DNA of 13,355 bases from a virus, in the UHGV virus genome UHGV-1987395. One strand, written 5' to 3'. Positions 1 through 13,355 of this stretch are shown one piece after another. Under the pieces are notes generated by a model that had not been told where the DNA came from, did not search any database, and worked only from the letters and a program-made list of their open reading frames with translations. How positions within the stretch are numbered: the first letter of the stretch is position 1; each line of letters starts with the position of its first letter. The translations under genes and the position numbers were made by a program.

Positions 1-1
1 A

Positions 2-346
2 GATGAGCACGGTTATCCGATTCTGACAAGTGATGAGATGAACGCCAAATACAAAGGGATTCAGGCAACATTTAAGGATCGGAAGAGCATTAAACTCTCT
101 GAATTGCGAGATGCATTTTACGGGCCGGAGGTGATGGATAAAATTAAAGGCACCGTTGAGGGTAGAATCTGGAAAGAAGATGATTATTGGCATTTAACAG
201 AACAGGCCCTTAAGGTGGCTCAACATGTAGCTAAAAGAGGTAAAACAATTATCATCGATTATATTAGTCATGGCTATGATGCCCCGAAAGAAAGATTGTG
301 GAACAACTGCAAGCTTGTAAAAGGCGAATTAACCATTACAAAATAA
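2..346 (+). CDS. hypothetical protein, 5'-truncated at window edge
   Basis: Frame is open from position 2 to the TAA at 344-346; the first in-window ATG is at 38. No family recognised. Confidence 0.4.
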   Translation, partial: DEHGYPILTSDEMNAKYKGIQATFKDRKSIKLSELRDAFYGPEVMDKIKGTVEGRIWKEDDYWHLTEQALKVAQHVAKRGKTIIIDYISHGYDAPKERLWNNCKLVKGELTITK

Positions 347-386
347 ACATTCTTATTTTTTTACAGTATTCTAAAGGAAATTTAAA

Positions 387-533
387 ATGTATGGCGATTT
401 TGATTATTACCTGGAAAAGGAAAAATATTTTGAAGATGAACTATCACAACATTTTTCATATTGGGAAGAATATTGTGGTTGGTTAGCTGAAGATCCAGCA
501 GATGAAGAAAATGATTCTGACATCCCTTATTAA
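387..533 (+). CDS. small acidic hypothetical protein (48 aa)
   Basis: ATG at 387 preceded by AGGAAA 6 nt upstream; translation MYGDFDYYLEKEKYFEDELSQHFSYWEEYCGWLAEDPADEENDSDIPY is very D/E-rich. Below the 60-aa cut-off of the ORF track; preferred over the overlapping 298..486 ORF, which has no RBS. Confidence 0.35.
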   Translation: MYGDFDYYLEKEKYFEDELSQHFSYWEEYCGWLAEDPADEENDSDIPY

Positions 534-631
534 TTAATATCCCCTGTTATCCCCAAACAAACTAAATAAATAAACTAAGCACTAGAACTAGATTGATTGC
601 CCTGATCTTTTAAACGTTCGGAGAATTAATC

Positions 632-1117
632 ATGTTCAAATCTGATCTTTCTGATTCCCAATTTGAAAAACTGGTAGCACTGCAGAAATATCTCCCCAGT
701 GATGATCAACCAACACGACAGGCTAAACACTTATTAGTCGAGGGCTTTACCCCTGAATTCGTGGCGGAATATACAGGCGTTAAACTTGAGAAAGTCCAAA
801 AACTATATAATGAGTCCTGGAATCCACGGTGTCGAGTTCCCCTCAGTGTCTACAACGAAATAGATAGAGATAGAAATGTCTTCGAAGATCGCCGCCGCAA
901 ATCTCTTTTAATGTGGAATTGTGGGATGAATATTGAAGAGATAGCAAAAGAATTAAAAGTAACCTGCTTTCATGTCTGGGGCTTGTTGAGTGAAATCCTG
1001 CCACGTAAGGAGCTTAATCAACGTTTGCCTAAGCCCGGTAGTCGTGCTTATCGCGAATTTATATTCATCTACCGCCGCCATAGCAATAAAGTCCGGAAAG
1101 CAATGCAGCGCAAATAG
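632..1117 (+). CDS. putative HTH transcriptional activator (Mor/C-like or sigma region-4-like)
   Basis: GGAG 8 nt upstream of ATG; segment RRKSLLMWNCGMNIEEIAKELKVTCFHVWGLLSEI resembles, from memory, the C-terminal HTH of Mu Mor/C-family activators; basic C-terminus. Confidence 0.4.
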   Translation: MFKSDLSDSQFEKLVALQKYLPSDDQPTRQAKHLLVEGFTPEFVAEYTGVKLEKVQKLYNESWNPRCRVPLSVYNEIDRDRNVFEDRRRKSLLMWNCGMNIEEIAKELKVTCFHVWGLLSEILPRKELNQRLPKPGSRAYREFIFIYRRHSNKVRKAMQRK

Positions 1118-1205
1118 CTTATAGCCTTCACATATGCCGCAAGTTATTGATTCTGCCGTCCGGTAAATATGCCGGATGGCTCATATAAATTTTAAGGAAT
1201 TCCAA

Positions 1206-1649
1206 ATGTCTCAAATCGCTAAATTATTATCCCAGGTTATCAAAGCTATCGACGCTGAAGATTCAAAAGTTCGCCAGGATCTTTTAGATGGCAAGTTTAC
1301 CAACACCCTGGCATTTACCCGTGACAAAGAGCACTTCTTAAAACACAGACACCACGCTTTTGCTGAATGCAAGTCCGCTAATGGTGATGTTTTCTATGTC
1401 GATTTGGTGGTTATGGCATGTAGGCTGTGGATGATTCAGGACCTTATGCGCCAACACGGTGATGATCCTCTTATCAGCATGTGGAACAGCGCCCAGGATG
1501 GCTTTGTGATTGCTGCCTTATCCAAATCAATGATTGAGGCAGAAGGGGCAAGCCTTCAGAACATGGCAGATCTCTTTGAAATAAGCGTAGGAATGATGCA
1601 GACCATGCTCCAAGCTGTCAAACCTCTCAAACTGGTTAATCTTGATTAA
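1206..1649 (+). CDS. hypothetical protein
   Basis: ORF 1176..1649 in the track; ATG at 1206 has AAGGA 8 nt upstream, whereas ATG at 1176 has no clear SD. No family recognised. Confidence 0.45.
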   Translation: MSQIAKLLSQVIKAIDAEDSKVRQDLLDGKFTNTLAFTRDKEHFLKHRHHAFAECKSANGDVFYVDLVVMACRLWMIQDLMRQHGDDPLISMWNSAQDGFVIAALSKSMIEAEGASLQNMADLFEISVGMMQTMLQAVKPLKLVNLD

Positions 1650-1703
1650 GATATTGATAAATAAGCACTCCCCATTTTTTTGGGGGTGCATCAATGAGAG
1701 GAT

Positions 1704-2093
1704 ATGCCTATGAATATTGAAGAAATGATAGTTGAATTCGAAGAGGGTGATTTCCTGGAAGAAGGGGAGTTTAAATACTCCCGTTTTAAACAGGCGTTAT
1801 TTAGCAGCGATGATAAACCCCACGTTAGTGATCTTAATGATGATGATTTATGTCGCCTGGTGTGCACCCGCTTATATGAAGATGGAAAGTATACAGGCCA
1901 AAACTTTCCAAATCTCTATTTCAAAGCACAAACATTTGAGGAAGGGCAAAGAGTGAAAAACCTGGTCGATCAAATGCTGTCAGCCGGATATTTGCATAAA
2001 GAATTATTAAATCCTAAAGCTGAAAGCAAGCGCCATTATATTTTTGTGTGGTCTGTGGGGGATAAGTGCCCACTGAAGCGTAAAGGTAAATGA
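1704..2093 (+). CDS. hypothetical acidic protein; possible tail assembly chaperone
   Basis: GAGAGGA SD upstream of ATG; acidic N-terminus; lies two genes upstream of the tape measure gene, the usual position of chaperones. Call is positional only. Confidence 0.4.
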   Translation: MPMNIEEMIVEFEEGDFLEEGEFKYSRFKQALFSSDDKPHVSDLNDDDLCRLVCTRLYEDGKYTGQNFPNLYFKAQTFEEGQRVKNLVDQMLSAGYLHKELLNPKAESKRHYIFVWSVGDKCPLKRKGK

Positions 2094-2094
2094 T

Positions 2095-2280
2095 ATGAAT
2101 ACCTACGAAAAGATTTATCAAAAATTAAAAAGTGATAACAATGCTCCCGTCATCAAGGGCGGGGCTTCTTCCTCTGGTGACCTCTCAATCGAAGAGCTTG
2201 CGGAGAAATATAATATTGATAAAGAGGCCCTGAAAAGGGCTATTTCATTATCAAAATCTTTAAGACAGGGCGAGGTGTAA
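2095..2280 (+). CDS. hypothetical small protein (61 aa)
   Basis: ATG 1 nt after the stop of the upstream ORF (TGAtATG), suggesting translational coupling; ends 3 nt before the tape measure start. Confidence 0.35.
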   Translation: MNTYEKIYQKLKSDNNAPVIKGGASSSGDLSIEELAEKYNIDKEALKRAISLSKSLRQGEV

Positions 2281-2283
2281 GAG

Positions 2284-4404
2284 ATGGCAATGAAGGAAGT
2301 AGCCAAGCTAACAAACGTTATTTACTGGGATTCTGATAAATCCTCCTGGCGAAAAGAAGTTAAACGGCTTGAGGATTATAAAAAATCCTGGAAGAAAGCT
2401 ACCGACGATATAGCTAAAGCGGATTTTAAATCGAATCAGGCTGTGCTCAGAACACAAAGAACACGCGCTAAGGTGGAAGAGCAGATTGCCAGAGCTCAGA
2501 GGAAACAACAGGAAGCACAGAAGAAACAACGTGCTCAGGCTGTCAGCCGTCTGACCGGGGGCAATAATCCGGAGCTCTCCTCTATGCGCAAGTTCTATCA
2601 GCAGCAAGCCAGAGAGGCCGCCAGACAACAAAAACTGTTAGATCGTAGTGTTGGAGATGTTCAGCACAGAAAAGCACGTGTAGGGGCCAACAGTGCACGA
2701 ATCAGCAGTATGTTTGATGGCTCCCTGGTTGCTCAGTTCCAAAGCAGAATCCAGAGAGTTAATGCTGATTATGCTAAAGGGGCTATCAACCTGCAGACCT
2801 ATAATCAGAGGATGGCCCGACTCAGATCTGAAATGAAGATGGCAACAGCTGAAGCCGGAAAATTCCAGAGCAGACTAGATAAACTGGCATCAGGTGCCAG
2901 CAAGGTGCATGACAACCTGGGCAAAATCAACTCCACGCTGGGCAAGATAGCCATTGGCCTTACTGCCGCTGGCTGGGGTGTTCAGCGTGCTGTTAGTGGT
3001 GCTATGGGTAGCCTTGCAGATCGCAACAGTGCCTACTTCGGTTTGATGGCACAGAACAAGGATGATAAAGCCAAGACTGATCAGCAGATGGCTTTTATCA
3101 AGAACACAGCCTACACCTATGGGATGGATGAGCGGGAGATGCAAGGGGGCTACATGCGCTTTGCTGCAGCTACCCCCACCATGAAGGAATCTGATAAGCA
3201 GGCTCTCTTTGAGGCTATGGCTATTAAAGGCCGCTCAGTGGGTGCTACTGGCGAGCAACAGAACAGGGCGCTTGTTGCGGTCCAACAAATGGCTTCAAAG
3301 GGAAAAGTTATGGCGGAAGAGCTGCGGGGCCAACTGTCAGAAGCCTTTGCAGGCTCACAACAGGACTTCCAACAGGCCGCTATTGATGCCGGAATCATCA
3401 AAAATACCCAGGAATTCGATAAAGCCCTTAAAGATGGCAAAATCACCCTGGACAAACTTCTTCCCTCTCTGGTGAAAATCTGGGGTGCAGCAAAAGAAAC
3501 TAAAGCTTTTGCTGAATCCATGAAACAGCCAGAAGTAGCAATGCAGCGCATGAAAAACAGCTTTAACGAGCTGGCGATTCAGTTTATGGGTGTTGTGGAT
3601 CCTGCAGATGGCGTTATTAGCTTATCTGAATCTCTAATCTCCATCTTCGAAGACCTCACCACTGATATGGACGGCAGCGGGAGCGCGGCAAAACAGTTTG
3701 GTGAGGCAGTCGGTGCTGCCATGCGGGAGATCATGTATTGGGTAGGCTTCGCTAAGGGATATATTGAGGTCAAGGCTAAAGAGTTCGGCATGACCGGATC
3801 AGAGGTTGGCGAGCTTATCGGGAAACTGGTAGTCGGCTTAGCTGGTCTGAAAGTTATTACCACACTGCTTTCCCCTCTGACCGGATTTGTTTCACTTGTC
3901 ACTCAGCTGATAGCCTTGTTAGGTAAAATCCCTGGTATGAGCAAGCTTCTGGCTTCTGCCTCAGGTGGAACGGCAACAGGAGCAGCGGTCATCAGTGCAG
4001 GATCTAACGCTGAAAGAAGCTTCATTGATGGCAAGACGCAGGAAATGAGTAAGGAGAACTCAAAACAGGGTGCTTTGTTTGAGCTGGGAAGATTTGTCAG
4101 CAATGCTGGCGCACTGTTCACACCTGGCGGCGATACTGGTCCTTTGTTCGATCAGGTCAGAGGCTGGTTTAATAAAGGGCCAACATTGACAGTAGACACT
4201 GGCATCAGACCAACACCGACGGGTGGCATGGCTATCCAGAATGGTGGATATCAACCAGTCCAAGTAAATGTAGCCCCACAAGGTGAGATTTCCGGCAAAT
4301 GGGAGATAACCATCGATGAGGGGGGAATTGCCAGGGTAATTCAGAAGGAAGTCAGCGATCAGTTGGATTGGAAAGCCACACAGGAATCTAACCAGCTTTT
4401 CTAA
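2284..4404 (+). CDS. phage tail tape measure protein
   Basis: 706 aa; N-terminal Q/R/K/A-rich predicted coiled coil; central region (NKDDKAKTDQQMAFIKNTAYTYGMDEREMQGGYMRFAAATPTMKESDKQALFEAMAIKGRSVGATGEQQNRALVAVQQMASKG...) resembles the conserved tape-measure core domain; Gly-rich hydrophobic segment near the C-terminus. Confidence 0.7.
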   Translation: MAMKEVAKLTNVIYWDSDKSSWRKEVKRLEDYKKSWKKATDDIAKADFKSNQAVLRTQRTRAKVEEQIARAQRKQQEAQKKQRAQAVSRLTGGNNPELSSMRKFYQQQAREAARQQKLLDRSVGDVQHRKARVGANSARISSMFDGSLVAQFQSRIQRVNADYAKGAINLQTYNQRMARLRSEMKMATAEAGKFQSRLDKLASGASKVHDNLGKINSTLGKIAIGLTAAGWGVQRAVSGAMGSLADRNSAYFGLMAQNKDDKAKTDQQMAFIKNTAYTYGMDEREMQGGYMRFAAATPTMKESDKQALFEAMAIKGRSVGATGEQQNRALVAVQQMASKGKVMAEELRGQLSEAFAGSQQDFQQAAIDAGIIKNTQEFDKALKDGKITLDKLLPSLVKIWGAAKETKAFAESMKQPEVAMQRMKNSFNELAIQFMGVVDPADGVISLSESLISIFEDLTTDMDGSGSAAKQFGEAVGAAMREIMYWVGFAKGYIEVKAKEFGMTGSEVGELIGKLVVGLAGLKVITTLLSPLTGFVSLVTQLIALLGKIPGMSKLLASASGGTATGAAVISAGSNAERSFIDGKTQEMSKENSKQGALFELGRFVSNAGALFTPGGDTGPLFDQVRGWFNKGPTLTVDTGIRPTPTGGMAIQNGGYQPVQVNVAPQGEISGKWEITIDEGGIARVIQKEVSDQLDWKATQESNQLF

Positions 4405-4504
4405 TGTCCACTCTGTGGATTTGAGTTCTACTCAAACCTGCATAGCAGGCACTGATATTGTGATCAAAATCAATAAGTTAGCCTGACCGGGTAAACTCCA
4501 GGCA

Positions 4505-4537
4505 AGAAAAAAGCCCCTAAGTGTTAACAAAGGGGCT
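4505..4537 (-). terminator. candidate intrinsic terminator, minus strand
   Basis: 7-bp stem AGCCCCT (4512-4518) / AGGGGCT (4531-4537) with a 12-nt loop, followed on the minus strand by TTTTTT (plus A-run 4505-4511). Confidence 0.45.
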
Positions 4538-4957
4538 CTTCTCCGGTATCCTTTTGATGCGGGGCGAACCTGCTAACAAAAATCAACCTCTCGCGAGACT
4601 AATGTTAGCAGGTTGCCGGAAGGTAAGTCAACTCCGGTCTATAAACCTTAAAGCGACTATAAAATCGCCCCGCCAATTGTGATGATCCGACCTTTGAGGC
4701 GGGTCCGGTGCCCAGGGGGGTGCAGTGATGCACAAACCAGGCAACGATAAACAGGCTAACAGTGATAGCGGCGCTCAATCAGCGCACTAAATCCTAACCA
4801 GTCCGGGAAAGAGGCTGGCTCTATCGACCGCTCATGCACGGGACAATGCATACCTGATAAAGGATTCTCACAAGGGACCAATCGCGAGAAAAGAAGAGGA
4901 AAGGGGCTGATTTGTGGTGTATCACTACGGCCTCAAAAGACCTTCTATTGTCTTTTT

Positions 4958-5416
4958 TCAACCTCTCCCCACATTTGACCAGTATTTGATTGCACCGATC
5001 AAATCATCATAGTGGCGCATTGCATCATTGAAGCCTTTATAGCTTGCCCATTGTGGGGAAACCTTGTTATTGCTGAATTGCCCACTAATCAGGATAGTCT
5101 CCAGAATGTCGGCGTATCGCTTGCCAATTCGCTTTCTGACGGCCTCAGAGCTTCCACCCTTTACGATTGCATTAATCAGGGCTTTTGTGTGTCTCAGGCT
5201 CTCATAGAGCATTGCAGCGTGGGCAGATTCCATAAAGGAGCGCTTAGGCAGATCACCCCACCCCTCAGAGTGGATAGCTGCCAGTGTGGCGTAATTCAGG
5301 CCGCTATAGTGCTTTCCGTCATCCCAGCCAACCGCTACACCTTCCATCTGTGAGAGCTCTTTATGCAGCTTATCCATCATGCGCTTGTCTATGGTGCAAC
5401 GGACTTTCGGACTCAT
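4958..5416 (-). CDS. putative virion morphogenesis / head-tail joining protein
   Basis: 152 aa; ATGA start-stop overlap with the upstream gene; segment LAAIHSEGWGDLPKRSFMESA resembles, from memory, the motif of HK97 gp10-like head-tail joining proteins. Weak. Confidence 0.35.
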   Translation of the reverse strand: MSPKVRCTIDKRMMDKLHKELSQMEGVAVGWDDGKHYSGLNYATLAAIHSEGWGDLPKRSFMESAHAAMLYESLRHTKALINAIVKGGSSEAVRKRIGKRYADILETILISGQFSNNKVSPQWASYKGFNDAMRHYDDLIGAIKYWSNVGRG

Positions 5417-6216
5417 TTGTTGATCTCCGTGATGTCATCGAGCAACATGTTGGCCTTATCAATCATCGTTTCGTGGAACTCATTCGACACAACAGACTTA
5501 TCACCTGCGGCAATCTTTCCCGCTGCCTCTCCCTGTGCATATTCCCCGCGATGCTTAGCCCTGGTAGATTTCGTAGCAGCGTTGCCAGCGTTGCTACCCT
5601 CTTTAGCACTGTTAACAGCACCCTTTTGCTGTGTTTTATTCACCTTCTTACTGTTAGTGAAAACTCCGGCATTTTCGACCATCTTCACCTTGAAGGTGCG
5701 GAATTCTTCAAAGGTGCAATCAATAGTGATGCAGTCACCAGAGGAAGAGCTACGCTTAACTTCACATTTCGTCATGATGAAGTTCTCAAGGAGTCCGGCA
5801 TCTTCACTCACCAGGCTGACCAGCTGGCGCTTGTCTCTCATTTCCATAAGTGCCTGAACAGCGGCAGCAGGGCGCATAGATTCACGGGGATTATCTGGAT
5901 CAGTGTTCCGGTCGATGTAGTTCTCTTTCCGGATGATATAAGGGGAAGAGGTAATAATACCCGTAAAGCTGACAGATTTATCTTTAATGACGGCATGGTC
6001 TGACATGGTGGTGCCATCCTCGACCGCATAGCTCGATTTCTCAACAGGGAACGAATAGCTGACATCAGAGATAGAGTCAAAGAAGATAGCCACATTATCG
6101 GTATAGTTGAAGCCATCCATTATATTTTTGTTTTGTGAATATCCCCCACACATAACAGTGAATGCAGGAGATCTCGACTCAGCTTGTTTTGCAGCTGTCA
6201 GAGCATCACTAGCCAT
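5413..6216 (-). CDS. hypothetical protein, probable virion protein by context
   Basis: ORF 5413..6225 in the track; ATG at 6216 has GGAGG 10 nt upstream, while the ATG at 6225 sits 1 nt from the SD. In the capsid operon; no family recognised. Confidence 0.45.
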   Translation of the reverse strand: MASDALTAAKQAESRSPAFTVMCGGYSQNKNIMDGFNYTDNVAIFFDSISDVSYSFPVEKSSYAVEDGTTMSDHAVIKDKSVSFTGIITSSPYIIRKENYIDRNTDPDNPRESMRPAAAVQALMEMRDKRQLVSLVSEDAGLLENFIMTKCEVKRSSSSGDCITIDCTFEEFRTFKVKMVENAGVFTNSKKVNKTQQKGAVNSAKEGSNAGNAATKSTRAKHRGEYAQGEAAGKIAAGDKSVVSNEFHETMIDKANMLLDDITEINK

Positions 6217-6321
6217 ATTAAACATGCCTCCAAAATGAATCTTTTCGTTGCCCTGCTTAAAATCTGCAGAAAATACAGGGCAGTTATTCGTTAGAATCGC
6301 TTATAGCTCTTCCCGAGAGCG

Positions 6322-6573
6322 TTATTTTGCAAAACGATTATGGGCATTCAGGGCTTTTTTGCGGTCCTGGGCTTGTTTGCGTGCAATAAAATGTTCGAAA
6401 GTCTCGGCCCAGGTGCATTTATTATATTCACGGTATTTATGCATAGCCTGGCGGCTAACGTCATAGCAGGCGGCAAATGTGGAGATACGCAGGAATTCCG
6501 GCAGATCCTCGTCATCGATATGGATAATATCAAAAGGCACGTCGTCACGGTCGCCGTATAAAACAATTTTCAT
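6322..6573 (-). CDS. hypothetical small protein (83 aa)
   Basis: ATG at 6573 with GAGGTG 6 nt upstream; the 6582 start in the track is GTG. Lies just downstream of the post-capsid terminator hairpin. Confidence 0.4.
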   Translation of the reverse strand: MKIVLYGDRDDVPFDIIHIDDEDLPEFLRISTFAACYDVSRQAMHKYREYNKCTWAETFEHFIARKQAQDRKKALNAHNRFAK

Positions 6574-6605
6574 AAAATACACCTCAAAAACTTAAGACGG
6601 GGATA

Positions 6606-6670
6606 ACAAAAAAGGGAAGAGGGAAAGACCTATCCCCGATCTCTCACCTCTTCCCTTTGCTTTTATTTGG
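6606..6670. terminator. bidirectional intrinsic terminator/attenuator between capsid gene and downstream gene
   Basis: 9-bp stem GGGAAGAGG (6614-6622) / CCTCTTCCC (6647-6655); flanked by an A-run 6608-6613 (a T-run on the minus strand) and a T-rich tract 6656-6668 on the plus strand. Confidence 0.55.
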
Positions 6671-6686
6671 CCTTCGAAGAAGGACC

Positions 6687-7730
6687 TTATTTAGCCTTGG
6701 CTTTTGCCAGAGCAGCGGCGGCGGAGTTTTTAACACTCACTTTAACCACAACTTCGGGCATCATGTTCATGAAAGCATAAGAGGATTCAACGAAGATTTC
6801 TCGTTTGCCTCTGGACTCTTCCATATACATGAAAGCTTCACGTGCAGCGCCGTTTGCAAGCTTCAGGTTGCGAGCGCAAGGGCCGAAAAATTGAGTATAA
6901 ACGCCCACCATATCGCCTAACGCATGCGGCTGGAACTGTGGGACCAGATAAGCAGTATTCTCTGGCAGACTATCCATTTGCACCACACGCAGAGCTAAGC
7001 CCGGAATGCGGAAGGTCGGGAAGCCCGGCAGAATATCCTCAGGGAACATCAGACCTTTGTCGGTAATATTCTGATTGCCGAACAACAGCACTTTACGGAG
7101 CAGTTCATCAGTCTGAATAGCGGCGAACACCTCAGCACGGCAGAACAGGGTGAAACCACGCAGAGCGCGAACGACACCACGCTGTTTAACCTTGCTCAGT
7201 GCAACCAGGTCCTGCAGTTGTTTGAGAATATCTTGAGCTAGATCCATTTCAGAGGTGGACTGTTCCACGCCCAGCAGTTCGCACACATTCAGCTCTTTAC
7301 CCTTGGTGAGGATAATTTTGTTCTCAAAGAGAGCAAGCTGGCGTGCTTCTTCGTGGGTCTGGCGTAAGCCTTCGCCCAGTTGAATAACACGACGAGCGGT
7401 TACAGACTCTAAATTCTCTTCGGAATCTTTGCCAGGAACACGAATACCCTGCCAGTCAGAAGGATAAATAGCACTTGATGCGGCAGTGAACGCCATATCA
7501 CCCGTGCCCGTTTCACGCTCATCTGCGGTAATGGTCGCCATCTGTTCACCGTAGCGCGGATACTGACCGAAAGCGGTTTGTTTCACCTGGCGAACTTTGT
7601 CATATTCAAATTTAAAGGTATTGCACAGAGCAGTAGTGTTGAAGATATCCATTGCTGAAATAATCTGGTTATCCAGCGGGATGTCTTTAATCAAGCCACA
7701 CAGATCGCGGACTTCGAATTCTTTTTTCAT
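6687..7730 (-). CDS. phage major capsid protein (E-family-like)
   Basis: 347 aa from ATG 7730 with AAGGAGG 6 nt upstream (the 7736 start in the track is TTG); size and position directly after a decoration-like gene match the usual decoration + E-family capsid pairing; Ala/Lys-rich C-terminal tail. Confidence 0.6.
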   Translation of the reverse strand: MKKEFEVRDLCGLIKDIPLDNQIISAMDIFNTTALCNTFKFEYDKVRQVKQTAFGQYPRYGEQMATITADERETGTGDMAFTAASSAIYPSDWQGIRVPGKDSEENLESVTARRVIQLGEGLRQTHEEARQLALFENKIILTKGKELNVCELLGVEQSTSEMDLAQDILKQLQDLVALSKVKQRGVVRALRGFTLFCRAEVFAAIQTDELLRKVLLFGNQNITDKGLMFPEDILPGFPTFRIPGLALRVVQMDSLPENTAYLVPQFQPHALGDMVGVYTQFFGPCARNLKLANGAAREAFMYMEESRGKREIFVESSYAFMNMMPEVVVKVSVKNSAAAALAKAKAK

Positions 7731-7741
7731 CTCCAACCTCC

Positions 7742-8077
7742 TTATTGTGCAATTCGCAAATCGCCATTGCTGGCAGCGATAACAGCGGCTAAGCCTTCTT
7801 TATCCACGTAGGCCGGATTGATGTAGCAACCTTTGTTGGCAACAACGATAAAAGCATCACCAACCTCAGCACGTTCTACAACCAGCAGCGGAGTTTTACC
7901 GGTGTGCGTTGCTTTAACGAAGGTCTCAACCTCGCCAGCCTCAGTCACCACAACAACAGTGCCAGCCGGAATCTCAGCCTTAACTTTGTTTTTAACTTCA
8001 ACGTCGCGAATACTAAATTGCTCATCTGCGGCGTATGAAATGATGTGTCCGCGTGTGCGGATAGTCATATCTCTCAT
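7742..8077 (-). CDS. putative head decoration protein (DUF2190-like)
   Basis: 111 aa; AGGTGA 4 nt upstream of ATG; Val/Gly/Ala-rich beta-type sequence; sits directly upstream of the capsid gene, with its stop overlapping the capsid SD. Confidence 0.5.
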   Translation of the reverse strand: MRDMTIRTRGHIISYAADEQFSIRDVEVKNKVKAEIPAGTVVVVTEAGEVETFVKATHTGKTPLLVVERAEVGDAFIVVANKGCYINPAYVDKEGLAAVIAASNGDLRIAQ

Positions 8078-8567
8078 TTGATCACCTGCGATTTAAATTA
8101 ACTCCCCTCAAAGAGTTCCGGTATAACCTCTCAAACCACGACAGGCTCGGGCCGAAAAGTTATGCCGGAAATCTAAAGGGAAATTGATACAAGGAGAGGG
8201 AGATAGCCCCGCACCGTAGCCAAGCGGGGGCTATTCCACATGGGGAAACCGACAACAGTCGGATGATAGTTCACAGTATGGTTACGGTTACTAGAGAGCA
8301 CTATCACGAAAGGCACTCCCCCGAATCAGTTCAGGCTGCGGTCACATCAGCGGGGAAATACCTTTCGGGATAGCTACCCACACAGAAAACCCGCAAAAGA
8401 AAACTGTGTGGATAACTAGCCCAATAGGAGAATTAATCGACCACTCAACGATGATCAGGGTAGTGTTATTTATAAGGCGGCACCGCTACCTGGTCGCCTT
8501 TACTTTGGAGGAAAATACGGCAAATCAAGATCTTCTCAAATGATATTGATTCCATACTATACTGTAT

Positions 8568-8596
8568 ATTATATCAGTATTTACTCACATTGTCAA
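8568..8596 (-). promoter_or_regulatory. consensus sigma70 promoter reading leftward toward the capsid operon
   Basis: On the minus strand: TTGACA (plus 8596-8591), 17-nt spacer, TATAAT (plus 8573-8568). Perfect match at both hexamers with optimal spacing. Confidence 0.6.
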
Positions 8597-8750
8597 CACC
8601 TTGATTATATAAATTCTAATAATTAGCGTAGTAACGGTATTTTCAGACCTCTATCAATCCCATCAATACGTCACCCCCACCCTTTAGATGCATACATCCG
8701 ACCTACTTTGTAGGCTTGGCGTACTGCCAAGGTCGCAGCTATGCGACTCC

Positions 8751-8783
8751 TATCTATCACCACTTTATAAAGCTTGATAGATA
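8751..8783. promoter_or_regulatory. dyad-symmetric operator-like site
   Basis: TATCTATCA (8751-8759) and TGATAGATA (8775-8783) are perfect inverted repeats, concentric with an inner perfect palindrome CTTTATAAAG (8763-8772); overlaps a candidate -35 TTGATA at 8774-8779. Confidence 0.4.
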
Positions 8784-8926
8784 TCTTTTGATCAATATCA
8801 ATGTTTTCCAGAGATTTACCCGGCTATAGTTCGAATCAAGGAAGGGGAGCATTGATAGAGACACCCAAAGGGGTGACTGAAAGTCACCTGGCATAGCCAG
8901 TGAAAGCACCCAACCGAACAAACAAA

Positions 8927-8944
8927 TCAACTTCTCGCAAAAGG
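8927..8944 (+). promoter_or_regulatory. conserved 5'-UTR motif, copy 1
   Basis: TCAACTTCTCGCAAAAGG ends 8 nt before ATG 8953; near-identical to the copy at 9446-9464. Confidence 0.4.
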
Positions 8945-8952
8945 TGATAGTT

Positions 8953-9075
8953 ATGGGTATCAAGAACAGTGCCAGCGCATGGCAAAAGGCCAGGTTTCAT
9001 CACCCACACATGGTCAAGGCAATTGAGGTGGTTGGAGTTTTAGCCCTGATGTTAGCTCTGTGTGTGGAGGTGTGA
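8953..9075 (+). CDS. possible small membrane peptide (40 aa)
   Basis: AAGGTGA SD; translation MGIKNSASAWQKARFHHPHMVKAIEVVGVLALMLALCVEV has a C-terminal hydrophobic helix; preceded by the conserved TCAACTTCTCGCAAA motif. Below the track cut-off. Confidence 0.25.
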   Translation: MGIKNSASAWQKARFHHPHMVKAIEVVGVLALMLALCVEV

Positions 9076-9076
9076 G

Positions 9077-9157
9077 ATGGGTAAAGGAGGCAAAGAATTT
9101 TTAATAGGTCTGGCAGTCTTAGATTTTGTATTAATCATCATTGAGCGGAGTTTATGA
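9077..9157 (+). CDS. possible small membrane peptide (26 aa)
   Basis: GGAGGTG SD 4 nt upstream; translation MGKGGKEFLIGLAVLDFVLIIIERSL; its stop overlaps the next start as ATGA. Confidence 0.2.
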   Translation: MGKGGKEFLIGLAVLDFVLIIIERSL

Positions 9158-9414
9158 CGGGAACTAAAGATATTAAGAGACTGAGGGAAGAGCTGATAGC
9201 TGAAATTAAAGCTAAGGCAAAGCAAATGGAGATAGCCGCACAAATGGATGTAGCGGAACAGATGTACAAGATGGTTGAGGAGGGAACGCCACGACAGGTT
9301 ATAGCAAAAACCTTCGGTGTGGGGATCGCCACCGTGCACAGAAGGCTGAAAGCCTATGCCGACTACCACAATATCGAGAGAAAGGAGGATGGGAGATTTA
9401 AGAAGAATAAATAG
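9154..9414 (+). CDS. small DNA-binding protein with resolvase/invertase-type HTH
   Basis: 86 aa; charged helical N-terminus; C-terminal GTPRQVIAKTFGVGIATVHRRLK resembles, from memory, the Hin/Gin C-terminal HTH (GHPRQQLAIIFGIGVSTLYRY); no recombinase catalytic domain. Confidence 0.5.
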   Translation: MTGTKDIKRLREELIAEIKAKAKQMEIAAQMDVAEQMYKMVEEGTPRQVIAKTFGVGIATVHRRLKAYADYHNIERKEDGRFKKNK

Positions 9415-9445
9415 TGTGAACAGTCCAATAGGTTATTAACTAAAT

Positions 9446-9464
9446 TCAACTTCTCGCAAAGGGG
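9446..9464 (+). promoter_or_regulatory. conserved 5'-UTR motif, copy 2
   Basis: TCAACTTCTCGCAAAGGGG ends 7 nt before ATG 9472; same motif as 8927-8944. Confidence 0.4.
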
Positions 9465-9471
9465 TACCACT

Positions 9472-10059
9472 ATGAACATTAAAACTATCATTGCAGCCAT
9501 CACCATTGCCTTTAGTGCCAACACTGCAGCTATTGATGTTAATTTATTTCAGAAGATGACTTGCGAAGATAAATTAGTTGCCATGGATAAGGGGCTAGAA
9601 GCCACGCATAATGGGGAACAGTTTCATTTCTCCTTGAAGAATCTTATCTTGCCCCTGGATTCTGCCGCACAGGTATATGCAACATTGGGTAAATTTGAGA
9701 AGCCGGAAATTGACCTGCAGGGCGTGAGAGCGAAGATCACCAAAAGAAATGAAAGCATTTGTGATATAGCGGTTACGGCCCTTATGACAGATGATGAAAA
9801 AACGATTATAGCTACATGCAAAGATAGCAACGACAACGAACGATTCTTTAAGATCACCCACAACAGGCCCGTTTCTTTCTACTCTAATGCCACAATGGGC
9901 GCGGGTATGCAGTGGCTGAAGAGAGCTAAAGTAACTGAGGTTAATGCTGATGACGATTTATCCTATGAATACGGTTTTATTTCCAATTATATGGCGTGGC
10001 ACCTGAAAAAATGCGGCATCAATGGTCAGGCATACGACAATGGATTTTGGTTTTTCTAA
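9472..10059 (+). CDS. secreted/periplasmic protein of unknown function
   Basis: N-terminal signal peptide MNIKTIIAAITIAFSANTAA with an AxA-like cleavage site; AGGGG SD; followed by an intrinsic terminator at 10081-10106; ends in aromatic FWFF. Confidence 0.55.
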   Translation: MNIKTIIAAITIAFSANTAAIDVNLFQKMTCEDKLVAMDKGLEATHNGEQFHFSLKNLILPLDSAAQVYATLGKFEKPEIDLQGVRAKITKRNESICDIAVTALMTDDEKTIIATCKDSNDNERFFKITHNRPVSFYSNATMGAGMQWLKRAKVTEVNADDDLSYEYGFISNYMAWHLKKCGINGQAYDNGFWFF

Positions 10060-10080
10060 CCTATTAAGTTAATCCCACCT

Positions 10081-10106
10081 GGGGGCCATCACGGCCCCTT
10101 TTTATT
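10081..10106 (+). terminator. intrinsic terminator after the secreted-protein gene
   Basis: GGGGCC (10082-10087), loop ATCAC, GGCCCC (10093-10098), then TTTTTATTT. Confidence 0.65.
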
Positions 10107-10108
10107 TA

Positions 10109-10164
10109 TCCCCTATTTAACCCCTATTTAATGGGTATTTAATGCCTATTTATTGATTTAATGG
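10109..10164. repeat. five tandem copies of an 11-bp unit (consensus about CCCTATTTAA)
   Basis: TCCCCTATTTAA / CCCCTATTTAA / TGGGTATTTAA / TGCCTATTTAT / TGATTTAATGG in direct succession immediately after the terminator; 11-bp period is about one helical turn. Confidence 0.55.
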
Positions 10165-11566
10165 TTTTGGGCATTGTTGACAGTGTAAGAGAGAGGATGT
10201 AACCCTTTTTTGTAATACTAATAAAATCAATAGCTTAGCTCAATTGGCCTTTTCTCTGTTTTTGTCAAATTTAACATACCCTAAAAAACTGCAAAATCTG
10301 GCTGCAAGATTATCTGCAGCTGGATTTCTTACACCTCATTTTGTGGTATCACCCTGACTAGTTTGTGCATAAAATGAACAGTTTTTAACATTTCCTCTTC
10401 ACCTGGTAACCACACAAAAAGCTAAAAACGAGGCACAGATAATCTTAGAGGCCTGTTTTCTTGTTATCACTCTAGAAACGTCGTAGAGATGATTTTAATG
10501 AAAGATGACCTACCCTATTACACCCCTATTTTTTGTTATCACAATTGCATCCTGTGCGGTGTATGGCTATGTGCTGAAAGCGGTCTTATGTGTGGGTGTC
10601 AGAAATATCCATTAGCGGTATTAATACCCGTCGGAGATTCGTCTGAGGTGCCAGGCAGGCGCTCCCCCACCTCCCTTTTTTCTTCTAACAATTCTCAAAT
10701 ATCACACCACTGCCGACCACGTTACTACTCTGTTAATTCTTAAGCTTTGCTGTATGTTGTGCACATTATTTATTCAGGTGGCTGTACGTAAATTCTGTGC
10801 CCACTGATCATGATTTTTAAATCAGATTTTGTAGTTCGCTTTATTAGTGTAGATAAGATCTATTATGTTAAATGCAATTTTCCCAACCCTTCAAATCAAT
10901 GACTTACATGTAAGTATGCACTAACACCCCACACAGCACATTAGACGTATAGATGGCTATATCCCACATTTTTGATTGTTTTGTAGTCATTCCCCTGATC
11001 ATTTAACCAGTATAGTTTGTTCTCTGTAGACCACAAAATCGGAATTTACATCTGATTAACATAATCTGTTAGCATGATCACTATTACCCACACAACAATA
11101 ACCCCATGCAAGCCTCTTTAGGCAATTTATCGGCGTGTTGGTGTGAACAGTCTTTCATGTTCTTTATGAATTCATGACTGCAAGGAATGTATTCATTGTC
11201 CTGTGTGGGGGAAGGATGGACTGCCCCAGGGGCCATAGTTATGACACCCGGTCAACATAACTGTCGATAAAATCAACGGGTGTTGGTATGCATATTTCCC
11301 ACACATGAGAGAAAATCAAAGCAAAGAGAGAGGAGAGAGGTTTGCTAGTCAAAATAGGTCAATTGACGGCTAATACAGAGTAAAAAATCAGATGCAATCA
11401 CTCCCCCACCTGTTGGGATTTCCTACAACCCCTTTCAGTCATACTCAGGCACCACACCCCGGTAAATATTACCGCACTAACCTGTAAAGAATTTTCACAC
11501 CTGTGTGTTTATACAGTCATACTCTCCTGTTTTGCAGTCATTGCACCCATGATACACAGCCCCTAA

Positions 11567-11676
11567 CCTGTCAAAATATTTTACTACTTAGCCACTATAG
11601 CTATGCATACCTGTAAAATATTTTTACTACTACCTGTCAAAATACTTTACTACTACCTGTAAAAATATTTGACACT
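11567..11676. repeat. iteron-like 22-bp direct repeats (four copies, plus a degenerate copy at 11481-11500)
   Basis: CCTGTCAAAATATTTTACTACT (11567-11588), CCTGTAAAATATTTTTACTACT (11610-11631), CCTGTCAAAATACTTTACTACT (11633-11654), CCTGTAAAAATATTTGACACT (11656-11676); the last three are spaced 23 bp start to start. Confidence 0.6.
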
Positions 11677-11789
11677 AATAGATAAAGTAATAGACCACAC
11701 AAGATCCCCCCTAACCCCCCAGGGGGAATGGGGAGGGATCAGAGAGTGGGGAAGGTTTTCTAAGGGAAAAGCTTAACCCACAAATGAAA

Positions 11790-11818
11790 GCCTAAAGAGC
11801 ATTAGCGACTCTTTAGGC
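11790..11818. repeat. perfect 10-bp inverted repeat (hairpin or operator)
   Basis: GCCTAAAGAG (11790-11799), 9-nt spacer, CTCTTTAGGC (11809-11818); the half-site CTCTTTAGGCAAT recurs at 11114-11126. Confidence 0.5.
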
Positions 11819-12258
11819 AATATGTGTGTGGGTCACTCTGTGACTTTAGCTATACAGCTAAACCGACTACGTCGGCCTGTGTGTGGGGGTGACAATGTAT
11901 TCCATACATGACACGTCACCCAATTGTGTGTGGTCCGGCGAATGCGTCAGCATGAGGCCCACATGTGGACCGCTGCCGAAAGCTTGCCAGCGCCGGAAGG
12001 AGGCAGCAAAGAGTCTCCCGCGCGGGTGCACGCACACACATACAAAGGATACACTCATAAATCGAAAATAAGCCACCTAAATGGCCTTCTGGCTGCATTA
12101 ACTAGTGTGAGTAGTGCAATTGCATTACCTGACCTCTAAATCGCGTTAGAATCGATTTTAGAGCGCTTAAGGCAAAAAGTGCCCTCCCTTGTGGGCTTGC
12201 TTGTGTCTGCTGTGCAGGCTATGGCACCTATAGCACACCTAAATGATAATAATTCTCA

Positions 12259-12277
12259 TTGACAATTGGTTGACAAT
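12259..12277. promoter_or_regulatory. tandem TTGACAAT boxes (candidate operator or overlapping -35 elements)
   Basis: TTGACAAT at 12259-12266 and 12270-12277, 11 bp apart; a third copy at 12449-12456 forms the -35 of the downstream promoter. Confidence 0.4.
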
Positions 12278-12448
12278 GTGATAAGATTATAAATAGGGGG
12301 AGAAACAGATCCGGAGGTCAATGTGGAAATTACTGATGCAATAGCGATCATCAACCTGGCTGTACTGTGGTGCGGTGTTGCCTACATAGCCGGAGTAACT
12401 GCAATCGACAATCTTGAAGAAAAAATGATAGATAAATACAAAAAGATT

Positions 12449-12477
12449 GTTGACAATTTGACGAATGTCTGATAAAA
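12449..12477 (+). promoter_or_regulatory. sigma70-like promoter upstream of the 71-aa gene
   Basis: TTGACA (12449-12454), 17-nt spacer, TAAAAT (12472-12477). Confidence 0.5.
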
Positions 12478-12605
12478 TATAAAGCATAGGGTAATTCTCA
12501 TCATAGTGAATTTCCTTTAGTAGACTGGCGGGGGCTTGTCTTAAGTTCCCGTTTCTTTTTAATCATATATCGCACAGGTTAGTGAGCTAACAGGAGGCTT
12601 ATACT

Positions 12606-12821
12606 ATGGCTAAAACCGGACCGATCAGCCAGTTGGTAAACTGGACTACTGACGAAATCGTCGAGAACGTACTTAAGGGGAACTTCCGCAAAACTTCCGT
12701 TTATGCATTCATTCGTAAACATAAAGGAGAATATCCACACATTGAAGAAGCAATTTTAAAACTAAATTGCATTCGCCTTGAGCGGGAACTGGCTAAATAC
12801 ACCAATAACATTAATAAATAA
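12606..12821 (+). CDS. hypothetical small protein (71 aa), possible DNA-binding regulator
   Basis: AGGAGG 8 nt upstream of ATG; lies about 130 nt downstream of a consensus-like promoter; no family recognised. Confidence 0.45.
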   Translation: MAKTGPISQLVNWTTDEIVENVLKGNFRKTSVYAFIRKHKGEYPHIEEAILKLNCIRLERELAKYTNNINK

Positions 12822-12835
12822 TTATGGGGGAATTA

Positions 12836-13355
12836 TGGCAAGTAATTACGGGGAAAATTTTACTCCCCTTTTTAAACGTTTCATCAAATACATTTTTAAA
12901 AATCCGATTGCAAAAACTACAACCAATAAAGAAAGATTTCACTTAAACTTGTTGGAAATGACAATTTACGGTGAGATGGCAAGTTTTAATGCTGCAGGTT
13001 GTGAAATATTTATCTCTGAACAGAGATTAGCAGACGATTATGATGTTTCAAGACCGACAGTTATTAACTCGATTAAATCTCTAGAAAATGCCGGGCTTAT
13101 TTCAATAGTTAAAAGTAAAGGCAAATCTAATCATTACAAACTGCTAATTACCCCTGATCAGCTTGGCAAGATGTGTGATGAGCAGGGTATTAAAACCTCC
13201 GACAGTGTGGGATCTAGTAAAGAGGCCCCCGATAATCAACAGGAAGCCCCAAAACAAGCCACACAGCAAGCTAAAAAGGCCGAGGTGGTGCAATTGCCTA
13301 CCCAACCTAAGAACGAGCGCAGAGAGCGCTTTAGAGACGCTGGCAAACGTGAGAA
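12836..13355 (+). CDS. winged-HTH DNA-binding protein, putative replication initiator or regulator (3'-truncated)
   Basis: Open from ATG 12836 to the window end; segment ISEQRLADDYDVSRPTVINSIKSLENAGLISIVKSKGKSNHYKLL is a classic winged-HTH; followed by a low-complexity Q/K/A/E-rich linker. Confidence 0.5.

What the first reader, a model, noticed from the sequence alone, without database searches (positions are those of the whole stretch)
387..533. Small, highly acidic 48-aa protein
About 40% Asp/Glu with aromatic residues and a good RBS. Small acidic proteins in mobile elements are often DNA mimics or anti-defence factors. It sits beside a truncated unknown gene at the left edge.
Basis: inference. 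Interest (0 to 1): 0.35.

Follow-up and report, generated by a model that had tools for sequence, protein, structure and literature searches.

The report
Detachable acidic tail of replication initiator

Summary
The ORF at 387-533 is real. It encodes 48 aa with 33% Asp/Glu (not ~40%), 25% aromatic residues and a net charge of about -14, and it has an AAGGA ribosome-binding site. Against an 81%-identical orthologue, dN/dS is about 0.11.

The window is a complete, circularly permuted ~13.3 kb E. coli plasmid that carries phage capsid and tail genes. The "truncated gene" at the left edge is the 3' end of its winged-helix replication initiator (Rep), which wraps around the window ends.

- **Same slot, different proteins:** in 37 of 37 related loci whose Rep has a basic ~115-aa C-terminal domain, a small acidic Tyr-terminated ORF follows Rep. 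There are four sequence types, and three of them are mutually unrelated in sequence.
- **Fused form:** in 7 of 7 loci whose Rep lacks that domain, no such ORF exists. Rep itself ends in a 54-aa acidic, aromatic tail with the same ...NDSAIPY tip.

This split/fused pattern ties the protein to replication initiation. I infer that it is a trans-acting tail whose Asp-Ile-Pro-Tyr-COOH tip works like the SSB C-terminal tip (Asp-Ile-Pro-Phe-COOH) to engage a replisome or primosome partner.

The anti-defence/DNA-mimic reading has no positive support. No partner has been shown, so the mechanism is inferred.

The parts
374..378 (+). Ribosome-binding site AAGGA, 8 nt upstream of the ATG
   Evidence: Read directly from the sequence. 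The same TAAAGGAAATTTAAAATG context is conserved in all type-i orthologues.
387..533 (+). 48-aa acidic protein gene (type i), stop codon included
   Evidence: Annotated as WP_001682500.1 in RefSeq plasmids. dN/dS about 0.11 against L003.
393..488 (+). Residues 3-34: aromatic-rich N-terminal part, predicted helical. Inferred to be the anchor that docks onto the Rep C-terminal domain.
   Evidence: AlphaFold2 gives helix 3-34 at pLDDT about 60-69, which is low confidence. Of the first 34 positions, 25 are invariant between the 48-aa and 71-aa homologues. Docking is inference.
489..530 (+). Residues 35-48: acidic tail EDPADEENDSDIPY, predicted as coil, ending in the tip Asp-Ile-Pro-Tyr-COOH (tip codons 519-530)
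   Evidence: Predicted as coil. The [I/V]-P-Y-COOH ending is kept in types i, ii, iii and the fused type v. Type ii uses different codons (GTG CCT TAC TGA).
12835..13355 (+). Replication initiator (Rep) gene, 5' part: winged-helix DNA-binding domain and disordered linker (residues 1 to about 170). The gene continues at window position 1.
   Evidence: Junction translation. PHROG replication-initiation families, best E = 4.7e-12. AF2 model has a winged helix at 35-116 and disorder at 122-170.
1..346 (+). Rep gene, 3' part: basic C-terminal domain (residues 171-288, pI 9.1) plus stop. This is the 'truncated gene' of the finding. Inferred docking site for the acidic protein.
   Evidence: (pLDDT 79-90). 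This domain is present in every locus that has a separate acidic ORF and absent in every locus where the tail is fused.
11477..11677 (.). Array of about five 22-23 bp iterons (ACCTGTCAAAATATTTTAC...), the presumed origin or Rep-binding sites
   Evidence: The iteron sequence changes with the Rep N-terminal allele and not with the C-terminal allele in sister elements.
12450..12478 (+). Promoter-like site (TTGACA-17-TAAAAT, 11/12 matches, TG-extended) upstream of the 71-aa ORF / Rep / acidic-ORF operon
   Evidence: Consensus scan only. No terminator-like site lies between Rep, the acidic ORF and the next gene.
632..1117 (+). Downstream 161-aa gene with weak HTH similarity. It bounds the conserved 'slot' on the right and is retained in elements that lack the free acidic ORF.

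Best explanation
The ORF encodes a trans-acting acidic tail for the element's iteron-binding replication initiator.

**Shown**
- It is a real gene under purifying selection.
- It is co-oriented with Rep, 40 nt downstream, with no terminator between them.
- Every sister element has either a Rep with a basic C-terminal domain followed by a free small acidic Tyr-terminated protein, or a Rep without that domain that carries an equivalent 54-aa acidic, aromatic tail covalently, ending in the same ...NDSAIPY.

**Inferred**
- The N-terminal part (residues 1-34, predicted helical) docks onto the Rep C-terminal domain.
- This places a flexible 14-residue acidic tail at the origin.
- The tip of that tail, Asp-Ile-Pro-Tyr with a free carboxylate, acts like the SSB C-terminal tip (Asp-Ile-Pro-Phe-COOH). 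The same logic is used by the acidic, Phe-terminated tails of T7 gp2.5 and gp4.
- The tip plugs into a pocket on a host replication or primosome protein. Candidates with known SSB-tip pockets are PriA, the DnaG C-domain and the chi subunit of the clamp loader.
- This would help assemble a replisome at an origin whose element encodes no helicase, loader or primase.
For: **The gene is real.**
- RBS present.
- RefSeq annotates the identical protein in six plasmids.
- Against L003 there are 10 synonymous and 9 non-synonymous differences, with dN 0.097 and dS 0.857.
- The composition is a strong outlier.

**The neighbour is a replication initiator.**
- PHROG replication-initiation, O-like and DnaD-like families match, with E down to 4.7e-12.
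- The model shows a winged helix, a disordered linker and a folded C-terminal domain.
- 23-bp-spaced iterons change with the Rep N-terminal allele and not with the C-terminal allele.

**Split/fused pattern.**
- 37/37 loci with a Rep C-terminal domain have a free acidic Tyr-terminated ORF in the slot. 7/7 loci with the tail-bearing Rep have none.
- The fused tail is stable across 44 protein clusters. Mean pairwise identity is 0.875 in the tail and 0.95 in its last 20 residues, against 0.70 in the linker.

**The analogues share properties, not sequence.**
- Types i, iii and iv are not alignable outside the tip.
- All forms are 48-71 aa with net charge -13 to -16. The three C-terminal domain alleles are all basic, pI 9.1-9.2.

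**The tip is conserved at protein level.**
- DSDIPY, NSDIPY, DSAIPY and DCVPY all occur. The last uses different codons and a different stop codon.

**The SSB tip as defined in the literature.**
[quoted passage not shown] The terminal aromatic residue sits in a hydrophobic pocket, the alpha-carboxylate on a basic lip and the Asp residues on a basic ridge. The penultimate Pro is critical (PMC10164576; PMC6163395).

**The element needs host factors.** No helicase, loader, primase or SSB gene is recognisable in it.
Against: - No binding partner is shown.
- The terminal residue is Tyr in every locus, never the Phe of SSB.
- Type iv proteins end in ...DDYYDEDY and lack the Ile-Pro, so a strict SSB-tip mimic cannot explain all variants.
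- Types iii and v share identical DNA from the tip codons onward. Part of the tip 'conservation' therefore reflects a recombination junction.
- Pairing of acidic type with C-terminal domain allele is not strict. A, B and A2 all occur with type i, so any docking surface must be common to all alleles.
- The helix is only weakly amphipathic (hydrophobic moment 0.23, shuffle p = 0.08), and the AF2 confidence is low.
- The sampled loci are not independent. Many are near-identical and were chosen through Rep clusters.
Confidence: 0.45

Rival explanations
1. The protein is a regulatory nucleic-acid-mimicking tail. The acidic, aromatic segment binds the initiator's own DNA- or ssDNA-binding surface, or its basic C-terminal domain. 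It acts as a negative or specificity-enhancing regulator of initiation (copy-number control), as acidic tails do in SSB, T7 gp2.5 or Hfq. It does not recruit a host factor.
For: - The same split/fused linkage to Rep applies.
- Charge is complementary to the basic Rep: whole protein pI 9.1, C-terminal domain +4.
- Acidic tips that autoregulate nucleic-acid binding are documented for Hfq (PMC5606850, listed).
- Iteron plasmids need tight negative control (established knowledge).
Against: - The strictly terminal [I/V]-P-Y or D-Y with a free carboxylate is conserved across otherwise unrelated sequences. That is typical of a peptide-in-pocket contact rather than diffuse electrostatic mimicry.
- The element has no recruitment module of its own.
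Confidence: 0.2
2. The protein is a free anti-defence or host-interference factor. It would be either a DNA mimic that blocks restriction or other nucleases, or a decoy of the SSB tail that titrates host SSB-interacting nucleases and helicases (ExoI, RecQ, RecJ, PriA) to protect the element.
For: - It is small, very acidic and expressed from the element's early or replication operon.
- The tip resembles the SSB C-terminal tip.
- The slot holds unrelated sequences with the same properties, and fast turnover of that kind is also typical of counter-defence genes.
Against: - No similarity to any known anti-restriction or anti-defence family, or to any solved structure.
- 48 aa with one predicted helix is far smaller than known duplex-DNA mimics.
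- In about 44 Rep clusters the equivalent segment is covalently tethered to the origin-binding protein, and no free copy exists. That is hard to reconcile with a diffusible decoy.
Confidence: 0.12
3. The protein is an antitoxin or anti-activator for the downstream 161-aa helix-turn-helix protein.
For: A small acidic protein lies directly upstream of a basic HTH-like protein in the same operon.
Against: - The intergenic gap is about 100 nt and there is no overlap.
- The 161-aa gene is retained, nearly unchanged, in all seven loci that lack a free acidic ORF.
- There are no toxin or antitoxin family matches.
Confidence: 0.04

Closest known systems
[quoted passage not shown]
   Same: - An acidic run is followed by Ile-Pro-aromatic at the extreme C-terminus. 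The window protein has D-S-D-I-P-Y against D-D-D-I-P-F in SSB.
- It sits at the end of a segment predicted to be flexible.
- It occurs in a replication context.
   Different: - The terminal residue is Tyr, not Phe.
- There is no OB-fold or ssDNA-binding domain, so this is not an SSB.
- The tail is attached, covalently or as I infer non-covalently, to an origin-binding initiator.
- One variant (type iv) lacks Ile-Pro.
- Binding to SSB-interacting proteins is untested.
Acidic, Phe-terminated C-terminal tails of phage T7 gp2.5 (SSB) and gp4 (helicase-primase), which bind T7 DNA polymerase (established knowledge, not tested here)
   Same: - The logic is general: an acidic tail with a terminal aromatic residue and a free carboxylate serves as an interchangeable replisome-assembly handle.
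- This fits type iv (...DDYYDEDY) as well as the IPY types.
   Different: - There is no sequence homology.
- Those tails are always covalent parts of larger enzymes.
- Here the tail can be a free-standing 48-71 aa protein.
Two-component phage initiators such as lambda O + P (an origin-binding protein whose C-terminal domain binds a separate adaptor that brings in host DnaB)
   Same: - The gene order is initiator followed by a small partner gene.
- The initiator has the same layout: N-terminal winged helix, linker and C-terminal protein-interaction domain, with PHROG O-like matches.
- The element depends on host replication proteins.
   Different: - The partner here is 48 aa and acidic, with no similarity to P or any helicase loader.
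- It can be replaced by a covalent tail when the C-terminal domain is missing.
DNA-mimic anti-restriction proteins (Ocr, ArdA and similar)
   Same: Very acidic, small, and encoded by mobile elements.
   Different: - No homology.
- Much smaller.
- Linked to the replication initiator by the split/fused pattern.

Membership tests
SSB-Ct-type acidic C-terminal docking tip | The motif sits at the extreme C-terminus, so the alpha-carboxylate of the last residue is free | tested here: met
   ...DSDIPY is followed directly by TAA. The same holds in all 44 loci surveyed.
SSB-Ct-type acidic C-terminal docking tip | The last residue is Phe, buried in a hydrophobic pocket of the partner (PMC10164576) | tested here: not met
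   The last residue is Tyr in every variant. It is aromatic but not Phe, and whether pockets accept Tyr is unknown.
SSB-Ct-type acidic C-terminal docking tip | Penultimate Pro, preceded by Ile or Leu (the ssb-113 Pro-to-Ser change disrupts binding) | tested here: met
   Ile-Pro occurs in types i, iii and v and Val-Pro in type ii. This is not met in the analogous type iv protein, which ends ...DEDY.
SSB-Ct-type acidic C-terminal docking tip | A run of acidic residues immediately upstream of the hydrophobic end | tested here: met
   8 of the last 14 residues are Asp or Glu, including D43 and D45.
SSB-Ct-type acidic C-terminal docking tip | The tip is carried on an intrinsically disordered linker | tested here: inconclusive
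   AF2 predicts coil for residues 35-48, but pLDDT is only 51-60 and the alignment has four sequences. Linker length varies from 14 to about 37 residues between types i and ii, which fits a flexible linker.
SSB-Ct-type acidic C-terminal docking tip | Binds SSB-interacting proteins (PriA, chi, DnaG, ExoI, RecQ and others) | not testable with these tools
   This needs peptide-binding assays or multimer modelling.
Bacterial/phage SSB proteins | An OB-fold ssDNA-binding domain | tested here: not met
   There are no Pfam, NCBIfam, PHROG or PDB matches, and the 48-aa protein is predicted as a helix. It is not an SSB.
DNA-mimic anti-restriction proteins (Ocr/ArdA-like) | Sequence or profile similarity to a known family | tested here: not met
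   No hits in Pfam, PHROGs, NCBIfam or PDB sequences.
DNA-mimic anti-restriction proteins (Ocr/ArdA-like) | A folded, elongated surface that displays carboxylates with the spacing of a DNA backbone | tested here: inconclusive
   A single low-confidence helix plus coil in 48 aa. That is too small for a duplex mimic as a monomer, and oligomers were not modelled.
DNA-mimic anti-restriction proteins (Ocr/ArdA-like) | Inhibits restriction or other defence systems | not testable with these tools
   This requires an experiment.
Lambda P-type helicase-loading adaptors | Homology to P, DnaC or DnaI-type loaders, or a DnaB-binding domain | tested here: not met
   No family matches.
Type II antitoxin | Obligate pairing with an adjacent toxin gene | tested here: not met
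   The downstream gene persists without a free acidic ORF in 7/7 fused-type loci.

The most novel reading that the evidence does not exclude
The acidic mini-protein is a free-standing 'tail-only' replisome adaptor. A docking segment of about 30 residues clips it onto the initiator's C-terminal domain. Its SSB-like Asp-Ile-Pro-Tyr-COOH tip then hijacks the host's SSB-interaction pockets (for example PriA, DnaG or chi) to build a replisome at an origin that has no loader of its own. Evolution has toggled the same module between a separate gene and a covalent initiator tail, and has replaced it at least three times with unrelated sequences of the same charge and ending.
Probability: 0.25. Interest if true: 0.75.

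Novelty: new variant of a known kind. Interest (0 to 1): 0.5.

Why it matters
If this reading is correct, an origin-binding initiator can tap the host's SSB-interaction network through a short acidic tail. That tail can even be supplied as a separate 48-residue protein. This would be a minimal and easily testable way for a helicase-less, loader-less replicon to recruit a replisome.

It would add a "split tail" architecture to the known ways in which plasmids and phages initiate replication. It would also give a natural peptide ligand (...DSDIPY) for SSB-tip pockets, which are being studied as antibacterial targets (PMC6163395).

The work also draws attention to an apparently undescribed, widespread family of ~13-14 kb circular E. 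coli/Shigella elements. They carry capsid and tail genes but no recognisable packaging genes.

Tried and rejected
- **Homologue searches.** The 5.8-billion-protein word-indexed search and the full HMMER scan of 1.84 billion representatives found only three clusters, all on 13-14 kb E. coli contigs. tblastn against 50,697 phage records found nothing. In PLSDB plasmids it found only the same element.
- **Family and structure libraries.** There were no hits for any of the four small acidic types in Pfam, PHROGs, NCBIfam or PDB sequences.
- **Fold search of the Rep model.** Only winged-helix repressors and one plasmid initiator were returned. The C-terminal domain stayed unidentified.
- **Amphipathic-helix test.** The hydrophobic moment is 0.23 with shuffle p = 0.08, which is not significant, so I make no claim of a clean docking face.
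- **Search for more distant elements.** The 161-aa neighbour, the Rep alignment and the capsid protein found nothing in GTDB species representatives or IMG/VR. JGI metagenomes gave five close relatives.
- **Rfam.** No RNA family was found anywhere in the window.
- **Antitoxin idea.** Rejected because the downstream gene persists without the free ORF.
- **The antisense 38-aa ORF at 407-523 and the overlapping 62-aa ORF at 298-486.** I treat these as by-products. Substitutions follow the 387-533 frame.
- **Literature searches.** I looked for SSB-tip mimics on initiators and for this plasmid family, and found nothing specific.

Full report
**1. The observation**

Positions 387-533 (+) hold an ATG-to-TAA ORF of 48 codons: MYGDFDYYLEKEKYFEDELSQHFSYWEEYCGWLAEDPADEENDSDIPY. 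AAGGA lies 8 nt upstream of the ATG.
- Asp+Glu is 16/48 (33%, not ~40%).
- Aromatic residues are 12/48 (25%).
- There are only two Lys and no Arg.
- The computed pI is 4.05 and the charge at pH 7 is about -14.

No other ORF in the window approaches this composition. None of 7,557 ORFs from 200 shuffles of the window did either.

**2. Where the ORF sits**

The window is not a fragment with a truncated gene at its edge. Megablast finds seven complete E. coli "plasmids" of 13.3-13.7 kb. One further record of 39.6 kb contains three copies. All are 92-96% identical to the window over 82-95% of its length. The window is therefore a circular permutation of the whole element.

The "truncated gene" is the 3' end of a 288-aa gene that runs 12835-13355 and then 1-346. 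The evidence on that protein is as follows.
- It matches PHROG replication-initiation, O-like and DnaD-like families, with best E = 4.7e-12.
- Its AlphaFold2 model has a winged helix at 35-116, a disordered linker at 122-170 and a folded C-terminal domain (CTD) at 171-288 with pLDDT 79-90.
- An array of 23-bp-spaced iterons lies at 11477-11677.
- In sister elements the iteron sequence changes with the N-terminal allele of this protein and not with its C-terminal allele. For example, L006 and L007 share the N-terminal allele and the iteron ACCTGTTGGAATTTCCCAC but have different CTDs. L009 has a different N-terminal domain and the iteron ACCCCGGTAAATATTTCCG.

I therefore treat this protein as the element's iteron-binding replication initiator (Rep). 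This is well supported but not proven.

The rest of the element encodes a tape measure protein, a Dit-like baseplate protein, a tail-completion protein, a major capsid protein and several unknowns. No helicase, loader, primase, SSB, terminase, portal or integrase is recognisable.

The acidic ORF starts 40 nt after the Rep stop on the same strand. There is no terminator-like site before or after it.

**3. Is it a gene?**

RefSeq annotates the identical 48-aa protein (WP_001682500.1) in six of the seven plasmids.

Database searches found only three clusters, all on 13-14 kb E. coli contigs:
- one at 98% identity;
- one at 81% identity;
- a 71-aa homologue.

Against the 81% orthologue (L003) there are 10 synonymous and 9 non-synonymous codon differences. 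That gives dN 0.097 and dS 0.857, which is clear purifying selection in this frame.

The 71-aa homologue keeps 25 of the first 34 residues. It has a longer acidic linker and ends in ...DCVPY.

**4. The key comparative result**

In plasmid NZ_CP020521.1 (L009) the ORF is missing. There, a Rep of a different type ends in ...ISSFMADEDDTQSEWWTPSENDYSGSGGYDPYGYDEDEYNPFEDEYTNDSAIPY. That Rep has the same conserved PQEAPKQA linker motif but lacks the ~115-aa CTD.

This is not a one-off. Forty-four protein clusters of this Rep type carry the tail.
- Mean pairwise identity in the tail is 0.875, and 0.95 in its last 20 residues.
- That compares with 0.70 in the preceding linker and 0.89 in the DNA-binding domain.

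I then surveyed the slot between Rep and the conserved 161-aa gene in every locus fetched.
- All 37 loci whose Rep has a CTD (alleles A, A2 or B, 45-55% identical to each other) carry a separate small acidic ORF ending in Tyr.
- All 7 loci with the tail-bearing Rep carry none.

The free ORFs fall into four types:

| Type | Length | C-terminal ending |
|---|---|---|
| i (this one) | 48 aa | ...DSDIPY or ...NSDIPY |
| ii | 71 aa | ...DCVPY |
| iii | 62 aa | ...RDSAIPY |
| iv | 52-54 aa | ...DDYYDEDY |

Types i, iii and iv are not alignable outside the tip. Yet all forms, including the covalent tail, are 48-71 residues long with net charge -13 to -16. All three CTD alleles are basic, pI 9.1-9.2.

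The loci are not independent samples. Even so, the pattern holds across four Rep classes and several sources.

**5. The tip**

The [Ile/Val]-Pro-Tyr-COOH ending is shared by types i, ii, iii and the fused form.

Types iii and v share identical DNA from the tip codons into the downstream intergenic block. Part of this conservation therefore reflects a recombination junction. Two points argue for protein-level selection as well. Type ii encodes Val-Pro-Tyr with different codons and a different stop codon. Three unrelated upstream sequences also join the tip in frame.

[quoted passage not shown] In SSB the terminal aromatic side chain enters a hydrophobic pocket, the alpha-carboxylate sits on a basic lip, the Asp residues contact a basic ridge, and the penultimate Pro is critical (PMC10164576; PMC6163395).

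Two differences matter. The last residue here is always Tyr. Type iv lacks Ile-Pro and looks more like the acidic, aromatic-terminated tails of T7 gp2.5 and gp4 (my knowledge, not tested here).

**6. Structure**

With only four sequences, AF2 gives a helix for residues 3-34 (pLDDT about 60-69) and coil for residues 35-48. The helix is not significantly amphipathic. A complex with the Rep CTD could not be modelled. Foldseek on the Rep model recognised only the winged helix.

**7. Interpretation**

The split/fused alternation works like a Rosetta-stone fusion, so the acidic protein and Rep act together. The CTD is dispensable exactly when the tail is covalent. The simplest reading is that the CTD is the docking site for the free tail protein. 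This is inference.

What the tail does is less certain.
- **Preferred reading.** A flexible acidic tail with a conserved aromatic C-terminus next to an origin-bound initiator, in an element with no loader or primase, most resembles a recruitment handle of the SSB or T7 type for a replisome or primosome protein.
- **Regulatory rival.** The tail could mimic nucleic acid and restrain Rep, as the acidic C-terminal domains of Hfq restrain Hfq (PMC5606850). This is a serious alternative.
A diffusible anti-defence DNA mimic has no positive evidence. It fits poorly with the covalently tethered form.
- **Antitoxin role.** This is excluded by the persistence of the downstream gene without the free ORF.

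**8. Novelty and verdict**

No member of this protein family has a described function, and it matches no library family. The principle (an acidic tail with a terminal aromatic residue as a docking handle) is known. A free-standing or initiator-borne version would be a new variant.

My confidence by step is:
- about 0.95 that it is a real gene;
- about 0.7 that it works with Rep;
- about 0.45 for the recruitment-tail mechanism as a whole;
- about 0.25 for true use of SSB-tip pockets.

Interest is moderate at 0.5.

Noticed in passing
window 1-13355 (whole): The window is a complete circular ~13.3 kb E. coli plasmid. It carries a major capsid protein, a tape measure protein, a Dit-like baseplate protein and a tail-completion protein, but no recognisable terminase, portal, protease, lysis, integrase or partition genes. 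More than 100 Rep clusters at 90% identity occur on 13.3-14.4 kb contigs from E. coli, Shigella and E. albertii. One is labelled Caudoviricetes in a metagenome. The capsid protein has no tblastn match in 50,697 phage records, and the tape measure protein is only ~27% identical to those of rV5-like phages. This may be an undescribed phage satellite or miniature phage-plasmid family. I found no paper describing it.
   Followed up: partly
NZ_CP043822.1 (L002 is part of it): One 'plasmid' record of 39,610 bp holds three tandem copies of the ~13.2 kb element. Another contig of 40,370 bp carries a Rep fragment (P0115). These are either real multimers, which would be relevant to headful packaging of a small element, or assembly artefacts.
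   Followed up: no
window 12835-13355 + 1-346; L003, L006-L010, L012: Rep is a mosaic. Several N-terminal winged-helix alleles, three C-terminal-domain alleles and a tail-only form are recombined around a conserved linker motif, PQEAPKQATQQ. The iteron sequence follows the N-terminal allele. This suggests diversification of replication specificity or incompatibility.
   Followed up: partly
L003 6797-7183; L006 6882-7247; L020 1982-2482: Some elements carry an extra gene (121-166 aa) just upstream of Rep that encodes only a winged helix. L003 also has two different iteron families. This may be a second specificity or a repressor.
   Followed up: no
window 8100-9150 and 10060-12300: About 1 kb and 2.2 kb have no convincing ORF and no Rfam match. 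The second stretch contains an 11-nt repeat array (CCCTATTTAA-like) at 10100-10151 and the iterons at 11477-11677. That is an unusually large non-coding share for a 13 kb element.
   Followed up: no
window 534-547 and 581-597: A 14-nt insertion right after the stop codon (TTAATATCCCCTGT) looks like a partial duplication of the tip-coding DNA. It is absent from some sister plasmids. A similar remnant...ATCCCCCTGTTATCCCC, follows the type iv genes. The intergenic direct repeat ACTAGAACTAGATTGAT (581-597) ahead of the 161-aa gene is conserved in all elements. It may be an operator.
   Followed up: no
window 12259-12478: Two similar strong promoter-like sequences (TTGACAATT...GATAAGAT and ...GATAAAAT) lie 191 nt apart. 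They bracket a conserved 49-aa ORF (12323-12472, WP_157794903.1) and are followed by a terminator-like hairpin at 12527-12553.
   Followed up: no

What the first reader, a model, noticed from the sequence alone, without database searches (positions are those of the whole stretch)
1704..2283. Chaperone-position gene pair before the tape measure gene lacks a canonical frameshift site
The 129-aa acidic ORF and the 61-aa ORF occupy the usual tail assembly chaperone position, where a programmed -1 frameshift normally fuses two ORFs. Here the second ORF is in the +1 frame, its frame is open only from 2077, and the junction (AAAGGTAAATGATATG) has no obvious slippery heptamer. The TGAtATG spacing favours termination-reinitiation instead.
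Basis: partly seen in the sequence, partly recalled or inferred. Interest (0 to 1): 0.35.

Follow-up and report, generated by a model that had tools for sequence, protein, structure and literature searches.

The report
Two coupled small genes, no frameshift
The two small genes just before the tape measure gene are real, separate genes that sit back-to-back, are probably read one after the other without any frameshift, and do not resemble known tail chaperones; the main interest is their host, a 13-kb E. coli plasmid that looks like a phage satellite.

Summary
ORF1 is 1704/1710-2093 and ORF2 is 2095-2280, directly upstream of a 706-aa tape measure gene (2284-4404). ORF2 lies in the +1 frame, which is open only from 2077. 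There is no in-frame slippery heptamer, the -1 frame is full of stops, and no RNA structure stands out at the junction.

Across 23 related loci the ORF1-stop/ORF2-ATG distance stays short (1, 2 or 9 nt). The frame relation takes all three possible values (+1 in 20, -1 in 1, same frame in 2), so no conserved recoding fusion exists. Both ORFs are under purifying selection (dN/dS 0.13-0.25).

The chaperone premise is not supported:
- There is no tail tube gene upstream; a replication gene and HTH-like genes are there instead.
- No tail assembly chaperone family matches, even at E<=5.
- Predicted folds weakly resemble winged-helix (ORF1) and helix-turn-helix (ORF2) proteins.

The closest phage relatives of this tape measure protein (rV5-like myophages) do keep a canonical chaperone gene (Pfam Phage_TAC_15) with a T_TTT_TTC -1 site.

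The window is a complete circular E. coli plasmid of about 13.4 kb. It carries capsid, tape measure, tube-initiator and neck genes, which makes it satellite-like.

Verdict: ordinary, tightly packed cistrons that are probably translationally coupled. Their function is unknown.

The parts
1665..1689 (+). GC-rich hairpin (GCACTCCCCA-TTTTTT-TGGGGGTGC) between the 157-aa gene and ORF1. It may be a partial transcription stop that sets ORF1-ORF2-TMP apart as a unit.
   Evidence: RNA fold z=-2.49. Related loci have a hairpin at the same place, and L007 has a canonical terminator-like GAGGCC-cct-GGCCTC-TTTT there. It is absent in L020 and L026.
1696..1702 (+). Shine-Dalgarno-like GAGAGGA for ORF1. It lies 7 nt before ATG 1710 and only 1 nt before ATG 1704.
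   Evidence: Read directly from the sequence. Homologues are all called from MNIEEM.
1710..2093 (+). ORF1, 127 aa (129 aa if started at 1704). It is an orphan protein with an acidic N-terminal 35 aa, a conserved core with three invariant Cys, and a basic KRKGK tail. The predicted core is winged-helix-like.
   Evidence: dN/dS 0.13-0.18. An exhaustive HMM search found only its own cluster plus one 105-aa orthologue. AF2 pLDDT 73.6. Foldseek best hits are winged-helix proteins at E 0.02-0.1.
2083..2087 (+). Weak Shine-Dalgarno-like AAGGT inside the last codons of ORF1, 7 nt upstream of the ORF2 ATG.
   Evidence: Sequence. AAAGG is kept in all main-clade junction variants.
2091..2097 (+). Junction TGA-t-ATG: ORF1 stop, 1-nt spacer, ORF2 start. 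It is the likely site of translational coupling.
   Evidence: 20 of 23 family loci have TGAtATG, 1 has TGAttATG, and 2 have TGA+9 nt+ATG.
2095..2280 (+). ORF2, 61 aa. It is an orphan protein with a conserved N-terminal helix (MNTYEKIYQKL), a variable linker, and a conserved C-terminal helix-turn-helix-like part (LSIEELAEKYNIDKEALKRAISLSKSLRQGEV).
   Evidence: Alignments. dN/dS 0.15-0.25. Sub-threshold HTH hits in three diverged members. AF2 predicts three helices. Foldseek returns HTH domains only, but at E>=0.8.
2272..2277 (+). Strong Shine-Dalgarno GAGGTG for the tape measure gene. It is encoded by the last codons of ORF2 and lies 6 nt before ATG 2284.
   Evidence: Sequence. GAGGT is kept before the TMP start in the main-clade junctions printed (not in L022 or L007). 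The ORF2-stop/TMP-ATG spacers are 1, 3, 5 or 13 nt.
2284..4404 (+). Tape measure protein gene, 706 aa. It is the last gene of the rightward operon, and the next genes converge from the minus strand.
   Evidence: phrog_5255 E=7e-164, Pfam TMP_3, TIGR02675. 27% identical to rV5-like myophage TMPs.

Best explanation
ORF1 (1710-2093), ORF2 (2095-2280) and the tape measure gene (2284-4404) are three separate, tightly packed cistrons. They lie at the 3' end of the rightward operon of a ~13.4-kb circular, satellite-like E. coli plasmid. They are translated as separate polypeptides.

A ribosome ending ORF1 at UGA 2091-2093 is 1 nt from the ORF2 AUG. A weak SD (AAGGU) lies 7 nt upstream, so ORF2 is probably made by coupling: reinitiation and/or SD-assisted initiation. 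The last codons of ORF2 (GAG GUG) then form a strong SD 6 nt before the tape measure AUG. No frameshift or readthrough fusion is involved.

Shown here: the layout, the absence of recoding signals, the non-conserved frame relation, purifying selection on both ORFs, and the lack of any match to known tail assembly chaperones.

Inferred: the coupling itself and the function. My best guess on function is that both are element-specific small proteins built on winged-helix (ORF1) and helix-turn-helix (ORF2) scaffolds. They would act as nucleic-acid-binding regulators or as adaptors co-expressed with the element's own tape measure protein, rather than as G/GT-type chaperones.
For: - Layout and frames.
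- No slippery heptamer, and a -1 frame full of stops.
- No structured RNA at the junction.
- 23 family loci: spacer 1 nt/+1 frame in 20, 2 nt/-1 frame in 1, 9 nt/same frame in 2. L020 and L021 read AAG_TGA, so even a Lys AAA>AAU +1 slip site is not kept.
- Every ORF2 homologue aligned or scanned begins at the conserved Met of M[NT]xY[ED]xIY.
- dN/dS: ORF1 0.13-0.18, ORF2 0.15-0.25, TMP 0.10-0.27.
- Positive control for the method: in rV5-like phages (closest TMP relatives) the gene before the TMP is Phage_TAC_15 (E=1e-23). It has an in-frame T_TTT_TTC and a 119-codon -1 extension ending just before the TMP.
- ORF1, ORF2, the 157-aa and the 161-aa proteins match no chaperone family at E<=5. hhalign against the rV5 chaperone gives probability <1%.
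- Fold hits: winged-helix for ORF1, HTH for ORF2.
- Repeated sub-threshold HTH HMM hits on the same conserved part in three diverged ORF2 members.
- PGAP labels ORF2 'helix-turn-helix domain-containing protein' in one record.
Against: - Coupling has not been tested. The AAGGT SD alone could drive independent initiation.
- The fold matches are weak (Foldseek E 0.02-0.1 for ORF1, >=0.8 for ORF2). The models have moderate confidence (pLDDT 74 and 71) and rest on shallow alignments.
- The predicted 'recognition' helix of ORF1 is not basic and the core is neutral, which is not typical of a DNA binder.
- Tail assembly chaperones are so diverged that absence of sequence matches is weak evidence. The rV5 chaperone itself finds no solved structure by sequence.
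- The immediate, conserved position upstream of the TMP still fits a chaperone-like role. So does the published precedent of a satellite (PLE) carrying a TMP together with a chaperone (PMC12987554).
Confidence: 0.6

Rival explanations
1. ORF1 and/or ORF2 are non-canonical, frameshift-independent chaperones or adaptors for the element's own tape measure protein. They would be made as two polypeptides at a ratio set by translational coupling. They would let the plasmid-borne element insert its tape measure protein into tails built from a helper phage's tube and sheath.
For: - The position directly upstream of the TMP is conserved in both clades of the family.
- A hairpin or terminator-like element upstream of ORF1 in most members suggests ORF1-ORF2-TMP is one unit.
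- The element has no other chaperone candidate, although it carries TMP, tube-initiator and neck genes related to rV5-like phages.
- PLE satellites encode a TMP, a chaperone and a baseplate hub protein together (PMC12987554).
- ORF1 is chaperone-sized and mildly acidic.
Against: - No chaperone family match at E<=5.
- hhalign against the rV5 chaperone gives probability <1%.
- Neither 2OB9 nor 5IR0 is among the 50 best PDB fold matches, and no named chaperone is among the 50 best viral matches.
- In lambda the T part works only when fused to G (my own knowledge: Xu et al.), so a split pair is mechanistically awkward.
- The helper phage's own chaperone could serve instead.
Confidence: 0.25
2. A programmed +1 frameshift (a P-site Lys-tRNA slip at AAA_UGA_U, as in prfB) or another recoding event fuses ORF1 to ORF2 in a fraction of ribosomes.
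For: - The ORF2 frame is open for 18 nt before its ATG and overlaps the ORF1 stop.
- An SD-like AAGGT lies just upstream of AAA_UGA.
- 20 of 23 loci keep the +1 relation.
Against: - AAA to AAU re-pairing is poor.
- The SD-like element abuts the slip codon instead of lying 3 nt away as in prfB (my own knowledge).
- L020 and L021 have AAG_UGA.
- L024 has ORF2 in the -1 frame, and L007 and L025 have it in the same frame behind a stop plus 9 nt.
- The ORF2 ATG and N-terminus are conserved throughout the homologues examined.
- No stimulatory RNA structure.
Confidence: 0.03
3. ORF2 (or ORF1) is not a real gene: a chance open frame in a spacer before the tape measure gene.
For: - ORF2 is short (61 aa) and an orphan with no significant family match.
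Against: - dN/dS is 0.15-0.25 for ORF2 and 0.13-0.18 for ORF1, like the TMP.
- Linker indels are always in frame, giving 60-99 aa products with conserved ends.
- An orthologue at 53% identity sits in the divergent clade.
Confidence: 0.02

Closest known systems
G/GT-type tail assembly chaperone pair with a -1 programmed frameshift (lambda G/GT; here Pfam Phage_TAC_15 of rV5-like myophages)
   Same: Two small ORFs directly upstream of a tape measure gene. ORF1 is of similar size and mildly acidic.
   Different: - No slippery heptamer, no overlap, and the second ORF is in the +1 frame, with the frame varying across the family.
- No tail tube gene upstream.
- No sequence, profile or fold similarity.
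- The rV5-like relatives themselves keep the canonical T_TTT_TTC site.
PLE satellites of Vibrio phage ICP1, which encode their own TMP, tail assembly chaperone and baseplate hub and build chimeric tails (PMC12987554)
   Same: A small, non-autonomous element carries a TMP plus a baseplate-proximal tail protein related to a lytic myophage lineage. Small genes accompany the TMP gene.
   Different: - Here the element is an iteron plasmid of E. coli, not an integrated island.
- It also has a capsid gene.
- The PLE chaperone is structurally like the HK97 chaperone (2OB9/5IR0), which ORF1 is not in my fold search.
- Helper dependence has not been shown here.
Ordinary translational coupling of adjacent bacterial cistrons (stop/start overlaps such as ATGA/TAATG, or spacers of a few nt)
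   Same: A stop and a start 1 nt apart, with the SD of the downstream gene inside the upstream coding sequence. This applies at both junctions (ORF1/ORF2 and ORF2/TMP).
   Different: Nothing distinctive. No sequestering RNA structure was detected that would make the coupling obligatory.
Small winged-helix / helix-turn-helix proteins of phages and plasmids (PadR/AspA, MarR, GntR, YlxM, sigma region 4)
   Same: Predicted secondary-structure order and best fold matches. ORF2 gives repeated weak HMM hits to HTH families over its conserved C-terminal part.
   Different: All scores are below the family thresholds. The putative recognition helix of ORF1 is not basic. ORF2 has a variable 0-38-aa linker between helix 1 and the HTH-like part.

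Membership tests
Tail assembly chaperone G/GT | Gene pair lies between the tail tube gene and the tape measure gene | tested here: not met
   The pair is directly upstream of the TMP. The element has no tube gene. Upstream are a 157-aa unknown, a 161-aa HTH-like protein, a 48-aa ORF and a replication initiator.
Tail assembly chaperone G/GT | In-frame slippery heptamer and overlapping -1 ORF that give a G-T fusion | tested here: not met
   No heptamer. The -1 frame is closed (stop at 2096-2098). ORF2 is in the +1 frame. The frame relation takes all three values in 23 loci. The same scan finds T_TTT_TTC plus a 119-codon extension in the rV5-like control.
Tail assembly chaperone G/GT | Sequence or profile similarity to a described chaperone family (Pfam Phage_TAC_*, PHROGs) | tested here: not met
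   No hit in Pfam at E<=5 or in PHROGs at E<=1 for ORF1 and ORF2. The control protein matches Phage_TAC_15 at 1e-23. hhalign probability is 0.3%.
Tail assembly chaperone G/GT | Fold like solved chaperones (HK97 2OB9, PLE1 5IR0) | tested here: inconclusive
   These entries are not among the 50 best PDB matches of the ORF1 model, which are all winged-helix proteins. The model has only moderate confidence (pLDDT 73.6, 7 sequences), and only the top 50 were visible.
Tail assembly chaperone G/GT | Binds the tape measure protein and recruits tube protein | not testable with these tools
   This needs pull-downs or co-folding.
Translationally coupled cistrons | Stop and start codons overlapping or a few nt apart, kept in relatives | tested here: met
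   Spacer 1 nt in 20 loci, 2 nt in 1 and 9 nt in 2. The ORF2-TMP spacers are 1-13 nt.
Translationally coupled cistrons | Downstream translation depends on upstream translation | not testable with these tools
   This needs premature-stop or ATG mutants with reporters. No sequestering structure is predicted, so dependence may be partial.
Helix-turn-helix DNA-binding proteins (ORF2) | Score above the curated threshold of an HTH family | tested here: not met
   The best hit is UPF0122/YlxM at 20.1 bits against a cut-off of 22.7. GntR, HTH_11, HTH_psq and HTH_24 are all below threshold. Foldseek E>=0.8. This is a resemblance only.
Phage satellite with its own tail module (PLE-like) | Non-autonomous element with a TMP plus baseplate-proximal genes related to a helper phage | tested here: met
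   TMP 27%, tube initiator 50% and neck/tail-completion protein 49% identical to proteins of rV5-like or related large myophages. No terminase, portal, tube or sheath was found.
Phage satellite with its own tail module (PLE-like) | Packaging and transfer depend on a helper phage | not testable with these tools
   This needs an infection or transduction experiment.

The most novel reading that the evidence does not exclude
ORF1 and ORF2 are a previously unseen, frameshift-independent two-protein chaperone or adaptor set. It would load the plasmid's own tape measure protein into tails assembled from a helper rV5-like myophage's parts. That would make this 13-kb iteron plasmid a new kind of satellite that remodels both the head and the tail of a virulent coliphage.
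Probability: 0.2. Interest if true: 0.6.

Novelty: new member of a known kind. Interest (0 to 1): 0.27.

Why it matters
For the finding itself, the value is mainly cautionary. 'Small acidic ORF pair before a tape measure gene' is not enough to call a chaperone, or to read a missing frameshift as unusual. Here the pair are orphan, tightly packed cistrons, probably translationally coupled.

The context matters more. The window is a complete member of a common family of E. coli plasmids of about 13-14 kb, seen on hundreds of contigs. The plasmid combines an iteron replicon with capsid, tape measure, tube-initiator and neck genes related to rV5-like lytic myophages.

Satellites that carry their own tape measure protein have only just been described (PLE, EPIP). 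An E. coli plasmid example would be an accessible model for chimeric tail assembly. ORF1 and ORF2 would be the first candidates to test as its tape-measure partners or regulators.

Tried and rejected
- **Whole-window megablast against phages:** no match. The MCP by tblastn against phages also gave no match.
- **TMP-based locus searches:** nothing in GTDB species representatives or in IMG/VR. Only the metagenome scan gave loci.
- **PDB sequence searches** with ORF1, ORF2, the ORF1 profile, the 157-aa profile and the rV5 chaperone profile gave only chance-level hits. Sequence-level comparison with solved chaperones is therefore uninformative.
- **The upstream 157-aa gene as the 'real' chaperone** (it has the same length as the rV5 chaperone): BLASTP E=40, hhalign probability 0.2%, no Pfam chaperone hit. 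It has one heptamer, A_AAT_TTT at 1187, with zero -1 extension. Rejected, though without a structure prediction.
- **ORF2 compared with the rV5 -1 extension:** no alignment.
- **Rfam on the whole window:** nothing.
- **A second profile search with the ORF2 alignment** added only one more E. coli cluster.
- **Literature searches for this plasmid family** found no description of it. They did find the PLE and EPIP precedents.

Full report
**Observation**

The window has ORFs at 1704..2093 (129 aa) and 2095..2280 (61 aa), followed by a 706-aa ORF at 2284..4404. That ORF is a tape measure protein (TMP): phrog_5255 E=7e-164, Pfam TMP_3 E=5e-14, TIGR02675.

ORF2 is in the +1 frame relative to ORF1. 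Its frame has a stop at 2074-2076 and is open from 2077. The junction reads AAA GGT AAA TGA t ATG. A scan for in-frame X_XXY_YYZ heptamers finds none in ORF1 or ORF2. The -1 frame carries 30 stops between 1650 and 2300, one of them at 2096-2098. Folding 2040-2150 as RNA gives z=-0.10 against shuffles, so no stimulatory structure stands out.

Three small corrections apply:
- The likelier ORF1 start is ATG 1710. The GAGAGGA box at 1696-1702 lies 7 nt before it, and homologues are all called from MNIEEM.
- The protein is only mildly acidic (pI 5.4). The acidity is confined to an N-terminal 35 residues that the divergent orthologue lacks.
- Positions 2281-2283 are a spacer, not part of ORF2.

**What the window is**

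Megablast against complete E. coli genomes shows that the whole window is 92-96% identical to seven circular plasmids of 13.3-13.7 kb. One 39.6-kb record holds three copies. PLSDB holds five, all typed non-mobilizable.

The window is circularly permuted inside a gene that wraps from about 12835 to 346. That gene matches replication initiators (phrog_270 E=5e-12; Pfam HTH_36, HTH_11). An ORF-poor stretch of about 2.3 kb holds two sets of tandem iteron-like repeats, at 10100-10151 and 11566-11677.

The rightward operon runs: replication initiator, 48-aa ORF, 161-aa protein (weak HTH hits), 157-aa protein (no hits), ORF1, ORF2, TMP.

Converging on it from the minus strand are:
- a Neck1/tail-completion protein (phrog_222);
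- a Dit_like protein (PF21821);
- an 83-86-aa ORF;
- a major capsid protein (phrog_29);
- a 111-aa ORF.

No terminase, portal, tube, sheath or chaperone was found. So 'the usual chaperone position' is only half true. The pair is directly upstream of the TMP gene, but no tube gene precedes it, and the neighbourhood is replication and regulation.

**Relatives and the junction**

ORF1 is an orphan.
- A word-indexed search of 5.8 billion proteins finds only E. coli clusters from contigs of about 13-14 kb.
- An exhaustive HMM search of 1.84 billion representatives adds one true relative, P0051 (105 aa, E=9e-28).
- P0051 comes from a 13.3-kb contig (L007) with the same gene order and a TMP 77% identical.

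ORF2 likewise has relatives only in this family. They share a conserved N-terminal helix and a conserved C-terminal 33 residues. A linker that varies by 0-38 residues gives products of 60-99 aa.

I collected 23 family loci: RefSeq plasmids, metagenome contigs and assemblies. The ORF1-stop/ORF2-ATG junction is:

| Junction | Loci | ORF2 frame relative to ORF1 |
|---|---|---|
| TGAtATG | 20 | +1 |
| TGAttATG | 1 (L024) | -1 |
| TGA + 9 nt + ATG | 2 (L007, L025) | same frame |

There are seven distinct junction sequences.

All three possible frame relations occur, so no single recoding event can be conserved. Two loci read AAG_TGA instead of AAA_TGA, which removes even a hypothetical Lys +1 slip. 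Every ORF2 homologue examined starts at the same conserved Met.

The ORF2-stop/TMP-ATG spacer also varies (1, 3, 5 or 13 nt). The frame relation at that junction is not conserved either.

What is conserved in the main clade is closeness plus ribosome-binding signals inside the upstream gene. AAGG(T) lies 7-8 nt before the ORF2 ATG, and GAGGT(G) lies 5-6 nt before the TMP ATG in most members. This is the signature of ordinary translational coupling. Coupling was not tested here and is inferred.

Both ORFs are real genes. dN/dS is 0.13-0.18 for ORF1 and 0.15-0.25 for ORF2, the same range as the TMP at 0.10-0.27.

**Positive control**

The closest phage relatives of this TMP are rV5-like myophages (27% identity over 498 residues). 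There the order is sheath, tube, a 157-161-aa gene, a short ORF, TMP.

The 157-aa protein matches Pfam Phage_TAC_15 at E=1e-23. It contains an in-frame T_TTT_TTC. Its -1 frame then runs 119 codons to the end of the short ORF, just before the TMP gene.

The same script and the same Pfam search that found nothing in the window recover a textbook case in the nearest phages. The element's ORF1 family and 157-aa family show no relation to that chaperone: hhalign probability 0.3% and 0.2%, and BLASTP E of 1.5 and 40.

**What the proteins look like**

The AlphaFold2 model of ORF1 has moderate confidence (pLDDT 73.6, pTM 0.59, from 7 sequences). It has the element order H44-58, E61-63, H76-92, E95-99, E112-116.

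Its 50 best PDB matches are winged-helix proteins at E=0.02-0.14: eS10, AspA/PadR, RTP, MarR, Stf76, TFE-alpha and Z-alpha. The BFVD matches are mostly unnamed. The few that are named are helix-turn-helix or replication-initiation proteins, and none is a chaperone.

The ORF2 model (pLDDT 71) has three helices. Its fold matches are all HTH domains but are not significant, at E>=0.8.

Three diverged ORF2 members each give sub-threshold HMM hits to HTH families over the same conserved C-terminal part. The best is UPF0122/YlxM at E=8e-4, 20.1 bits against a cut-off of 22.7. PGAP labels the protein 'helix-turn-helix domain-containing' in one record.

These are leads, not memberships. The ORF1 core is neutral and its putative recognition helix is not basic. 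A protein-binding use of the fold is equally possible.

**Mechanism and rivals**

Best supported (about 0.85 for the translation part, 0.6 for the whole statement including function): three separate cistrons that are tightly packed and probably coupled, with no recoding. The products are element-specific small proteins that are not recognisable G/GT chaperones.

The main rival concerns function only (about 0.25): that they are non-canonical partners of the element's TMP. In its favour:
- The position is conserved.
- A hairpin or terminator-like element sits upstream of ORF1 in most members. It could set ORF1-ORF2-TMP apart as a unit.
- The element has no other chaperone candidate.
- PLE satellites of ICP1 encode a TMP together with a chaperone and a baseplate hub, and build chimeric tails (PMC12987554).

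Against it: there is no family match and no similarity to the fold of 2OB9 or 5IR0 in the top matches. In lambda the T part needs to be fused to G (my own knowledge of Xu et al.).

A +1 frameshift fusion (0.03) and a non-gene artefact (0.02) are contradicted.

**Comparison and novelty**

As a translation feature this is ordinary. As proteins, ORF1 and ORF2 are new orphan members of common small-protein kinds.

The element itself is the more notable thing. Its tube-initiator (50%), neck/tail-completion (49%) and TMP (27%) proteins are related to rV5-like or related large lytic myophages. It replicates as an iteron plasmid. One ORF2 variant alone is indexed in 443 blocks of the assembly collection, mostly on 10-20-kb contigs.

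A preprint notes that TMPs are otherwise absent from satellites apart from PLE (PMC12822802). I found no paper describing this plasmid family in four searches. That is not proof that none exists.

**Verdict**

- The 'chaperone pair' premise is not supported.
- Interest in the finding itself is low to moderate.

Noticed in passing
window 1-13355 (whole): The window is a complete circular E. coli plasmid of about 13.4 kb, 92-96% identical to 7 RefSeq plasmids and permuted inside a replication-initiator gene (about 12835 wrapping to 346). It carries capsid, TMP, tube-initiator (Dit_like) and neck/tail-completion genes but no terminase, portal, tube or sheath. That gives it a satellite-like gene set, and three tail proteins are related to rV5-like or related lytic myophages.
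   Followed up: partly
window 10060-12320: A stretch of about 2.3 kb with no annotated gene in any RefSeq copy. It contains iteron-like tandem repeats: 11-nt units at 10100-10151 and 23-nt units at 11566-11677. It is presumably the replication origin region. Rfam finds nothing there.
   Followed up: partly
window 1665-1689; L007 5453-5475: There is a GC-rich hairpin between the 157-aa gene and ORF1 (z=-2.5). L007 has a canonical terminator-like GAGGCC-cct-GGCCTC-TTTT at the same place. L020 and L026 have no hairpin. This may be a regulated stop before ORF1-ORF2-TMP.
   Followed up: partly
window 2130-2180 (ORF2 linker); ORF1 C-terminus about 2055-2075: ORF2 varies from 60 to 99 aa between otherwise close plasmids, through in-frame cassettes of about 17-18 aa in its linker. 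Some ORF1 variants carry C-terminal insertions of 17-35 aa (144-162 aa in total).
   Followed up: partly
L019 5201-5934 (Escherichia phage EduardKellenberger, MZ501061.1): In rV5-like phage records the chaperone gene (Phage_TAC_15) and its -1 extension are annotated as two separate hypothetical proteins. An in-frame T_TTT_TTC at 5569 with a 119-codon -1 extension indicates an unannotated G/GT frameshift product.
   Followed up: yes
window 632-1117: The 161-aa basic protein (pI 9.7) has two HTH-like segments with weak hits to Sigma70_r4, HTH_40 and KorA. Together with the HTH_7-like 86-aa protein at 9154-9414, this makes the rightward operon rich in putative DNA binders.
   Followed up: no
window 8557-8624 and 12242-12489: Long imperfect inverted repeats (42 nt at 79% and 40 nt at 70%) contain TTGACAAT-type motifs. 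One copy lies in the divergent region near 8.5 kb, the other upstream of the 49-aa and 71-aa ORFs. They may be shared operator or promoter elements.
   Followed up: no
L033 (GCA_033543915.1 contig JAWROW010000003.1, 352,930 bp), L032, NZ_CP043822.1: One copy of the element lies at the end of a 353-kb chromosomal-looking contig, next to a DDE transposase and a beta-lactamase gene. This is either an integrated copy or an assembly join. Other records hold dimers (26.7 kb) or a trimer (39.6 kb).
   Followed up: no

What the first reader, a model, noticed from the sequence alone, without database searches (positions are those of the whole stretch)
2284..4404. Tape measure gene with no other tail genes in the window and convergent to capsid genes
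A 706-aa tape measure protein would specify a tail of roughly 100 nm by the usual rule of about 0.15 nm per residue. Its operon ends at 4404 with no downstream tail-tip or baseplate genes; instead it converges on the capsid operon. The genes immediately upstream are a regulator and small unknowns rather than tube or sheath. Tail completion genes must lie upstream of the window, or this is a non-canonical use of a tape-measure-like protein.
Basis: partly seen in the sequence, partly recalled or inferred. Interest (0 to 1): 0.45.

Follow-up and report, generated by a model that had tools for sequence, protein, structure and literature searches.

The report
Plasmid phage satellite with own tail ruler
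The window is a complete 13.4-kb circular E. coli plasmid that carries a few virus-particle genes, including a tail-length ruler, all related to rV5-like phages, so it is most likely an undescribed plasmid-borne parasite of those phages.

Summary
The 706-aa ORF at 2284-4404 is a genuine tape measure protein (TMP). The window is not a fragment. It is a closed 13.4-kb circle, held as a 13.2-13.7 kb plasmid in 7 complete E. coli genomes, so no tail genes lie "upstream". Two tail-related genes sit in the convergent operon: a tube initiator (Dit-like, 5413-6225) and a tail-completion/neck-like protein (4958-5416), next to the capsid gene. Five proteins have their closest phage relatives in virulent ~137-kb rV5-like phages (Vequintavirus): initiator 50%, neck-like 45%, small HTH 32%, TMP 27%, capsid 24% identity. 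One conserved non-coding hairpin segment and a 48-nt insertion match only those phages. There is no terminase, portal, tube, sheath, lysis gene or integrase. Structural genes are under purifying selection. Three divergent lineages keep the same convergent TMP/capsid/initiator core, and where the TMP is complete it is 694-714 aa. Best reading: a plasmid-form phage satellite that builds its own small capsid and, like Vibrio PLEs (shown in 2026), chimeric tails about 10 nm shorter than the helper's. Packaging and helper dependence are inferred, not shown.

The parts
2284..4404 (+). Tape measure protein, 706 aa. It is collinear with the Vequintavirus TMP but 72 aa shorter.
   Evidence: Matches PF20155, TIGR02675 and PHROG 5255 and PDB 9cuy_W (E 3e-20). 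It is 26.5% identical to MaxTheCat bas57_0018. A full-length alignment shows a shared C-terminal motif. dN/dS is about 0.2.
5413..6225 (-). Tail tube initiator (Dit-like; RefSeq 'phage baseplate protein'), 270 aa
   Evidence: Matches PF21821 (E 7e-26) and the phiTE tube initiator 9cuy_K (E 2e-35). It is 50.5% identical to Vequintavirus 'tail tube initiator' bas57_0019. dN/dS is 0.02.
4958..5416 (-). 152-aa tail-completion/neck-like protein. Its exact role is not established.
   Evidence: Matches PHROG 222 (E 8e-29). It is 44.7% identical to bas57_0011, which lies between the head and sheath genes. Of 73 homologues, those on long contigs and the three carrying a phage name come from 140-153 kb phage genomes; many others sit on short unnamed fragments. 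An AF2 model reached pLDDT 90.6. It matches BFVD 'putative neck protein' and 'virion morphogenesis protein' but has no PDB analogue.
6687..7736 (-). Major capsid protein, 349 aa, of the PF03864/HK97-like type
   Evidence: Matches PHROG 29 (E 4e-22). It is 24% identical to the MaxTheCat MCP (E 8e-9 against the 45-kb structural region). Relatives at 29-50% identity carry a precomputed PF03864 hit. dN/dS is 0.08.
7742..8077 (-). Conserved 111-aa ORF just upstream of the capsid gene, in the position held by the helper's decoration gene. Function unknown.
   Evidence: It is conserved in L009, L016 and L017 (42%, 48% and 23% identity). It shows no similarity to the Vequintavirus decoration protein. 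dN/dS is 0.09.
6322..6582 (-). Small HTH-like protein between the capsid and initiator genes. It is a homologue of Vequintavirus bas57_0132.
   Evidence: It is 31.7% identical over 60 aa to bas57_0132 (E 2e-5 in a small database). The L016 homologue is 36% identical to the same phage gene.
2095..2280 (+). 61-aa HTH-like ORF immediately upstream of the TMP
   Evidence: It has only weak Pfam hits, UPF0122 (E 8e-4) and GntR, both below cut-off. The C-terminal half is conserved among variants.
632..2093 (+). Three ORFs of unknown function (632-1117, 1176-1649, 1704-2093) between Rep and the TMP. No tail assembly chaperone could be recognised among them.
   Evidence: There are no Pfam, PHROG, NCBIfam or PADLOC matches. 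dN/dS is 0.09-0.18. Only the 632-1117 ORF is conserved in L016.
12835..13355 (+). Replication initiator, N-terminal part. The gene continues at 1-346, which closes the circle.
   Evidence: The ORF is intact across the junction. It matches PHROG 270/186/678 (replication initiation, DnaD- or O-like) and HTH_36/HTH_11. It is contiguous in L002 at 99.8% identity.
1..346 (+). Replication initiator, C-terminal part
11566..11677 (.). Four 23-nt direct repeats (iterons), the likely replication origin
   Evidence: family D1
8568..8596 (-). Consensus sigma-70 promoter (12/12, extended -10) pointing into the capsid/tail operon
   Evidence: The promoter region is an inverted copy of the promoter regions at 12242-12489 (I1/I2).
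12259..12478 (+). Two strong sigma-70-like promoters upstream of the Rep-to-TMP gene string
   Evidence: 10/12 and 11/12 matches. They share about 40-nt blocks with the capsid-operon promoter region.
11963..12027 (+). Non-coding hairpin segment shared with Vequintavirus phages only
   Evidence: It is 83% identical to MaxTheCat 131730-131794. It matched 119 phage records, those listed being rV5-like. Three of six stem pairs differ on both sides between element and phage with pairing kept.
8855..8906 (+). About 48-nt hairpin module shared with Vequintavirus. It is an insertion found only in this variant and L011.
   Evidence: It is 88-90% identical to 63 phage records, those listed being rV5-like. 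It is absent from six other element variants at exactly this point.
10060..12320 (.). ORF-poor 2.2-kb region that holds the iterons, the shared hairpin and most copies of the CCACACA motif
   Evidence: PGAP annotates no CDS here in related plasmids. The motif occurs 20 times against 1.6 expected.
9154..10059 (+). HTH_7-type DNA-binding protein (9154-9414) and a highly variable 195-aa protein with a hydrophobic N-terminus (9472-10059). Both diverge from the capsid operon.

Best explanation
The window is a complete, self-replicating circular plasmid of E. coli (about 13.4 kb) that behaves as a phage satellite. It has its own initiator and iterons but cannot make a virion alone. It carries only replacements for a handful of virion parts of rV5-like virulent myophages (Vequintavirus): the capsid protein, the tail tube initiator, the tape measure protein and a tail-completion/neck-like protein.

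Proposed mechanism, by inference. When an rV5-like phage infects a plasmid-bearing cell, the plasmid's capsid protein assembles on helper portal and scaffold into a small head sized for about 13-16 kb. Its initiator and TMP seed tails on helper baseplates, using helper tube, sheath and fibres. This gives chimeric tails roughly 9-11 nm shorter than the helper's. The particles then carry the plasmid to new cells.

Shown here: circularity, gene content, homologies, purifying selection and conservation of the core across lineages. Inferred: helper dependence, packaging, small capsids and chimeric tails.
For: Closed circle and plasmid state.
- The Rep ORF wraps the window ends.
- Seven of 5,426 complete E. 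coli genomes carry the element. Six hold it as a 13.2-13.7 kb circular plasmid and one as a 39.6-kb plasmid record with three copies; it is never chromosomal.
- PLSDB types it as non-mobilizable.
- A metagenome contig closes on itself at 13,840 bp.
- The 120 TMP variants listed (97-100% identical) lie, with three exceptions on shorter contigs, on contigs of 13.2-14.1 kb.

Incomplete virion set.
- Only TMP, capsid, initiator and Rep exceed 200 aa.
- There is no terminase, portal, protease, tube, sheath, lysis gene or integrase.

Link to Vequintavirus.
- Identities to phage MaxTheCat: initiator 50.5%, neck-like 44.7%, TMP 26.5%, capsid 24%; small HTH protein 31.7%.
- Two non-coding segments match rV5-like phage DNA and nothing else listed among 50,697 phage records.
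- One of these is a recent 48-nt insertion, which points to the two DNAs having met in the same cells.
- The TMP is collinear with the helper-type TMP over its full length. It keeps the C-terminal motif that in phiTE docks in the hub and puncture device (PMC11972413).

Functional constraint.
- dN/dS is 0.02-0.2 for the structural genes.

Conserved architecture.
- L016 (13.3 kb) and L017 (15.9 kb) share only 29-57% protein identity with the window. Both keep small ORF, capsid, small ORF and Dit-like gene converging on a TMP of 694 and 712 aa.
- L009 (5.65 kb) shows the same order, with a TMP cut off by the contig end.

Precedent.
- V. cholerae PLEs encode TMP, TAC and BhuB at 20%, 20% and 41% identity to helper ICP1. 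They build chimeric tails 10 nm shorter (PMC12987554).
Against: - There is no direct evidence of packaging or transfer.
- Neither the TMP nor the capsid protein found a relative in IMG/VR viral contigs, though those scans reach only sequences that share the chosen peptide patterns.
- No small terminase, pac/cos site or tail assembly chaperone was recognised.
- The capsid operon has a consensus sigma-70 promoter rather than an obvious helper-dependent one.
- rV5-like phages are virulent, so co-occurrence with a helper cannot be read from host genomes.
- The 152-aa protein has no counterpart among the modelled chains of the phiTE virion.
- L017 lacks the 152-aa protein, so it is not part of the universal core.
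Confidence: 0.6

Rival explanations
1. The plasmid is an anti-phage interference element. Its diverged copies of helper structural proteins poison rV5-like virion assembly and protect the population. The plasmid itself is not packaged and spreads by other routes.
For: The proteins are close enough to helper parts to co-assemble. Satellites and PICIs are known to block helper tail assembly (PMC11364771; Rta in PMC12987554). No packaging function was recognised.
Against: A pure poison would not need a full-length capsid protein under strong purifying selection (dN/dS 0.08). It would not need a TMP held at 694-714 aa across lineages with 30% identity, or a replicon size held at 13.2-14.1 kb in nearly all listed contigs. 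No PADLOC family matched. The plasmid is typed non-mobilizable, so another transfer route would still be needed.
Confidence: 0.15
2. It is a satellite as described, but its helper is not the known virulent E. coli Vequintavirus group. The helper would be an unsampled relative, such as a temperate or plasmid-borne Vequintavirinae-like phage.
For: Capsid and TMP identities to Vequintavirus are low (24-27%). The sister lineages L016 and L017 are about equally distant from MaxTheCat. Relatives of the capsid protein occur on small contigs in Klebsiella and Plesiomonas and in chromosomes of Serratia, Klebsiella and Sodalis.
Against: Among 50,697 phage records the best initiator matches are Vequintavirus, at about 50%. 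The only non-coding DNA matches (83-90%) are to rV5-like phages of E. coli. PLE proteins are similarly distant from their proven helper (20-41%; PMC12987554).
Confidence: 0.15
3. It is a decaying remnant of a phage or phage-plasmid, a cryptic plasmid whose structural genes no longer function.
For: Gene content is fragmentary, and 17% of the replicon has no annotated gene.
Against: All structural ORFs are intact in every variant examined. dN/dS is 0.02-0.2. The same core and layout persist in lineages with only 29-57% protein identity. Nearly all of the 120 listed TMP variants sit on contigs of constant size.
Confidence: 0.04
4. It is an autonomous miniature tailed virus.
For: It has capsid, tail-core and replication genes.
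Against: No ORF is long enough to be a portal or large terminase. There is no tube, sheath, fibre or lysis gene.
Confidence: 0.02

Closest known systems
[quoted passage not shown]
   Same: Both relate to a large virulent myophage (~126 kb for ICP1, ~137 kb here). Both encode a TMP only 20-27% identical to the helper's and shorter than it (95 aa for PLE, 72 aa here). Both also encode a hub-proximal tail protein that is much closer to the helper's (41% for PLE, 50% here). In PLE these build chimeric tails 10 nm shorter (PMC12987554).
   Different: PLE is integrated and has an integrase. It uses the helper's coat protein remodelled by TcaP, and it has a recognised TAC. This element is a plasmid with no integrase, has its own capsid protein, has no recognisable TAC, and lives in E. 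coli. Sequence homology between the PLE proteins and these proteins was not tested.
PISP and cf-PISP satellite-plasmids of Vibrio (10.1101/2025.10.10.681744; PMC13230959)
   Same: They are small circular extrachromosomal elements (11-16 kb) with phage head genes and no integrase. PISP has a PF03864-type capsid protein.
   Different: Those elements carry parA/repA, a protease and a small terminase (PISP), or a full head and packaging module (cf-PISP). They are described as lacking tail genes, and they were reported only in Vibrio. This element has a TMP, a tube initiator and a neck-like gene, but no recognisable protease, terminase or parA.
cf-PICI (capsid-forming PICIs)
   Same: The satellite makes its own capsid and takes the rest of the tail from a helper. 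Some cf-PICIs carry a predicted tmp (PMC12987554, Extended Data Fig. 10).
   Different: cf-PICIs are integrated and encode portal, protease, adaptors and both terminase subunits. None of these is present here.
Tail module of Vequintavirinae (rV5, BASEL Bas57 MaxTheCat, phiTE)
   Same: TMP, tube initiator, the 152-aa head-tail-module protein, the capsid protein and a small HTH protein are homologues of this module.
   Different: In the phage these genes sit in one co-oriented block of about 40 kb with sheath, tube, hub and fibres. Here only these genes remain, split into two convergent units on a 13-kb plasmid.
EPIPs of Mycolicibacterium (PMC12822802)
   Same: They are satellites that encode a capsid protein and a TMP. 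Their particles have smaller heads and altered tail length.
   Different: They are integrative (serine integrase), have siphovirus helpers, live in an actinobacterial host and carry a small terminase.

Membership tests
Tape measure protein (Pfam PF20155 TMP_3 / TIGR02675) | Profile match above the curated cut-off | tested here: met
   PF20155 scored 52.9 bits against a cut-off of 41. TIGR02675 scored 34 against 21.35. PHROG 5255 gave E 6.7e-164.
Tape measure protein (Pfam PF20155 TMP_3 / TIGR02675) | Homology to a TMP seen inside a solved tail | tested here: met
   It matches the phiTE TMP chain 9cuy_W at E 3.2e-20 over aa 111-655. It is collinear with the MaxTheCat TMP, including the C-terminal motif.
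Tape measure protein (Pfam PF20155 TMP_3 / TIGR02675) | Canonical context: downstream of tube and chaperone genes, upstream of hub genes, all co-oriented | tested here: not met
   The replicon has no tube, sheath or recognisable chaperone gene. The initiator lies on the opposite strand.
Tape measure protein (Pfam PF20155 TMP_3 / TIGR02675) | Protein length sets tail length | not testable with these tools
   Indirect evidence only. Length is held at 694-714 aa across lineages with 30-33% identity.
Phage satellite (general) | Lacks the full set of virion, packaging and lysis genes | tested here: met
Phage satellite (general) | Carries genes that redirect or replace helper assembly parts | tested here: met
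   Capsid, TMP, initiator and neck-like homologues of Vequintavirus proteins are present.
Phage satellite (general) | Is packaged and transferred only with a helper phage | not testable with these tools
   There are no experimental data. The family was not found in IMG/VR by pattern scans.
PLE | Chromosomal integration with an integrase, in Vibrio cholerae with helper ICP1 | tested here: not met
   There is no integrase. The element occurs only as a plasmid in E. coli.
PLE | A satellite TMP plus a hub-proximal protein replace the helper's in chimeric tails | tested here: inconclusive
   The genes are present with the same pattern of identity to the putative helper. Incorporation into tails was not tested.
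cf-PICI | Own portal, protease, adaptor and terminase genes plus an integrase | tested here: not met
   None was detected.
PISP / cf-PISP satellite-plasmids | Small extrachromosomal circle with a phage capsid gene and no integrase | tested here: met
   Relatives of the capsid protein carry a PF03864 hit.
PISP / cf-PISP satellite-plasmids | parA/repA maintenance genes, protease and small terminase, and no tail genes | tested here: not met
   No parA, protease or terminase match was found. Tail genes are present.
Phage-plasmid (P1, N15 or SSU5 type) | A complete phage genome maintained as a plasmid | tested here: not met
   The element is 13.4 kb with about 16 genes. It gave no megablast match to any phage record.

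The most novel reading that the evidence does not exclude
A previously undescribed, multi-lineage family of Enterobacterales plasmid satellites parasitises virulent rV5-like (Vequintavirinae) phages. It does so by replacing both size-determining parts of the virion, the capsid protein and the tail ruler, together with the two proteins that cap the ends of the tail tube. The result would be a miniature virion for a 13-16 kb plasmid. It would be the first satellite of this phage group, which is widely used in therapy and biocontrol cocktails. It would also be the first plasmid-borne satellite known to make chimeric tails.
Probability: 0.45. Interest if true: 0.8.

Novelty: new variant of a known kind. 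Interest (0 to 1): 0.66.

Why it matters
Until 2025-26 there were no known satellites that are plasmids of tailed-phage hosts, and none known to carry their own tape measure. Each has so far been described in one or two systems: Vibrio PISPs for the first, and PLE and EPIPs for the second.

This element combines both traits in E. coli and points to rV5-like phages as helpers. Those phages are common in therapeutic and food-safety cocktails. If the reading is correct, the plasmid could lower their yield or spread by riding on them.

The family also offers a tractable E. coli system for asking why a satellite would bother to change tail length. Finally, it would explain a set of 'non-mobilizable' small plasmids seen in many E. 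coli assemblies.

Tried and rejected
- Megablast of the whole window against 50,697 phage records found nothing.
- Pattern scans for relatives of the TMP or capsid protein found nothing in IMG/VR or in GTDB species representatives. The JGI metagenome scan returned only three E. coli-type contigs.
- The first AF2 model of the 152-aa protein, built from 4 sequences, was unusable (pLDDT 46). It was repeated with 50 sequences.
- No tail assembly chaperone was found. The ORFs upstream of the TMP match no family, are not conserved between lineages, and show no similarity to the Vequintavirus genes in the equivalent position.
- The 111-aa ORF upstream of the capsid gene shows no similarity to the helper's decoration protein.
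- tRNA and Rfam scans of the ORF-poor region found nothing significant. PADLOC found no defence system.
- Literature searches by protein accession, for 'Vequintavirus + satellite' and for 'satellite-plasmid' found no description of this element.
- An inversion boundary in a larger prophage is rejected, because the sequence is a closed circle.
Full report
**Observation.** The ORF at 2284-4404 (+) is real and encodes 706 aa.
- It passes the curated cut-offs of Pfam TMP_3 and TIGR02675, and matches PHROG 5255 'tail length tape measure protein' at E 6.7e-164.
- It matches the tape measure chain of the solved phiTE virion, 9cuy_W, at E 3.2e-20.
- It converges on a minus-strand operon that contains a major capsid protein (6687-7736; PHROG 29, E 3.7e-22).
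- The statement that the window has no other tail genes is wrong. The same convergent operon encodes a Dit-like tube initiator (5413-6225; PF21821 E 7.4e-26; phiTE tube initiator 9cuy_K E 2e-35). It also encodes a 152-aa protein that matches PHROG 222 'tail completion or Neck1' (4958-5416; E 7.9e-29).

**The window is a whole replicon.**
- Joining the window's end to its start gives an intact 288-aa gene (12835-13355 + 1-346). It matches phage replication-initiator families and winged-helix Pfam domains. The junction is contiguous in a related plasmid at 99.8% identity.
- Megablast finds the sequence in 7 of 5,426 complete E. coli genomes. It is always on plasmids and never on chromosomes. The records are 13.2-13.7 kb circles, apart from one 39.6-kb record that holds three copies.
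- PLSDB types these plasmids as non-mobilizable. A metagenome contig closes on itself at 13,840 bp.
- The 120 best TMP matches are 97-100% identical. With three exceptions on shorter contigs, they lie on contigs of 13.2-14.1 kb.
- So there is no 'upstream of position 1', and no tube or sheath gene exists in the element.
- Four 23-nt iterons lie at 11566-11677.

**Gene content.**
- Apart from TMP, capsid, initiator and Rep, no ORF exceeds 200 aa.
- Nothing matches terminase, portal, protease, scaffold, tube, sheath, fibre, lysis, integrase, partition or known defence families.
- The element therefore cannot form a virion alone.

**Source of the structural genes.**
- tblastn against phage genomes puts the initiator closest to Vequintavirus (rV5-like, virulent, about 131-144 kb). 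Identity is about 50%, and several BASEL records annotate the gene as 'tail tube initiator'.
- Against the full genome of phage MaxTheCat, the initiator is 50.5% identical to bas57_0019. The 152-aa protein is 44.7% identical to bas57_0011, a gene between the head and sheath genes. The TMP is 26.5% identical to the 778-aa bas57_0018, and the capsid protein 24% identical to bas57_0008.
- The small HTH-like protein at 6322-6582 is 31.7% identical to bas57_0132.
- A global alignment shows the two TMPs are collinear from end to end. The plasmid protein lacks about 72 aa, mostly in the N-terminal half. It keeps a C-terminal motif (GK..I.I.EG...L.W).
- In phiTE, a member of the same subfamily, the TMP C-terminus is buried in the hub and intercalates with the puncture device. 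The tube initiator forms the first ring above the hub (PMC11972413).

**The 152-aa protein.**
- A profile search found 73 homologues. Those on long contigs, and the three that carry a phage name, come from 140-153 kb phage genomes; many others lie on short unnamed fragments.
- An AF2 model built on 50 sequences is confident (pLDDT 90.6).
- It has no analogue in the PDB.
- It does match predicted viral structures named 'putative neck protein' and 'virion morphogenesis protein'.
- I therefore keep the tail-completion/neck label as probable rather than established.

**Non-coding links to the same phages.**
- blastn of the window against MaxTheCat found two short non-coding matches.
- Window 11963-12027 matches 119 phage records at 80-90% identity. 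The listed hits are rV5-like genomes, mostly in unannotated DNA.
- The stem of that hairpin differs from the phage's at three of six pairs, on both sides, with pairing kept. A second group of plasmid variants replaces the hairpin with a different one between conserved flanks.
- Window 8855-8906 matches 63 phage records at 80-95% identity, again rV5-like where listed. It is a roughly 48-nt insertion present only in this variant and L011, and absent from six others at exactly that point. This indicates recent DNA exchange between the plasmid and these phages.
- The heptamer CCACACA occurs 20 times in the window against 1.6 expected, mostly in ORF-poor DNA. In MaxTheCat it clusters in the same two regions that share these segments.

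**Constraint and conservation.**
- Among six variants, dN/dS is 0.02 for the initiator, 0.05 for the 152-aa protein, 0.08 for the capsid protein and about 0.2 for the TMP.
- The Rep gene differs strongly between variants, ranging from 85% and 70% nucleotide identity down to only short fragments aligned.
- A search of 1.84 billion representative proteins found only 29 relatives of the capsid protein.
- Their clusters include further sets of small contigs: 13.3 kb; 13.8-15.9 kb in E. coli and Shigella sonnei; 13.7 kb in Klebsiella; 11-12 kb in Plesiomonas. Other clusters are chromosomal, in Klebsiella, Enterobacter, Serratia and Sodalis.
- Two complete relatives (L016, 13,268 bp; L017, 15,926 bp) and one fragment (L009) share only 29-57% protein identity with the window. 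All keep the same layout: small ORF, capsid, small ORF and Dit-like gene, followed by the 152-aa gene in L016 and L009 only, converging on a TMP. The TMP is 694 aa in L016, 712 aa in L017 and incomplete in L009.
- Together with the 699-714 aa variants of the E. coli group, the TMP length is held far more tightly than its sequence. It always stays below the helper-type 778-811 aa.

**Mechanism.**
- Seed and colleagues showed in 2026 that V. cholerae PLEs, satellites of the virulent myophage ICP1, encode TMP, chaperone and a hub protein. These are 20%, 20% and 41% identical to ICP1's.
- PLE builds them into chimeric tails 10 nm shorter, and loses 96-99.9% of its transduction without its TMP (PMC12987554).
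- The plasmid shows the same pattern: a distant, shorter TMP and a much closer hub-proximal protein.
- I infer that its TMP and initiator seed tails on helper baseplates, using helper tube and sheath. Scaling from phiTE (811 aa for 102 nm) gives about 89 nm, against about 98 nm for the helper.
- The capsid protein implies a dedicated small head. Scaling the T=13, ~137-kb capsid by T^1.5 gives about 15 kb for T=3 and about 23 kb for T=4. That range brackets the family's 13-16 kb. This is my own rough estimate.
- The capsid operon has a perfect sigma-70 promoter (8596 to 8568). Its surroundings are inverted copies of the promoter regions of the Rep-to-TMP string. It diverges from an operon that encodes an HTH protein (9154-9414). 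This layout suggests one repressor controlling both units, but that is inference.

**What is not shown.** Packaging, helper dependence, small capsids and chimeric tails are all inferred. No terminase small subunit, pac site or chaperone was found. The family was not seen in IMG/VR by the pattern scans.

**Rivals.**
- An interference-only plasmid fits the size and length constraints less well.
- A satellite of an unsampled relative of Vequintavirus remains possible.
- A decaying remnant is contradicted by the selection and conservation data.
- An autonomous mini-virus is ruled out by gene content.

**Novelty.**
- Plasmid satellites of tailed phages were first described in Vibrio in 2025-26 (10.1101/2025.10.10.681744; PMC13230959). 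Those elements lack tail genes.
- Satellite TMPs were first shown in PLE and noted in EPIPs and some cf-PICIs (PMC12987554; PMC12822802).
- I found no description of this E. coli family or of any Vequintavirinae satellite.
- It is best filed as a new variant, a new family, of a known kind.

Noticed in passing
window 8378-9067 and 10410-11933 (20 sites in all): The heptamer CCACACA/TGTGTGG occurs 20 times against 1.6 expected, mostly in ORF-poor DNA. Some copies form inverted pairs, for example 8378/8411. In phage MaxTheCat it clusters at 90.16-93.25 kb and 130.8-131.8 kb, the same regions that share DNA with the plasmid. Its function is unknown.
   Followed up: partly
window 11963-12027; L008 41730-41794 (MaxTheCat 131730-131794): A conserved non-coding hairpin lies between the flanks ATGTGGA and GAGTCTCCCGCGCG. 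It is shared with rV5-like phages and with L016. It shows compensatory stem changes and has no Rfam match. It could be a structured RNA or a DNA recognition site.
   Followed up: partly
window 8855-8906: A hairpin module of about 48 nt is inserted in this variant and in L011 only. It is 88-90% identical to copies in rV5-like phages, and MaxTheCat has two copies in opposite orientation. It looks like a small mobile insertion moving between phage and plasmid.
   Followed up: partly
window 12835-13355 + 1-346, compared with L004, L005 and L006: The replication-initiator gene differs greatly between otherwise 90-97% identical plasmids: 85% and 70% nucleotide identity, or only short fragments aligned. 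One version is annotated as MarR family. This suggests exchange of the replicon module.
   Followed up: partly
window 9472-10059: A 195-aa protein with a hydrophobic, signal-peptide-like N-terminus is the most divergent gene among variants (74-78% nucleotide identity, dN/dS 0.26). It has no family match. It may be an accessory or exclusion function.
   Followed up: no
window 8953-9075, 9077-9157 and 12324-12473: There are three short ORFs (40, 26 and 49 aa) with hydrophobic stretches. The first two are unannotated and abut the HTH gene at 9154. A shared motif, TCAACTTCTCGCAAA, lies just upstream of 8953 and of 9472.
   Followed up: no
window 8557-8624 versus 12242-12489: The promoter region of the capsid operon and the two promoter regions upstream of the Rep operon are inverted copies of one another (about 40 nt, 70-79% identity). 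This suggests a common operator.
   Followed up: no
NZ_CP043822.1 (E. coli RM10740 plasmid, 39,610 bp): One complete-genome record holds three tandem copies of the element. This may be a real multimer or a long-read assembly artefact.
   Followed up: no
clusters listed; L016, L017: Capsid-protein relatives define further sets of small contigs: 13.7 kb in Klebsiella, 11-12 kb in Plesiomonas and 14-16 kb in E. coli and Shigella sonnei. There are also chromosomal copies in Serratia, Klebsiella, Enterobacter and Sodalis. L016 carries a resolvase, and L017 a T5orf172/DUF723 protein.
   Followed up: partly
phage hits MG0656xx: Many GenBank records named 'Campylobacter phage' behave as rV5-like E. 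coli phage genomes in every search. Their host labels look doubtful.
   Followed up: no
L008 51-2584 (MaxTheCat 90,051-92,584): Vequintavirus has a 2.5-kb stretch with no annotated gene where two transcription units converge. It is rich in CCACACA and in CTCTTCAGG repeats and has no Rfam match.
   Followed up: partly

What the first reader, a model, noticed from the sequence alone, without database searches (positions are those of the whole stretch)
4405..4957. Structured 550-bp spacer between the convergent tail and capsid operons
The interval is more GC-rich than its neighbours and packed with stems: TTTGAGT/ACTCAAA (4419-4435), a minus-strand terminator (4505-4537), an 11-bp stem ACCTGCTAACA/TGTTAGCAGGT (4569-4613) enclosing a perfect palindrome TCTCGCGAGA, GTGCA/TGCAC, and GCGCT/AGCGC. 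The minus-strand terminator lies about 420 nt beyond the last capsid-operon stop, implying a long structured 3' UTR or an independent ncRNA. It could also be an attachment or packaging site.
Basis: seen in the sequence. Interest (0 to 1): 0.5.

Follow-up and report, generated by a model that had tools for sequence, protein, structure and literature searches.

The report
Conserved structured RNA gene on satellite-like plasmid
The "spacer" is a gene for a previously undescribed, about 440-base folded non-coding RNA that is the best-conserved DNA of a small phage-like E. coli plasmid, and one short stretch of it is complementary to the start regions of two of the plasmid's own genes, so it most likely acts as a regulatory antisense RNA.

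Summary

The window is a complete ~13.3-kb circular E. coli "plasmid" carrying capsid and tail genes. Positions ~4953-4505 (minus strand) encode a ~440-nt non-coding RNA.

- **Conservation:** five diverged lineages of the element were found. The RNA is their best-conserved DNA (77% identity where the neighbouring protein is 50% identical).
- **Structure:** twelve helices are 93% paired across 17 sequences, against about 40% in slid controls. Sixteen pairs show compensatory changes.
- **Strand and coding:** G·U versus A·C counts identify the minus strand as the folded one. No ORF is conserved.
- **Known families:** no Rfam family matches.
- **Likely function:** a conserved 10-15-nt stretch near the 3' end (GCGAGAGGUUGA) is complementary to a motif that sits at -29 to -15 of two plus-strand genes in every relative. 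One encodes a tiny hydrophobic peptide; the other is a variable cargo gene.

My best reading is a trans-acting antisense regulator, comparable to phage immunity RNAs or type I antitoxins. I found no evidence for an att, cos or ori role. Transcription and regulation are untested.

The parts
4505..4953 (-). Gene for a conserved structured non-coding RNA (long form about 440-450 nt). The 5' limit is taken as the first conserved block, AGACAATAG (4953-4945). The 3' end is the U-tract of the terminator.
   Evidence: Best-conserved DNA between lineages. Twelve helices are 92.8% paired, with 16 covarying pairs. G·U 105 versus A·C 25 cells. No conserved ORF. No Rfam family.
4691..4939 (-). 5' domain closed by the long-range helix P1 (CUUUUGAGGC 4939-4930 with GCCUCAAAGG 4700-4691).
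   Evidence: Types A and C have UUGAGGC/GCCUCAA. Type B has UUGAUGC/GCAUCAA, a compensatory G-C to U-A change.
4865..4890 (-). Hairpin P2 (4890-4883 with 4872-4865), with the conserved loop UU(G/A)GUCCCUU.
   Evidence: helix 2: five pairs changed on both sides, though the alignment is uncertain here. The pattern scan also flags it as terminator-like.
4752..4856 (-). Multi-helix core closed by the invariant helix P3 (CAGGU 4856-4852 with GCCUG 4756-4752). It contains P3a (4851-4847/4838-4834), P4 (4825-4821/4768-4764), P4a (4819-4815/4801-4797, with invariant loop CUCUUUCCCGG) and P4b (4785-4781/4775-4771). It is flanked by the invariant blocks UUAUCAGGUA and GCCUGUUUAUC.
   Evidence: P4a reads CCAG/CUGG, CAAG/CUUG, CCUAU/AUAGG, CCUGU/ACAGG and CUUAU/AUAAG in different lineages. 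P4 and P4b each have pairs changed on both sides.
4559..4673 (-). 3' domain closed by helix P5 (GCGGGGC 4673-4667 with GCCCCGC 4565-4559).
   Evidence: In type C the helix is GCUGAUA/UAUCAGC: four pairs changed on both sides and none broken.
4616..4637 (-). Hairpin P6 (CCGGA 4637-4633 with UCCGG 4620-4616). Its loop holds the invariant GUUGACUU. The same TTGACT (4631-4626) is the -35 of a promoter-like site, TTGACT-18-TAACAT (-10 at 4607-4602, preceded by TG).
   Evidence: Stems differ but pair in every lineage: CCGGA/UCCGG, CCGC/GCGG, CAGAAAGAGA/UUUCUCUCUG. The promoter-like site was found in the window and at the homologous place in L033 as TTGACT-16-TAGTAT, but not in L019.
4568..4613 (-). 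Hairpin P7 (11 bp) with a 24-nt loop that presents the conserved antisense 'seed' GCGAGAGGUUGAUUU. On the plus strand this reads AAATCAACCTCTCGC, 4580-4594.
   Evidence: Stem is CUGCUAACA/UGUUAGCAG in type A and GCUGUUAG/CUAACAGC in types C and D, with compensatory changes. The seed block is invariant in 17 sequences apart from one G/A position.
4505..4538 (-). Intrinsic terminator of the RNA: stem 4538-4531 with 4518-4511, U-tract 4510-4505. It probably also stops the convergent tape-measure transcript, less efficiently.
   Evidence: A stem and a U-tract on the RNA strand are kept in all lineages with different loop sequences. The weak Rfam ctRNA and leader hits come from the terminator alone.
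8924..8938 (+). Proposed target site 1: AAAUCAACUUCUCGC, at -29 to -15 of the ATG of a 40-aa hydrophobic peptide ORF (8953-9075).
   Evidence: The 12-mer TCAACYTCTCGC occurs 3 times on the plus strand, with 0 expected. The site is present in all relatives. Predicted duplex -23.4 kcal/mol.
9443..9457 (+). Proposed target site 2: AAUUCAACUUCUCGC, at the same distance (-29 to -15) from the ATG of the 195-aa gene 9472-10059. This gene has a signal-peptide-like N-terminus and is replaced by other genes in relatives.
   Evidence: The motif is kept in front of different downstream genes.

Best explanation
Window ~4953-4505 (minus strand) is a gene for a new, highly structured non-coding RNA of about 440 nt.

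How it is made (inferred): it is transcribed as the 3' continuation of the capsid/tail operon, from a promoter of its own, or both. It ends at the intrinsic terminator at 4538-4505. A shorter form of about 95 nt may start at the conserved internal promoter-like site TTGACT-N16-18-TA..AT at 4631-4602.

How it is built (shown by comparative analysis): a 5' domain of about 250 nt is closed by a long-range helix. A 3' domain displays a conserved 10-15-nt sequence, GCGAGA(G/A)GUU(GA), in a hairpin loop or single-stranded next to the terminator.

What it does (inferred): this sequence is complementary to a motif just upstream of the Shine-Dalgarno sequences of two genes of one plus-strand operon about 4.3 kb away. 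The first encodes a tiny hydrophobic peptide and the last is a variable cargo gene. The most likely mechanism is base-pairing in trans that blocks translation initiation of these mRNAs, and perhaps destabilizes or prematurely terminates them. The RNA would then act as an immunity-like or antitoxin-like regulator of the plasmid-like, phage-related element.

What the large conserved 5' domain does is unknown.

Shown: conservation, RNA-type covariation, strand, absence of coding potential, complementarity and its conservation. Inferred: transcription, RNA ends, and the regulatory outcome.
For: 1. Real and non-random structure: fold z-scores of -4.1 and -4.6.
2. Conservation above that of neighbouring genes: L007's flanking protein is 50% identical, yet the spacer DNA aligns with long invariant blocks. 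Between the window and L031/L033 the RNA region is the strongest DNA match of the whole element (77% over 346 nt, E = 1e-60).
3. Covariation: on 17 distinct sequences from five lineages, 92.8% of cells pair, against 38-44% when partners are slid. There are 16 pairs and 41 cells with changes on both sides, against 3-7 pairs and 5-13 cells when slid. None of 500 shuffles reach these values. Helix P5 has four double changes.
4. Strand: 105 G·U cells against 25 A·C cells, and the U-tract is on the minus strand in all lineages.
5. Not coding: no ORF is conserved in position or frame, and 1-nt indels occur among close relatives.
6. Seed and targets:
   - TCAACYTCTCGC occurs three times on the plus strand with 0 expected.
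   - Both other copies sit at -29 to -15 of start codons.
   - The sites are kept in every relative, even where the downstream gene differs.
   - At the one variable position only pairing-compatible combinations occur: G·U, G-C and A-U, never A×C.
   - In types C and D, seed position 11 is A and target 2 has the matching U.
   - Predicted duplexes are -21 to -25 kcal/mol in 11 of the 13 elements with both parts available; L031 reaches only -14.9 and L033, whose contig is cut, shows only target 1.
7. The first target gene encodes a 40-aa (type A) or 20-aa (types C and D) hydrophobic peptide.
Against: - No expression data exist. Transcription, the RNA ends and any regulation are untested.
- The seed-target duplex energy is not unique in the window; chance duplexes of about -24 kcal/mol exist.
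- Predicted seed accessibility is mixed, with P(unpaired) from 0.12 to 0.63.
- In types C and D only 10-11 bp can form. In L031 target 1 has lost its ORF and target 2 has an internal mismatch.
- The shared motif could equally be a protein-binding site, and co-variation of three sites does not distinguish the two.
- A simple antisense RNA does not need a conserved 330-nt scaffold, so the main function may lie elsewhere.
- The promoter of the long form could not be identified.
- Covariation rests on only about five independent lineages, and the MAFFT alignment of type B is uncertain in the middle.
Confidence: 0.5

Rival explanations
1. It is a structured RNA that acts mainly through its large 5' domain: by binding or sequestering a protein or another RNA of the element, the host or a helper phage, or as a sensor that gates the 3' module. 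The complementarity to the two 5' UTRs would then be secondary or incidental.
For: Blocks of 10-11 invariant nucleotides lie in loops and junctions of the 5' domain (UUAUCAGGUA, GCCUGUUUAUC, CUCUUUCCCGG, UURGUCCCUU) across lineages whose proteins are about 50% identical. The covariation is strongest in that domain. A split sense-like copy of the target motif in the 5' domain can pair with the seed in types A, C' and D. Seed accessibility is low in some lineages.
Against: No partner is identified. No Rfam family or known protein-binding RNA motif matches. The conserved loops have no complementary sites elsewhere in the window (for the GUUGACUU loop).
Confidence: 0.2
2. It is only a cis-acting structured 3' UTR of the capsid/tail operon (mRNA stabilizer plus terminator) with no function in trans.
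For: In type A the conserved region starts 5-8 nt after the stop codon of the last gene (4958) and shares its terminator. No convincing promoter for the long form was found.
Against: Sequence conservation is far higher than in the genes it would serve. In type B a 49-aa gene on the opposite strand and a terminator-like hairpin separate the RNA from the operon, yet the RNA is kept. The internal promoter-like site is conserved in types A, C and D. The seed-target match goes unexplained.
Confidence: 0.15
3. The three TCAACYTCTCGC copies are DNA operators for one of the element's helix-turn-helix proteins. The copy in the spacer would control the internal promoter, so the link between the spacer and the two genes would be a shared repressor and not RNA pairing.
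For: The spacer copy lies just downstream of the promoter-like -10. The element encodes several HTH proteins. In types C and D the targets keep AAUCAAC although the seed has diverged there.
Against: The motif is asymmetric and single-copy at each place. The two gene-proximal copies sit at a fixed distance from start codons, inside the presumed 5' UTRs, with no promoter-like context. A different repeated motif (TTGACAATGTGA type, 8557-8624 and 12242-12489) looks like the element's real operator set. This rival does not explain the RNA covariation.
Confidence: 0.1
4. It is a DNA site: a packaging (cos/pac) site, an attachment site, or a replication origin or primer-RNA locus.
For: The element lacks a recognizable terminase and must be packaged by something else if it is mobile.
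Against: There is no similarity to any phage and no integrase gene was recognized. A replication initiator (phrog_270, HTH_36) and 23-bp iterons lie elsewhere, at 12835-346 and 11566-11677. The RNA ends in a strong terminator, unlike a ColE1-type primer, and the Rfam RNAI and ctRNA models do not match above threshold. The compensatory changes and the G·U bias indicate a single-stranded RNA fold. The only phage-shared DNA is at 11963-12027.
Confidence: 0.05

Closest known systems
Phage and satellite immunity antisense RNAs: P1/P7 c4 RNA and P4 CI RNA (Rfam C4, RF01695) - from established knowledge
   Same: A non-coding RNA of a plasmid-capable phage or satellite uses a short exposed sequence that is complementary to two sites in one operon of the same element, next to ribosome-binding sites, to shut that operon down.
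   Different: c4 and CI are RNAs of about 70-80 nt, processed from the very transcript they control. Here the RNA is about 440 nt (or about 95 nt in the short form), lies 4.3 kb away on the other strand, and has no sequence or structure match to the C4 model.
Type I toxin-antitoxin systems with limited-complementarity antitoxins (tisB/istR-1, shoB/ohsC, zorO/orzO) - from established knowledge
   Same: A small hydrophobic peptide gene (40 or 20 aa) has a 5' UTR complementary over 10-15 nt to a terminator-ended small RNA. A plasmid context is one where post-segregational killing would be useful.
   Different: The RNA gene is not adjacent to or overlapping the peptide gene. There is a second target in front of an unrelated cargo gene. 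The RNA is much larger. The peptide matches no toxin family, its toxicity is untested, and one lineage (L031) keeps the RNA but has lost the peptide ORF. The Rfam ohsC hit is noise (E = 4).
3'-UTR-derived regulatory sRNAs (for example DapZ and MicL with internal promoters; CpxQ and SroC by processing) - from established knowledge
   Same: It lies directly downstream of the last gene of an operon and shares its terminator. The seed sits in the conserved 3' part, and an internal promoter-like site is present.
   Different: The conserved structured region upstream of the seed is much longer than in known examples. The element is extrachromosomal.
Large structured ncRNAs associated with phages (GOLLD, ROOL) - from established knowledge
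   Same: A several-hundred-nucleotide, strongly covarying RNA of unknown biochemical role, carried by a phage-related element.
   Different: No match to those Rfam models. It is smaller, has a very narrow distribution (E. coli-type plasmids and a few metagenome contigs), and has an evident antisense module.

Membership tests
Any Rfam 15 family | Covariance-model score at or above the family's gathering threshold | tested here: not met
   Whole window at E <= 1: only ctRNA_p42d, 23.6 bits against a threshold of 50, on the terminator. The RNA alone in three lineages at E <= 10: all hits far below threshold and driven by the terminator. No tRNA or tmRNA.
Rho-independent (intrinsic) terminator | G+C-rich stem-loop followed by a U-tract on the transcribed strand | tested here: met
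   GAGCCCCU...AGGGGCUU followed by UUUUUUCUU on the minus strand. Kept in all lineages with different loops.
Structured non-coding RNA gene (generic) | Helices maintained by compensatory substitutions across homologues | tested here: met
   92.8% paired; 16 pairs with changes on both sides, against 3-7 in slid controls; 0 of 500 shuffles reach this. P5 has four double changes.
Structured non-coding RNA gene (generic) | Absence of a conserved reading frame | tested here: met
   ORFs differ in frame, length and position between lineages. There are frameshifting indels among near-identical relatives.
Structured non-coding RNA gene (generic) | A stable transcript of the predicted strand and size | not testable with these tools
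   No transcriptome data are available. This needs a Northern blot, RNA-seq or RACE.
Trans-acting base-pairing sRNA / antisense regulator | Conserved seed complementary to target mRNAs at or near the translation start region | tested here: met
   Seed GCGAGA(G/A)GUU is invariant. Its complement lies at -29 to -15 of two start codons and is conserved in all lineages.
Trans-acting base-pairing sRNA / antisense regulator | Seed accessible (single-stranded) in the RNA | tested here: inconclusive
   In the comparative structure the seed lies in the 24-26-nt loop of P7 (types A, C and D) or is unpaired beside the terminator (type B). The partition function gives P(unpaired) from 0.12 to 0.63.
Trans-acting base-pairing sRNA / antisense regulator | Target expression changes when the seed is mutated and is restored by compensatory target mutations | not testable with these tools
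   Requires an experiment.
P1 c4 / P4 CI immunity RNA (Rfam C4) | Homology to the C4 model and location within the controlled transcript | tested here: not met
   No C4 hit. The RNA gene is 4.3 kb from its targets and on the opposite strand.
Type I toxin-antitoxin | Small hydrophobic toxic peptide whose mRNA is bound by the RNA antitoxin | tested here: inconclusive
   Hydrophobic peptides of 40 aa and 20 aa follow target 1, but they match no known toxin family and their toxicity is unknown.
Type I toxin-antitoxin | Antitoxin gene overlapping or adjacent to the toxin gene | tested here: not met
   The RNA is at 4505-4953 and the peptide ORF at 8953-9075.
ColE1-type primer RNA II / RNA I, or ctRNA copy control | RNA I or ctRNA homology; primer transcript running into the origin; no initiator protein needed | tested here: not met
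   No RNAI hit and only a sub-threshold ctRNA hit. The RNA ends at a terminator. An initiator protein and iterons lie elsewhere.
cos/pac or att site | Sequence shared with the helper phage or with an empty chromosomal site; an adjacent integrase or terminase | tested here: not met
   No phage match, even at E = 10. All E. coli matches are plasmids and none is chromosomal. No integrase or terminase was recognized.

The most novel reading that the evidence does not exclude
This is the founding member of a new class of large regulatory RNA, carried by plasmid-borne satellites of rV5-like (Vequintavirinae) phages. A conserved scaffold of about 330 nt senses or binds a factor from the helper phage, the host or the element. 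It thereby gates an antisense seed, possibly through the internal sense-like 'anti-seed' at 4915-4883. The seed in turn controls a toxic peptide and the cargo gene. The RNA would then be the element's switch between quiet plasmid maintenance and exploitation of a helper.
Probability: 0.15. Interest if true: 0.8.

Novelty: new variant of a known kind. Interest (0 to 1): 0.62.

Why it matters
This would add a new, well-supported structured RNA family to the few known from phage satellites and phage-plasmids. It would also show that RNA-based control like that of P1 and P4 exists in an unrelated and so far undescribed type of element: a 13-kb plasmid with its own capsid, tape-measure and baseplate genes related to those of rV5-like phages.

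The RNA is the element's most conserved feature, so it is probably central to its biology. It is also a handle for finding further members in sequence data.

The seed-target prediction can be tested directly with reporter fusions and compensatory mutations. The large conserved 5' domain poses an open question about what else such RNAs do.

Tried and rejected
Known RNA families
- Rfam on the whole window and on the RNA alone in three lineages gave nothing above threshold.
- No tRNA or tmRNA was found.

Similarity to phages
- blastn of the spacer against 50,697 phage records found nothing at 1e-5 and only noise at E = 10.

Search for more relatives
- The adjacent 152-aa protein, alone and as a profile, found nothing in the genome and viral collections. 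In metagenomes it found one new diverged lineage (L019, type B) plus near-identical relatives.
- DNA patterns in IMG/VR gave only chance 16-mer hits or nothing.
- The type B RNA is absent from PLSDB.

Alternatives considered
- Small-protein gene: rejected, because ORFs are not conserved and are frameshifted among close relatives.
- Replication origin or primer RNA: rejected, because the initiator and iterons are elsewhere.
- TTGACTT purely as a -35: it is also the loop of a covarying hairpin, and both readings remain possible.
- Uniqueness of the seed-target duplex by energy: not unique.
- Seed targets in 56 kb of phage rV5: none.

Technical and literature
- mafft-qinsi structural alignment was unavailable.
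- Literature searches for the sequence motifs and for plasmid-borne satellites found no description of this RNA or element.

Full report
**Context**

The 13,355-bp window matches seven RefSeq E. coli plasmids of 13.2-13.7 kb over 82-95% of its length, at 92-96% identity. One of these records is 39.6 kb long and holds three copies. There is no chromosomal match and no phage match.

The window is therefore a complete small circular element. Its plus-strand operon ends with a 706-aa tape measure protein (2284-4404). Its minus-strand operon encodes the following:
- a major capsid protein (6687-7736);
- a Dit-like baseplate protein (5413-6225);
- a tail-completion-like 152-aa protein (4958-5416).

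A replication-initiator-like protein (HTH_36, phrog_270) spans the window ends (12835-346). 23-bp iterons lie at 11566-11677. The finding concerns the 553 bp between the two convergent operons.

**Check of the observation**

The interval folds far better than shuffled sequence on both strands, with z = -4.1 and -4.6. The terminator hairpin at 4511-4538 is followed by a U-tract only on the minus strand. The claim of a higher G+C content than the neighbours is not supported.

**Relatives**

Close relatives were retrieved from the plasmid collections. More distant ones came from protein searches followed by contig look-ups:
- L007, whose flanking protein is 50% identical;
- L019, L026 and L027, 'type B';
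- L031, L033 and L034, found through the L007 capsid protein.

This gives about five lineages and 17 distinct sequences of the spacer.

The spacer is strikingly well conserved. L007 keeps long invariant DNA blocks although its neighbouring protein is only 50% identical. Between the window and L031 or L033 the spacer is the strongest nucleotide match of the whole element, at 77% over 346 nt with E = 1e-60. Type B is so diverged that blastn barely detects it, yet it keeps the same ordered blocks.

The about 100 nt between the tape-measure stop codon and the terminator (4405-4504) is variable. It is not part of the conserved unit.

**It is a structured RNA made from the minus strand**

I defined twelve helices on the window sequence and counted them on the 17-sequence alignment.

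| Measure | Observed | 3' partners slid 1-3 columns |
|---|---|---|
| Cells forming standard pairs | 92.8% | 38-44% |
| Pairs with changes on both sides | 16 | 3-7 |
| Cells with changes on both sides | 41 | 5-13 |

None of 500 column shuffles reaches the observed values.

Individual helices vary as follows:

| Helix | Variants seen |
|---|---|
| P5 | GCGGGGC/GCCCCGC in type A; GCUGAUA/UAUCAGC in types C and D (four double changes, none broken) |
| P4a | CCAG/CUGG, CAAG/CUUG, CCUAU/AUAGG, CCUGU/ACAGG, CUUAU/AUAAG, around the invariant loop CUCUUUCCCGG |
| P7 | CUGCUAACA/UGUUAGCAG; GCUGUUAG/CUAACAGC |
| P6 | CCGGA/UCCGG, CCGC/GCGG, CAGAAAGAGA/UUUCUCUCUG, around the invariant GUUGACUU |
| P1 (long-range) | UUGAGGC/GCCUCAA; UUGAUGC/GCAUCAA in type B |

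G·U pairs outnumber A·C oppositions 105 to 25, so the folded strand is the window's minus strand. This agrees with the terminator polarity.

No ORF is conserved in frame or position on either strand. Single-base indels occur among near-identical relatives.

No Rfam family reaches its threshold. The only hits come from the terminator.

**Anatomy**

In RNA sense, with window coordinates:
- First conserved block, AGACAATAG, at 4953-4945.
- A 5' domain closed by P1 (4939-4930 with 4700-4691).
- Inside that domain, hairpin P2 and a multi-helix core closed by the invariant helix P3 (4856-4852 with 4756-4752).
- A 3' domain closed by P5 (4673-4667 with 4565-4559), which contains P6 and P7.
- The terminator (4538-4505).

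Helix P5 encloses a promoter-like site, TTGACT-18-TAACAT (4631-4602). So a transcript starting upstream of that site must exist for P5 to form.

The promoter-like site is itself kept in types C and D as TTGACT-16-TAGTAT. That was the only site the scan found in the L033 spacer. It is weak in type B. A short RNA of about 95 nt that begins at the seed may therefore be made in addition to the long form. I could not identify the promoter of the long form.

In type A the RNA starts 5-8 nt after the stop codon of the last operon gene. In type B a 49-aa gene on the opposite strand and a terminator-like hairpin intervene. That argues for an independent promoter at least there.

**Function**

The most conserved element of the 3' domain is GCGAGA(G/A)GUU(GA).

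Its complement, TCAACYTCTCGC, occurs three times in the window, all on the plus strand, with none expected by chance. One copy is the RNA gene itself. The other two lie at 8927-8938 and 9446-9457.

Both of these sit at -29 to -15 of a start codon, directly 5' of the Shine-Dalgarno sequence:
- The first precedes a 40-aa hydrophobic peptide ORF (8953-9075).
- The second precedes the 195-aa gene at 9472.

Both sites are present in every relative that could be examined. This holds even though the second gene is replaced by unrelated genes in different relatives, and the first peptide is a 20-aa hydrophobic peptide in types C and D.

At the single variable seed position, only pairing-compatible combinations are seen: G·U, G-C and A-U. 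In types C and D a seed change (G to A at position 11) is matched by a U in target 2.

Predicted duplexes are -21 to -25 kcal/mol in 11 of the 13 elements where both parts are available; in L031 the duplex is -14.9 kcal/mol, and the cut L033 contig shows only target 1.

I therefore propose a trans-acting antisense RNA that blocks translation initiation of the first and last genes of that operon.

Several caveats apply:
- Duplexes of similar energy arise by chance elsewhere in the window.
- Predicted seed accessibility is mixed.
- L031 has degenerate targets.
- The motif could instead be a protein-binding site.
- Nothing here shows transcription.

The role of the large conserved 5' domain is unexplained. 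It contains a split, sense-like copy of the target motif (4915-4907 plus 4890-4883) that could pair with the seed in three lineages. This hints at autoinhibition, but it is not seen in all lineages.

**Alternatives rejected**

- *Attachment site:* the element is a plasmid, no integrase gene was recognized and there are no chromosomal copies.
- *Packaging site:* there is no similarity to any phage. The only phage-shared DNA is a 65-nt island at 11963-12027 that matches rV5-like phages.
- *Origin or primer RNA:* the initiator and iterons are elsewhere, and the RNA ends in a terminator.

**Comparison with known systems**

The logic resembles the c4 and CI immunity RNAs of P1 and P4, where one RNA acts on two sites in one operon. 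It also resembles type I antitoxins that pair with the 5' UTR of a small hydrophobic peptide gene. The gene position resembles that of 3'-UTR-derived sRNAs.

It is not a member of any of these families. There is no model match, the genomic arrangement differs, and the RNA is five to six times larger. I rate it a new variant of a known kind of regulator and a new RNA family.

The literature searches found no description of the RNA or of the element. A 2025 review notes that only one phage satellite is known to be a plasmid (PMC12282955).

Noticed in passing
window 1-13355 (whole): The window is a complete ~13.3-kb circular E. coli 'plasmid', typed non-mobilizable. It carries a capsid gene, a tape measure gene, a Dit-like gene and a tail-completion-like gene, but no recognizable terminase, portal or integrase gene. 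It looks like an undescribed plasmid-borne phage satellite. One RefSeq record (NZ_CP043822, 39,610 bp) holds three copies, which is either a true trimer or an assembly artefact.
   Followed up: partly
window 11963-12027: A second conserved non-coding island, 97% identical to the distant lineage L033 over 61 nt. It matches 141 phage records, nearly all rV5-like Vequintavirinae, at 83-87% over 65 nt, mostly in unannotated DNA upstream of the phage tRNA cluster. A stem changes from GCUGCC/GGCAGC to CCGAC/GUCGG between the element and rV5, so this may be another small structured RNA or a shared recognition site.
   Followed up: partly
window 5413-6225 (-) and 2284-4404 (+): The Dit-like protein is 49% identical to rV5 ORF48, and the tape measure protein is 26% identical to the adjacent rV5 ORF49. 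rV5-like myoviruses are therefore the likely helper or source of the tail genes. In rV5 the two genes are adjacent and co-oriented. Here they are convergent, with the RNA gene between them.
   Followed up: partly
window 8953-9153: Two tiny hydrophobic ORFs precede the HTH_7 gene at 9154-9414: a 40-aa ORF (MGIKNSASAWQKARFHHPHMVKAIEVVGVLALMLALCVEV) and a 26-aa ORF (MGKGGKEFLIGLAVLDFVLIIIERSL). They are not annotated in most records. In types C and D the first is a 20-aa peptide ending in CVEL. They may be toxin-like or leader peptides.
   Followed up: partly
window 9472-10059: The gene behind target site 2 is a swappable cargo position. Relatives carry different, unrelated genes of 162-225 aa there, behind the same conserved 5' UTR motif.
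   Followed up: partly
window 8557-8624 and 12242-12489: Inverted copies of a 40-nt AT-rich segment containing TTGACAATGTGA-type motifs lie upstream of the target operon and upstream of the replication genes. They look like shared promoter-operator regions (I1 and I2).
   Followed up: no
window 10060-12600: About 2.5 kb with almost no annotated genes in any RefSeq relative. It contains 11-bp repeats (10100-10152), 23-bp iterons (11566-11677) and the phage-shared island. It is probably the origin and control region, and may hold further RNAs.
   Followed up: no
L019:6475-6625 and L026:4560-4710: Type B relatives carry an extra 49-aa, very basic ORF (MKNANAIKRNNRKIHARKFLK...) on the opposite strand, between the tail-completion gene and the RNA gene. 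The complement of the RNA's first conserved block (AGACAA) serves as the -35 of its promoter-like site, TTGTCT-17-TATAAT.
   Followed up: no
window 4420-4436: The hairpin just after the tape-measure stop codon (TTTGAGT/ACTCAAA) is outside the conserved RNA. It is nevertheless kept as TTTAGCT/AGCTAAA in relative L003. It may be a 3' stabilizing hairpin of the tape-measure mRNA.
   Followed up: no
window 4915-4907 and 4890-4883 (-): The RNA's 5' domain contains ACAAAUCAG...UUCUCGCG, a split sense-like copy of the target motif. It can pair with the RNA's own seed at -15.8 to -20.6 kcal/mol, p about 0.01-0.02 against shuffles, in types A, C' and D. This is not so in L007 or type B.
   Followed up: partly
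window 4958-4969: A fourth near-copy of the motif (TCAACCTCTCCC, one mismatch) overlaps the stop codon of the 152-aa gene in type A only. It is probably coincidental.
   Followed up: no

What the first reader, a model, noticed from the sequence alone, without database searches (positions are those of the whole stretch)
4958..8077. Stripped-down capsid operon with no portal, protease or terminase nearby
The minus-strand unit encodes a decoration-like protein, an E-family-like major capsid protein and three unknowns, driven by its own promoter and leader. There is no scaffold/protease, portal or terminase gene upstream; the next 5 kb upstream is noncoding or holds unrelated small genes. Canonical head modules keep terminase, portal, protease, decoration and capsid genes contiguous. 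A self-contained capsid + decoration cassette is what one expects from a capsid-remodelling satellite, or from a rearranged or degraded prophage.
Basis: partly seen in the sequence, partly recalled or inferred. Interest (0 to 1): 0.6.

Follow-up and report, generated by a model that had tools for sequence, protein, structure and literature searches.

The report
Plasmid phage satellite with capsid and tail-core genes
The window is a whole 13.4-kb E. coli plasmid that carries its own capsid shell, decoration, tape-measure, tail-tube-initiator and neck genes but no portal, protease or terminase, so it is most likely a plasmid-borne parasite of rV5-like virulent phages, a kind of satellite not yet described in E. 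coli.

Summary
The minus-strand unit 8077..4958 has five intact genes behind a perfect sigma-70 promoter and a 490-nt structured leader.

- **Gene identities.** They encode a gpD-fold decoration protein, a divergent E-family major capsid protein, a small HTH protein, a tail tube initiator (49% identical to rV5 gp048) and a Neck1/tail-completion protein (45% identical to rV5 gp056). A 706-aa tape measure gene converges on the unit.
- **No flank exists.** The window is a complete circular, non-mobilizable E. coli plasmid. Portal, protease and terminase are therefore absent from the whole replicon.
- **The genes are functional.** dN/dS is 0–0.2. The cassette keeps its order on 12–15 kb contigs down to 30% capsid identity. 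A capsid + decoration + HTH (+ tape measure) core recurs in integrase-bearing chromosomal islands.
- **Helper link.** The nearest phage homologues, two short noncoding matches and an over-represented CCACACA motif all point to Vequintavirus (rV5-like) phages.

Best reading (about 0.6): a satellite-plasmid that builds its own head shell and tail core and takes everything else from a virulent helper. This is a new variant of a known kind, because satellite-plasmids were reported in Vibrio in 2026 without tail genes. No step of the mechanism has been shown experimentally.

The parts
8568..8596 (-). Promoter of the structural operon: TTGACA-17-TATAAT with extended -10 TG
   Evidence: 12/12 consensus match; 95 of 100 columns invariant in five plasmids. 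Related copies at 12259-12287 and 12450-12478.
8078..8567 (-). About 490-nt untranslated, highly structured leader
   Evidence: MFE -174.8 kcal/mol, z = -6.37, 0 of 100 shuffles fold as well. Blocks 8174-8467 are 83-98% invariant. Leaders of the distant relatives L012 and L013 are also structured (z -5.9 and -4.7) but cannot be aligned to it. No Rfam family matches.
7742..8077 (-). 111-aa capsid decoration (cement) protein with a gpD-like fold
6687..7736 (-). Major capsid protein, a divergent lambda-E family member (347 aa from the ATG at 7730)
   Evidence: phrog_29 at 3.7e-22. Only 29 relatives among 1.84 billion representatives, and 23 of 26 of them are Pfam PF03864. The family profile hits PDB capsids including Phi92_gp124 at 4e-48. 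24% identical end to end to rV5 gp060, E 9e-10. dN/dS 0.06-0.10.
6322..6582 (-). Small (83-86 aa) HTH protein, always found just after the capsid gene in this superfamily
   Evidence: Aligns with the 53-71 aa proteins at the same position in L007, L009, L010, L012, L013 and L014, and with rV5 gp158. Only weak HTH, MerR, Xis and small-terminase-like hits. dN/dS about 0.1. Function is inferred only.
5413..6225 (-). Tail tube initiator / Dit-like baseplate protein
   Evidence: Pfam Dit_like 7e-26 and phrog_5197 2e-107. 49% identical to rV5 gp048, the gene next to the rV5 tape measure, E 7e-60. Best phage hits are all Vequintavirus at 49-51%; the Vequintavirus homologue is annotated 'tail tube initiator protein' in BASEL phage records hit by the L012/L013 orthologues. 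dN/dS 0-0.05.
4958..5416 (-). 152-aa Neck1 / tail-completion protein
   Evidence: phrog_222 at 8e-29. 45% identical to rV5 gp056, which is also 152 aa, E 2e-34. dN/dS 0-0.02.
4865..4890 (-). Terminator-like hairpin after the operon
   Evidence: Consensus scan only. It lies in the conserved, structured convergent spacer 4405-4957.
2284..4404 (+). 706-aa tape measure protein, convergent with the operon and last gene of the plus-strand operon
   Evidence: Pfam TMP_3 5e-14 and phrog_5255 7e-164. Best phage hits are Vequintavirinae tape measures at 27%. dN/dS 0.09-0.19. Tape measures of 688-700 aa occur in L012, L013 and L014.
12835..13355 (+). Replication initiator, 5' part; the gene runs across the window junction
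   Evidence: A 288-aa ORF is obtained on joining the window end to its start. Junction confirmed against NZ_AP045055. PHROG replication initiation / O-like / DnaD-like hits down to 5e-12. Only 26-83% identical among otherwise 95% identical plasmids.
1..346 (+). Replication initiator, 3' part
   Evidence: As for the 5' part.
11477..11677 (.). Five to six 22-23-nt iterons, candidate plasmid origin
   Evidence: Repeat families D2 and D3 and TRF period 23. The block varies together with the Rep gene.
10255..11343 (.). About 1 kb of conserved noncoding DNA rich in CCACACA motifs; candidate cis site acted on by the helper (packaging, replication or transcription)
   Evidence: 87-97% of columns invariant across five plasmids over 10255-11154, as conserved as the coding genes, with a 32-column indel at 11155-11243. 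No credible ORF. Motif enrichment. The proposed role is inference.
11963..12027 (.). 65-nt element shared with Vequintavirus genomes
   Evidence: 83-87% identical to 119 phage records. In rV5 it lies at 64822-64886, next to the 'replication initiation protein' gp075. Three compensatory pair changes in a 6-bp stem. Present in L017 and L019, absent from L001.
8855..8905 (.). About 50-nt hairpin-rich mini-insertion shared with rV5
   Evidence: 90% identical to rV5 105688-105738 and 80% to 103488-103537. Absent at this site in four sister plasmids, while L017 has a copy elsewhere.

Best explanation
The window is a self-replicating plasmid that behaves as a phage satellite.

In an uninfected cell it is kept by its own O/DnaD-like initiator and iterons.

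When an rV5-like (Vequintavirus) virulent myovirus infects, the proposed sequence is:
1. The two operons, which share promoter sequences, are expressed. Control is probably exerted at the long structured leaders.
2. The plasmid supplies its own capsid shell protein and gpD-like cement protein. These would assemble on the helper's portal, using the helper's protease/scaffold, into a head sized for about 13 kb.
3. The plasmid also supplies the three proteins that start, measure and cap the tail tube: tube initiator, tape measure and Neck1. The resulting tail core is built with helper tube, sheath, baseplate and fibres.
4. The helper's terminase packages plasmid DNA.

What is shown: gene identities, completeness of the replicon, absence of portal, protease and terminase, purifying selection, conserved synteny, and sequence links to Vequintavirus.

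What is inferred: induction by infection, small capsid size, packaging, which phage is the helper, and transfer.
For: 1. The replicon is complete and circular, 13,355 bp, and matches nine 13.2-13.7 kb E. coli plasmid records typed as non-mobilizable.
2. The structural set is partial and coherent: decoration protein, capsid protein, tube initiator, Neck1 and tape measure. Nothing resembles a portal, protease or terminase.
3. All of these genes have dN/dS of 0-0.2.
4. The same gene order occurs on 12.4-14.9 kb contigs at 30-51% protein identity. A decoration + capsid + HTH core, with a tape measure in two of the four examined, occurs in integrase-bearing chromosomal islands flanked by housekeeping genes.
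5. The closest phage homologues of tube initiator, Neck1, tape measure and capsid protein are Vequintavirus proteins. The two docking proteins are the most conserved towards rV5 (45-49%) and the most constrained.
6. There are nucleotide-level links to Vequintavirus: a 65-nt and a 51-nt noncoding match. CCACACA occurs 20 times against 1.6 expected in the plasmid. In rV5 it clusters in the same two regions that hold those matches (P = 2e-6 and 6e-5).
7. No rV5-type partner phage-plasmid exists among 72,556 plasmid records.
Against: - No experiment, virome hit or packaging signal was found, and the element is absent from 2.9 million IMG/VR contigs.
- No small terminase or pac/cos site was identified. 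The small HTH protein is only a weak candidate.
- Identity to rV5 proteins is modest (24-51%), and three deeply divergent sub-families are about equally distant from Vequintavirus. The true helper may be an unsampled relative.
- The 65-nt shared element is missing from a close sister plasmid, so it cannot be essential.
- A perfect sigma-70 promoter suggests that expression need not depend on a phage.
- Why a satellite needs its own tape measure is unexplained.
Confidence: 0.6

Rival explanations
1. Anti-phage decoy plasmid. The diverged copies of helper structural proteins (capsid, tape measure, tube initiator, neck) poison assembly of rV5-like virions. The plasmid is kept because it protects the host, and it is not itself packaged or transferred.
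For: - The homologues are of assembly-critical proteins of one phage group.
- No packaging function was found.
- A strong sigma-70 promoter is present.
- Tail-assembly interference by satellite or island genes is a published strategy (title and abstract of PMC11364771).
- The plasmid is typed non-mobilizable.
Against: - A full-length capsid protein plus its matching cement protein, kept together over deep divergence, is more than a decoy needs.
- The tight 12.4-14.9 kb size range fits a packaging limit.
- No PADLOC defence model matches the 10 accessory and unassigned ORFs scanned.
- Interference and satellite transfer are not mutually exclusive.
Confidence: 0.17
2. Decaying remnant of a phage or phage-plasmid. 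The structural genes are leftovers with no present function.
For: - Only a subset of morphogenesis genes is present.
- About 29% of the replicon is noncoding.
- The order of head and tail genes is rearranged relative to rV5.
Against: - dN/dS is 0-0.2 in every structural gene, with no frameshifts.
- The same partial set and order recur at 30-50% identity.
- There are hundreds of member sequences on contigs of the same size.
- The noncoding blocks are as conserved as the genes.
Confidence: 0.04
3. One segment of a multipartite phage or phage-plasmid. The missing portal, protease, terminase, tube and sheath reside on a second replicon or prophage that travels with the plasmid.
For: The gene set is complementary to what is missing, and the plasmid replicates on its own.
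Against: - The only rV5-type portal among 72,556 plasmids is a whole Vequintavirus genome deposited as a plasmid.
- The other plasmid of one carrier strain is a pilus virulence plasmid, judged from its first 50 kb.
- No chromosomal match to plasmid DNA was found in 5,426 E. coli genomes.
- Co-resident prophages were not surveyed systematically.
Confidence: 0.05
4. Satellite of a different helper: a temperate or unsampled myovirus only distantly related to Vequintavirus. The general mechanism is the same as in the best explanation.
For: - Protein identities to rV5 are only 24-51%.
- Three sub-families are equidistant from Vequintavirus.
- The capsid protein has no phage hit at 1e-5.
Against: - The 83-90% nucleotide matches are specifically to Vequintavirus genomes.
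- The shared CCACACA clustering also points to Vequintavirus.
- No closer phage exists among 50,697 phage records.
Confidence: 0.12

Closest known systems
PISP and cf-PISP satellite-plasmids of Vibrio crassostreae (PMC13230959, Nat Commun 2026)
   Same: - Small circular plasmids (11.1 and 15.8 kb) proposed to be phage satellites.
- PISP carries a PF03864 (capsid protein E) gene that clusters with satellite rather than phage capsid genes.
- Neither has an integrase.
   Different: - The Vibrio elements lack tail genes. They carry a head protease, small terminase and parA/repA; cf-PISP also carries a portal and terminases.
- This plasmid has none of those, and instead carries tape measure, tube initiator and Neck1 genes.
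- The host is E. coli, and the implied helper is a 137-kb virulent myovirus.
Proteobacterial PICIs with a 'capsid morphogenesis' gene (PMC10085698; 356 published PICIs carry PF03864-type genes according to PMC13230959)
   Same: - An E-family capsid homologue preceded by a roughly 110-aa protein and followed by a small HTH protein is shared with integrase-bearing islands.
- The likely purpose, satellite-specific heads, is the same.
   Different: - The window has no integrase, no AlpA-type regulator, no primase-replicase and no recognisable small terminase.
- It is a plasmid.
- It carries tail genes, which SatelliteFinder treats as forbidden components.
cfPICI (capsid-forming PICIs)
   Same: The satellite encodes its own capsid protein and would form chimeric particles with helper parts.
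   Different: - cfPICIs encode the whole head and packaging set (portal, protease, adaptor, connector, TerS, TerL, HNH) and take only tails.
- This element lacks all of those and supplies part of the tail instead.
PLE of Vibrio cholerae (helper ICP1) and PICMI of Vibrionaceae
   Same: They parasitise virulent phages, as proposed here (abstracts).
   Different: They are integrated islands. [quoted passage not shown] That PLE redirects helper capsid size with a scaffold rests on my own knowledge.
P4 (helper P2)
   Same: P4 can persist as a plasmid and carries a decoration protein (Psu) that stabilises satellite-sized heads (own knowledge; plasmid status cited).
   Different: P4 uses the helper's capsid protein with an external scaffold (Sid). 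It has no capsid, tape measure or tail genes, and usually integrates.
Vequintavirus (rV5) morphogenesis genes gp061, gp060, gp056, gp049 and gp048
   Same: They are homologous to four of the plasmid's structural proteins: capsid 24%, Neck1 45%, tape measure 27%, tube initiator 49%. The decoration protein occupies the same position upstream of the capsid gene.
   Different: - In rV5 these genes are embedded between terminase, portal, sheath, tube and baseplate genes in a 137-kb genome.
- On the plasmid they are extracted, reordered and highly diverged.

Membership tests
Pfam PF03864 Phage_cap_E (lambda E-type major capsid protein) | Significant match to the family model, or to a profile of proteins that match it | tested here: met
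   The window protein itself has no Pfam hit. However, 23 of its 26 aligned relatives hit PF03864, best 1.4e-58. The family profile hits solved E-type capsids at 1e-30 to 1e-49. phrog_29 matches at 3.7e-22.
gpD-like capsid decoration proteins | gpD-type fold and a gene position immediately upstream of the capsid gene | tested here: met
PICI (SatelliteFinder definition, PMC10085698) | Integrase | tested here: not met
   No integrase or recombinase hit in any ORF. The element is a free circular plasmid.
PICI (SatelliteFinder definition, PMC10085698) | Regulation module (alpA, merR or stl homologue) | tested here: inconclusive
   Several small HTH proteins are present: 9154-9414, 2095-2280 and 6322-6582. 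The last has weak MerR/Xis-like hits. None was assigned to alpA or stl.
PICI (SatelliteFinder definition, PMC10085698) | Primase-replicase module | tested here: not met
   The replication protein is an O-like/DnaD-like winged-helix initiator with iterons. No primase or helicase was found.
PICI (SatelliteFinder definition, PMC10085698) | Capsid morphogenesis gene | tested here: met
   E-family capsid homologue. Related genes occur in integrase-bearing islands.
PICI (SatelliteFinder definition, PMC10085698) | Small terminase subunit | tested here: not met
   No significant hit. The only traces are phrog_7067 at E 0.04 for the 161-aa protein and phrog_606 at E 0.014 for three relatives of the small HTH protein.
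PICI and cfPICI (SatelliteFinder definition) | Absence of tail genes (forbidden components) | tested here: not met
   Tape measure, tube initiator and Neck1/tail-completion genes are present. The forbidden rule is quoted.
cfPICI | Portal, head protease, head-tail adaptor and connector, large terminase | tested here: not met
   None detected by Pfam, PHROGs or tblastx against rV5.
Satellite-plasmid (PISP / cf-PISP sense, PMC13230959) | Extrachromosomal circular replicon with its own replication functions | tested here: met
   Circular junction, Rep gene and iterons. Deposited as circular plasmids.
Satellite-plasmid (PISP / cf-PISP sense, PMC13230959) | Satellite-type capsid gene without a full virion gene set | tested here: met
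   The relatives examined sit in satellite-like contexts.
Satellite-plasmid (PISP / cf-PISP sense, PMC13230959) | PISP gene content: head maturation protease, small terminase, parA | tested here: not met
   None found.
Phage satellite (general) | Helper-dependent packaging and transfer | not testable with these tools
   Needs infection and transduction experiments. Indirect evidence only.
Phage-plasmid (autonomous temperate phage kept as a plasmid) | Complete set of virion, packaging and lysis genes | tested here: not met
   The replicon is 13.4 kb with 16 ORFs. No portal, terminase, tube, sheath, baseplate or lysis genes were found.

The most novel reading that the evidence does not exclude
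A previously unrecognised class of satellites in Enterobacterales, existing both as 12-15 kb plasmids and as integrated islands. Its hallmark would be a satellite-encoded capsid shell plus a satellite-encoded tape measure; in the plasmid branch the tube initiator and neck are added. Such elements would dictate both head size and tail length of chimeric particles built from a large virulent rV5-like helper. Current satellite finders would miss them because tail genes are used as an exclusion criterion. The plasmid's noncoding third, with its CCACACA arrays and the mini-elements shared with the phage, would be the interface through which helper replication, transcription or packaging factors are captured.
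Probability: 0.4. Interest if true: 0.85.

Novelty: new variant of a known kind. Interest (0 to 1): 0.72.

Why it matters
- **First of its kind in several respects.** If confirmed, this would be, as far as the searched literature shows, the first satellite of the Vequintavirinae, a group widely used in phage-therapy cocktails against E. coli. It would also be the first satellite-plasmid in E. coli and the first satellite shown to carry tail-core genes.
- **It bears on an open question.** A 2025 review asked how the many E. coli plasmids with no conjugation or known transduction determinants move, and whether some are satellites (PMC12282955).
- **It exposes a blind spot in detection tools.** Satellite finders exclude tail genes.
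- **It has practical consequences.** Such plasmids could lower the efficacy of rV5-like therapeutic phages. One derivative carries aminoglycoside and tetracycline resistance cargo, so they could also spread resistance in phage particles.
- **The hypothesis is directly testable.** Available strains and the BASEL collection phages would suffice.

Tried and rejected
- **Megablast of the operon and tblastn of the capsid protein against 50,697 phage genomes:** no match at default thresholds. Weak hits appeared only at E up to 10.
- **Single-sequence AlphaFold of the capsid protein:** failed with pLDDT 32, so no capsid fold search was done. Identity rests on profiles instead.
- **Genome and virome scans:** IMG/VR scans with the capsid and tube-initiator proteins found nothing.
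- **RNA families:** Rfam gave only a sub-threshold ctRNA hit at 4502-4542. No tRNAs were found.
- **Unknown plus-strand proteins:** PADLOC and NCBIfam gave nothing useful. The 161-aa protein is confined to this plasmid family.
- **Leaders:** the leaders of distant relatives cannot be aligned to this one, so no covariation test of the leader was possible.
- **The 65-nt shared element:** an exact-pattern scan of viral contigs returned only one real extra copy. That was too little diversity for a covariance model.
- **Rejected readings:** degraded prophage (purifying selection, conserved synteny), autonomous phage-plasmid (gene set far too small) and bipartite phage (no partner replicon found).

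Full report
**1. What is in the sequence**

The minus strand between 8077 and 4958 carries five back-to-back ORFs of 111, 349 (347 from the ATG), 86, 270 and 152 aa. They follow the best promoter match in the window, TTGACA-17-TATAAT with an extended -10 TG, at 8596..8568. Between promoter and first ORF lies a leader of about 490 nt that folds much better than shuffled controls (z = -6.4). A terminator-like hairpin follows the last gene.

**2. The window is a whole replicon**

- Joining the last bases to the first restores a 288-aa ORF.
- The join is collinear with plasmid NZ_AP045055.
- The whole window matches nine E. coli plasmid records of 13,238-13,697 bp at 91-97% identity, typed as non-mobilizable. 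It also matches one 39.6-kb record that is three tandem copies.
- The junction ORF is an O-like/DnaD-like replication initiator, with 22-23-nt iterons nearby.

Portal, protease and terminase are absent from the entire element: there is no such hit for any of 16 ORFs in Pfam or PHROGs, and none in tblastx against the rV5 genome.

**3. Gene identities**

| Protein | Assignment | Evidence |
|---|---|---|
| 349 aa | Divergent lambda-E-type capsid protein | phrog_29 at 3.7e-22. Only 29 relatives among 1.84 billion representative proteins; 23 of 26 hit Pfam Phage_cap_E. The family profile hits solved capsid proteins, including that of the rV5 relative phi92. |
| 270 aa | Dit-like tail tube initiator | 49% identical to rV5 gp048, the gene next to the rV5 tape measure. 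The Vequintavirus homologue is annotated 'tail tube initiator' in BASEL phage records. |
| 152 aa | Neck1/tail-completion protein | 45% identical to rV5 gp056, which has the same length. |
| 86 aa | Small HTH protein | Its counterparts sit directly after the capsid gene in all relatives. It resembles rV5 gp158. |
| 706 aa (plus strand, convergent) | Tape measure protein | Best phage hits are Vequintavirinae tape measures at 27%. |

The unit is therefore not a pure capsid operon. Together with the tape measure it encodes the head shell plus the three proteins that begin, measure and cap a contractile tail's tube.

**4. Functional, not decaying**

Against four sister plasmids, dN/dS is:
- 0.06-0.20 for the decoration gene
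- 0.06-0.10 for the capsid gene
- about 0.1 for the HTH gene
- 0-0.05 for the tube initiator
- 0-0.02 for Neck1
- 0.09-0.19 for the tape measure

The same order, decoration, capsid, small HTH, tube initiator, (Neck1), with a convergent tape measure, is found on 12.4-14.9 kb contigs whose proteins are only 30-51% identical. Some of these carry a resolvase.

More distant capsid relatives lie in roughly 10-kb chromosomal islands with an integrase, flanked by housekeeping genes. These have the same decoration-capsid-HTH trio, and in two cases a 584-709-aa tape measure just upstream. Every relative whose context could be read lacks portal and terminase.

The decoration family has 59 clusters across Enterobacterales. 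This is a successful, old family of elements, not debris.

**5. Link to a helper**

- For tube initiator, Neck1, tape measure and capsid protein, the closest phage homologues are those of Vequintavirus, the rV5-like 137-kb virulent myoviruses. The same holds for the tube initiators of the divergent sub-families.
- Two short noncoding stretches match Vequintavirus DNA. Window 11963-12027 is 83-87% identical to 119 phage records. In rV5 it lies beside the gene annotated 'replication initiation protein', and a 6-bp stem shows three compensatory changes.
- Window 8855-8905 is 90% identical to a site in rV5's unannotated 2.6-kb gap and 80% identical to a second site. This second element is an insertion: four sister plasmids lack it at this site and one has it elsewhere. 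It behaves like a small mobile cassette exchanged between phage and plasmid.
- The heptamer CCACACA occurs 20 times in the window against 1.6 expected, mostly in noncoding DNA. In rV5 it clusters in exactly the two regions that hold the shared elements.
- No rV5-type portal exists on any plasmid other than a whole phage genome deposited as one, and a co-resident plasmid checked is unrelated. A bipartite phage is therefore unlikely.

**6. Mechanism (inferred)**

The plasmid replicates on its own. On infection it would:
1. express both operons, which share promoter sequences, with control probably exerted in the long structured leaders; a terminator-like hairpin also sits in the plus-strand leader at 12527-12553;
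2. build its own shell and cement on the helper's portal and scaffold;
3. build a tail core that docks to helper tube, sheath and baseplate;
4. be packaged by the helper's terminase.

Several points are consistent with this model but do not prove it:
- The two proteins that must dock to helper parts are the most similar to rV5 and the most constrained.
- The narrow size range of the family would fit a small head. P4 and SaPI genomes of 11-15 kb fill T=4 heads (own knowledge).
- The roughly 1-kb noncoding block 10255-11343 is as conserved as the genes, while the neighbouring Rep-iteron module is swapped freely. This block is the best candidate for a cis site used by helper factors.

What the tape measure gains for the satellite is unexplained. 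Private tails for satellite heads, or interference with helper tails, are both possible.

**7. Comparison with known systems**

- Satellite-plasmids were named in 2026 for two Vibrio elements. One of them carries a capsid-E gene with a protease, small terminase and parA, and has no tail genes.
- Enterobacterial PICIs carry a 'capsid morphogenesis' gene but are defined by integrase, regulator, primase and small terminase. SatelliteFinder rejects elements with tail genes.
- cfPICIs carry complete head and packaging sets.
- PLE and PICMI parasitise virulent phages but are integrated, and no capsid or tail genes were found described for them.

The window fails the defining features of each named family except the broad 'satellite-plasmid' notion. 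I found no paper on satellites of rV5-like phages, or on these plasmids. A 2025 review states that only one plasmid satellite (of an inovirus) had been proven, and that unexplained non-mobilizable E. coli plasmids might be satellites.

**8. Verdict**

I rate it a new variant of a known kind, with interest 0.72. The gene content (shell plus tail core, no packaging genes), the plasmid state in E. coli and the virulent helper are all unusual, and the hypothesis can be tested with existing strains and phages. All mechanistic steps remain inference.

Noticed in passing
window 8855-8905; L017 10885-10930; rV5 (NC_011041) 105688-105738 and 103488-103537: A hairpin-rich element of about 50 nt (three small overlapping stem-loops) is inserted here but absent at this site in four sister plasmids. 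One sister plasmid has a copy elsewhere, inside an annotated CDS. rV5 has two copies. It looks like a tiny mobile cassette shared by phage and plasmid.
   Followed up: partly
window 11963-12027; rV5 64822-64886: A 65-nt element is shared with 119 Vequintavirus records, with three compensatory base-pair changes in a 6-bp stem around an invariant 24-nt loop. It could be a structured RNA or a DNA hairpin next to the phage 'replication initiation protein' gene. It is missing from the sister plasmid NZ_AP045055.
   Followed up: partly
window, 20 sites, mainly 8377-9067 and 10410-11933: The heptamer CCACACA (often CCCACACA) occurs 20 times against 1.6 expected. Sister plasmids have 15-17 copies. In rV5 the motif clusters at 64.8-67.8 kb and 103.6-105.4 kb. 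It is probably a protein-binding site, but the binding factor is unknown.
   Followed up: partly
window 10255-11343: About 1 kb with no credible ORF is 87-97% invariant among five plasmids over 10255-11154 (with an indel at 11155-11243), as conserved as the structural genes. Meanwhile the adjacent iteron/Rep module is replaced.
   Followed up: partly
window 4405-4957: The 550-nt spacer between the convergent tape measure and Neck1 genes is 95-97% invariant and strongly structured as RNA (z = -5.05). It contains a sub-threshold Rfam ctRNA_p42d hit at 4502-4542.
   Followed up: no
window 12835-13355 plus 1-346, and 11434-12234: The replication initiator is only 83, 48, 42 and 26% identical among plasmids whose structural genes are 93-100% identical. 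The iteron block varies with it. This indicates replicon swapping, perhaps driven by incompatibility.
   Followed up: partly
window 12259-12605: Two near-copies of the capsid-operon promoter flank a conserved 49-aa hydrophobic ORF (12323-12472; dN/dS 0-0.09). They are followed by a terminator-like hairpin at 12527-12553, ahead of the plus-strand operon. This may be an attenuator.
   Followed up: no
window 9472-10059: A 195-aa ORF with a signal-peptide-like N-terminus has no family hit and is only 65-67% identical in sister plasmids. It may be an accessory or exclusion gene.
   Followed up: no
L026 (GCA_002463705.1 NTNY01000053.1, 30,105 bp), locus 13452-21041: A derivative of the same plasmid carries a cargo insertion between Neck1 and the tape measure. 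The cargo includes two aminoglycoside phosphotransferases, a transposase and TetR-family genes, and it doubles the size of the plasmid.
   Followed up: no
PLSDB CP057073.1 (137,565 bp): An E. coli 'plasmid' record from pooled cattle faeces encodes a portal 99.6% identical to rV5 gp064. It is apparently a Vequintavirus genome carried in, or co-assembled with, a bacterial isolate.
   Followed up: no
L002 (NZ_CP043822.1, 39,610 bp): This plasmid record is three tandem copies of the 13-kb unit, and one copy has broken capsid and tube-initiator genes. It could be an assembly artefact or a real multimer.
   Followed up: no
rV5 NC_011041 104013-106618 (L006 10014-12619): A 2.6-kb stretch of the phage genome has no annotated gene. 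It holds one copy of the 50-nt element and a CCACACA cluster, next to gp158, the homologue of the plasmid's small HTH protein.
   Followed up: partly
L022 6487-8616; L024 7321-9075: Integrated islands with the decoration-capsid-HTH trio also encode 709-aa and 584-aa tape-measure-like proteins that have no Pfam hit on record. This may let them escape the tail-gene exclusion of satellite finders.
   Followed up: partly

What the first reader, a model, noticed from the sequence alone, without database searches (positions are those of the whole stretch)
8078..8600. Perfect consensus sigma70 promoter with a 480-nt structured, ORF-free leader ahead of the capsid genes
TTGACA-17-TATAAT on the minus strand (8596-8568) sits about 480 nt upstream of the first capsid-operon start codon (8077). 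The leader has no ORF of 60 aa or more on either strand and no convincing smaller ORF with an SD. It contains a 10-bp hairpin (ATAGCCCCGC 8203-8212 / GCGGGGGCTAT 8225-8235), an 8-bp stem CCACACAG/CTGTGTGG (8378-8411) and a perfect DnaA-box sequence (TGTGGATAA, 8407-8415). A strong promoter feeding a long structured leader before late genes recalls lambda PR'/Q-type antitermination, or a cis-regulatory RNA or sRNA.
Basis: partly seen in the sequence, partly recalled or inferred. Interest (0 to 1): 0.55.

Follow-up and report, generated by a model that had tools for sequence, protein, structure and literature searches.

The report
Conserved structured leader RNA gating capsid genes
A near-perfect bacterial promoter on a small E. 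coli plasmid that looks like a phage satellite drives a roughly 360-base folded non-coding RNA of no known family, which ends in a terminator-type hairpin just before the capsid genes and probably acts as their on/off gate.

Summary
TTGACA-17-TATAAT (8596-8568, minus) is the only 12/12 promoter match in the window. About 0.004 such matches are expected by chance. It also has a TG extended -10. No ORF of 50 aa or more lies in 8082-8756.

The window is a complete ~13.3 kb E. coli plasmid carrying capsid and tail genes distantly related to rV5-like (Vequintavirinae) phages. It is probably an undescribed plasmid-type phage satellite.

Three sequence clades of this plasmid keep the promoter and a homologous leader. 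The leader is a real structured RNA:
- Folding z-scores are -5 to -6.
- Folding is stronger on the promoter's strand.
- A 22-bp helix has 8 compensatory pairs.

The 10-bp hairpin is the core of a terminator-type hairpin. In clade B it is a canonical intrinsic terminator (15 bp plus a T-run). In the window it is followed by a C-rich, G-poor tract instead.

No Rfam family matches. No Q gene or valid ops site is present, and the DnaA box is not conserved.

My best reading (0.45) is a constitutively transcribed, terminated leader RNA that gates the capsid operon, with read-through needing a factor, probably during helper infection. A trans-acting role is not excluded.

The parts
8602..8626 (-). 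A/T-rich UP-element-like region just upstream of the -35 hexamer (CTAATTATTAGAATTTATATAATCA). TTATTAGAA is kept in clade B.
   Evidence: Sequence; alignments A1 and A2. UP-element function is inferred.
8568..8596 (-). Sigma-70 consensus promoter TTGACA-17-TATAAT with TG extended -10 (8576-8575).
   Evidence: 12/12, unique in the window. Chance expectation is 0.004. Conserved in clades A and C, and as TTGACA-17-TAAAAT in clade B.
8199..8562 (-). Conserved structured non-coding RNA of about 360 nt, from the inferred start site near 8562 to the end of the terminator-type hairpin.
   Evidence: Folding z = -5.0 on the minus strand against -2.6 on the plus strand. Homologous in three clades. Covariation. 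No Rfam match. The start site is inferred from the promoter, not mapped.
8523..8551 (-). 5' hairpin (stem AAUCA/UGAUU). Its loop varies in length and sequence within clade A. Clade B has a different 5' hairpin.
   Evidence: read directly from the sequences.
8474..8500 (-). Hairpin M2: stem GGCGAC/GCCGCC around the loop CAGGUAGCGGU (8492-8482), which is invariant across clades.
   Evidence: one G-C to C-G compensatory pair in clade B. The loop is invariant in 20/20 sequences.
8458..8473 (-). Nearly invariant linker AUAAAUAACACUACCC. Its CUACCC could pair with GGGUAG at 8379-8374 as an alternative fold.
   Evidence: Alignment A3. RNAalifold helix at columns 146-151/251-256, with one-sided wobble changes only.
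8367..8422 (-). Hairpin M3. The apical loop UUUUGCGG(G/A)UUU is conserved.
   Evidence: The hairpin is retained in clade B with a different stem sequence, and its exact register is ambiguous. The DnaA box is not conserved.
8300..8374 (-). Helix M4: 22 bp (CUAUCCCGAAAGGUAUUUCCCC / GGGGGAGUGCCUUUCGUGAUAG) with a variable apical part.
   Evidence: 8 of 22 pairs change on both sides and 97.5% of cells are paired. For the whole structure, 0/500 shuffles reach the observed values and slid controls give 37-50% paired.
8249..8262 (-). Small hairpin CCGAC-UGUU-GUCGG. It is absent from clade B.
   Evidence: G-C to A-U compensatory change in 6 clade A sequences.
8199..8237 (-). It is -20.6 kcal/mol and has no canonical U-tract in the window.
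   Evidence: (97.9% paired, 2 compensatory pairs). The clade B homologue is a 15-bp stem followed by a run of T, listed as terminator-like. It is not listed as terminator-like in the window.
8167..8198 (-). C-rich, G-poor pyrimidine tract after the hairpin. By my hand count the first 36 nt hold 13 C and 2 G. It could be a Rho-loading or anti-Shine-Dalgarno tract.
   Evidence: Read from the sequence. Function is inferred.
8104..8180 (-). Distal long imperfect hairpin, not conserved in sequence. Other plasmids carry apical insertions here: 71 nt in L009/L022/L024 and a larger one in clade C.
   Evidence: Clade B has a different hairpin at this position that sequesters its Shine-Dalgarno sequence and AUG.
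8075..8087 (-). Shine-Dalgarno sequence AGGUGA and the AUG (8077) of the first capsid-operon gene (111 aa), followed by the major capsid protein gene.
   Evidence: No other sigma-70-like promoter on the minus strand lies between 8512 and 8078.
12259..12553 (+). Context: two paralogous promoters (12259-12287 and 12450-12478) share GTTGACAATnTGA with the capsid promoter. The second is followed by a terminator-like hairpin (12527-12553) before the next ORF.
   Evidence: (inverted repeats I1 and I2). The same promoter-then-terminator arrangement is found in clade B (5710-5682 and 5606-5589 on L033).

Best explanation
The feature is a transcription unit for a conserved, highly structured leader RNA that gates the capsid operon of a small plasmid-borne phage satellite.

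Proposed mechanism:
1. A very strong sigma-70 promoter fires with host RNA polymerase. It has a consensus -35 and -10, a 17-bp spacer, a TG extended -10 and an A/T-rich upstream region.
2. The first ~360 nt fold into at least five helices with invariant loops.
3. The RNA ends at a terminator-type hairpin. This is a canonical intrinsic terminator in clade B. In the window it is a strong hairpin followed by a C-rich, G-poor tract.
4. Most transcripts therefore stop as an abundant non-coding RNA.
5. The 111-aa protein, the major capsid protein and the downstream tail genes are made only when polymerase reads through.
6. Read-through most likely needs a trans-acting factor that recognises the conserved leader structure. 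That factor is probably supplied or triggered by infection with an rV5-like helper phage.
7. A second structural layer may control translation. In clade B a hairpin sequesters the Shine-Dalgarno sequence, and the window has a distal hairpin at the same position.

Shown: the promoter sequence and its conservation, the lack of coding capacity, the conserved RNA structure on this strand, the terminator hairpin, and the absence of another sigma-70 promoter before the genes.

Inferred: the start site, actual termination, the existence and source of an antitermination factor, and the helper identity.
For: - Promoter: 12/12, unique in the window and improbable by chance. It is conserved in all three clades.
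- Conservation: parts of the leader are as conserved as, or more conserved than, the capsid coding sequence. Diversity within clades A+C is 0.019-0.026 at 8351-8400 and 8451-8500, with 74-84% identity to clade B.
- Structure: folding z-scores are -5.95, -5.06 and -5.30 in the three clades.
- Strand: z is -5.0 on the promoter strand against -2.6 on the other. Invariant G-U pairs would be C-A mismatches on the other strand.
- Covariation: 12 pairs change on both sides, 96.8% of cells are paired, 0/500 shuffles reach the observed score, and slid controls give 37-50%. On 20 sequences the result is the same, with 12 pairs, 93.3% paired and 0/500.
- Terminator hairpin: conserved with compensatory changes. 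In clade B it is a 15-bp stem followed by a T-run.
- No other sigma-70-like promoter lies between this RNA and the start codon.
- The same promoter-then-terminator design recurs at the element's other operon in both clades.
- A terminator-like hairpin also follows the capsid gene in both clades, which would fit processive read-through.
Against: - No transcript data exist. The start site, the 3' end and termination efficiency are all unmeasured.
- In the window's own clade the hairpin lacks a canonical U-tract and the terminator scan did not call it. Termination there may be weak or Rho-dependent.
- No antiterminator protein is recognisable in the element.
- No alternative antiterminator pairing is conserved across all clades.
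- The replication-initiator-like gene also lies downstream of a promoter-terminator pair. The plasmid persists without a helper, so such terminators must leak. The design may simply tune expression down rather than act as a helper-dependent switch.
- Covariation rests on only three clades, so the independent changes are few.
Confidence: 0.45

Rival explanations
1. It is a stand-alone, abundant trans-acting non-coding RNA. It might bind or sequester a host or helper protein, or base-pair with a target. Its position before the capsid genes would be incidental, or only secondarily regulatory. A known precedent is the short terminated PR' transcript of Stx phages, which doubles as an sRNA (from my own knowledge, not checked here).
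For: - It is a discrete unit: very strong promoter, ~360-nt structured RNA and terminator, which is canonical in clade B.
- Invariant loops (CAGGUAGCGGU, UUUUGCGG) and an invariant linker look like ligand or partner sites.
- Its complexity exceeds that of typical attenuators.
Against: - No complementarity or similarity above chance was found to a Vequintavirus genome. That was a similarity search plus motif scans, not a dedicated RNA-RNA interaction search.
- No complementarity above chance was found to the putative short RNA from the 12450 promoter.
- The RNA is always co-oriented with and directly upstream of the capsid operon, which has no other sigma-70 promoter.
- This reading does not exclude the cis model.
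Confidence: 0.2
2. It is a long 5' UTR that is always read through. Its helices would stabilise the mRNA or control translation of the first gene, for example by Shine-Dalgarno sequestration. On/off control would come from a repressor acting at the promoter.
For: - The window's hairpin has no U-tract.
- The divergent 86-aa helix-turn-helix gene and operator-like inverted repeats (ATCTATCA...TGATAGAT, 8740-8800) lie just upstream.
- The three paralogous promoters share GTTGACAATnTGA.
- In clade B a hairpin sequesters the Shine-Dalgarno sequence.
Against: - A canonical strong terminator sits inside the homologous leader in clade B.
- The most conserved parts are far from the ribosome-binding site, while the part next to it is the least conserved and tolerates insertions.
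Confidence: 0.15
3. It is a self-acting antitermination RNA of the HK022 put type. The nascent leader would bind the transcribing polymerase and make it resistant to the downstream terminators without any protein factor.
For: - A conserved structured RNA sits close to the promoter, ahead of terminators both in the leader and after the capsid gene.
- No antiterminator protein was found.
Against: - The RNA is about five times longer than put elements (from my own knowledge).
- I could not compare it with put sequences.
- A conserved strong terminator immediately after a constitutive self-antiterminator would have little purpose unless the promoter is repressed.
Confidence: 0.1
4. It is a DNA-level element such as a replication origin with a DnaA box, a primer RNA as in ColE1, or a packaging site. 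Alternatively it is a decayed protein-coding gene.
For: - A perfect DnaA-box sequence lies at 8407-8415.
- The satellite lacks a recognisable terminase, so it must carry a packaging signal somewhere.
- Some segments are invariant at the DNA level.
Against: - The DnaA box is not conserved and its changes follow RNA pairing.
- G-U pairs and the strand asymmetry of folding point to RNA, not DNA.
- The plasmid has its own iterons (four 23-bp copies at 11566-11677) and an O-like replication initiator.
- No plus-strand (antisense) sigma-70-like promoter was listed within 8078-8600.
- The DNA segments shared with the helper-like phage lie elsewhere.
- No conserved ORF or frame exists in any clade.
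Confidence: 0.05

Closest known systems
Lambda-type late control: PR' promoter, short 6S leader RNA, tR' terminator and Q antiterminator
   Same: A strong constitutive promoter is followed by a terminated non-coding leader directly upstream of late structural genes. Further terminators lie inside the operon.
   Different: - No Q-family gene is present.
- No demonstrable Q-binding or pause element is present.
- The leader is about twice as long as the lambda 6S leader (about 194 nt, from my own knowledge) and has conserved complex structure.
- The host element is a plasmid satellite.
- The window's hairpin lacks a canonical U-tract.
HK022 put RNAs (cis-acting, factor-independent antitermination RNA)
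   Same: A structured nascent RNA lies upstream of terminators and could act on the polymerase that made it.
   Different: put elements are about 70 nt with two stem-loops (from my own knowledge). This RNA is about 360 nt with at least five helices.
Satellite P4 immunity: constitutive PLE promoter whose leader yields the CI RNA (Rfam C4 family) and causes premature termination
   Same: A satellite uses a constitutive promoter plus a leader-derived RNA and premature termination to hold an operon silent.
   Different: No Rfam family, C4 included, matched in any clade. I saw no seqA/seqC-type complementary repeats in the repeat list. Here the gated genes are structural rather than replication genes.
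RfaH-dependent operons with long leaders carrying an ops element (GGCGGTAGnnTG)
   Same: A long 5' leader is present. The invariant loop contains GGTAGCG, which is 7 contiguous bases of ops.
   Different: Only 7 of 12 positions match, and the C at ops position 3 is an A here. I recall this C as needed for the ops hairpin. The motif sits in an RNA hairpin loop flanked by a covarying stem, which points to an RNA-level role.

Membership tests
Lambda PR'/Q-type antitermination module | A Q-family antiterminator gene encoded next to the late promoter | tested here: not met
   Pfam and PHROGs scans of the element's ORFs give no Q-type hit. The upstream neighbours are a 40-43 aa ORF and an 86-aa HTH_7 protein, both divergent. 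A helper-encoded factor cannot be excluded.
Lambda PR'/Q-type antitermination module | A Q-binding element in the promoter and a sigma-70-dependent pause element (-10-like) in the initially transcribed region | tested here: inconclusive
   A -10-like hexamer follows the -10 in each clade: TATAGT in the window, TATACC or TATACA in variants, TATAAT in clade B. Its position and sequence differ. No Q-binding element can be defined without a Q protein.
Lambda PR'/Q-type antitermination module | A terminator downstream of the promoter that yields a short leader RNA ahead of late genes | tested here: inconclusive
   Clade B has a canonical intrinsic terminator. The window has the homologous hairpin at -20.6 kcal/mol but no U-tract, and the scan does not call it. 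No 3'-end data exist.
Any Rfam 15 family (riboswitches, C4/CI RNA, 6S, group I introns, leaders and others) | A covariance-model match at or near the gathering score | tested here: not met
   There are no gathering-level hits in the window. At E up to 10 on 7900-8800, and E up to 1 on the clade B and C loci, only chance-level miRNA-like hairpin matches appear.
RfaH ops element | 12-nt GGCGGTAGnnTG on the non-template strand of the leader | tested here: not met
   The leader has CCAGGTAGCGGTG. GGTAGCG is shared, positions 1-3 differ, and the final TG is displaced by one base.
Canonical intrinsic (Rho-independent) terminator | A G+C-rich hairpin immediately followed by a U-rich tract | tested here: not met
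   For the window, the hairpin at 8237-8199 is followed by CUCUCCUUGUAU, and no terminator is called there. The feature is met in clade B at L010 2901-2935.
ColE1-type primer RNA II replicon | An antisense RNA I promoter and an origin at the 3' end of the transcript, with no plasmid initiator protein | tested here: not met
   No plus-strand promoter-like site lies in 8078-8600. The plasmid has 23-bp iterons and an O-like replication initiator.
Functional DnaA box / origin element | Conservation of TTATNCACA among relatives | tested here: not met
   The box is TTATCCACA in most of clade A, TTATCCATA in clade C, TTATCCATG in L022/L024 and ATATCTACC in clade B.
HK022 put-type antitermination RNA | A two-stem-loop RNA that renders polymerase terminator-resistant in cis without protein factors | not testable with these tools
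   No put model or reference sequence was available. This needs in vitro transcription.

The most novel reading that the evidence does not exclude
The ~360-nt RNA would be a new class of helper-sensing regulatory RNA. It could be an antitermination platform, or a dual cis and trans non-coding RNA. It belongs to an undescribed family of plasmid-borne satellites that carry their own capsid and tape-measure genes and parasitise virulent rV5-like (Vequintavirinae) phages. Its invariant loops would be the docking site for a helper or host factor that switches satellite capsid production on only during infection.
Probability: 0.25. Interest if true: 0.8.

Novelty: new variant of a known kind. Interest (0 to 1): 0.6.

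Why it matters
If the reading is right, this is the control point that decides when a plasmid-type satellite makes its own capsids. It would be built from an RNA with no known relatives.

It would give a compact, testable model of how an extrachromosomal satellite stays silent in healthy cells yet responds to a virulent helper. Plasmid satellites were described as largely unknown in a 2025 review (PMC12282955).

The promoter-leader-terminator cassette is also a self-contained part that could be tested directly as an infection-responsive switch.

Even if it only tunes expression, it adds a new structured RNA family supported by covariation.

Tried and rejected
- Rfam at gathering and permissive thresholds on all three clades found nothing real. 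ARAGORN found no tRNA or tmRNA.
- DNA searches of the phage collection with the region found no match in near or distant mode.
- My first collection pattern (AGGTAGCGGTG-N8-ATAAATAAC) was mis-specified. The true spacing is N7, so it does not match even the window (seen).
- Valid scans were 4 clade A metagenome contigs, no viral contig; corrected pattern, no viral contig; checked on the window.
- Leader-peptide idea: short ORFs start near +8 in each variant, but frame, length and sequence differ and clade C has an in-frame stop. Rejected.
- sRNA-leader pairing: the putative short RNA from the 12450 promoter shows no complementarity above shuffled controls in either clade.
- Conserved antiterminator pairing with the terminator's 5' strand: a candidate exists in clades A and C but not in B. 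Not supported.
- Complementarity or similarity of the leader's invariant motifs to Vequintavirus MaxTheCat: only chance-level hits. One is an 11/12 match to the phage tRNA-Tyr D-arm, where about 0.6 such hits are expected.
- boxA-like UGCUCUCUA after helix M4: not conserved in clade B. Dropped.
- ops element: fails at key positions.
- Searches for more distant relatives through the 111-aa protein and the capsid protein found only E. coli plasmids of the same two protein clades.

Full report
**1. The observation**

On the minus strand the window reads TTGACA (8596-8591), a 17-nt spacer ending in TGA, then TATAAT (8573-8568). The consensus scan lists it as the only 12/12 match among 26 promoter-like sites, with a TG extended -10. 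From the window's base composition I expect 0.0037 perfect matches with a 17-nt spacer on both strands, and 0.0002 with the TG as well.

The first downstream start codon with a Shine-Dalgarno sequence is at 8077. It belongs to a 111-aa ORF that is followed by a major capsid protein gene. No ORF of 50 aa or more lies in 8082-8756 on either strand.

**2. What the window is**

The region has no match in the phage collection. It matches, at 91-99% identity, small circular E. coli plasmids of 13.2-13.7 kb. These occur in 7 of 5,426 complete E. coli genomes, and in one of them as a trimer. The window is colinear with the whole of pE275a_13, so it is a complete element.

The element carries the following genes:
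- a capsid protein gene
- a Dit-like tail tube initiator
- a neck or tail-completion protein
- a 706-aa tape-measure protein
- an O-like replication initiator
- small helix-turn-helix proteins

I recognised no terminase, portal, sheath or tube gene. Its best phage relatives are consistently rV5-like Vequintavirinae:
- tube initiator, about 50% identity
- tape measure, about 27%
- capsid protein, 25% over the full length, E = 3e-13

Short non-coding DNA segments are also shared with Vequintavirus MaxTheCat. I found no paper describing such a plasmid. A 2025 review states that plasmid satellites are largely unknown (PMC12282955). So the context is probably a plasmid-borne satellite of virulent rV5-like phages. 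That is an inference.

**3. Relatives of the leader**

Protein look-ups recovered two further clades:
- Clade B: the first gene is 132 aa and 66% identical, and the capsid protein is 81% identical.
- Clade C: L020 and L021.

All three clades keep TTGACA-17-TA(T/A)AAT with TG, an A/T-rich upstream region and a homologous non-coding leader. None has a gene in this interval.

Within clades A and C the segments 8451-8500 and 8351-8400 are among the least variable of the whole 2.9-kb neighbourhood, with diversity 0.026 and 0.019. They are 84% and 74% identical to clade B, which equals or exceeds the capsid gene.

Four metagenome contigs of 13.6-13.9 kb carry the same clade A arrangement. No viral contig does. 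My first pattern scans were mis-specified by one base and say nothing.

**4. It is a structured RNA on the promoter's strand**

The leaders of clades A, B and C fold far better than shuffled sequences, with z = -5.95, -5.06 and -5.30. The core 8190-8562 gives z = -5.0 on the minus strand and -2.6 on the plus strand.

RNAalifold and pair counting show the following helices:
- M2 (8500-8474): a hairpin with an invariant 11-nt loop, CAGGUAGCGGU, and one G-C to C-G swap.
- M4 (8374-8300): a 22-bp helix in which 8 pairs change on both sides and 97.5% of cells are paired.
- A small hairpin (8262-8249): shows a G-C to A-U swap inside clade A.
- A terminal hairpin (8237-8199): has two compensatory pairs.

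For the M3+M4 structure as a whole, 96.8% of cells pair and 12 pairs change on both sides. No shuffle out of 500 reaches the covariation score, and sliding the partners by 1-3 columns drops pairing to 37-50%. Several invariant G-U pairs would be C-A mismatches on the other strand.

There are caveats. There are only three clades. The structure was partly derived from these same sequences. The register of M3 in clade B is ambiguous.

**5. The DnaA box**

TTATCCACA lies in the 5' strand of M3. It becomes TTATCCATA, TTATCCATG and ATATCTACC in other clades. The C-to-U and A-to-G changes in clade C and L022 keep wobble pairs in the RNA stem. The plasmid has its own iterons and initiator elsewhere. 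I therefore treat the box as a by-product of the stem.

**6. The terminal hairpin**

In clade B the homologous hairpin is a 15-bp stem followed by a run of T and is called terminator-like. It sits about 70 nt before the start codon.

In the window and in clade C the hairpin is equally stable (-20.6 and -20.0 kcal/mol). It is followed by CUCUCCUUGUAUCAAUUUCCCUUUAG instead. By my hand count, the 36 nt after the hairpin core contain 13 C and 2 G. The scan does not call it a terminator. Termination there would have to be weak or Rho-dependent.

No other sigma-70-like promoter lies between this RNA and the genes.

Downstream, clades A and C have a long imperfect hairpin (about 8193-8092). It is not conserved in sequence and has accepted apical insertions: 71 nt in some clade A plasmids and a larger one in clade C. 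Clade B has a different hairpin at that position that buries its Shine-Dalgarno sequence and AUG.

**7. Wider design of the element**

Two paralogues of the promoter (12259-12287 and 12450-12478, plus strand) share GTTGACAATnTGA with it. The second is followed by a terminator-like hairpin before the next ORF. Clade B has the same arrangement. A terminator-like hairpin also follows the capsid gene in both clades.

Strong promoters followed by terminators therefore appear to be the element's general style. This supports attenuation or antitermination control. It also warns that such terminators must leak, because the replication-initiator-like gene lies behind one.

**8. Mechanism**

My best reading (0.45) is that host polymerase transcribes the leader constitutively or near-constitutively. 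Most transcripts end at the hairpin as a stable ~360-nt RNA. Capsid-operon expression needs read-through promoted by a factor that recognises the conserved structure, probably during helper infection.

Rivals and their weights:
- A trans-acting non-coding RNA (0.2). This is not exclusive of the cis model.
- A read-through 5' UTR that controls stability or translation, under a promoter-level repressor (0.15).
- A put-like self-antiterminating RNA (0.1).
- A DNA-level element or a gene remnant (0.05).

I found no Q-type protein. I found no valid ops element, no antiterminator pairing conserved in all clades and no partner RNA.

**9. Comparison with known systems, and novelty**

The layout works like lambda PR'/tR', or like P4 leader-based immunity. 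It fails the membership tests I could run for Q modules, Rfam families, ops, ColE1 primers and DnaA-box origins. The put type could not be tested.

The RNA has no known family and sits in an apparently undescribed kind of satellite. I rate it a new variant of a known kind (terminated regulatory leader), with interest 0.6. All functional steps beyond sequence, conservation and structure remain to be shown by transcript mapping and reporter assays.

Noticed in passing
window 1-13355 (whole element): The window is a complete ~13.3 kb circular E. coli plasmid, present in 7 of 5,426 complete genomes. It has its own capsid protein, Dit-like tube initiator, neck protein and 706-aa tape measure, but no recognisable terminase, portal, sheath or tube gene. 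Its best relatives are rV5-like Vequintavirinae (50%, 27% and 25% identity). It looks like an undescribed plasmid-type satellite of virulent phages, and I found no paper on it.
   Followed up: partly
window 11963-12027; L033 6225-6287 and 6432-6480: Non-coding DNA here is 83-92% identical to an intergenic region of Vequintavirus MaxTheCat (131609-131794). It is conserved in both satellite clades and lies in the satellite's ORF-poor zone. It is a candidate shared cis-acting site, such as a packaging, replication or regulatory site.
   Followed up: partly
window 8855-8906 (+); L020 about 1395-1445; MaxTheCat 90900-90951: A ~50-nt cassette of three consecutive mini-hairpins (CACCC-AAA-GGGTG, GTGAC-TGAAA-GTCAC, CTGGC-ATA-GCCAG). 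Among the sequences checked it is present in the window, L001 and L003 but not in other clade A plasmids. It also occurs in the helper-like phage's 2.5-kb ORF-free region. In clade C it sits, in the opposite orientation relative to the capsid operon, inside the distal leader hairpin. It behaves like a small mobile or recombining module.
   Followed up: partly
L009, L022, L024 and L039: insertion in the homologue of window ~8140: A different 71-nt insertion sits at the apex of the distal leader hairpin. It is also built of three 4-5 bp hairpins with triloops (GTGCT-TCC-AGCAC, TAGCT-TAC-AGCTA, TGCC-TGT-GGCA).
   Followed up: no
window 12259-12287, 12450-12478 and 12527-12553 (+): Two paralogues of the capsid promoter share GTTGACAATnTGA with it. 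The second is followed about 50 nt later by a terminator-like hairpin before the next ORF, which could give a ~75-nt RNA. The same layout occurs in clade B (L033 5710-5682 and 5606-5589).
   Followed up: partly
window 10100-12250: A ~2.1 kb ORF-poor region. It holds four 23-bp iterons (11566-11677), 11-bp repeats (10100-10140) and a 24-nt segment (10680-10703) that matches 23/24 to the helper-like phage's ORF-free region.
   Followed up: no
window 8640-8830 (between the divergent promoters): Operator-like repeats: ATCTATCA...TGATAGAT inverted repeats, and TTGATA/TGATAG motifs reaching to about -60 of the capsid promoter. A 60-70 nt indel lies here between plasmids. These are likely binding sites for the divergent 86-aa HTH_7 protein.
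   Followed up: no
window 8924-8944, 9443-9463 and 4580-4600 (+): Three copies of AAATCAAC(T/C)TCTCGC(A/G)A. Two of them lie directly upstream of plus-strand start codons (the 40-43 aa ORF near 8953 and the 195-aa ORF at 9472). They may be a shared translation-initiation or regulatory element.
   Followed up: no
window 6621-6637 (-); L033 11368-11389 (+): A terminator-like hairpin sits directly after the capsid protein gene and before the downstream tail genes, at the same position in both clades.
   Followed up: no
L002 (NZ_CP043822.1, 39.6 kb): One record is an imperfect head-to-tail trimer of the element, and one copy has truncated genes. It may be an assembly artefact or a real multimer.
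   Followed up: no
window 12836-13355 joined to 1-346 (+): The O-like replication initiator gene (306 aa in pE275a_13) runs across the ends of the window. The 102-aa ORF at 38-346 is probably only its C-terminal part.
   Followed up: partly

What the first reader, a model, noticed from the sequence alone, without database searches (positions are those of the whole stretch)
8920..9480. Shared 5'-UTR motif and a tiny-peptide + Hin-like HTH operon
An 18-19-nt motif TCAACTTCTCGCAAA(A)GG(GG) sits at the same distance upstream of two start codons 520 bp apart (8953 and 9472), suggesting a shared translational operator or sRNA/protein binding site. The first heads a compact unit of two tiny hydrophobic peptides (40 and 26 aa) translationally coupled (ATGA overlap) to an 86-aa protein whose C-terminus resembles the Hin/resolvase DNA-binding HTH but has no recombinase catalytic domain. 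Tiny membrane peptides plus a DNA-binding protein could be a toxin-like or lysis-timing/regulatory module.
Basis: partly seen in the sequence, partly recalled or inferred. Interest (0 to 1): 0.5.

Follow-up and report, generated by a model that had tools for sequence, protein, structure and literature searches.

The report
Shared leader motif in satellite-plasmid operon
A 13-base sequence sits just upstream of the ribosome-binding sites of two genes in a small operon of a 13-kb phage-like E. coli plasmid; it is unchanged in all 28 relatives examined, so it is probably a shared control site, but what binds it and what the operon does are unknown.

Summary
TCAACTTCTCGCA occurs twice in the window (8927-8939 and 9446-9458), on the + strand, ending 13 nt before the ATGs at 8953 and 9472. 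All 28 family sequences examined carry exactly these two copies. This holds in divergent members whose flanks cannot be aligned, and ahead of five different downstream ORFs.

The window is a complete ~13.3-kb circular E. coli plasmid. It carries capsid, tape-measure and tail-initiator genes and looks like a phage satellite.

The motif frames one operon: pep40, pep26, an 86-aa Hin-like winged-HTH protein, motif copy 2, a swappable membrane or secreted ORF, then a terminator. pep40 and the HTH protein show clear purifying selection. pep26 does too, but it is truncated or frameshifted in 8 of 22 relatives.

My best reading (0.4) is a single-stranded mRNA operator that abuts both Shine-Dalgarno sites and co-regulates the regulatory module and the cargo slot. 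A DNA operator, or a simple conserved initiation region, remains possible.

There is no support for a toxin or lysis role. Searches for a helper-phage promoter, an rRNA pairing, a plasmid-encoded antisense partner or a stable fold all came back negative.

It is a moderately interesting new variant of a known kind.

The parts
8927..8939 (+). Motif copy 1. The 13-nt core TCAACTTCTCGCA is followed by AAAGG (Shine-Dalgarno) and ends 13 nt before the pep40 ATG. The wider conserved block AAATCAACTTCTCGCAAA is 8924-8941.
   Evidence: Sequence. Exact in all 28 family sequences. The 18-nt block is invariant between the window and divergent L116/L118, where noncoding identity is 78%.
8953..9075 (+). pep40: a 40-aa ORF with a basic N-terminal half and a hydrophobic C-terminal segment (AIEVVGVLALMLALCVEV).
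   Evidence: ORF. Intact at 40 aa in 22 of 22 relatives. In-frame pN/pS is 0.13-0.24, against 0.37-5 off-frame. Hydropathy. Called as a gene in Logan contigs. No family match.
9077..9157 (+). pep26: a 26-aa hydrophobic ORF with its own GGAGG Shine-Dalgarno inside the end of pep40. It overlaps the HTH start by ATGA in this window.
   Evidence: ORF. In-frame pN/pS is 0.17-0.25 against L116/L118. It is truncated or frameshifted in 8 of 22 relatives. It is separated from the HTH start by a 23-nt duplication in 6 of 12.
9154..9414 (+). HTH86: an 86-aa DNA-binding protein made of a long N-terminal helix (residues 3-42), a Hin/resolvase-type helix-turn-helix and a short beta wing. It has no recombinase domain.
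   Evidence: Pfam HTH_7 at 27.5 bits, cut-off 23.8. PDB 1hcr (Hin), E 3.5e-4. AlphaFold model with pLDDT 84. pN/pS 0.11-0.15. Homologs only in this plasmid family, plus two distant metagenomic proteins.
9446..9458 (+). Motif copy 2. The same 13-nt core lies in the 57-nt spacer after the HTH86 stop codon, is followed by AAGGGG (Shine-Dalgarno), and ends 13 nt before the ATG of the cargo ORF.
   Evidence: Sequence. Exact in all 28 family sequences. Kept in L118/L119, where the rest of the spacer cannot be aligned.
9472..10059 (+). Cargo slot, here a 195-aa protein with an N-terminal signal-peptide-like segment. Relatives carry alternative ORFs that start at the same ATG: 195-aa (two subtypes at 66-69% identity), 173/179-aa multi-TM, and 225/236-aa TM-anchored.
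   Evidence: alternative ORFs. (right boundary at the terminator). (homologs only within the family). No family match. Model pLDDT 45, unusable.
10081..10104 (+). Intrinsic terminator GGGGGCCATCACGGCCCC followed by a T run. It marks the end of the operon and the right edge of the swappable slot.
   Evidence: Terminator scan. Conserved directly after every cargo type.
8754..8801 (.). Probable operator and promoter-proximal region. It holds the inverted TGATAG pair CTATCA-N15-TGATAG (8754-8780) and a 27-nt invariant block TGATAGATATCTTTTGATCAATATCAA (8775-8801). Further TGATAG boxes lie at 8651(-), 8853(+) and 8945(+), and at 8264(+) and 8301(-).
   Evidence: Seven of the plasmid's 16 TGATAG sites fall in the 875-nt intergenic region. 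Four lie in 8740-8960, where 0.13 are expected. Positions are conserved in L116/L118. The arms are kept while the spacer differs between alternative upstream modules. Invariant block.
8819..8831 (+). Invariant block CCCGGCTATAGTT containing a -10-like TATAGT (8825-8830) with no recognisable -35. It is a candidate activator-dependent promoter of the operon.
   Evidence: Invariant in window, L116 and L118. No sigma-70 consensus promoter was found on the + strand between 8100 and 9500. The assignment is an inference.
8859..8906 (+). A 48-nt insertion in the 5' leader carrying two small hairpins. It is present only in the window, L004, L005 and L122.
   Evidence: Alignment.

Best explanation
The 13-nt core TCAACTTCTCGCA, with its purine-rich Shine-Dalgarno tail, forms the 5' half of two ribosome-entry sites of one ~1.2-kb accessory operon. 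The operon lies on a 13-kb phage-satellite-like plasmid of E. coli. Its order is: leader with motif 1, pep40, pep26, HTH86, spacer with motif 2, a swappable membrane or secreted ORF, then a terminator.

I think the motif most likely acts on the mRNA. It would be an unstructured landing site directly abutting the SD for one trans-acting factor, either a protein or a small RNA. That factor would come from the host, the helper phage or the plasmid. Translation of the regulatory module and of the cargo gene would then be switched together, and any ORF recombined into the slot between motif 2 and the terminator would inherit the same control.

HTH86 is a small dimer-type winged-HTH DNA-binding protein. 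It is probably the transcriptional regulator that acts on the TGATAG box array upstream of the operon. pep40 is a real, conserved small membrane protein of unknown role. pep26 is coding but dispensable.

Shown: the motif's presence, strand, spacing and invariance; the coding status of the small ORFs; the Hin-type HTH; the ORF-exact cargo swapping; the terminator.

Inferred: a single polycistronic transcript; action at the RNA level; the existence of a trans factor; the DNA target of HTH86.
For: 1. There are two exact copies in every one of 28 family sequences. Both are always on the coding strand and always end 12-14 nt before an ATG.
2. Synonymous sites of the neighbouring genes differ at 43-58% between the window and L116/L118, and noncoding DNA is 78% identical. 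Yet all 26 core positions are unchanged. In L118/L119 the core of copy 2 is the only alignable block in the spacer.
3. The motif precedes five different ORFs that begin exactly at the ATG. It therefore belongs to the backbone's initiation region, not to any one gene.
4. No terminator or sigma-70 promoter is predicted between HTH86 and the cargo ORF. The only terminator follows the cargo ORF. This fits one transcript with two motif-bearing entry sites.
5. The segment is not predicted to fold more stably than shuffled sequence. That fits a single-stranded site.
6. A fixed position abutting the SD and a strict strand bias are expected of an RNA operator. They are not required of a DNA operator.
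Against: - No trans-acting partner was identified.
- No complementary RNA is encoded on the plasmid. The best duplex is -12.1 kcal/mol, against -14 to -17 in shuffles.
- There is no Rfam family match.
- The only DNA/RNA-binding protein in the operon is an HTH protein, which is typical of DNA binding.
- The constant distance to the ATG could simply be inherited, because the whole initiation region is backbone sequence.
- All relatives are one narrow E. coli lineage, so the comparative power rests mainly on two divergent clades.
- No transcript data were available.
Confidence: 0.4

Rival explanations
1. DNA operator. The core is a double-stranded binding site for HTH86 or another plasmid or host regulator. 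Bound protein at both sites would block or modulate transcription through the operon, as a roadblock or by looping between sites 519 bp apart.
For: The operon encodes a Hin-type winged-HTH protein with a long helix that could dimerise. Two identical sites in direct orientation flank its own gene. The conservation is equally compatible with DNA recognition.
Against: The core has no internal symmetry and no second half-site. A much better candidate operator exists nearby: the TGATAG array with an inverted pair. From my memory of the Hin-hixL complex, that array resembles the TGATAA of the Hin half-site. The strict coupling of the core to SD/ATG distance and to the coding strand is not needed for a DNA site.
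Confidence: 0.22
2. There is no dedicated factor. The motif is simply a good, unstructured C/U-rich ribosome standby or initiation region that was duplicated once. It is retained because it gives suitable translation, and because it serves with the terminator as the homology arm for swapping cargo ORFs between family members.
For: Cargo ORFs are replaced exactly between the motif-SD-ATG and the terminator. The cargo proteins circulate only within this family. The segment is unstructured. No partner was found.
Against: A generic standby site does not need 13 invariant bases across lineages with about 50% synonymous divergence. In L118/L119 the adjacent SD and spacer changed while the core did not. 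The motif has no special complementarity to 16S rRNA: -13.3 kcal/mol, equal to the mean of shuffled cores.
Confidence: 0.2
3. The tiny hydrophobic peptides form a toxin-like or lysis-timing module (type I toxin or holin-like) controlled through the shared motif.
For: pep40 and pep26 are short, have a hydrophobic C-terminal half and are under purifying selection. The plasmid's structural operon has a canonical LexA box, so SOS-linked killing or lysis functions would fit the element's lifestyle.
Against: There is no match to any toxin, holin or defence family in Pfam, NCBIfam, PHROGs or PADLOC. No antisense or complementary RNA gene was found. No endolysin or spanin is annotated on the plasmids or recognised among the proteins scanned. 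pep26 is broken in 8 of 22 relatives without loss of the element.
Confidence: 0.1
4. The motif is a promoter or recognition element read by a helper-phage transcription factor, or a site-specific recombination site whose direct repeats allow excision of the pep40-pep26-HTH86 module.
For: No sigma-70 promoter is predicted for the operon. The structural genes resemble Vequintavirus genes. The HTH is of the recombinase type, and the repeats are direct and flank the module.
Against: The motif is not enriched in a complete Vequintavirus genome: 39 hits at up to 3 mismatches, against 26-55 in shuffles, and none is exact. It does not resemble the late motif reported for rV5, TggTAaAAtA (PMC3606486). 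It lies too close to the ATG to leave room for a -10 element and a leader. No catalytic recombinase was detected among the proteins scanned, and none is annotated. None of the 28 relatives has a single-copy (excised) configuration.
Confidence: 0.06

Closest known systems
Translational operators next to the Shine-Dalgarno site, such as the phage Mu Com binding site on mom mRNA and phage T4 RegA operators (from my own knowledge)
   Same: A short sequence-specific element in the mRNA sits directly at or 5' of the ribosome-binding site. In the RegA case, several initiation regions are controlled by one factor.
   Different: No binding protein is known here and the sequence is unrelated. There are only two sites, both in one operon. 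RNA-level action is inferred, not shown.
Phage morons and accessory-gene hotspots of temperate phages and satellites, for example the P2/P4 defence hotspots (PMC13586616 was seen only in a search listing, and was not read)
   Same: A single slot between conserved flanks holds alternative, unrelated, fast-evolving ORFs and ends in a terminator.
   Different: The slot has no promoter of its own. It shares its initiation region with the first gene of an upstream regulatory module. None of the cargo proteins matches a known defence or exclusion family.
C-terminal DNA-binding domain of Hin/Gin invertases and Tn3-type resolvases (Pfam HTH_7; PDB 1hcr)
   Same: The sequence matches the HTH (27.5 bits; 1hcr E 3.5e-4), including the arginine of the recognition helix.
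   Different: There is no serine-recombinase catalytic domain. Instead there is a 40-residue N-terminal helix and a beta wing. The protein stands alone at 86 aa. Its family is almost confined to these plasmids.
Type I toxin peptides such as Hok, TisB, ShoB, Ibs and Ldr (from my own knowledge)
   Same: The peptides are 26-40 aa with one hydrophobic helix.
   Different: There is no family match, no antisense RNA and no separate toxin promoter. The peptides are translated in an operon with a regulator. pep26 is often inactivated.
Leader-peptide coupling in plasmid replication control, such as R1 tap-repA and IncI repY-repZ (from my own knowledge)
   Same: A tiny ORF ends at or overlaps the start of a DNA-binding protein gene (the ATGA overlap in this window).
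   Different: The overlap is not conserved (6 of 12 relatives). The peptide sequences themselves are under purifying selection. No antisense RNA was found. The downstream gene is not the replication initiator.

Membership tests
Serine recombinase / DNA invertase (Hin, Gin, resolvase) | C-terminal HTH_7-type DNA-binding domain | tested here: met
   Pfam HTH_7 at 27.5 bits against a 23.8-bit cut-off. PDB 1hcr, E 3.5e-4.
Serine recombinase / DNA invertase (Hin, Gin, resolvase) | N-terminal catalytic resolvase domain with the active-site serine | tested here: not met
   The protein is only 86 aa and has no Resolvase-domain hit. Residues 3-42 are modelled as a single long helix. It is therefore not a recombinase.
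Type I toxin-antitoxin system | Small hydrophobic toxin peptide belonging to a known family | tested here: not met
   The peptides are hydrophobic. pep40 has no hit in Pfam, NCBIfam, PHROGs or PADLOC, and pep26 has none in Pfam, NCBIfam or PADLOC.
Type I toxin-antitoxin system | Antisense or partially complementary small RNA that masks the toxin's translation initiation region | tested here: not met
   No segment of the plasmid is complementary to the motif beyond chance. No promoter-like site was found on the opposite strand within the operon. There is no Rfam hit. Host or helper sRNAs could not be searched.
Type I toxin-antitoxin system | Toxicity of the peptide on overexpression | not testable with these tools
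   This needs an expression experiment.
Phage lysis cassette (holin/antiholin, endolysin, spanin) | Holin-family membrane protein adjacent to an endolysin | tested here: not met
   The peptides have no holin match. No endolysin or spanin is annotated on any of the nine plasmids or recognised among the proteins scanned.
Translational operator (Com/mom or RegA type) | Conserved, unstructured RNA element at or next to the SD of the regulated genes | tested here: met
   The core ends 12-14 nt before the ATG and directly 5' of the SD in 56 of 56 sites. It folds no more stably than shuffles.
Translational operator (Com/mom or RegA type) | A trans-acting factor that binds the element and changes translation | not testable with these tools
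   No candidate was identified. Binding and reporter assays are needed.
Moron / accessory-gene hotspot | Alternative unrelated ORFs at one position between conserved flanks | tested here: met
   There are five ORF types. The boundaries are the ATG on the left and the terminator on the right.
Moron / accessory-gene hotspot | Own promoter and terminator, so that expression is autonomous | tested here: inconclusive
   The terminator is present. No sigma-70 promoter is predicted in the 57-nt spacer. No transcript data were available.
Phage satellite (context of the whole plasmid) | Encodes some virion or packaging functions but lacks a full set, so depends on a helper | tested here: inconclusive
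   A capsid protein, tape measure, Dit-like tail initiator and neck protein are present. No portal, terminase, sheath or tube is annotated in any of the nine plasmids. Mobilisation by a helper has not been shown.

The most novel reading that the evidence does not exclude
The motif is the receiver of a helper-phage or SOS-induced trans-acting factor. That factor switches on translation of the satellite's regulatory module and of whatever cargo ORF sits in the slot. In other words, a plasmid-borne satellite of large virulent (rV5-like) coliphages would sense infection at the level of translation through a 13-nt operator, and would use that operator as a plug-in socket for exchangeable membrane-acting genes.
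Probability: 0.1. Interest if true: 0.7.

Novelty: new variant of a known kind. Interest (0 to 1): 0.42.

Why it matters
If the motif is a true operator, it is a compact, portable control element that couples a regulator module to an exchangeable cargo gene. That would be a simple design for co-regulating accessory genes on mobile elements, and a handle for finding the factor that activates this element.

The wider context may matter more. The operon sits on a widespread E. coli plasmid: the HTH protein is indexed in 228 blocks of the collection, mostly on contigs of 10-20 kb. The plasmid has capsid and tail genes, a LexA-controlled structural promoter and its own replication module. I found no description of it in the literature searched. 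A recent review states that only one plasmid satellite has been shown experimentally (PMC12282955).

Understanding this operon would be part of understanding how such a plasmid-satellite senses and exploits its helper.

Tried and rejected
- **Helper-phage promoter or motif mimicry.** I fetched a complete Vequintavirus genome (MaxTheCat) and scanned it. It holds 39 sites with up to 3 mismatches against 26-55 in shuffles, none of them exact. The rV5 late motif in PMC3606486 is unrelated. Rejected.
- **Exact 15-mer in IMG/VR.** The scan gave 106 single hits, and none belongs to this family. These are chance matches.
- **Known RNA family.** The only Rfam hit is a sub-threshold ctRNA match at 4502-4542.
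- **Plasmid-encoded antisense or trans RNA.** None was found beyond chance.
- **Pairing with 16S rRNA (enhancer idea).** The best duplex is no better than for shuffled cores.
- **Stable SD-sequestering hairpin.** A weak CUUCU-to-SD pairing appears in most copies, but its energy of -0.8 to -4.5 kcal/mol equals the shuffles.
- **Antisense ORFs across both motif copies (8757-8963 and 9363-9524, minus strand).** Both read CEKL through the motif, but the ORF ends right after the motif in L118. Rejected as not conserved.
- **Third copy at 4583-4597.** It has 3 mismatches, sits inside a hairpin loop and is within chance expectation.
- **More distant relatives.** There are none in PLSDB, INPHARED, GTDB representative genomes or JGI metagenomes beyond the same family. 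Exhaustive HMMER found only two 42-44% relatives, on contigs too short to give context.
- **Structure-based function.** The HTH86 model gives only generic winged-HTH hits with E above 0.1. The cargo protein model had pLDDT 45 and was not searched.
- **Sigma-70 promoter for the operon.** None was found.
Full report
**1. Observation.**
The sequence shows TCAACTTCTCGCAAAAGG at 8927-8944 and TCAACTTCTCGCAAAGGGG at 9446-9464. Each starts 26 nt before an ATG (8953 and 9472), and the two copies are 519 bp apart. A mismatch-tolerant search finds only these two exact copies of the 15-mer plus one 3-mismatch hit at 4583, against 0.58 matches expected by chance. The repeat finder reports the pair as a 21-nt family with 90% identity.

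- pep40 at 8953-9075.
- pep26 at 9077-9157.
- An 86-aa ORF at 9154-9414, overlapping pep26 by ATGA.
- A 195-aa ORF at 9472-10059.

**2. What the window is.**
The whole 13,355-bp window matches complete circular E. coli plasmids of 13.2-13.7 kb at 91-96% identity. One 39.6-kb record appears to be a trimer. The annotations and my scans show the following:
- A major capsid protein at 6687-7736, minus strand.
- A Dit-like tail tube initiator at 5413-6225, minus strand.
- A neck/tail-completion protein at 4958-5416, minus strand.
- A 706-aa tape measure protein at 2284-4404.
- A winged-helix Rep-like protein that runs across the window ends.
- 23-nt iterons at 11566-11677.

No portal, terminase, sheath or tube protein is annotated. 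The Dit, neck and tape measure proteins are 50%, 45% and 27% identical to those of Vequintavirus (rV5-like) phages. The capsid protein has only about 23% identity to any phage in the collection. The element therefore looks like a plasmid-borne phage satellite. I found no description of it. A recent review says only one plasmid satellite has been demonstrated.

**3. Anatomy of the operon.**
On the + strand the order is:
- A leader with motif 1.
- pep40.
- pep26, with its own GGAGG Shine-Dalgarno inside the end of pep40.
- HTH86, with its own GGAG.
- A 57-nt spacer with motif 2.
- The 195-aa ORF.
- An intrinsic terminator at 10081-10099.

No sigma-70-type promoter is predicted on the + strand between 8100 and 9500, and no terminator lies between HTH86 and the 195-aa ORF. 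One transcript with two motif-bearing entry sites is the simplest reading, but this is an inference.

**4. Conservation of the motif.**
I collected 27 further family sequences: nine complete plasmids, two divergent clades, two metagenome contigs and ten further contigs. Every one has exactly two exact copies of the 13-nt core TCAACTTCTCGCA. Both copies are on the coding strand and end 12-14 nt before an ATG.

The divergent members L116 and L118/L119 are the informative ones. Compared with the window, synonymous sites of pep40, pep26 and HTH86 differ at 43-58%. Noncoding DNA upstream is 78% identical over aligned columns. All 26 core positions are nevertheless unchanged. AAATCAACTTCTCGCAAA is one of the seven longest invariant blocks in the 880-nt upstream region. 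In L118/L119 the spacer after HTH86 cannot otherwise be aligned, and the SD changed from AAGGGG to GGAG, yet the core is intact. This is strong evidence for selection on the core itself.

**5. The cargo slot.**
Behind motif 2 the relatives carry different ORFs that all begin at the same ATG:
- Two subtypes of a 195-aa protein with a signal-peptide-like N-terminus, 66-69% identical to each other.
- A 173/179-aa multi-TM protein.
- A 225/236-aa TM-anchored protein.

By eye, the 225/236-aa type shares a short CKD..GNDRW core with the 195-aa type; I did not test this similarity. Homology between elements resumes 10-25 nt after the stop codon, at the terminator hairpin. The slot is therefore exactly one ORF, bounded by the motif-SD-ATG and the terminator. 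The 195-aa protein has homologs only within this plasmid family. None of the cargo proteins matches Pfam, NCBIfam or PADLOC. The structure model of the 195-aa protein was too poor to use, with pLDDT 45.

**6. The small ORFs.**
- **pep40.** It is intact at 40 aa in 22 of 22 relatives. Its in-frame pN/pS is 0.13-0.24, comparable to HTH86 (0.11-0.15). The two other frames give 0.37-5. It has a basic N-terminal half and an 18-residue hydrophobic C-terminus. It is a real gene.
- **pep26.** It also shows a coding pattern, with pN/pS of 0.17-0.25 against L116/L118. However, it is truncated or frameshifted at T-runs in 8 of 22 relatives. One frameshifted allele is shared by five samples.
- **Coupling.** In 6 of 12 relatives a 23-nt duplication of the HTH initiation region separates pep26 from the HTH start. 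The ATGA coupling seen in the window is therefore not a conserved feature.
- **Extra ORF.** The divergent clades carry an additional 35-aa acidic ORF between pep40 and pep26.
- **Family matches.** None of the peptides matches a known family.

**7. HTH86.**
- Pfam HTH_7 scores 27.5 bits, above the curated cut-off of 23.8.
- By sequence, the best solved structure is the Hin DNA-binding domain, E 3.5e-4.
- The AlphaFold model (pLDDT 84) is a 40-residue helix, then a helix-turn-helix, then a short beta wing.
- Foldseek gives only generic winged-HTH repressors, with E above 0.1.
- There is no catalytic domain, so it is not a recombinase.
- Homologs are confined to this family. The exceptions are two 233/247-aa metagenomic proteins sharing 42-44% identity over their first 83 residues, on contigs too short for context.

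A candidate DNA target exists. TGATAG boxes are clustered in the upstream intergenic region. Seven of the plasmid's 16 boxes lie there, and four fall within 221 nt where 0.13 are expected. Their positions are conserved in the divergent clades. An inverted pair, CTATCA-N15-TGATAG, keeps its arms while its spacer differs between two alternative upstream modules. From memory, the Hin half-site contains TGATAA. The link between HTH86 and these boxes is an inference.

**8. What the motif does: tests run.**
- It is not enriched in a Vequintavirus genome, and it is unlike the proposed rV5 late motif.
- It matches no Rfam family.
- It has no complementary partner on the plasmid.
- It has no special complementarity to 16S rRNA.
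- It does not form a fold more stable than shuffled sequence. A weak pairing of CUUCU with the SD appears in most copies, but at chance-level energy.
- It is too close to the ATG to be followed by a -10 element and a leader.

What remains is a sequence-specific site on the coding strand, directly 5' of the SD, at two ribosome-entry sites of what is probably one mRNA. I therefore favour an RNA-level operator for an unidentified trans factor (0.4). The rivals are a DNA operator (0.22), a functional but factor-less initiation region that doubles as a recombination arm (0.2), and the toxin/lysis and promoter/recombination ideas (about 0.1 and 0.06).

**9. Verdict.**
The regulatory interpretation is reasonable but unproven, and the toxin/lysis suggestion has no support.

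The element is a new variant of familiar themes: a shared translational control site, a moron-like slot and a stand-alone HTH regulator. It sits in an apparently undescribed satellite-like plasmid. I rate the interest as moderate.

Noticed in passing
window 8560-8596, minus strand: A canonical LexA box, TACTGTATATTATATCAGTA (8560-8579), overlaps the -10 of a perfect sigma-70 promoter (TTGACA, 17 nt, TATAAT with upstream TG, 8596-8568). This promoter reads into the 111-aa/capsid operon. The box is exact in 7 of 11 relatives examined as well as in the window. It suggests that the structural genes are induced by the SOS response.
   Followed up: partly
whole window (1-13355): The window is a complete ~13.3-kb circular E. 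coli plasmid. It carries capsid, tape-measure, Dit-like and neck genes plus a Rep-like protein and iterons, but no portal, terminase, sheath or tube protein is annotated. It is probably a plasmid-borne phage satellite. The tail genes are 27-50% identical to Vequintavirus, while the capsid protein is only about 23% identical to any phage. Its HTH protein is indexed in 228 blocks of the collection, mostly on contigs of 10-20 kb. I found no description in the papers searched.
   Followed up: partly
window 8264-8950: There is a cluster of TGATAG boxes at 8264+, 8301-, 8651-, 8754-, 8775+, 8853+ and 8945+. It includes an inverted pair, CTATCA-N15-TGATAG, whose arms are conserved while the spacer differs between alternative modules. 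It is a likely operator array, possibly for the Hin-like HTH86.
   Followed up: partly
window 10100-10160: About five tandem 11-bp units of the form nnnnTATTTAA (CCCCTATTTAA, TGGGTATTTAA and others) lie just after the operon terminator. They are phased with the DNA helical repeat and conserved across the family. They could be bent DNA, an origin or a packaging site.
   Followed up: no
window 11477-11677: Four 23-nt direct repeats (ACCTGTCAAAATATTTTACTACT and variants), plus related copies, look like iterons of a plasmid origin. They lie inside a 2.5-kb stretch (10060-12600) with almost no ORFs.
   Followed up: no
window 8557-8624 and 12242-12489: The strong promoter region of the structural operon is repeated in inverted orientation upstream of the 71-aa/Rep-like operon (42-nt arms, 79% complementary). 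The two divergent transcription units may share one control.
   Followed up: no
window 8859-8906: A 48-nt insertion with two small hairpins (GGTGACTGAAAGTCACC and CTGGCATAGCCAG) lies in the leader of the operon. It is present only in the window, L004, L005 and L122.
   Followed up: no
L116 2425-2532; L118/L119 equivalent: Divergent family members carry an extra 35-aa acidic helical ORF (MSQAEMIIKAEELLERLQKAMDDAWNLIEELHEED) between pep40 and pep26. It is absent from the window. One amino-acid change separates the two clades, against what look by eye like about four synonymous changes.
   Followed up: partly
window 4569-4612: A 10-bp-stem hairpin (CCTGCTAACA...TGTTAGCAGG) has a loop containing a 3-mismatch look-alike of the motif (TCAACCTCTCGCGAG). 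A sub-threshold ctRNA_p42d Rfam hit lies nearby at 4502-4542 on the minus strand (23.6 bits against a 50-bit threshold).
   Followed up: no
NZ_CP043822.1 (L003 and flanks): The 39.6-kb plasmid p3RM10740 contains three tandem copies of the 13-kb element. It is either a multimer or an assembly of a concatemer.
   Followed up: no

What the first reader, a model, noticed from the sequence alone, without database searches (positions are those of the whole stretch)
9472..10059. Secreted protein with its own terminator inside a virion/regulatory region
A signal-peptide protein of unknown function with a dedicated RBS motif and terminator looks like a moron or lysogenic-conversion gene (superinfection exclusion or a surface or periplasmic factor) inserted among phage modules.
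Basis: inference. Interest (0 to 1): 0.35.

Follow-up and report, generated by a model that had tools for sequence, protein, structure and literature searches.

The report
Exported cargo protein in swappable slot
The ORF is a real, selected gene for an exported (periplasmic) protein with no relatives outside one small family of 13-kb phage-derived E. coli plasmids, where it is one of three interchangeable envelope-protein genes sharing one fixed expression slot; this pattern is typical of phage-exclusion or conversion cargo, but its function is untested.

Summary
ORF 9472-10059 (+) encodes 195 aa with a Sec-type signal peptide (MNIKTIIAAITIAFSANTAA|IDV), a Shine-Dalgarno 8 nt upstream and a stem-loop plus T-run at 10081-10109.

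The window is a complete ~13.3-kb circular, non-mobilizable E. coli/Shigella plasmid. It carries a replication initiator, iterons and only some virion genes: capsid, tape measure, Dit-like and neck.

In 12 related elements the DNA is invariant up to the ATG and again from about 7 nt before the terminator. Between these points sits one of three cargo ORFs:
- type A: this secreted protein, in two mosaic alleles;
- type B: a polytopic membrane protein;
- type C: a membrane-anchored or signal-peptide periplasmic protein, possibly sharing a short motif with A.

So the RBS and terminator belong to the backbone slot, not to the gene, and no promoter of its own was found. It probably forms an operon with a conserved 40-aa peptide and an 86-aa HTH protein.

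Type A is under purifying selection (dN/dS about 0.26). It has no family, defence-model, phage-genome, PDB or fold match.

Best reading: accessory envelope cargo, most likely a periplasmic superinfection-exclusion-type factor (inferred, about 0.4). "Moron" is only partly right. Interest is modest; the carrier element is the more unusual object.

The parts
8927..8944 (+). First copy of the leader motif TCAACTTCTCGCAAAAGG, ending 8 nt before the ATG of the 40-aa ORF
   Evidence: 2 matches in the window against 0.04 expected; 0 of 200 shuffles gave 2 or more; invariant in 9 elements.
8953..9075 (+). Conserved, unannotated 40-aa ORF (MGIKNSASAWQKARFHHPHMVKAIEVVGVLALMLALCVEV) with a C-terminal hydrophobic helix; probable first gene of the operon
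   Evidence: intact and 95-100% identical in all 9 elements. KD19 segment at 18-40; no family match.
9154..9414 (+). 86-aa coiled-coil plus HTH_7 DNA-binding protein, immediately upstream of the slot; candidate regulator
   Evidence: PF02796, E = 3.6e-06, above the curated cutoff; phrog_664; 94-100% identical in all elements.
9432..9471 (+). Conserved slot leader: second copy of the motif (9446-9463) with the Shine-Dalgarno AAAGGGG. Backbone sequence shared by cargo types A, B and C.
   Evidence: invariant up to and including the ATG in 9 elements, with divergence starting at the next base; blastn breakpoint at 9474.
9472..9531 (+). Signal peptide of the cargo protein (residues 1-20, predicted cut TAA|IDV)
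   Evidence: heuristic with OmpA and MalE controls; residues 1-22 almost invariant; pN = 0 and pS = 0.19 in this segment.
9532..10059 (+). Mature type-A cargo protein (175 aa, 4 invariant Cys, conserved C-terminal QAYDNGFWFF) plus stop codon. The window carries the rarer allele.
   Evidence: AF2 pLDDT 71.4, mixed alpha/beta; no fold match.
10081..10109 (+). Intrinsic terminator of the slot (GGGGGCC-ATCAC-GGCCCCT followed by a T-run); backbone sequence
   Evidence: -14.5 kcal/mol; invariant in 9 of 9 elements after A, B or C cargo.
10100..10151 (+). Four 11-nt direct repeats (CCCTATTTAA-like) starting at the terminator T-run; possible protein-binding sites. Whether they belong to the unit is uncertain.
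   Evidence: family D1; repeats conserved, with variable insertions between terminator and repeats in some elements.

Best explanation
ORF 9472-10059 is one of three interchangeable cargo genes in a fixed expression slot of a ~13.3-kb plasmid-borne, phage-derived element.

Shown:
- The slot consists of a backbone leader, RBS and ATG, then the cargo ORF, then a backbone terminator.
- All three cargo types are predicted envelope proteins.
- Type A carries a Sec-type signal peptide and four invariant cysteines.
- It is under purifying selection and exists as two ancient alleles shuffled by recombination.

Inferred:
- The gene is co-transcribed with the upstream 40-aa peptide and the 86-aa HTH protein, divergently from the capsid operon, and is therefore made while the element is carried as a plasmid.
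- The protein is exported, cleaved after Ala20 and disulfide-bonded in the periplasm.

Most likely mechanism (inference, about 0.4): in the periplasm it interferes with incoming phage or satellite genome delivery, or with an envelope receptor or entry factor. That would make it a superinfection-exclusion-type function, with types A, B and C as alternative specificities.
For: Slot architecture:
- The 5' flank is invariant through the ATG and the terminator is invariant in 9 elements with three different cargos.
- Blastn homology breaks at 9474 and resumes at 10074-10106.
- The window and L001 are about 100% identical in most backbone proteins but carry A versus B.
- The slot is filled in all 12 elements: 6 with A, 5 with B, 1 with C. 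A decayed 13th copy carries a truncated C.

Envelope targeting of all cargos:
- Type A has a signal peptide. Type B has TM segments. Type C has an N-terminal TM anchor, and its variant P0018 has a cleavable signal peptide instead.
- A and C share the motif CKDxxxNxRxxxxxH (BLASTP E = 2e-5; hhalign probability 72%).

Real gene: dN/dS 0.25-0.28, with segments of pS 0.13-0.36 alternating with segments of pS 0.77-0.89.

Not a virion or known protein: no Pfam, PHROG, PADLOC or NCBIfam family, no tblastn hit in 50,697 phage records, no PDB sequence hit, and no fold hit.

Precedents from the literature:
- Sie proteins are envelope proteins encoded next to the regulators of the carrier state, and include a soluble periplasmic one, Glo of phage K139 (PMC3952083).
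Against: - There is no experimental or homology link to any exclusion protein, and PADLOC is negative.
- The fold is unrecognised, and the model is only moderately confident (pLDDT 71).
- No promoter was found, so expression in the carrier state is assumed from gene order only.
- Cargo type does not co-vary with the element's own tape measure or Dit-like protein, so no target can be suggested.
- An element that probably depends on a helper phage would have to spare that helper.
- The signal peptide was judged by a heuristic, not by SignalP.
Confidence: 0.42

Rival explanations
1. Host-fitness or virulence conversion factor: a periplasmic protein that changes envelope properties (stress tolerance, serum or bile resistance, adhesion) for the benefit of the carrier strain and has nothing to do with phages.
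For: It is exported accessory cargo in an element found in human, pig, cattle and chicken isolates on five continents. It has no defence-model hit. Lambda bor and lom are precedents for exported conversion genes (own knowledge).
Against: All three cargo families occur only in this 13-kb element family, not in chromosomes or virulence plasmids. Replacement among three forms and ancient mosaic alleles fits antagonistic co-evolution better. The protein has no similarity to Bor, Lom or Ail.
Confidence: 0.15
2. Lysis or helper-manipulation factor: the slot proteins act at the envelope during the element's own transfer cycle (antiholin-, spanin- or holin-like timing, or inhibition of a helper's cell-wall enzymes).
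For: The element has no recognisable lysis genes. Type B is a small polytopic membrane protein with a basic C-terminal tail. Type C is a TM anchor plus a periplasmic domain. These architectures are also seen in holins, antiholins and i-spanins (own knowledge).
Against: The slot lies with the HTH gene on the strand opposite the capsid operon and behind its own terminator, not in a late or lysis cassette. The type-B homologue in L009 sits among small early-like genes, with no endolysin nearby. An essential cycle function would not be expected to be met by a soluble periplasmic protein in one element and a polytopic membrane protein in its near-identical sibling.
Confidence: 0.12
3. Secreted competition or immunity protein (a bacteriocin-like effector or its periplasmic immunity partner), or part of a plasmid-maintenance module with the upstream 40-aa membrane peptide.
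For: A conserved 40-aa hydrophobic peptide shares the same leader motif and probably the same transcript. The cargo is small and exported, with disulfides.
Against: No similarity to any bacteriocin, immunity or toxin family. The 40-aa peptide is constant while the cargo is swapped, so they are not a matched pair.
Confidence: 0.05
4. Virion or assembly component of the element's particles.
For: It lies in an element whose other recognisable genes are mostly structural.
Against: A cleavable signal peptide sends it out of the cytoplasm, where tailed-phage particles assemble. It has no PHROG, BFVD or PDB match. It is replaced by membrane proteins in sibling elements.
Confidence: 0.03
5. Chance ORF or decaying gene with no function.
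For: Orphan family; no known domain.
Against: dN/dS 0.25-0.28. Two alleles about 66% identical both keep the full 195-aa frame, four Cys and an identical C-terminus. There are 237 member sequences.
Confidence: 0.02

Closest known systems
Superinfection-exclusion proteins of temperate phages and plasmid prophages: soluble periplasmic Glo of Vibrio phage K139, processed periplasmic Sim of phage P1, lipoprotein Ltp of TP-J34, inner-membrane SieA of P22
   Same: They are small envelope-located proteins encoded next to the regulatory or immunity genes and made in the carrier state. Glo is cited as a soluble periplasmic case (PMC3952083). [quoted passage not shown] Sim is from my own knowledge.
   Different: There is no sequence similarity to any protein encoded in 50,697 phage records and no fold match. 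The exclusion phenotype and carrier-state expression were not tested. The carrier is a 13-kb plasmid with a partial virion gene set, not a complete phage.
[quoted passage not shown]
   Same: Conserved flanks hold unrelated, rapidly exchanged accessory genes in otherwise near-identical elements.
   Different: The cargo here is a single ORF swapped exactly between a shared ATG and a shared terminator, so the backbone supplies all expression signals. All cargos are envelope proteins, and none matches a known defence model.
Morons of lambdoid phages (e.g. lambda bor and lom, HK97 gp15); definition recalled from Juhala/Hendrix 2000, own knowledge
   Same: It is a non-essential gene followed by an intrinsic terminator, and its product goes to the envelope.
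   Different: There is no presence/absence polymorphism (the slot is never empty), no promoter of its own was found, the terminator belongs to the backbone, and the composition is not deviant.

Membership tests
Type-I (Sec/SPase I) signal-peptide proteins | Positively charged n-region, 7-15 residue hydrophobic h-region, small residues at -3 and -1, no lipobox | tested here: met
   K4; h-region KD 2.83 (OmpA control 2.89); TAA|IDV at 20/21; no Cys before residue 31; no TM-length segment. This is a heuristic only; SignalP was not available.
Type-I (Sec/SPase I) signal-peptide proteins | Actual export and cleavage | not testable with these tools
   Needs PhoA/Bla fusions or N-terminal sequencing. 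Four invariant Cys are indirect support.
Moron (lambdoid-phage sense) | Extra gene present in some genomes and absent between the same neighbours in others | tested here: not met
   All 12 elements have the slot filled with A, B or C. This is replacement, not insertion.
Moron (lambdoid-phage sense) | Own promoter | tested here: not met
   No sigma-70-like site on the + strand between 8600 and 9472. The 57-nt gap after the HTH gene is conserved leader. A weak or activated promoter cannot be excluded.
Moron (lambdoid-phage sense) | Own terminator | tested here: inconclusive
   A terminator is present, but it is invariant backbone sequence shared by all cargo types.
Moron (lambdoid-phage sense) | Deviant base composition | tested here: not met
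   GC is 0.39-0.45 across the ORF against 0.44 for the window.
Variable cargo hotspot of phages/satellites | Conserved flanks with unrelated cargo in closely related elements | tested here: met
Variable cargo hotspot of phages/satellites | Cargo recognisable as known defence systems | tested here: not met
   PADLOC gives 0 families for A, B and C.
Superinfection-exclusion proteins | Homology to a described Sie family (Sim, Cor, Llp, Imm, Sp, SieA, Ltp, Glo) | tested here: not met
   No tblastn hit in the phage collection, no PHROG, and no BFVD or PDB fold hit.
Superinfection-exclusion proteins | Envelope location | tested here: met
   Predicted only.
Superinfection-exclusion proteins | Expressed in the carrier state and blocks infection at or after adsorption | not testable with these tools
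   Needs RNA-seq of carrier strains and plating, adsorption and DNA-entry assays.
Conserved virion components | Match to a structural protein family or fold | tested here: not met
   Best fold E-values are 0.33 (PDB) and 0.043 (BFVD), with query-normalised TM-score (TMq) at most 0.25.
Ail/Lom-type outer-membrane beta-barrels | Pfam Ail_Lom/OmpX match; all-beta amphipathic strands | tested here: not met
   No Pfam hit. The model is mixed alpha/beta with long helices. Four Cys. Only the C-terminal ...FWFF resembles an OMP terminus.

The most novel reading that the evidence does not exclude
The A/B/C slot encodes a previously undescribed set of envelope-acting entry-exclusion or specificity factors. 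Type A would be a new-fold soluble periplasmic one. They would belong to a so far uncharacterised class of plasmid-borne phage satellite that supplies its own capsid, tape-measure and tail-tip proteins but depends on a helper for the rest of particle production. The slot would decide which phages or rival satellites can enter a carrier cell.
Probability: 0.25. Interest if true: 0.6.

Novelty: new variant of a known kind. Interest (0 to 1): 0.4.

Why it matters
On its own the gene is one more orphan exported protein.

It gains interest from three points:
- It sits in an ORF-precise, backbone-driven exchange slot whose three alternatives are all envelope proteins. This gives a clean natural experiment (near-isogenic elements with A, B or C) for finding what envelope step they act on.
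- Soluble periplasmic exclusion factors are rare; the literature read here cites Glo as the exception.
- The carrier is a small autonomous replicon with capsid, tape-measure and Dit-like genes but no terminase, portal or lysis genes. It is absent from the phage and IMG/VR collections. A 2025 review still lists "phage-plasmid satellites" only as a hypothesis (PMC12282955).

If the slot proteins control phage entry, they would be a new handle on phage-satellite-host conflict in E. coli.

Tried and rejected
- Family searches of type A in Pfam, PHROGs, PADLOC and NCBIfam found nothing. The single NCBIfam line scored 15.6 bits against a cutoff of 642 and is noise.
- DNA and tblastn searches against 50,697 phage records found no match for the gene or the whole window.
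- The word-indexed protein search found only 12 clusters, all on contigs whose longest member is 13.4-14.4 kb.
- The exhaustive HMMER profile search of 1.84 billion representatives found one full-length cluster and two fragments. It also gave a borderline hit, P0015 (E = 1.5e-4), a repetitive K/E-rich lipoprotein-like protein that I regard as compositional.
- The PDB sequence search found nothing below E = 0.6.
- The first AF2 model was unusable (pLDDT 45). A second, using the mature sequence with type A and type C homologues, reached pLDDT 71 but had no significant Foldseek match in PDB or BFVD.
- IMG/VR scans with the cargo profile and the capsid protein, and a GTDB species-representative scan with the capsid protein, found nothing.
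- The B versus C 'GPW' transmembrane similarity is not significant (E = 0.074) and was dropped.
- Co-variation of cargo type with the tape-measure or Dit-like proteins, as a hint to a target, was not seen.
- A literature search by accession found only a strain table. Searches for plasmid satellites found no description of this element.
- The Lom/Ail-type outer-membrane barrel idea, prompted by the C-terminal FWFF, was rejected.

Full report
**Observation**

The N-terminus MNIKTIIAAITIAFSANTAA|IDV has the three parts of a Sec/SPase-I signal peptide:
- a Lys in the n-region;
- a 10-residue hydrophobic core, whose best 9-residue Kyte-Doolittle mean is 2.83 (2.89 for the OmpA control);
- small residues at -3 and -1.

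It has no lipobox and no 19-residue membrane-spanning segment. This is a heuristic; SignalP could not be run.

A Shine-Dalgarno AAAGGGG ends 8 nt before the ATG, in a leader with no stable structure. A 7-bp G+C-rich hairpin with a T-run follows the stop codon at 10081-10109 (-14.5 kcal/mol). On scan counts and folding energy alone this hairpin is not beyond chance (6 sites found versus 4.7 expected; z = -1.54). Its reality rests on conservation, described below.

**What the window is**

The whole 13,355-base window matches complete circular 13.2-13.7-kb E. coli plasmids over 81-95% of its length, at 91-97% identity. It is found in 7 of 5,426 complete E. coli genomes, never on a chromosome, and is typed non-mobilizable.

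It matches nothing in 50,697 phage records, in IMG/VR or in GTDB species representatives.

The element encodes:
- an O-like/DnaD-like replication initiator that runs across the window ends, and 23-nt iterons;
- only part of a virion gene set: a 111-aa protein and a major capsid protein (phrog_29), a Dit-like protein, a tail-completion/Neck1-like protein and a 706-aa tape measure.

So the finding does not sit "among phage modules" of a phage. It sits in a small plasmid-like, phage-derived element.

**The slot**

In eight complete relatives, the position after the 86-aa HTH gene holds one of three genes:
- type A: the 195-aa protein of this finding;
- type B: a 173-aa protein;
- type C: a 236-aa protein.

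Whole-element blastn shows homology stopping at window base 9474, the G of the ATG, and resuming at 10074-10106. Alignment of the junctions shows that the leader TTAACTAAATTCAACTTCTCGCAAAGGGGTACCAyTATG is invariant in all nine elements and that divergence begins at the next base. The terminator GGGGGCCATCACGGCCCC plus T-run is likewise invariant after all three cargo types.

The RBS and terminator therefore belong to the backbone, and only the ORF is exchanged.

Two metagenome contigs found with the leader as a pattern, and the three-copy record NZ_CP043822, carry B, A and A respectively. Across 12 elements the slot is never empty: 6 carry A, 5 carry B and 1 carries C. A decayed 13th copy inside an IncFII plasmid has a truncated C.

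The window and pVTB448v-4 (L001) are about 100% identical in most backbone proteins yet carry A and B, so the exchange is recent.

**The three cargos**

- Type A is the secreted protein.
- Type B is a polytopic membrane protein whose most conserved part is a G/R/S-rich C-terminal tail.
- Type C has an N-terminal membrane anchor and a Cys-containing C-terminal domain. Its variant P0018 replaces the anchor with a cleavable signal peptide, so what matters is delivering that domain to the periplasm.

A and C share a short motif (…CKDxxxNxRxxxxxH…; BLASTP 33% over 33 residues, E = 2e-5; hhalign probability 72% over 31 columns). Remote homology is possible but not established.

All three families are confined to this element family. 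Their contigs are 13.4-14.4 kb, from E. coli or Shigella. The one exception is a 47%-identical type-B homologue on an 18.9-kb contig of a different, unidentified phage-like genome.

**Type A as a protein**

An exhaustive profile search of 1.84 billion representatives finds no outside relative. The one borderline hit is a repetitive lipoprotein-like sequence that I regard as compositional.

There is no Pfam, PHROG, PADLOC or NCBIfam family and no PDB sequence match.

With type A alone, AlphaFold gave pLDDT 45. With the mature sequence aligned to type A and type C proteins it gave pLDDT 71.4 and pTM 0.67. The model is a mixed alpha/beta protein with a three-stranded central sheet, flanking helices and a disordered aromatic C-terminus. 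Foldseek finds nothing significant in PDB (best E = 0.33) or BFVD (best E = 0.043; query-normalised TM-score, TMq, at most 0.25).

**Selection and alleles**

The window carries the rarer of two alleles:
- P0001 cluster: 99% identical, 41 member sequences;
- common allele: 65-68% identical, 196 member sequences.

All four Cys and the C-terminal QAYDNGFWFF are invariant.

Nei-Gojobori dN/dS between the alleles is 0.25-0.28. The gene is a mosaic:
- Alignment columns 1-23, 73-99, 124-157 and 187-196 have pS 0.13-0.36 and pN at most 0.05.
- Alignment columns 24-72, 100-123 and 158-186 have pS 0.77-0.89 and pN 0.19-0.59.

This is the signature of two old alleles patched together by recombination under purifying selection. 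It is not the signature of a decaying ORF.

**Expression context (inferred)**

No sigma-70-like promoter was found on the + strand between 8600 and the ATG.

Upstream on the same strand lie the 86-aa coiled-coil/HTH_7 protein and a conserved, unannotated 40-aa ORF with a C-terminal hydrophobic helix. That ORF's ATG is preceded by the same 18-nt motif as the cargo gene (2 copies in the window against 0.04 expected; conserved in all elements).

The three genes point away from a perfect-consensus promoter on the other strand (8596..8568) that faces the capsid genes.

The simplest reading is a peptide-HTH-cargo operon ending at the slot terminator, expressed separately from the structural genes. 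This was not tested.

**Mechanism**

What is shown: this is an accessory, exported, selected protein in an exchange slot that only ever holds envelope proteins.

What I infer: it acts in the periplasm of the carrier cell on a step of the envelope that is under antagonistic pressure. Most probably that step is the entry of phage or satellite DNA, or the availability of an entry factor, i.e. a superinfection-exclusion-type function.

Precedents:
- Sie proteins are envelope proteins encoded beside carrier-state regulators. Usually they are membrane- or lipid-anchored, with periplasmic Glo of K139 as the soluble exception (PMC3952083).

I put about 0.4 on this. The rest is spread over host-fitness conversion, lysis or helper manipulation, competition/immunity, and smaller options. 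Points against: no homology, no recognised fold, no promoter evidence, no co-variation with the element's own tape measure or Dit-like protein, and the need to spare a helper.

**Comparison with known kinds**

It works most like a Sie or conversion gene in a variable hotspot.

It is not a member of any described Sie family: homology was tested and not met.

It fails three of four moron criteria:
- no presence/absence polymorphism;
- no promoter of its own;
- no deviant composition.

On the fourth criterion, the terminator is present but belongs to the backbone.

The hotspot criterion (conserved flanks, unrelated cargo) is met, but no cargo type matches any known defence-system model.

**Verdict**

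The gene is a new orphan family in a new variant of a known arrangement.

Interest is modest (0.4). The more unusual object is the carrier element, recorded under things noticed in passing.

Noticed in passing
window 1-13355 (whole): The window is a complete ~13.3-kb circular, non-mobilizable E. coli/Shigella plasmid. It has an O-like Rep and iterons but only a partial virion gene set: a 111-aa protein plus capsid protein, a Dit-like protein, a neck/tail-completion protein and a 706-aa tape measure. No terminase, portal, protease, tube or lysis genes are recognisable. It is absent from the phage, IMG/VR and GTDB-representative collections. It is a candidate plasmid-borne phage satellite; I found no description of it.
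   Followed up: partly
window 8953-9075 (+): An unannotated 40-aa ORF (MGIKNSASAWQKARFHHPHMVKAIEVVGVLALMLALCVEV) with a C-terminal hydrophobic helix. It is 95-100% conserved in all 9 elements and preceded by the same 18-nt leader motif as the cargo gene. It could be a small membrane peptide or toxin.
   Followed up: partly
window 10100-12300: About 2.2 kb without conserved ORFs. The first ~1.3 kb (about 10100-11420) is 89-97% identical across most elements; identity falls further downstream. The 84-aa ORF at 10489 carries a stop codon in 8 of 10 relatives. The stretch contains 11-nt CCCTATTTAA repeats at 10100-10151 and 23-nt iterons at 11477-11677. There is no Rfam hit. It may hold the origin, a packaging site or an ncRNA.
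   Followed up: partly
window 8080-8600 (-): A perfect-consensus promoter (TTGACA-17-TATAAT with TG, 8596..8568 on the - strand) lies about 490 nt upstream of the first structural gene (orf111, 8077). The conserved ORF-free leader between them contains a 25-nt inverted repeat at 8361-8428. It may be a regulatory leader.
   Followed up: no
window 8557-8624, 12242-12287, 12448-12489: Three look-alike promoter regions built around TGTTGACAAT (one on the - strand, two on the + strand) are related as long inverted repeats (I1 and I2). This suggests a common regulator for the structural and replication operons.
   Followed up: no
L011 (NZ_CP043822.1, 39,610 b): This record is three tandem copies of the element. 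Copy 1 has many broken genes while copies 2 and 3 are intact. It is either a real multimer or a long-read assembly artefact. If real, a 3-mer of about 40 kb could matter for headful packaging.
   Followed up: partly
L010 (JAQRGU010000003.1, 94.6-kb contig): A decayed copy of the element (split tape measure, truncated type-C cargo, interrupted orf157) sits inside an IncFII plasmid between IS elements.
   Followed up: partly
L009 (Logan SRR33442656 contig, 18.9 kb): A distant relative of the tail genes (Dit-like 38%, tape measure 47%, neck 33% identity), in a different gene order. It is followed by many small early-like genes, including a Lambda_Kil-like peptide, an HNH endonuclease and a 47%-identical type-B cargo homologue. 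It is not E. coli and not in the phage collection. It may represent the phage lineage the element derives from.
   Followed up: partly
window 12835-13355 + 1-346, 2095-2280, 12606-12821: Besides the cargo slot, three other genes are replaced by divergent versions between otherwise near-identical elements: Rep (42-100% identity), the 61-aa protein before the tape measure (53-100%) and a 71-aa protein (38-100%).
   Followed up: no

What the first reader, a model, noticed from the sequence alone, without database searches (positions are those of the whole stretch)
10060..12600. 2.5-kb ORF-poor, repeat-dense block in an otherwise gene-dense element
Between the terminator at 10081 and the promoter at 12449 there is no convincing CDS; the only track ORFs are a Cys-rich 84-aa ORF without an SD and four mutually overlapping ORFs in a GC-rich patch. 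The block holds several separate repeat families: 11-bp tandem repeats, 22-bp iterons, a perfect 10-bp hairpin with a distant half-site copy, palindromic CCCCAGGGG-type sites at 11224-11232 and 11717-11728, and clustered TGTGTGTGG copies. Phage and plasmid genomes rarely tolerate this much noncoding DNA unless it is origin, partition, packaging-site or ncRNA sequence.
Basis: seen in the sequence. Interest (0 to 1): 0.6.

Follow-up and report, generated by a model that had tools for sequence, protein, structure and literature searches.

The report
Satellite plasmid origin with helper-like hairpins
The 2.5-kb gene-poor block is the control region of a small E. coli plasmid that looks like a parasite ("satellite") of rV5-type phages: it holds a lambda-style replication origin and next to it an array of conserved DNA/RNA hairpins, part of which is copied from the phage.

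Summary
The window is a complete 13.3-kb circular E. coli plasmid carrying phage head and tail genes related to rV5-like phages. All 21 relatives examined keep a 2.2-3.1 kb ORF-poor block. Substitution patterns show that only a 49-aa ORF (12323-12472) codes; the Cys-rich 84-aa ORF does not.

The block is composite:
- **Origin (well supported).** Four 23-bp iterons (11566-11677), an AT-rich stretch and a G/C palindrome. Iteron sequence changes in step with the winged-helix domain of the adjacent lambda-O-like initiator across 16 relatives.
- **Hairpin cassettes (real, function unknown).** At 11821-12045, units each begin with TGTGTGG. Number and order vary between relatives, and stems keep pairing through double substitutions. 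One hairpin matches an intergenic spot beside the iterons of Vequintavirus phages: 23 of 24 loop bases are identical and three stem pairs are compensated.
- **Constrained non-coding core (unexplained).** 10230-10704 has diversity about a quarter of that at fourfold sites.
- **Near-neutral segment.** 10705-11165 is replaced in two relatives; a third lacks 10541-10945.

TGTGTGG occurs 20 times in the element (1.5 expected). No Rfam family matches. Whether the hairpins act in priming, as RNA, or in packaging is undecided.

The parts
10081..10099 (+). Intrinsic terminator ending the HTH_7 / variable-gene operon; left edge of the block
   Evidence: GC-rich 7-bp stem followed by a T run. Conserved in most relatives.
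10100..10152 (.). Five phased 11-bp repeats (TATTTAA plus 4 variable bases); a further copy lies at 10513-10531. Function unknown: curved DNA or a protein-binding array.
   Evidence: period 11, 2.6-3.7 copies per row. Some relatives carry an insertion inside the array.
10230..10704 (.). Non-coding core under purifying selection. It contains an IHF-consensus site overlapping its left edge (10225-10237), an invariant 13-bp-stem inverted repeat (10294-10327), CCACACA (10410), TGTGTGG (10589), and a 24-nt element (10680-10703) matching rV5's ORF-free region at 22 of 24 bases.
   Evidence: Diversity is 0.038-0.043, against 0.154 at fourfold sites of the element's genes. No codon periodicity. Hairpin z-score -3.65. 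IHF site; 24-nt match. One relative, L026, lacks 10541-10945.
10489..10743 (+). 84-aa Cys-rich ORF; not a gene
   Evidence: Diversity by codon position is 0.065/0.062/0.071. The ORF is absent from the list for L004 and truncated by the L026 deletion. No Pfam hit.
10705..11165 (.). Replaceable, near-neutral segment
   Evidence: Diversity 0.118. Replaced by unrelated or diverged sequence in L028 and L033, and partly deleted in L026. RNA-folding z-scores near 0 on both strands.
11407..11504 (.). Three single 'orphan' iterons of other specificity types (11407-11429, 11455-11477, 11480-11504)
   Evidence: They match the cognate iterons of relatives that carry other Rep alleles, types B and C.
11566..11677 (.). 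Four cognate iterons (ACCTGTCAAAATATTTTACTACT; the last three are in tandem at 23-bp spacing)
   Evidence: Iteron type matches the Rep winged-helix allele in 16 of 16 relatives.
11675..11740 (.). AT-rich stretch (11675-11694) followed by a G/C-rich palindrome (11703-11740); proposed unwinding element and boundary of the origin
   Evidence: Sequence read; fold. The right-hand flank of the iterons (TAATAGATAAA...CCCCCTAACCCC) is present in the 16 elements where the anchor was found.
11790..11818 (-). Perfect 10-bp-stem hairpin, terminator-like on the minus strand
   Evidence: z-score -5.1. Stem kept in L008 despite a changed loop.
11821..12045 (+). Array of hairpin cassettes, each starting with YTGTGTG(TG)GG: unit B (three hairpins), unit A, then unit D1 + ATGTGGA + hairpin H-b
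   Evidence: Unit number and order differ among relatives. Unit B has 6 stem pairs with double compensatory changes, with none one-sided or broken in its two main hairpins. Folded as ssDNA, z-score -2.27.
11897..12027 (+). Segment homologous to the intergenic hairpin region of Vequintavirus phages (core 11963-12027)
   Evidence: 83-87% identity over about 65 nt to about 120 phage records, almost all Vequintavirus, at unannotated or doubtfully annotated spots. 71% identity over 139 nt to rV5. The 24-nt loop is 23/24 identical and 3 stem pairs are compensated. The covariance model finds one copy per genome.
12070..12102 (.). Conserved GCCNCCTAAATGGCCTTCTGGCTGC element, similar to GGCCCCTAAAT at the end of the rV5 array; weak terminator-like hairpin on the minus strand
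12259..12287 (+). Promoter P1 (TTGACA-17-TAAGAT with TG), carrying duplicated TTGACAAT boxes; a weak divergent minus-strand promoter overlaps it (12276-12249)
   Evidence: repeat family D6
12323..12472 (+). 49-aa ORF; a real gene for a small hydrophobic protein
   Evidence: Codon-position diversity 0.037/0.027/0.105. Annotated in 9 relatives.
12450..12553 (+). Promoter P2 (12450-12478) and a leader hairpin with a T run (12527-12553), ahead of the 71-aa gene and rep
   Evidence: hairpin z-score -2.84
12835..13355 (+). 5' part of the initiator gene rep (288 aa; continues at 1-346 across the circular junction). It lies outside the block but is its partner.
   Evidence: Pfam HTH_36 26.2 bits and HTH_11 26.7 bits. 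PHROG replication initiation and lambda-O-like families, E = 4.7e-12.

Best explanation
The block is the cis-acting control region of a plasmid-borne, satellite-like element whose head and tail genes are related to rV5-type (Vequintavirus) phages.

**Centre: a lambda-type origin (11407-11740).** The element's lambda-O-like winged-helix initiator, encoded just downstream, is proposed to bind four 23-bp iterons. This would open the adjacent AT-rich stretch, which is bounded by a G/C palindrome.

**Right of the origin: hairpin cassettes (11821-12045).** Each cassette begins with TGTGTGG. The last cassette, and in some relatives a second hairpin, is homologous to hairpins in the same relative position beside the iterons of rV5's own small initiator-like protein gp075. 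I infer that these hairpins are strand-specific origin-proximal signals: priming or helicase-loading sites exposed on the plus strand when the origin opens. Their helper-identical loop would let the phage's replication proteins act on the satellite.

**Left of the origin.** About 475 bp of constrained non-coding DNA (10230-10704) has unknown function, possibly a protein-binding site. About 460 bp (10705-11165) appears dispensable.

**Right edge.** Two promoters drive a real 49-aa gene, a 71-aa gene and rep.

**Shown:** absence of coding; iteron-initiator co-variation; conserved hairpins; homology to the phage.
**Inferred:** origin activity; the helper relationship; what the hairpins do.
For: **The element and its likely helper**
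- The window is a whole circle; rep spans the junction.
- Its Neck1-like protein is 45% identical to rV5 gp056, its Dit-like protein 49% to gp048, and its tape measure 26.5% to gp049.

**Non-coding status**
- Codon-position diversity and the periodicity scan mark only 12280-12460 as coding.

**Origin**
- Four 23-bp repeats.
- The initiator hits Pfam HTH_36 and PHROG replication-initiation, lambda-O-like and DnaD-like families.
- Five or six initiator winged-helix alleles each go with their own iteron sequence, in 16 of 16 elements.
- Identity to the relatives is lowest over the iterons/cassettes (about 11300-12200) and over rep and its upstream gene (about 12700-13355 and 1-400), among the least conserved stretches of the element, as expected for swapped modules.

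**Parallel in the phage**
- rV5 gp075 (PHROG 'replication initiation protein') is followed by 4 x 21-bp iterons, an AT-rich stretch and then the hairpins.
- gp075 is about 25% identical to the Rep N-terminal domain (pairwise E = 6e-5).

**Hairpins are under selection for pairing**
- 6 doubly compensated pairs in unit B, 3 in H-b and 2 in H-0.
- The H-b loop is 23/24 identical to the phage's, while its flanks are about 71% identical.
- G-U pairs in H-b fall on the plus strand.
- Relatives with a different initiator (L007, L030, L021) carry the full rV5-like hairpin series next to their own iterons.

**TGTGTGG motif**
- 20 copies against 1.5 expected; 14-20 copies in every relative.
- In rV5, 9 copies lie within 3 kb around the iterons.
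- In both genomes, most copies left of the iterons are on the minus strand and most copies to the right, within about 1.5 kb in the satellite, are on the plus strand.
Against: - There is no experimental evidence for origin activity in this family or in rV5. The rV5 paper could not locate the phage origin.
- rV5 has a second candidate region: 2.6 kb with no ORFs and many CTGTTYAC repeats.
- The priming role of the hairpins is only an analogy. No sequence similarity to known single-strand initiation signals was tested.
- The TGTGTGG strand bias rests on about 19 sites near the iterons and weakens further away (13 of 20 over the whole element).
- About half of the satellites carry a different H-b hairpin (A2 type) that matches no phage in the database.
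- Two terminator-like hairpins and lower folding z-scores on the minus strand fit an RNA reading at least as well.
- The function of the constrained core 10230-10704 is unexplained, and one relative lacks part of it.
Confidence: 0.55

Rival explanations
1. The hairpin array acts as RNA. One version is a plus-strand leader, as in rV5, where it would be co-transcribed with gp075. The other is a minus-strand RNA of about 450 nt running from about 12245 to the terminator at 11790. Because the 24-nt H-b loop is identical in satellite and phage while the stems vary freely, a minus-strand satellite RNA could pair loop-to-loop with the phage transcript. That would resemble the kissing complexes of plasmid antisense control, and would let the satellite sense the helper or interfere with it.
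For: - Stems are kept by compensatory changes while the loop sequence is kept.
- G-U pairs lie on the plus strand in the phage sequences.
- rV5 has no predicted promoter or terminator between gp075 and the array, so read-through transcription is likely.
- In the satellite there are two terminator-like hairpins on the minus strand (11818-11790 and 12087-12070) and a weak minus-strand promoter at 12276-12249.
- The putative minus-strand RNA folds with z = -3.77. Minus-strand windows score down to z = -7.4.
Against: - No Rfam family matches, even at E <= 10.
- No strong promoter faces the array on either strand.
- Stem variants in unit B are all Watson-Crick, with no G-U intermediates. That suits DNA hairpins, or a constraint on both strands, as well as RNA.
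- No expression data exist.
Confidence: 0.25
2. The phage-like hairpins and the scattered TGTGTGG motifs are a packaging signal. The satellite has no recognisable terminase and would copy the helper's recognition site so that the helper's terminase packages satellite concatemers.
For: - The only nucleotide-level similarities to phages are short non-coding pieces.
- No terminase or portal gene was found in the element.
- In rV5 the array lies in the same transcription unit as the large terminase gene, about 4 kb upstream of it.
- One public record is a head-to-tail trimer of 39.6 kb.
- The record starts of rV5-like genomes are scattered, as expected for permuted, headful-packaged genomes.
Against: - In both phage and satellite the array sits directly beside iterons and an initiator gene, not beside terminase genes.
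- In relatives, the hairpin H-0 accompanies one particular initiator and iteron module.
- About half of the satellites have an H-b allele with no phage match.
- The packaging site of rV5 is unknown, so no direct comparison is possible.
Confidence: 0.12
3. Much of the block, especially 10170-11350, is filler or decayed sequence with no function of its own. It would be kept because the element must reach a genome length that fits its small capsid.
For: - 10705-11165 has diversity of 0.118, close to the fourfold-site value of 0.154.
- That segment is replaced in L028 and L033, and 10541-10945 is deleted in L026.
- Folding z-scores are near 0 on both strands.
- Family members stay within 13.2-14.3 kb despite many insertions and deletions.
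Against: - 10230-10704 has diversity of 0.038-0.043, about a quarter of the fourfold-site value, so it is constrained.
- There is no trace of codon periodicity and no homology to any gene.
- The iteron region and the hairpin array clearly are not filler.
Confidence: 0.08

Closest known systems
Bacteriophage lambda ori with initiator O (lambda-type iteron origins)
   Same: - Four tandem iterons with internal dyad symmetry, then an AT-rich stretch, then a palindrome.
- The initiator has an N-terminal winged-helix domain that hits lambda-O-like PHROG families.
- The lambda ori layout is recalled from my own knowledge, not tested here.
   Different: - The iterons lie about 1.2 kb upstream of rep, not inside it.
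- No P-like helicase loader is encoded.
- Extra orphan iterons of other specificities sit upstream.
- A long hairpin array follows the palindrome.
PLE satellites of Vibrio phage ICP1 (RepA plus iteron origin that recruits the helper's replisome)
   Same: - A satellite of a virulent myovirus with its own initiator and iterons but no polymerase or helicase.
- The initiator's DNA-binding domain and the iterons exist as exchangeable matched alleles.
- The PLE biology is from my own knowledge. The rV5 paper notes that ICP1 is among the closest homologues of the rV5 DNA polymerase.
   Different: - PLEs are integrated islands; this element is a free plasmid.
- I know of no helper-homologous hairpin array described next to the PLE origin.
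- The helper relationship here is inferred, not shown.
Single-strand initiation signals of plasmids (G4-type sites such as the G-site downstream of oriR in plasmid R1)
   Same: Clusters of stable hairpins on one strand a few hundred bases from the opening site of an initiator-dependent origin, where they would be exposed as single-stranded DNA. This is an analogy from my own knowledge.
   Different: - No sequence similarity was tested or is known.
- The TGTGTGG punctuation and the cassette-like modularity are not features of described ssi signals.
- Priming activity is untested.
Antisense kissing-loop control RNAs of plasmids (RNA I/RNA II of ColE1, CopA/CopT of R1)
   Same: A hairpin whose loop sequence is conserved while its stem co-varies, placed between the origin and rep. 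Terminator-like hairpins lie on the opposite strand.
   Different: - No Rfam match and no strong promoter.
- The proposed target would be a transcript of another genome, the helper, rather than the element's own rep mRNA.
Intergenic region downstream of gp075 in Vequintavirus phages (rV5 64.7-65.3 kb)
   Same: Directly homologous. There is 83-87% identity over 65 nt, and the order is collinear: iterons, AT-rich stretch, hairpin H-0 (in L007-type relatives), TGTGTGG, hairpins, ATGTGGA + H-b, GGCCCCTAAAT.
   Different: - The phage region is undescribed in the rV5 paper read here.
- The satellite has more cassettes, and they vary.
- Its iterons and initiator differ in sequence from the phage's.

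Membership tests
Iteron-type (lambda-O-like) replication origin | Three or more tandem direct repeats of about 17-23 bp at regular spacing | tested here: met
   Four 23-bp copies at 11566-11677; the last three are spaced at exactly 23 bp.
Iteron-type (lambda-O-like) replication origin | An adjacent gene for an initiator of a known Rep/O family | tested here: met
   rep is join(12835..13355, 1..346). Pfam HTH_36 scores 26.2 bits (cut-off 25). PHROG replication initiation / O-like / DnaD-like families, E = 4.7e-12.
Iteron-type (lambda-O-like) replication origin | Iteron sequence specific to the initiator allele | tested here: met
   In 16 of 16 relatives, iteron type matches the Rep winged-helix allele. 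The L007, L030 and L021 group has a different Rep, and L007 carries its own 33-bp repeats.
Iteron-type (lambda-O-like) replication origin | AT-rich unwinding element next to the iterons | tested here: inconclusive
   11675-11694 (CTAATAGATAAAGTAATAGA) is AT-rich and conserved but only about 20 bp long. No 13-mer repeats were seen.
Iteron-type (lambda-O-like) replication origin | Initiator binding and origin firing | not testable with these tools
   Needs EMSA or ChIP, a mini-replicon test, or origin mapping.
Described RNA families (Rfam 15) | A covariance-model match at or near the gathering score | tested here: not met
   Whole window at E <= 1 and block at E <= 10: only chance-level hits, best 20.6 bits against a gathering score of 58.7.
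Structured RNA or single-strand hairpin element in general | Base pairs maintained by compensatory substitutions | tested here: met
   Unit B has 6 pairs, H-b 3 pairs and H-0 2 pairs with changes on both sides. There are few independent sequences (4-6 per alignment), so this is qualitative.
Plasmid partition site (parS/centromere) | A repeat array together with ParA/ParB-type genes | tested here: not met
   The 11-bp repeats exist, but no Par family was found in the 18 predicted proteins scanned against Pfam.
Phage packaging site (pac/cos) copied from the helper | Identity to the helper's terminase recognition site | not testable with these tools
   The rV5 packaging site is unknown. The shared sequence lies about 4 kb upstream of the large terminase gene and beside iterons.
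Protein-coding or decayed gene | Three-base periodicity of substitutions, or homology to a protein | tested here: not met
   Only 12280-12460 shows periodicity. The 84-aa ORF scores 0.065/0.062/0.071. There are no DNA homologues outside the family.
CRISPR array | Repeats of 23-50 nt, unique spacers and cas genes | tested here: not met
   The punctuating motif is only 7-10 nt. The units are hairpin cassettes shared between relatives, and there are no cas genes.
Phage satellite (the element as a whole) | Dependence on a helper phage for packaging and transfer | not testable with these tools
   Circumstantial only. The element has head and tail genes but no terminase, portal, sheath or tube genes. 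It shows protein and DNA similarity to Vequintavirus.

The most novel reading that the evidence does not exclude
The TGTGTGG-punctuated hairpin cassettes are a previously undescribed kind of cis-element or RNA through which a plasmid satellite couples itself to a virulent Vequintavirus. The helper-identical 24-nt loop of hairpin H-b would be the recognition determinant. It could be read by a phage replication or packaging protein. Or, if the satellite transcribes the opposite strand, it could pair with the phage's own origin-proximal transcript as a kissing loop. The swapping of cassettes and of initiator and iteron modules between near-identical plasmids would then record an arms race with helpers or with competing satellites.
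Probability: 0.3. Interest if true: 0.8.

Novelty: new variant of a known kind. Interest (0 to 1): 0.6.

Why it matters
**A possible new satellite family.**
- rV5-type phages are widely isolated and are proposed for therapy and biocontrol of pathogenic E. coli.
- In the library searched, I found no description of a satellite of these phages.
- If this family is such a satellite, the block studied here is where it replicates and where it most visibly copies its helper.

**A testable handle.** The shared hairpin gives a specific, mutable target for asking how a plasmid senses or exploits a virulent phage. It also points to the still unmapped replication origin of rV5 itself.

**Evolution of replication modules.** The matched initiator and iteron alleles, and the orphan iterons, offer a compact natural system for studying how replication specificity modules are exchanged.

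**If the element is just a cryptic plasmid.** The result is still a clean example of a lambda-type origin with an unusual hairpin array.

Tried and rejected
**Searches that found nothing**
- Megablast of the block against phages: no match. The more sensitive blastn was needed to find the 65-nt phage match.
- Rfam on the whole window and on the block: nothing.
- Exact-pattern scan of IMG/VR with the H-b loop: one rV5-like contig, plus a chance hit inside a coding region of an unrelated contig.
- Capsid-protein searches for distant relatives. The family is confined to E. coli, with at least 81% identity. No relatives were found in IMG/VR or in the GTDB representative genomes, so no deep comparison for covariation was possible.
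- Sensitive blastn of 10100-11400 against plasmids: only the same family.
- The A2-type cassette set against phages: no match.
- Literature searches for a published description of this family, or of transcripts or an origin in Vequintavirus: nothing found.

**Ideas tested and dropped**
- The 84-aa ORF as a gene: no codon periodicity.
- A long structured RNA over 10100-11500: z-scores near 0.
- DnaA boxes: 2 found against 1.6 expected.
- T4-type or rV5-type late-promoter motifs: not enriched.
- CTGTTYAC repeats like those in rV5's ORF-free region: 4 copies in the window, only one of them in the block.
- Long-range pairing between CCACACA and TGTGTGG copies. A 13-nt pair (11821-11833 with 12030-12042) exists in the window, but the 3' partner is replaced by TGTGTGG-type sequence in several relatives.
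- A boxA/nut-like reading of CTCTTTAGGCAAT: the second copy is not conserved in relatives.
- CsrA-type sponge: the hairpin loops of cassette units A, B and D1/D2 lack GGA.
- T7-type primase sites (GGGTC/TGGTC) following TGTGTGG: 4 of 20 against about 1.6 expected, too few to conclude.


Full report
**What the window is.** The 13,355-bp window is a complete circular replicon. An initiator-like gene runs off the 3' end and continues at position 1, giving 288 aa as join(12835..13355, 1..346). Seven complete E. coli plasmid records of 13.2-13.7 kb (one of them 39.6 kb) match it end to end at 92-96% identity.

It carries a major capsid protein, a tape measure protein, a Dit-like protein, a Neck1/tail-completion protein and several small proteins of unknown function. 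No terminase, portal, sheath, tube or integrase was found. Against phage rV5:
- the Neck1-like protein is 45% identical to gp056;
- the Dit-like protein is 49% identical to gp048;
- the tape measure protein is 26.5% identical to gp049.

The capsid protein family is confined to E. coli, on contigs of about 13-14 kb, with at least 81% identity. No relatives were found in IMG/VR or in the GTDB representative genomes. I read the element as a plasmid-borne, satellite-like element linked to Vequintavirus phages. That link is inferred, not shown. I found no paper describing it. A 2025 review says only one plasmid has been shown to be a phage satellite.

**Checking the observation.**
- the terminator at 10081-10099 and the promoter at 12450-12478;
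- the 11-bp repeats at 10100-10152;
- the iterons at 11566-11677, with a period of 23 bp rather than 22;
- the perfect 10-bp-stem hairpin at 11790-11818, with a 13-nt half copy at 11114-11126;
- CCCCAGGGG at 11224 and 11717;
- the TGTGTGG copies.

The longest ORF in the block is 84 aa. PGAP annotates only a 49-aa ORF here in nine relatives.

I collected 21 family members and aligned 19 whole genomes. In the element's genes, nucleotide diversity is concentrated at third codon positions. For the capsid gene the values are 0.044/0.023/0.146. The 84-aa ORF shows no such pattern (0.065/0.062/0.071). The 49-aa ORF does (0.037/0.027/0.105). A sliding periodicity scan of the block flags only 12280-12460.

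So the block is non-coding apart from one small real gene. The element is not otherwise gene-dense: gaps at 4405-4957 and 8078-9153 are also ORF-poor, bringing non-coding DNA to about 31%.

**The origin.** The initiator has an N-terminal winged-helix domain (Pfam HTH_36 26.2 bits, HTH_11 26.7 bits). It hits PHROG families named replication initiation protein, lambda-O-like and DnaD-like loader (best E = 4.7e-12).

Among relatives, two parts of the element are especially poorly conserved, though not the only ones: the initiator gene with its upstream gene, and 11300-12200. Sorting 16 elements by the recognition region of the initiator gives five or six alleles, each with its own iteron sequence:
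- ACCTGTCAAAATATTTTACTACT;
- ACCTGTTGGAATTTCCCACAGGT;
- CCCCGGTAAATATTTCCGGTGT;
- the GAAGATTTCTC-core type;
- a unique type in L008.

Of the three relatives with an unrelated initiator, L007 carries three 33-bp repeats of its own. This one-to-one match is the usual signature of a cognate initiator-iteron pair.

The four iterons are followed by an AT-rich stretch of about 20 bp and a 38-nt G/C palindrome. As I recall the lambda origin, this is the same order of parts. Upstream lie three single iterons of other specificity types (11407-11504). They may be relics of module exchange or may titrate foreign initiators.

**The hairpin cassettes and the phage connection.** From 11821 to about 12045 the sequence is a series of units. 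Each begins with YTGTGTG(TG)GG and is followed by one to three short hairpins. Closely related plasmids differ in which units they carry and in their order.

- In unit B, two hairpins keep pairing through six doubly substituted base pairs, with no one-sided or broken pairs.
- The last unit ends in ATGTGGA plus a longer hairpin, H-b.
- Sensitive blastn shows that 11963-12027 is 83-87% identical to an unannotated or doubtfully annotated intergenic spot in about 120 phage records, almost all Vequintavirus. Similarity extends over 139 nt at 71%.
- Between satellite and phages, three of the six basal stem pairs of H-b changed on both sides, while the 24-nt loop is 23/24 identical.
- A covariance model finds exactly one copy per genome. 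It weakly detects the alternative A2-type hairpin at the homologous place. The A2 type has no phage match.

In rV5 the homologous spot lies in a 640-bp gap after gp075, a 116-aa winged-helix protein in a PHROG family named replication initiation protein. gp075 is about 25% identical to the N-terminal domain of the satellite initiator. The gap contains four 21-bp iterons, an AT-rich stretch, a long hairpin H-0, and then TGTGTGG-punctuated hairpins ending in H-b.

Relatives L007, L030 and L021 carry H-0 as well, with two compensated pairs, and in L007 it lies next to the plasmid's own 33-bp iterons. The satellite's origin region is therefore built on the same plan as the phage's, and shares part of it by descent or capture. 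The rV5 paper did not locate the phage origin.

**The TGTGTGG motif.**
- It is the most over-represented 7-mer in the element: 20 copies against about 1.4-1.5 expected, z = 13.5.
- Every relative has 14-20 copies, many at conserved positions.
- rV5 has 50 copies in 138 kb. Nine lie within 3 kb around the gp075 iterons, and six within its 2.6-kb ORF-free region.
- In both genomes most copies left of the iterons are on the minus strand, and most copies to the right (within about 1.5 kb in the satellite) are on the plus strand. That is 16 of 19 sites near the iterons, but only 13 of 20 over the whole satellite.
- I could not assign the motif to any known protein or process.

**The left half of the block.**
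- Fourfold-degenerate sites of the element's genes have a diversity of 0.154.
- 10230-10704 has 0.038-0.043, so it is constrained although non-coding.
- 10705-11165 has 0.118, close to neutral.
- The latter segment is replaced in L028 and L033, and 10541-10945 is deleted in L026.
- RNA-folding z-scores over 10100-11500 are near zero on both strands. The exception is an invariant 13-bp-stem inverted repeat at 10294-10327.
- The constrained core also contains an IHF-consensus site overlapping its left edge and a 24-nt element matching rV5's ORF-free region at 22/24.
- Its function is unknown. A protein-binding role is my guess.

**The right edge.** Two similar promoters (12259-12287 and 12450-12478) carry duplicated TTGACAAT boxes. 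They frame the 49-aa gene and a leader hairpin with a T run, ahead of the 71-aa gene and rep.

**How it most likely works, and the rivals.** The origin assignment is well supported by comparative evidence. I put the composite reading at about 0.55: a lambda-type origin, plus helper-derived, strand-specific hairpin signals near the origin, plus one constrained and one dispensable non-coding stretch.

The priming or loading role of the hairpins is an analogy to single-strand initiation signals and to PLE-ICP1 biology. It is the weakest step.

- **RNA reading (0.25).** It fits the conserved loop with freely varying stems, the plus-strand G-U pairs in the phage sequences, and the terminator-like hairpins on the minus strand with strong minus-strand folding. 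One version is attractive: a satellite antisense RNA whose loop pairs with the phage transcript.
- **Packaging-site mimic (0.12).** It fits the lack of a terminase gene and the trimer record, but not the tight association with iterons.
- **Pure filler (0.08).** It fits only 10705-11165.

**Limits.**
- The family is young, at about 95% identity, so the covariation rests on a few distinct alleles.
- No expression or replication data exist.
- The helper relationship, the strand and the molecule type are all inferred.

Noticed in passing
window 1-13355 (whole element): The window is a complete 13.3-kb circular E. coli plasmid. It has capsid, tape measure, Dit-like and Neck1-like genes, but no terminase, portal, sheath or tube. 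The tail proteins are 26-49% identical to those of phage rV5. It looks like an undescribed plasmid-borne satellite of Vequintavirus phages.
   Followed up: partly
window 8078-9153: A second ORF-poor gap (diversity 0.053). Window 8855-8905 is 90% identical over 51 nt to rV5 105688-105738, inside the phage's own 2.6-kb ORF-free region, and forms three small hairpins. The gap also holds a perfect consensus sigma-70 promoter (8596-8568, minus strand) facing the capsid operon. At 8378-8411 there is a CCACACAG...CTGTGTGG palindrome overlapping a perfect DnaA box (8407-8415).
   Followed up: partly
window 4405-4957: A third ORF-poor but conserved gap (diversity 0.054) between the convergent tape measure and Neck1 genes. 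It includes a weak ctRNA-like, terminator-like hairpin at 4502-4542 and an IHF-consensus site at 4468.
   Followed up: no
window, 20 sites (e.g. 2045, 6146, 7696, 8378, 9061, 10410, 11299, 11825): TGTGTGG/CCACACA is the most over-represented 7-mer in the element (20 copies against about 1.5 expected) and is conserved in all relatives (14-20 copies each). In rV5 it clusters around the gp075 iterons and in the 2.6-kb ORF-free region. No known binding protein or process could be assigned.
   Followed up: partly
window 1140, 1647, 4468, 8594, 10225, 10894: The IHF consensus WATCAANNNNTTR occurs 6 times against 0.95 expected (0 of 200 shuffles reached 6). All six lie at or between gene ends or in the ORF-poor gaps.
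   Followed up: no
window 9472-10059: The 195-aa gene just left of the block is a swap hotspot. Relatives carry unrelated genes of 173, 195, 233, 236 or 239 aa at this position. None of those scanned has a Pfam hit. It may be accessory cargo.
   Followed up: no
L009 (NZ_CP043822.1, 39.6 kb) and L021 (NTNY01000053.1, 30.1 kb): One public record is a head-to-tail trimer of the element; one copy carries broken genes, so it could be a concatemer or an assembly artefact. Another relative has acquired aminoglycoside phosphotransferase genes and other transposon-borne genes.
   Followed up: no
L036 4013-6618 (rV5 104013-106618): Phage rV5 itself has a 2.6-kb ORF-free region between convergent transcription units. 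It contains CCACACA copies, G-rich palindromes and about eleven CTGTT(T/C)AC repeats. It is a second candidate for the phage origin or packaging site, and resembles the satellite's non-coding DNA in style.
   Followed up: partly
window 12835-13355 + 1-346 and relatives: The initiator is modular. N-terminal winged-helix alleles, a Q/A/K/E-rich linker and at least two unrelated C-terminal domain alleles are combined in different ways among plasmids that are otherwise about 95% identical.
   Followed up: partly
window 12287-12487: The real 49-aa gene encodes a hydrophobic helix with a charged tail. It is fully overlapped by a 66-aa antisense ORF and flanked by promoters on both strands. A toxin-antitoxin-like or copy-control role is possible but untested.
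   Followed up: no
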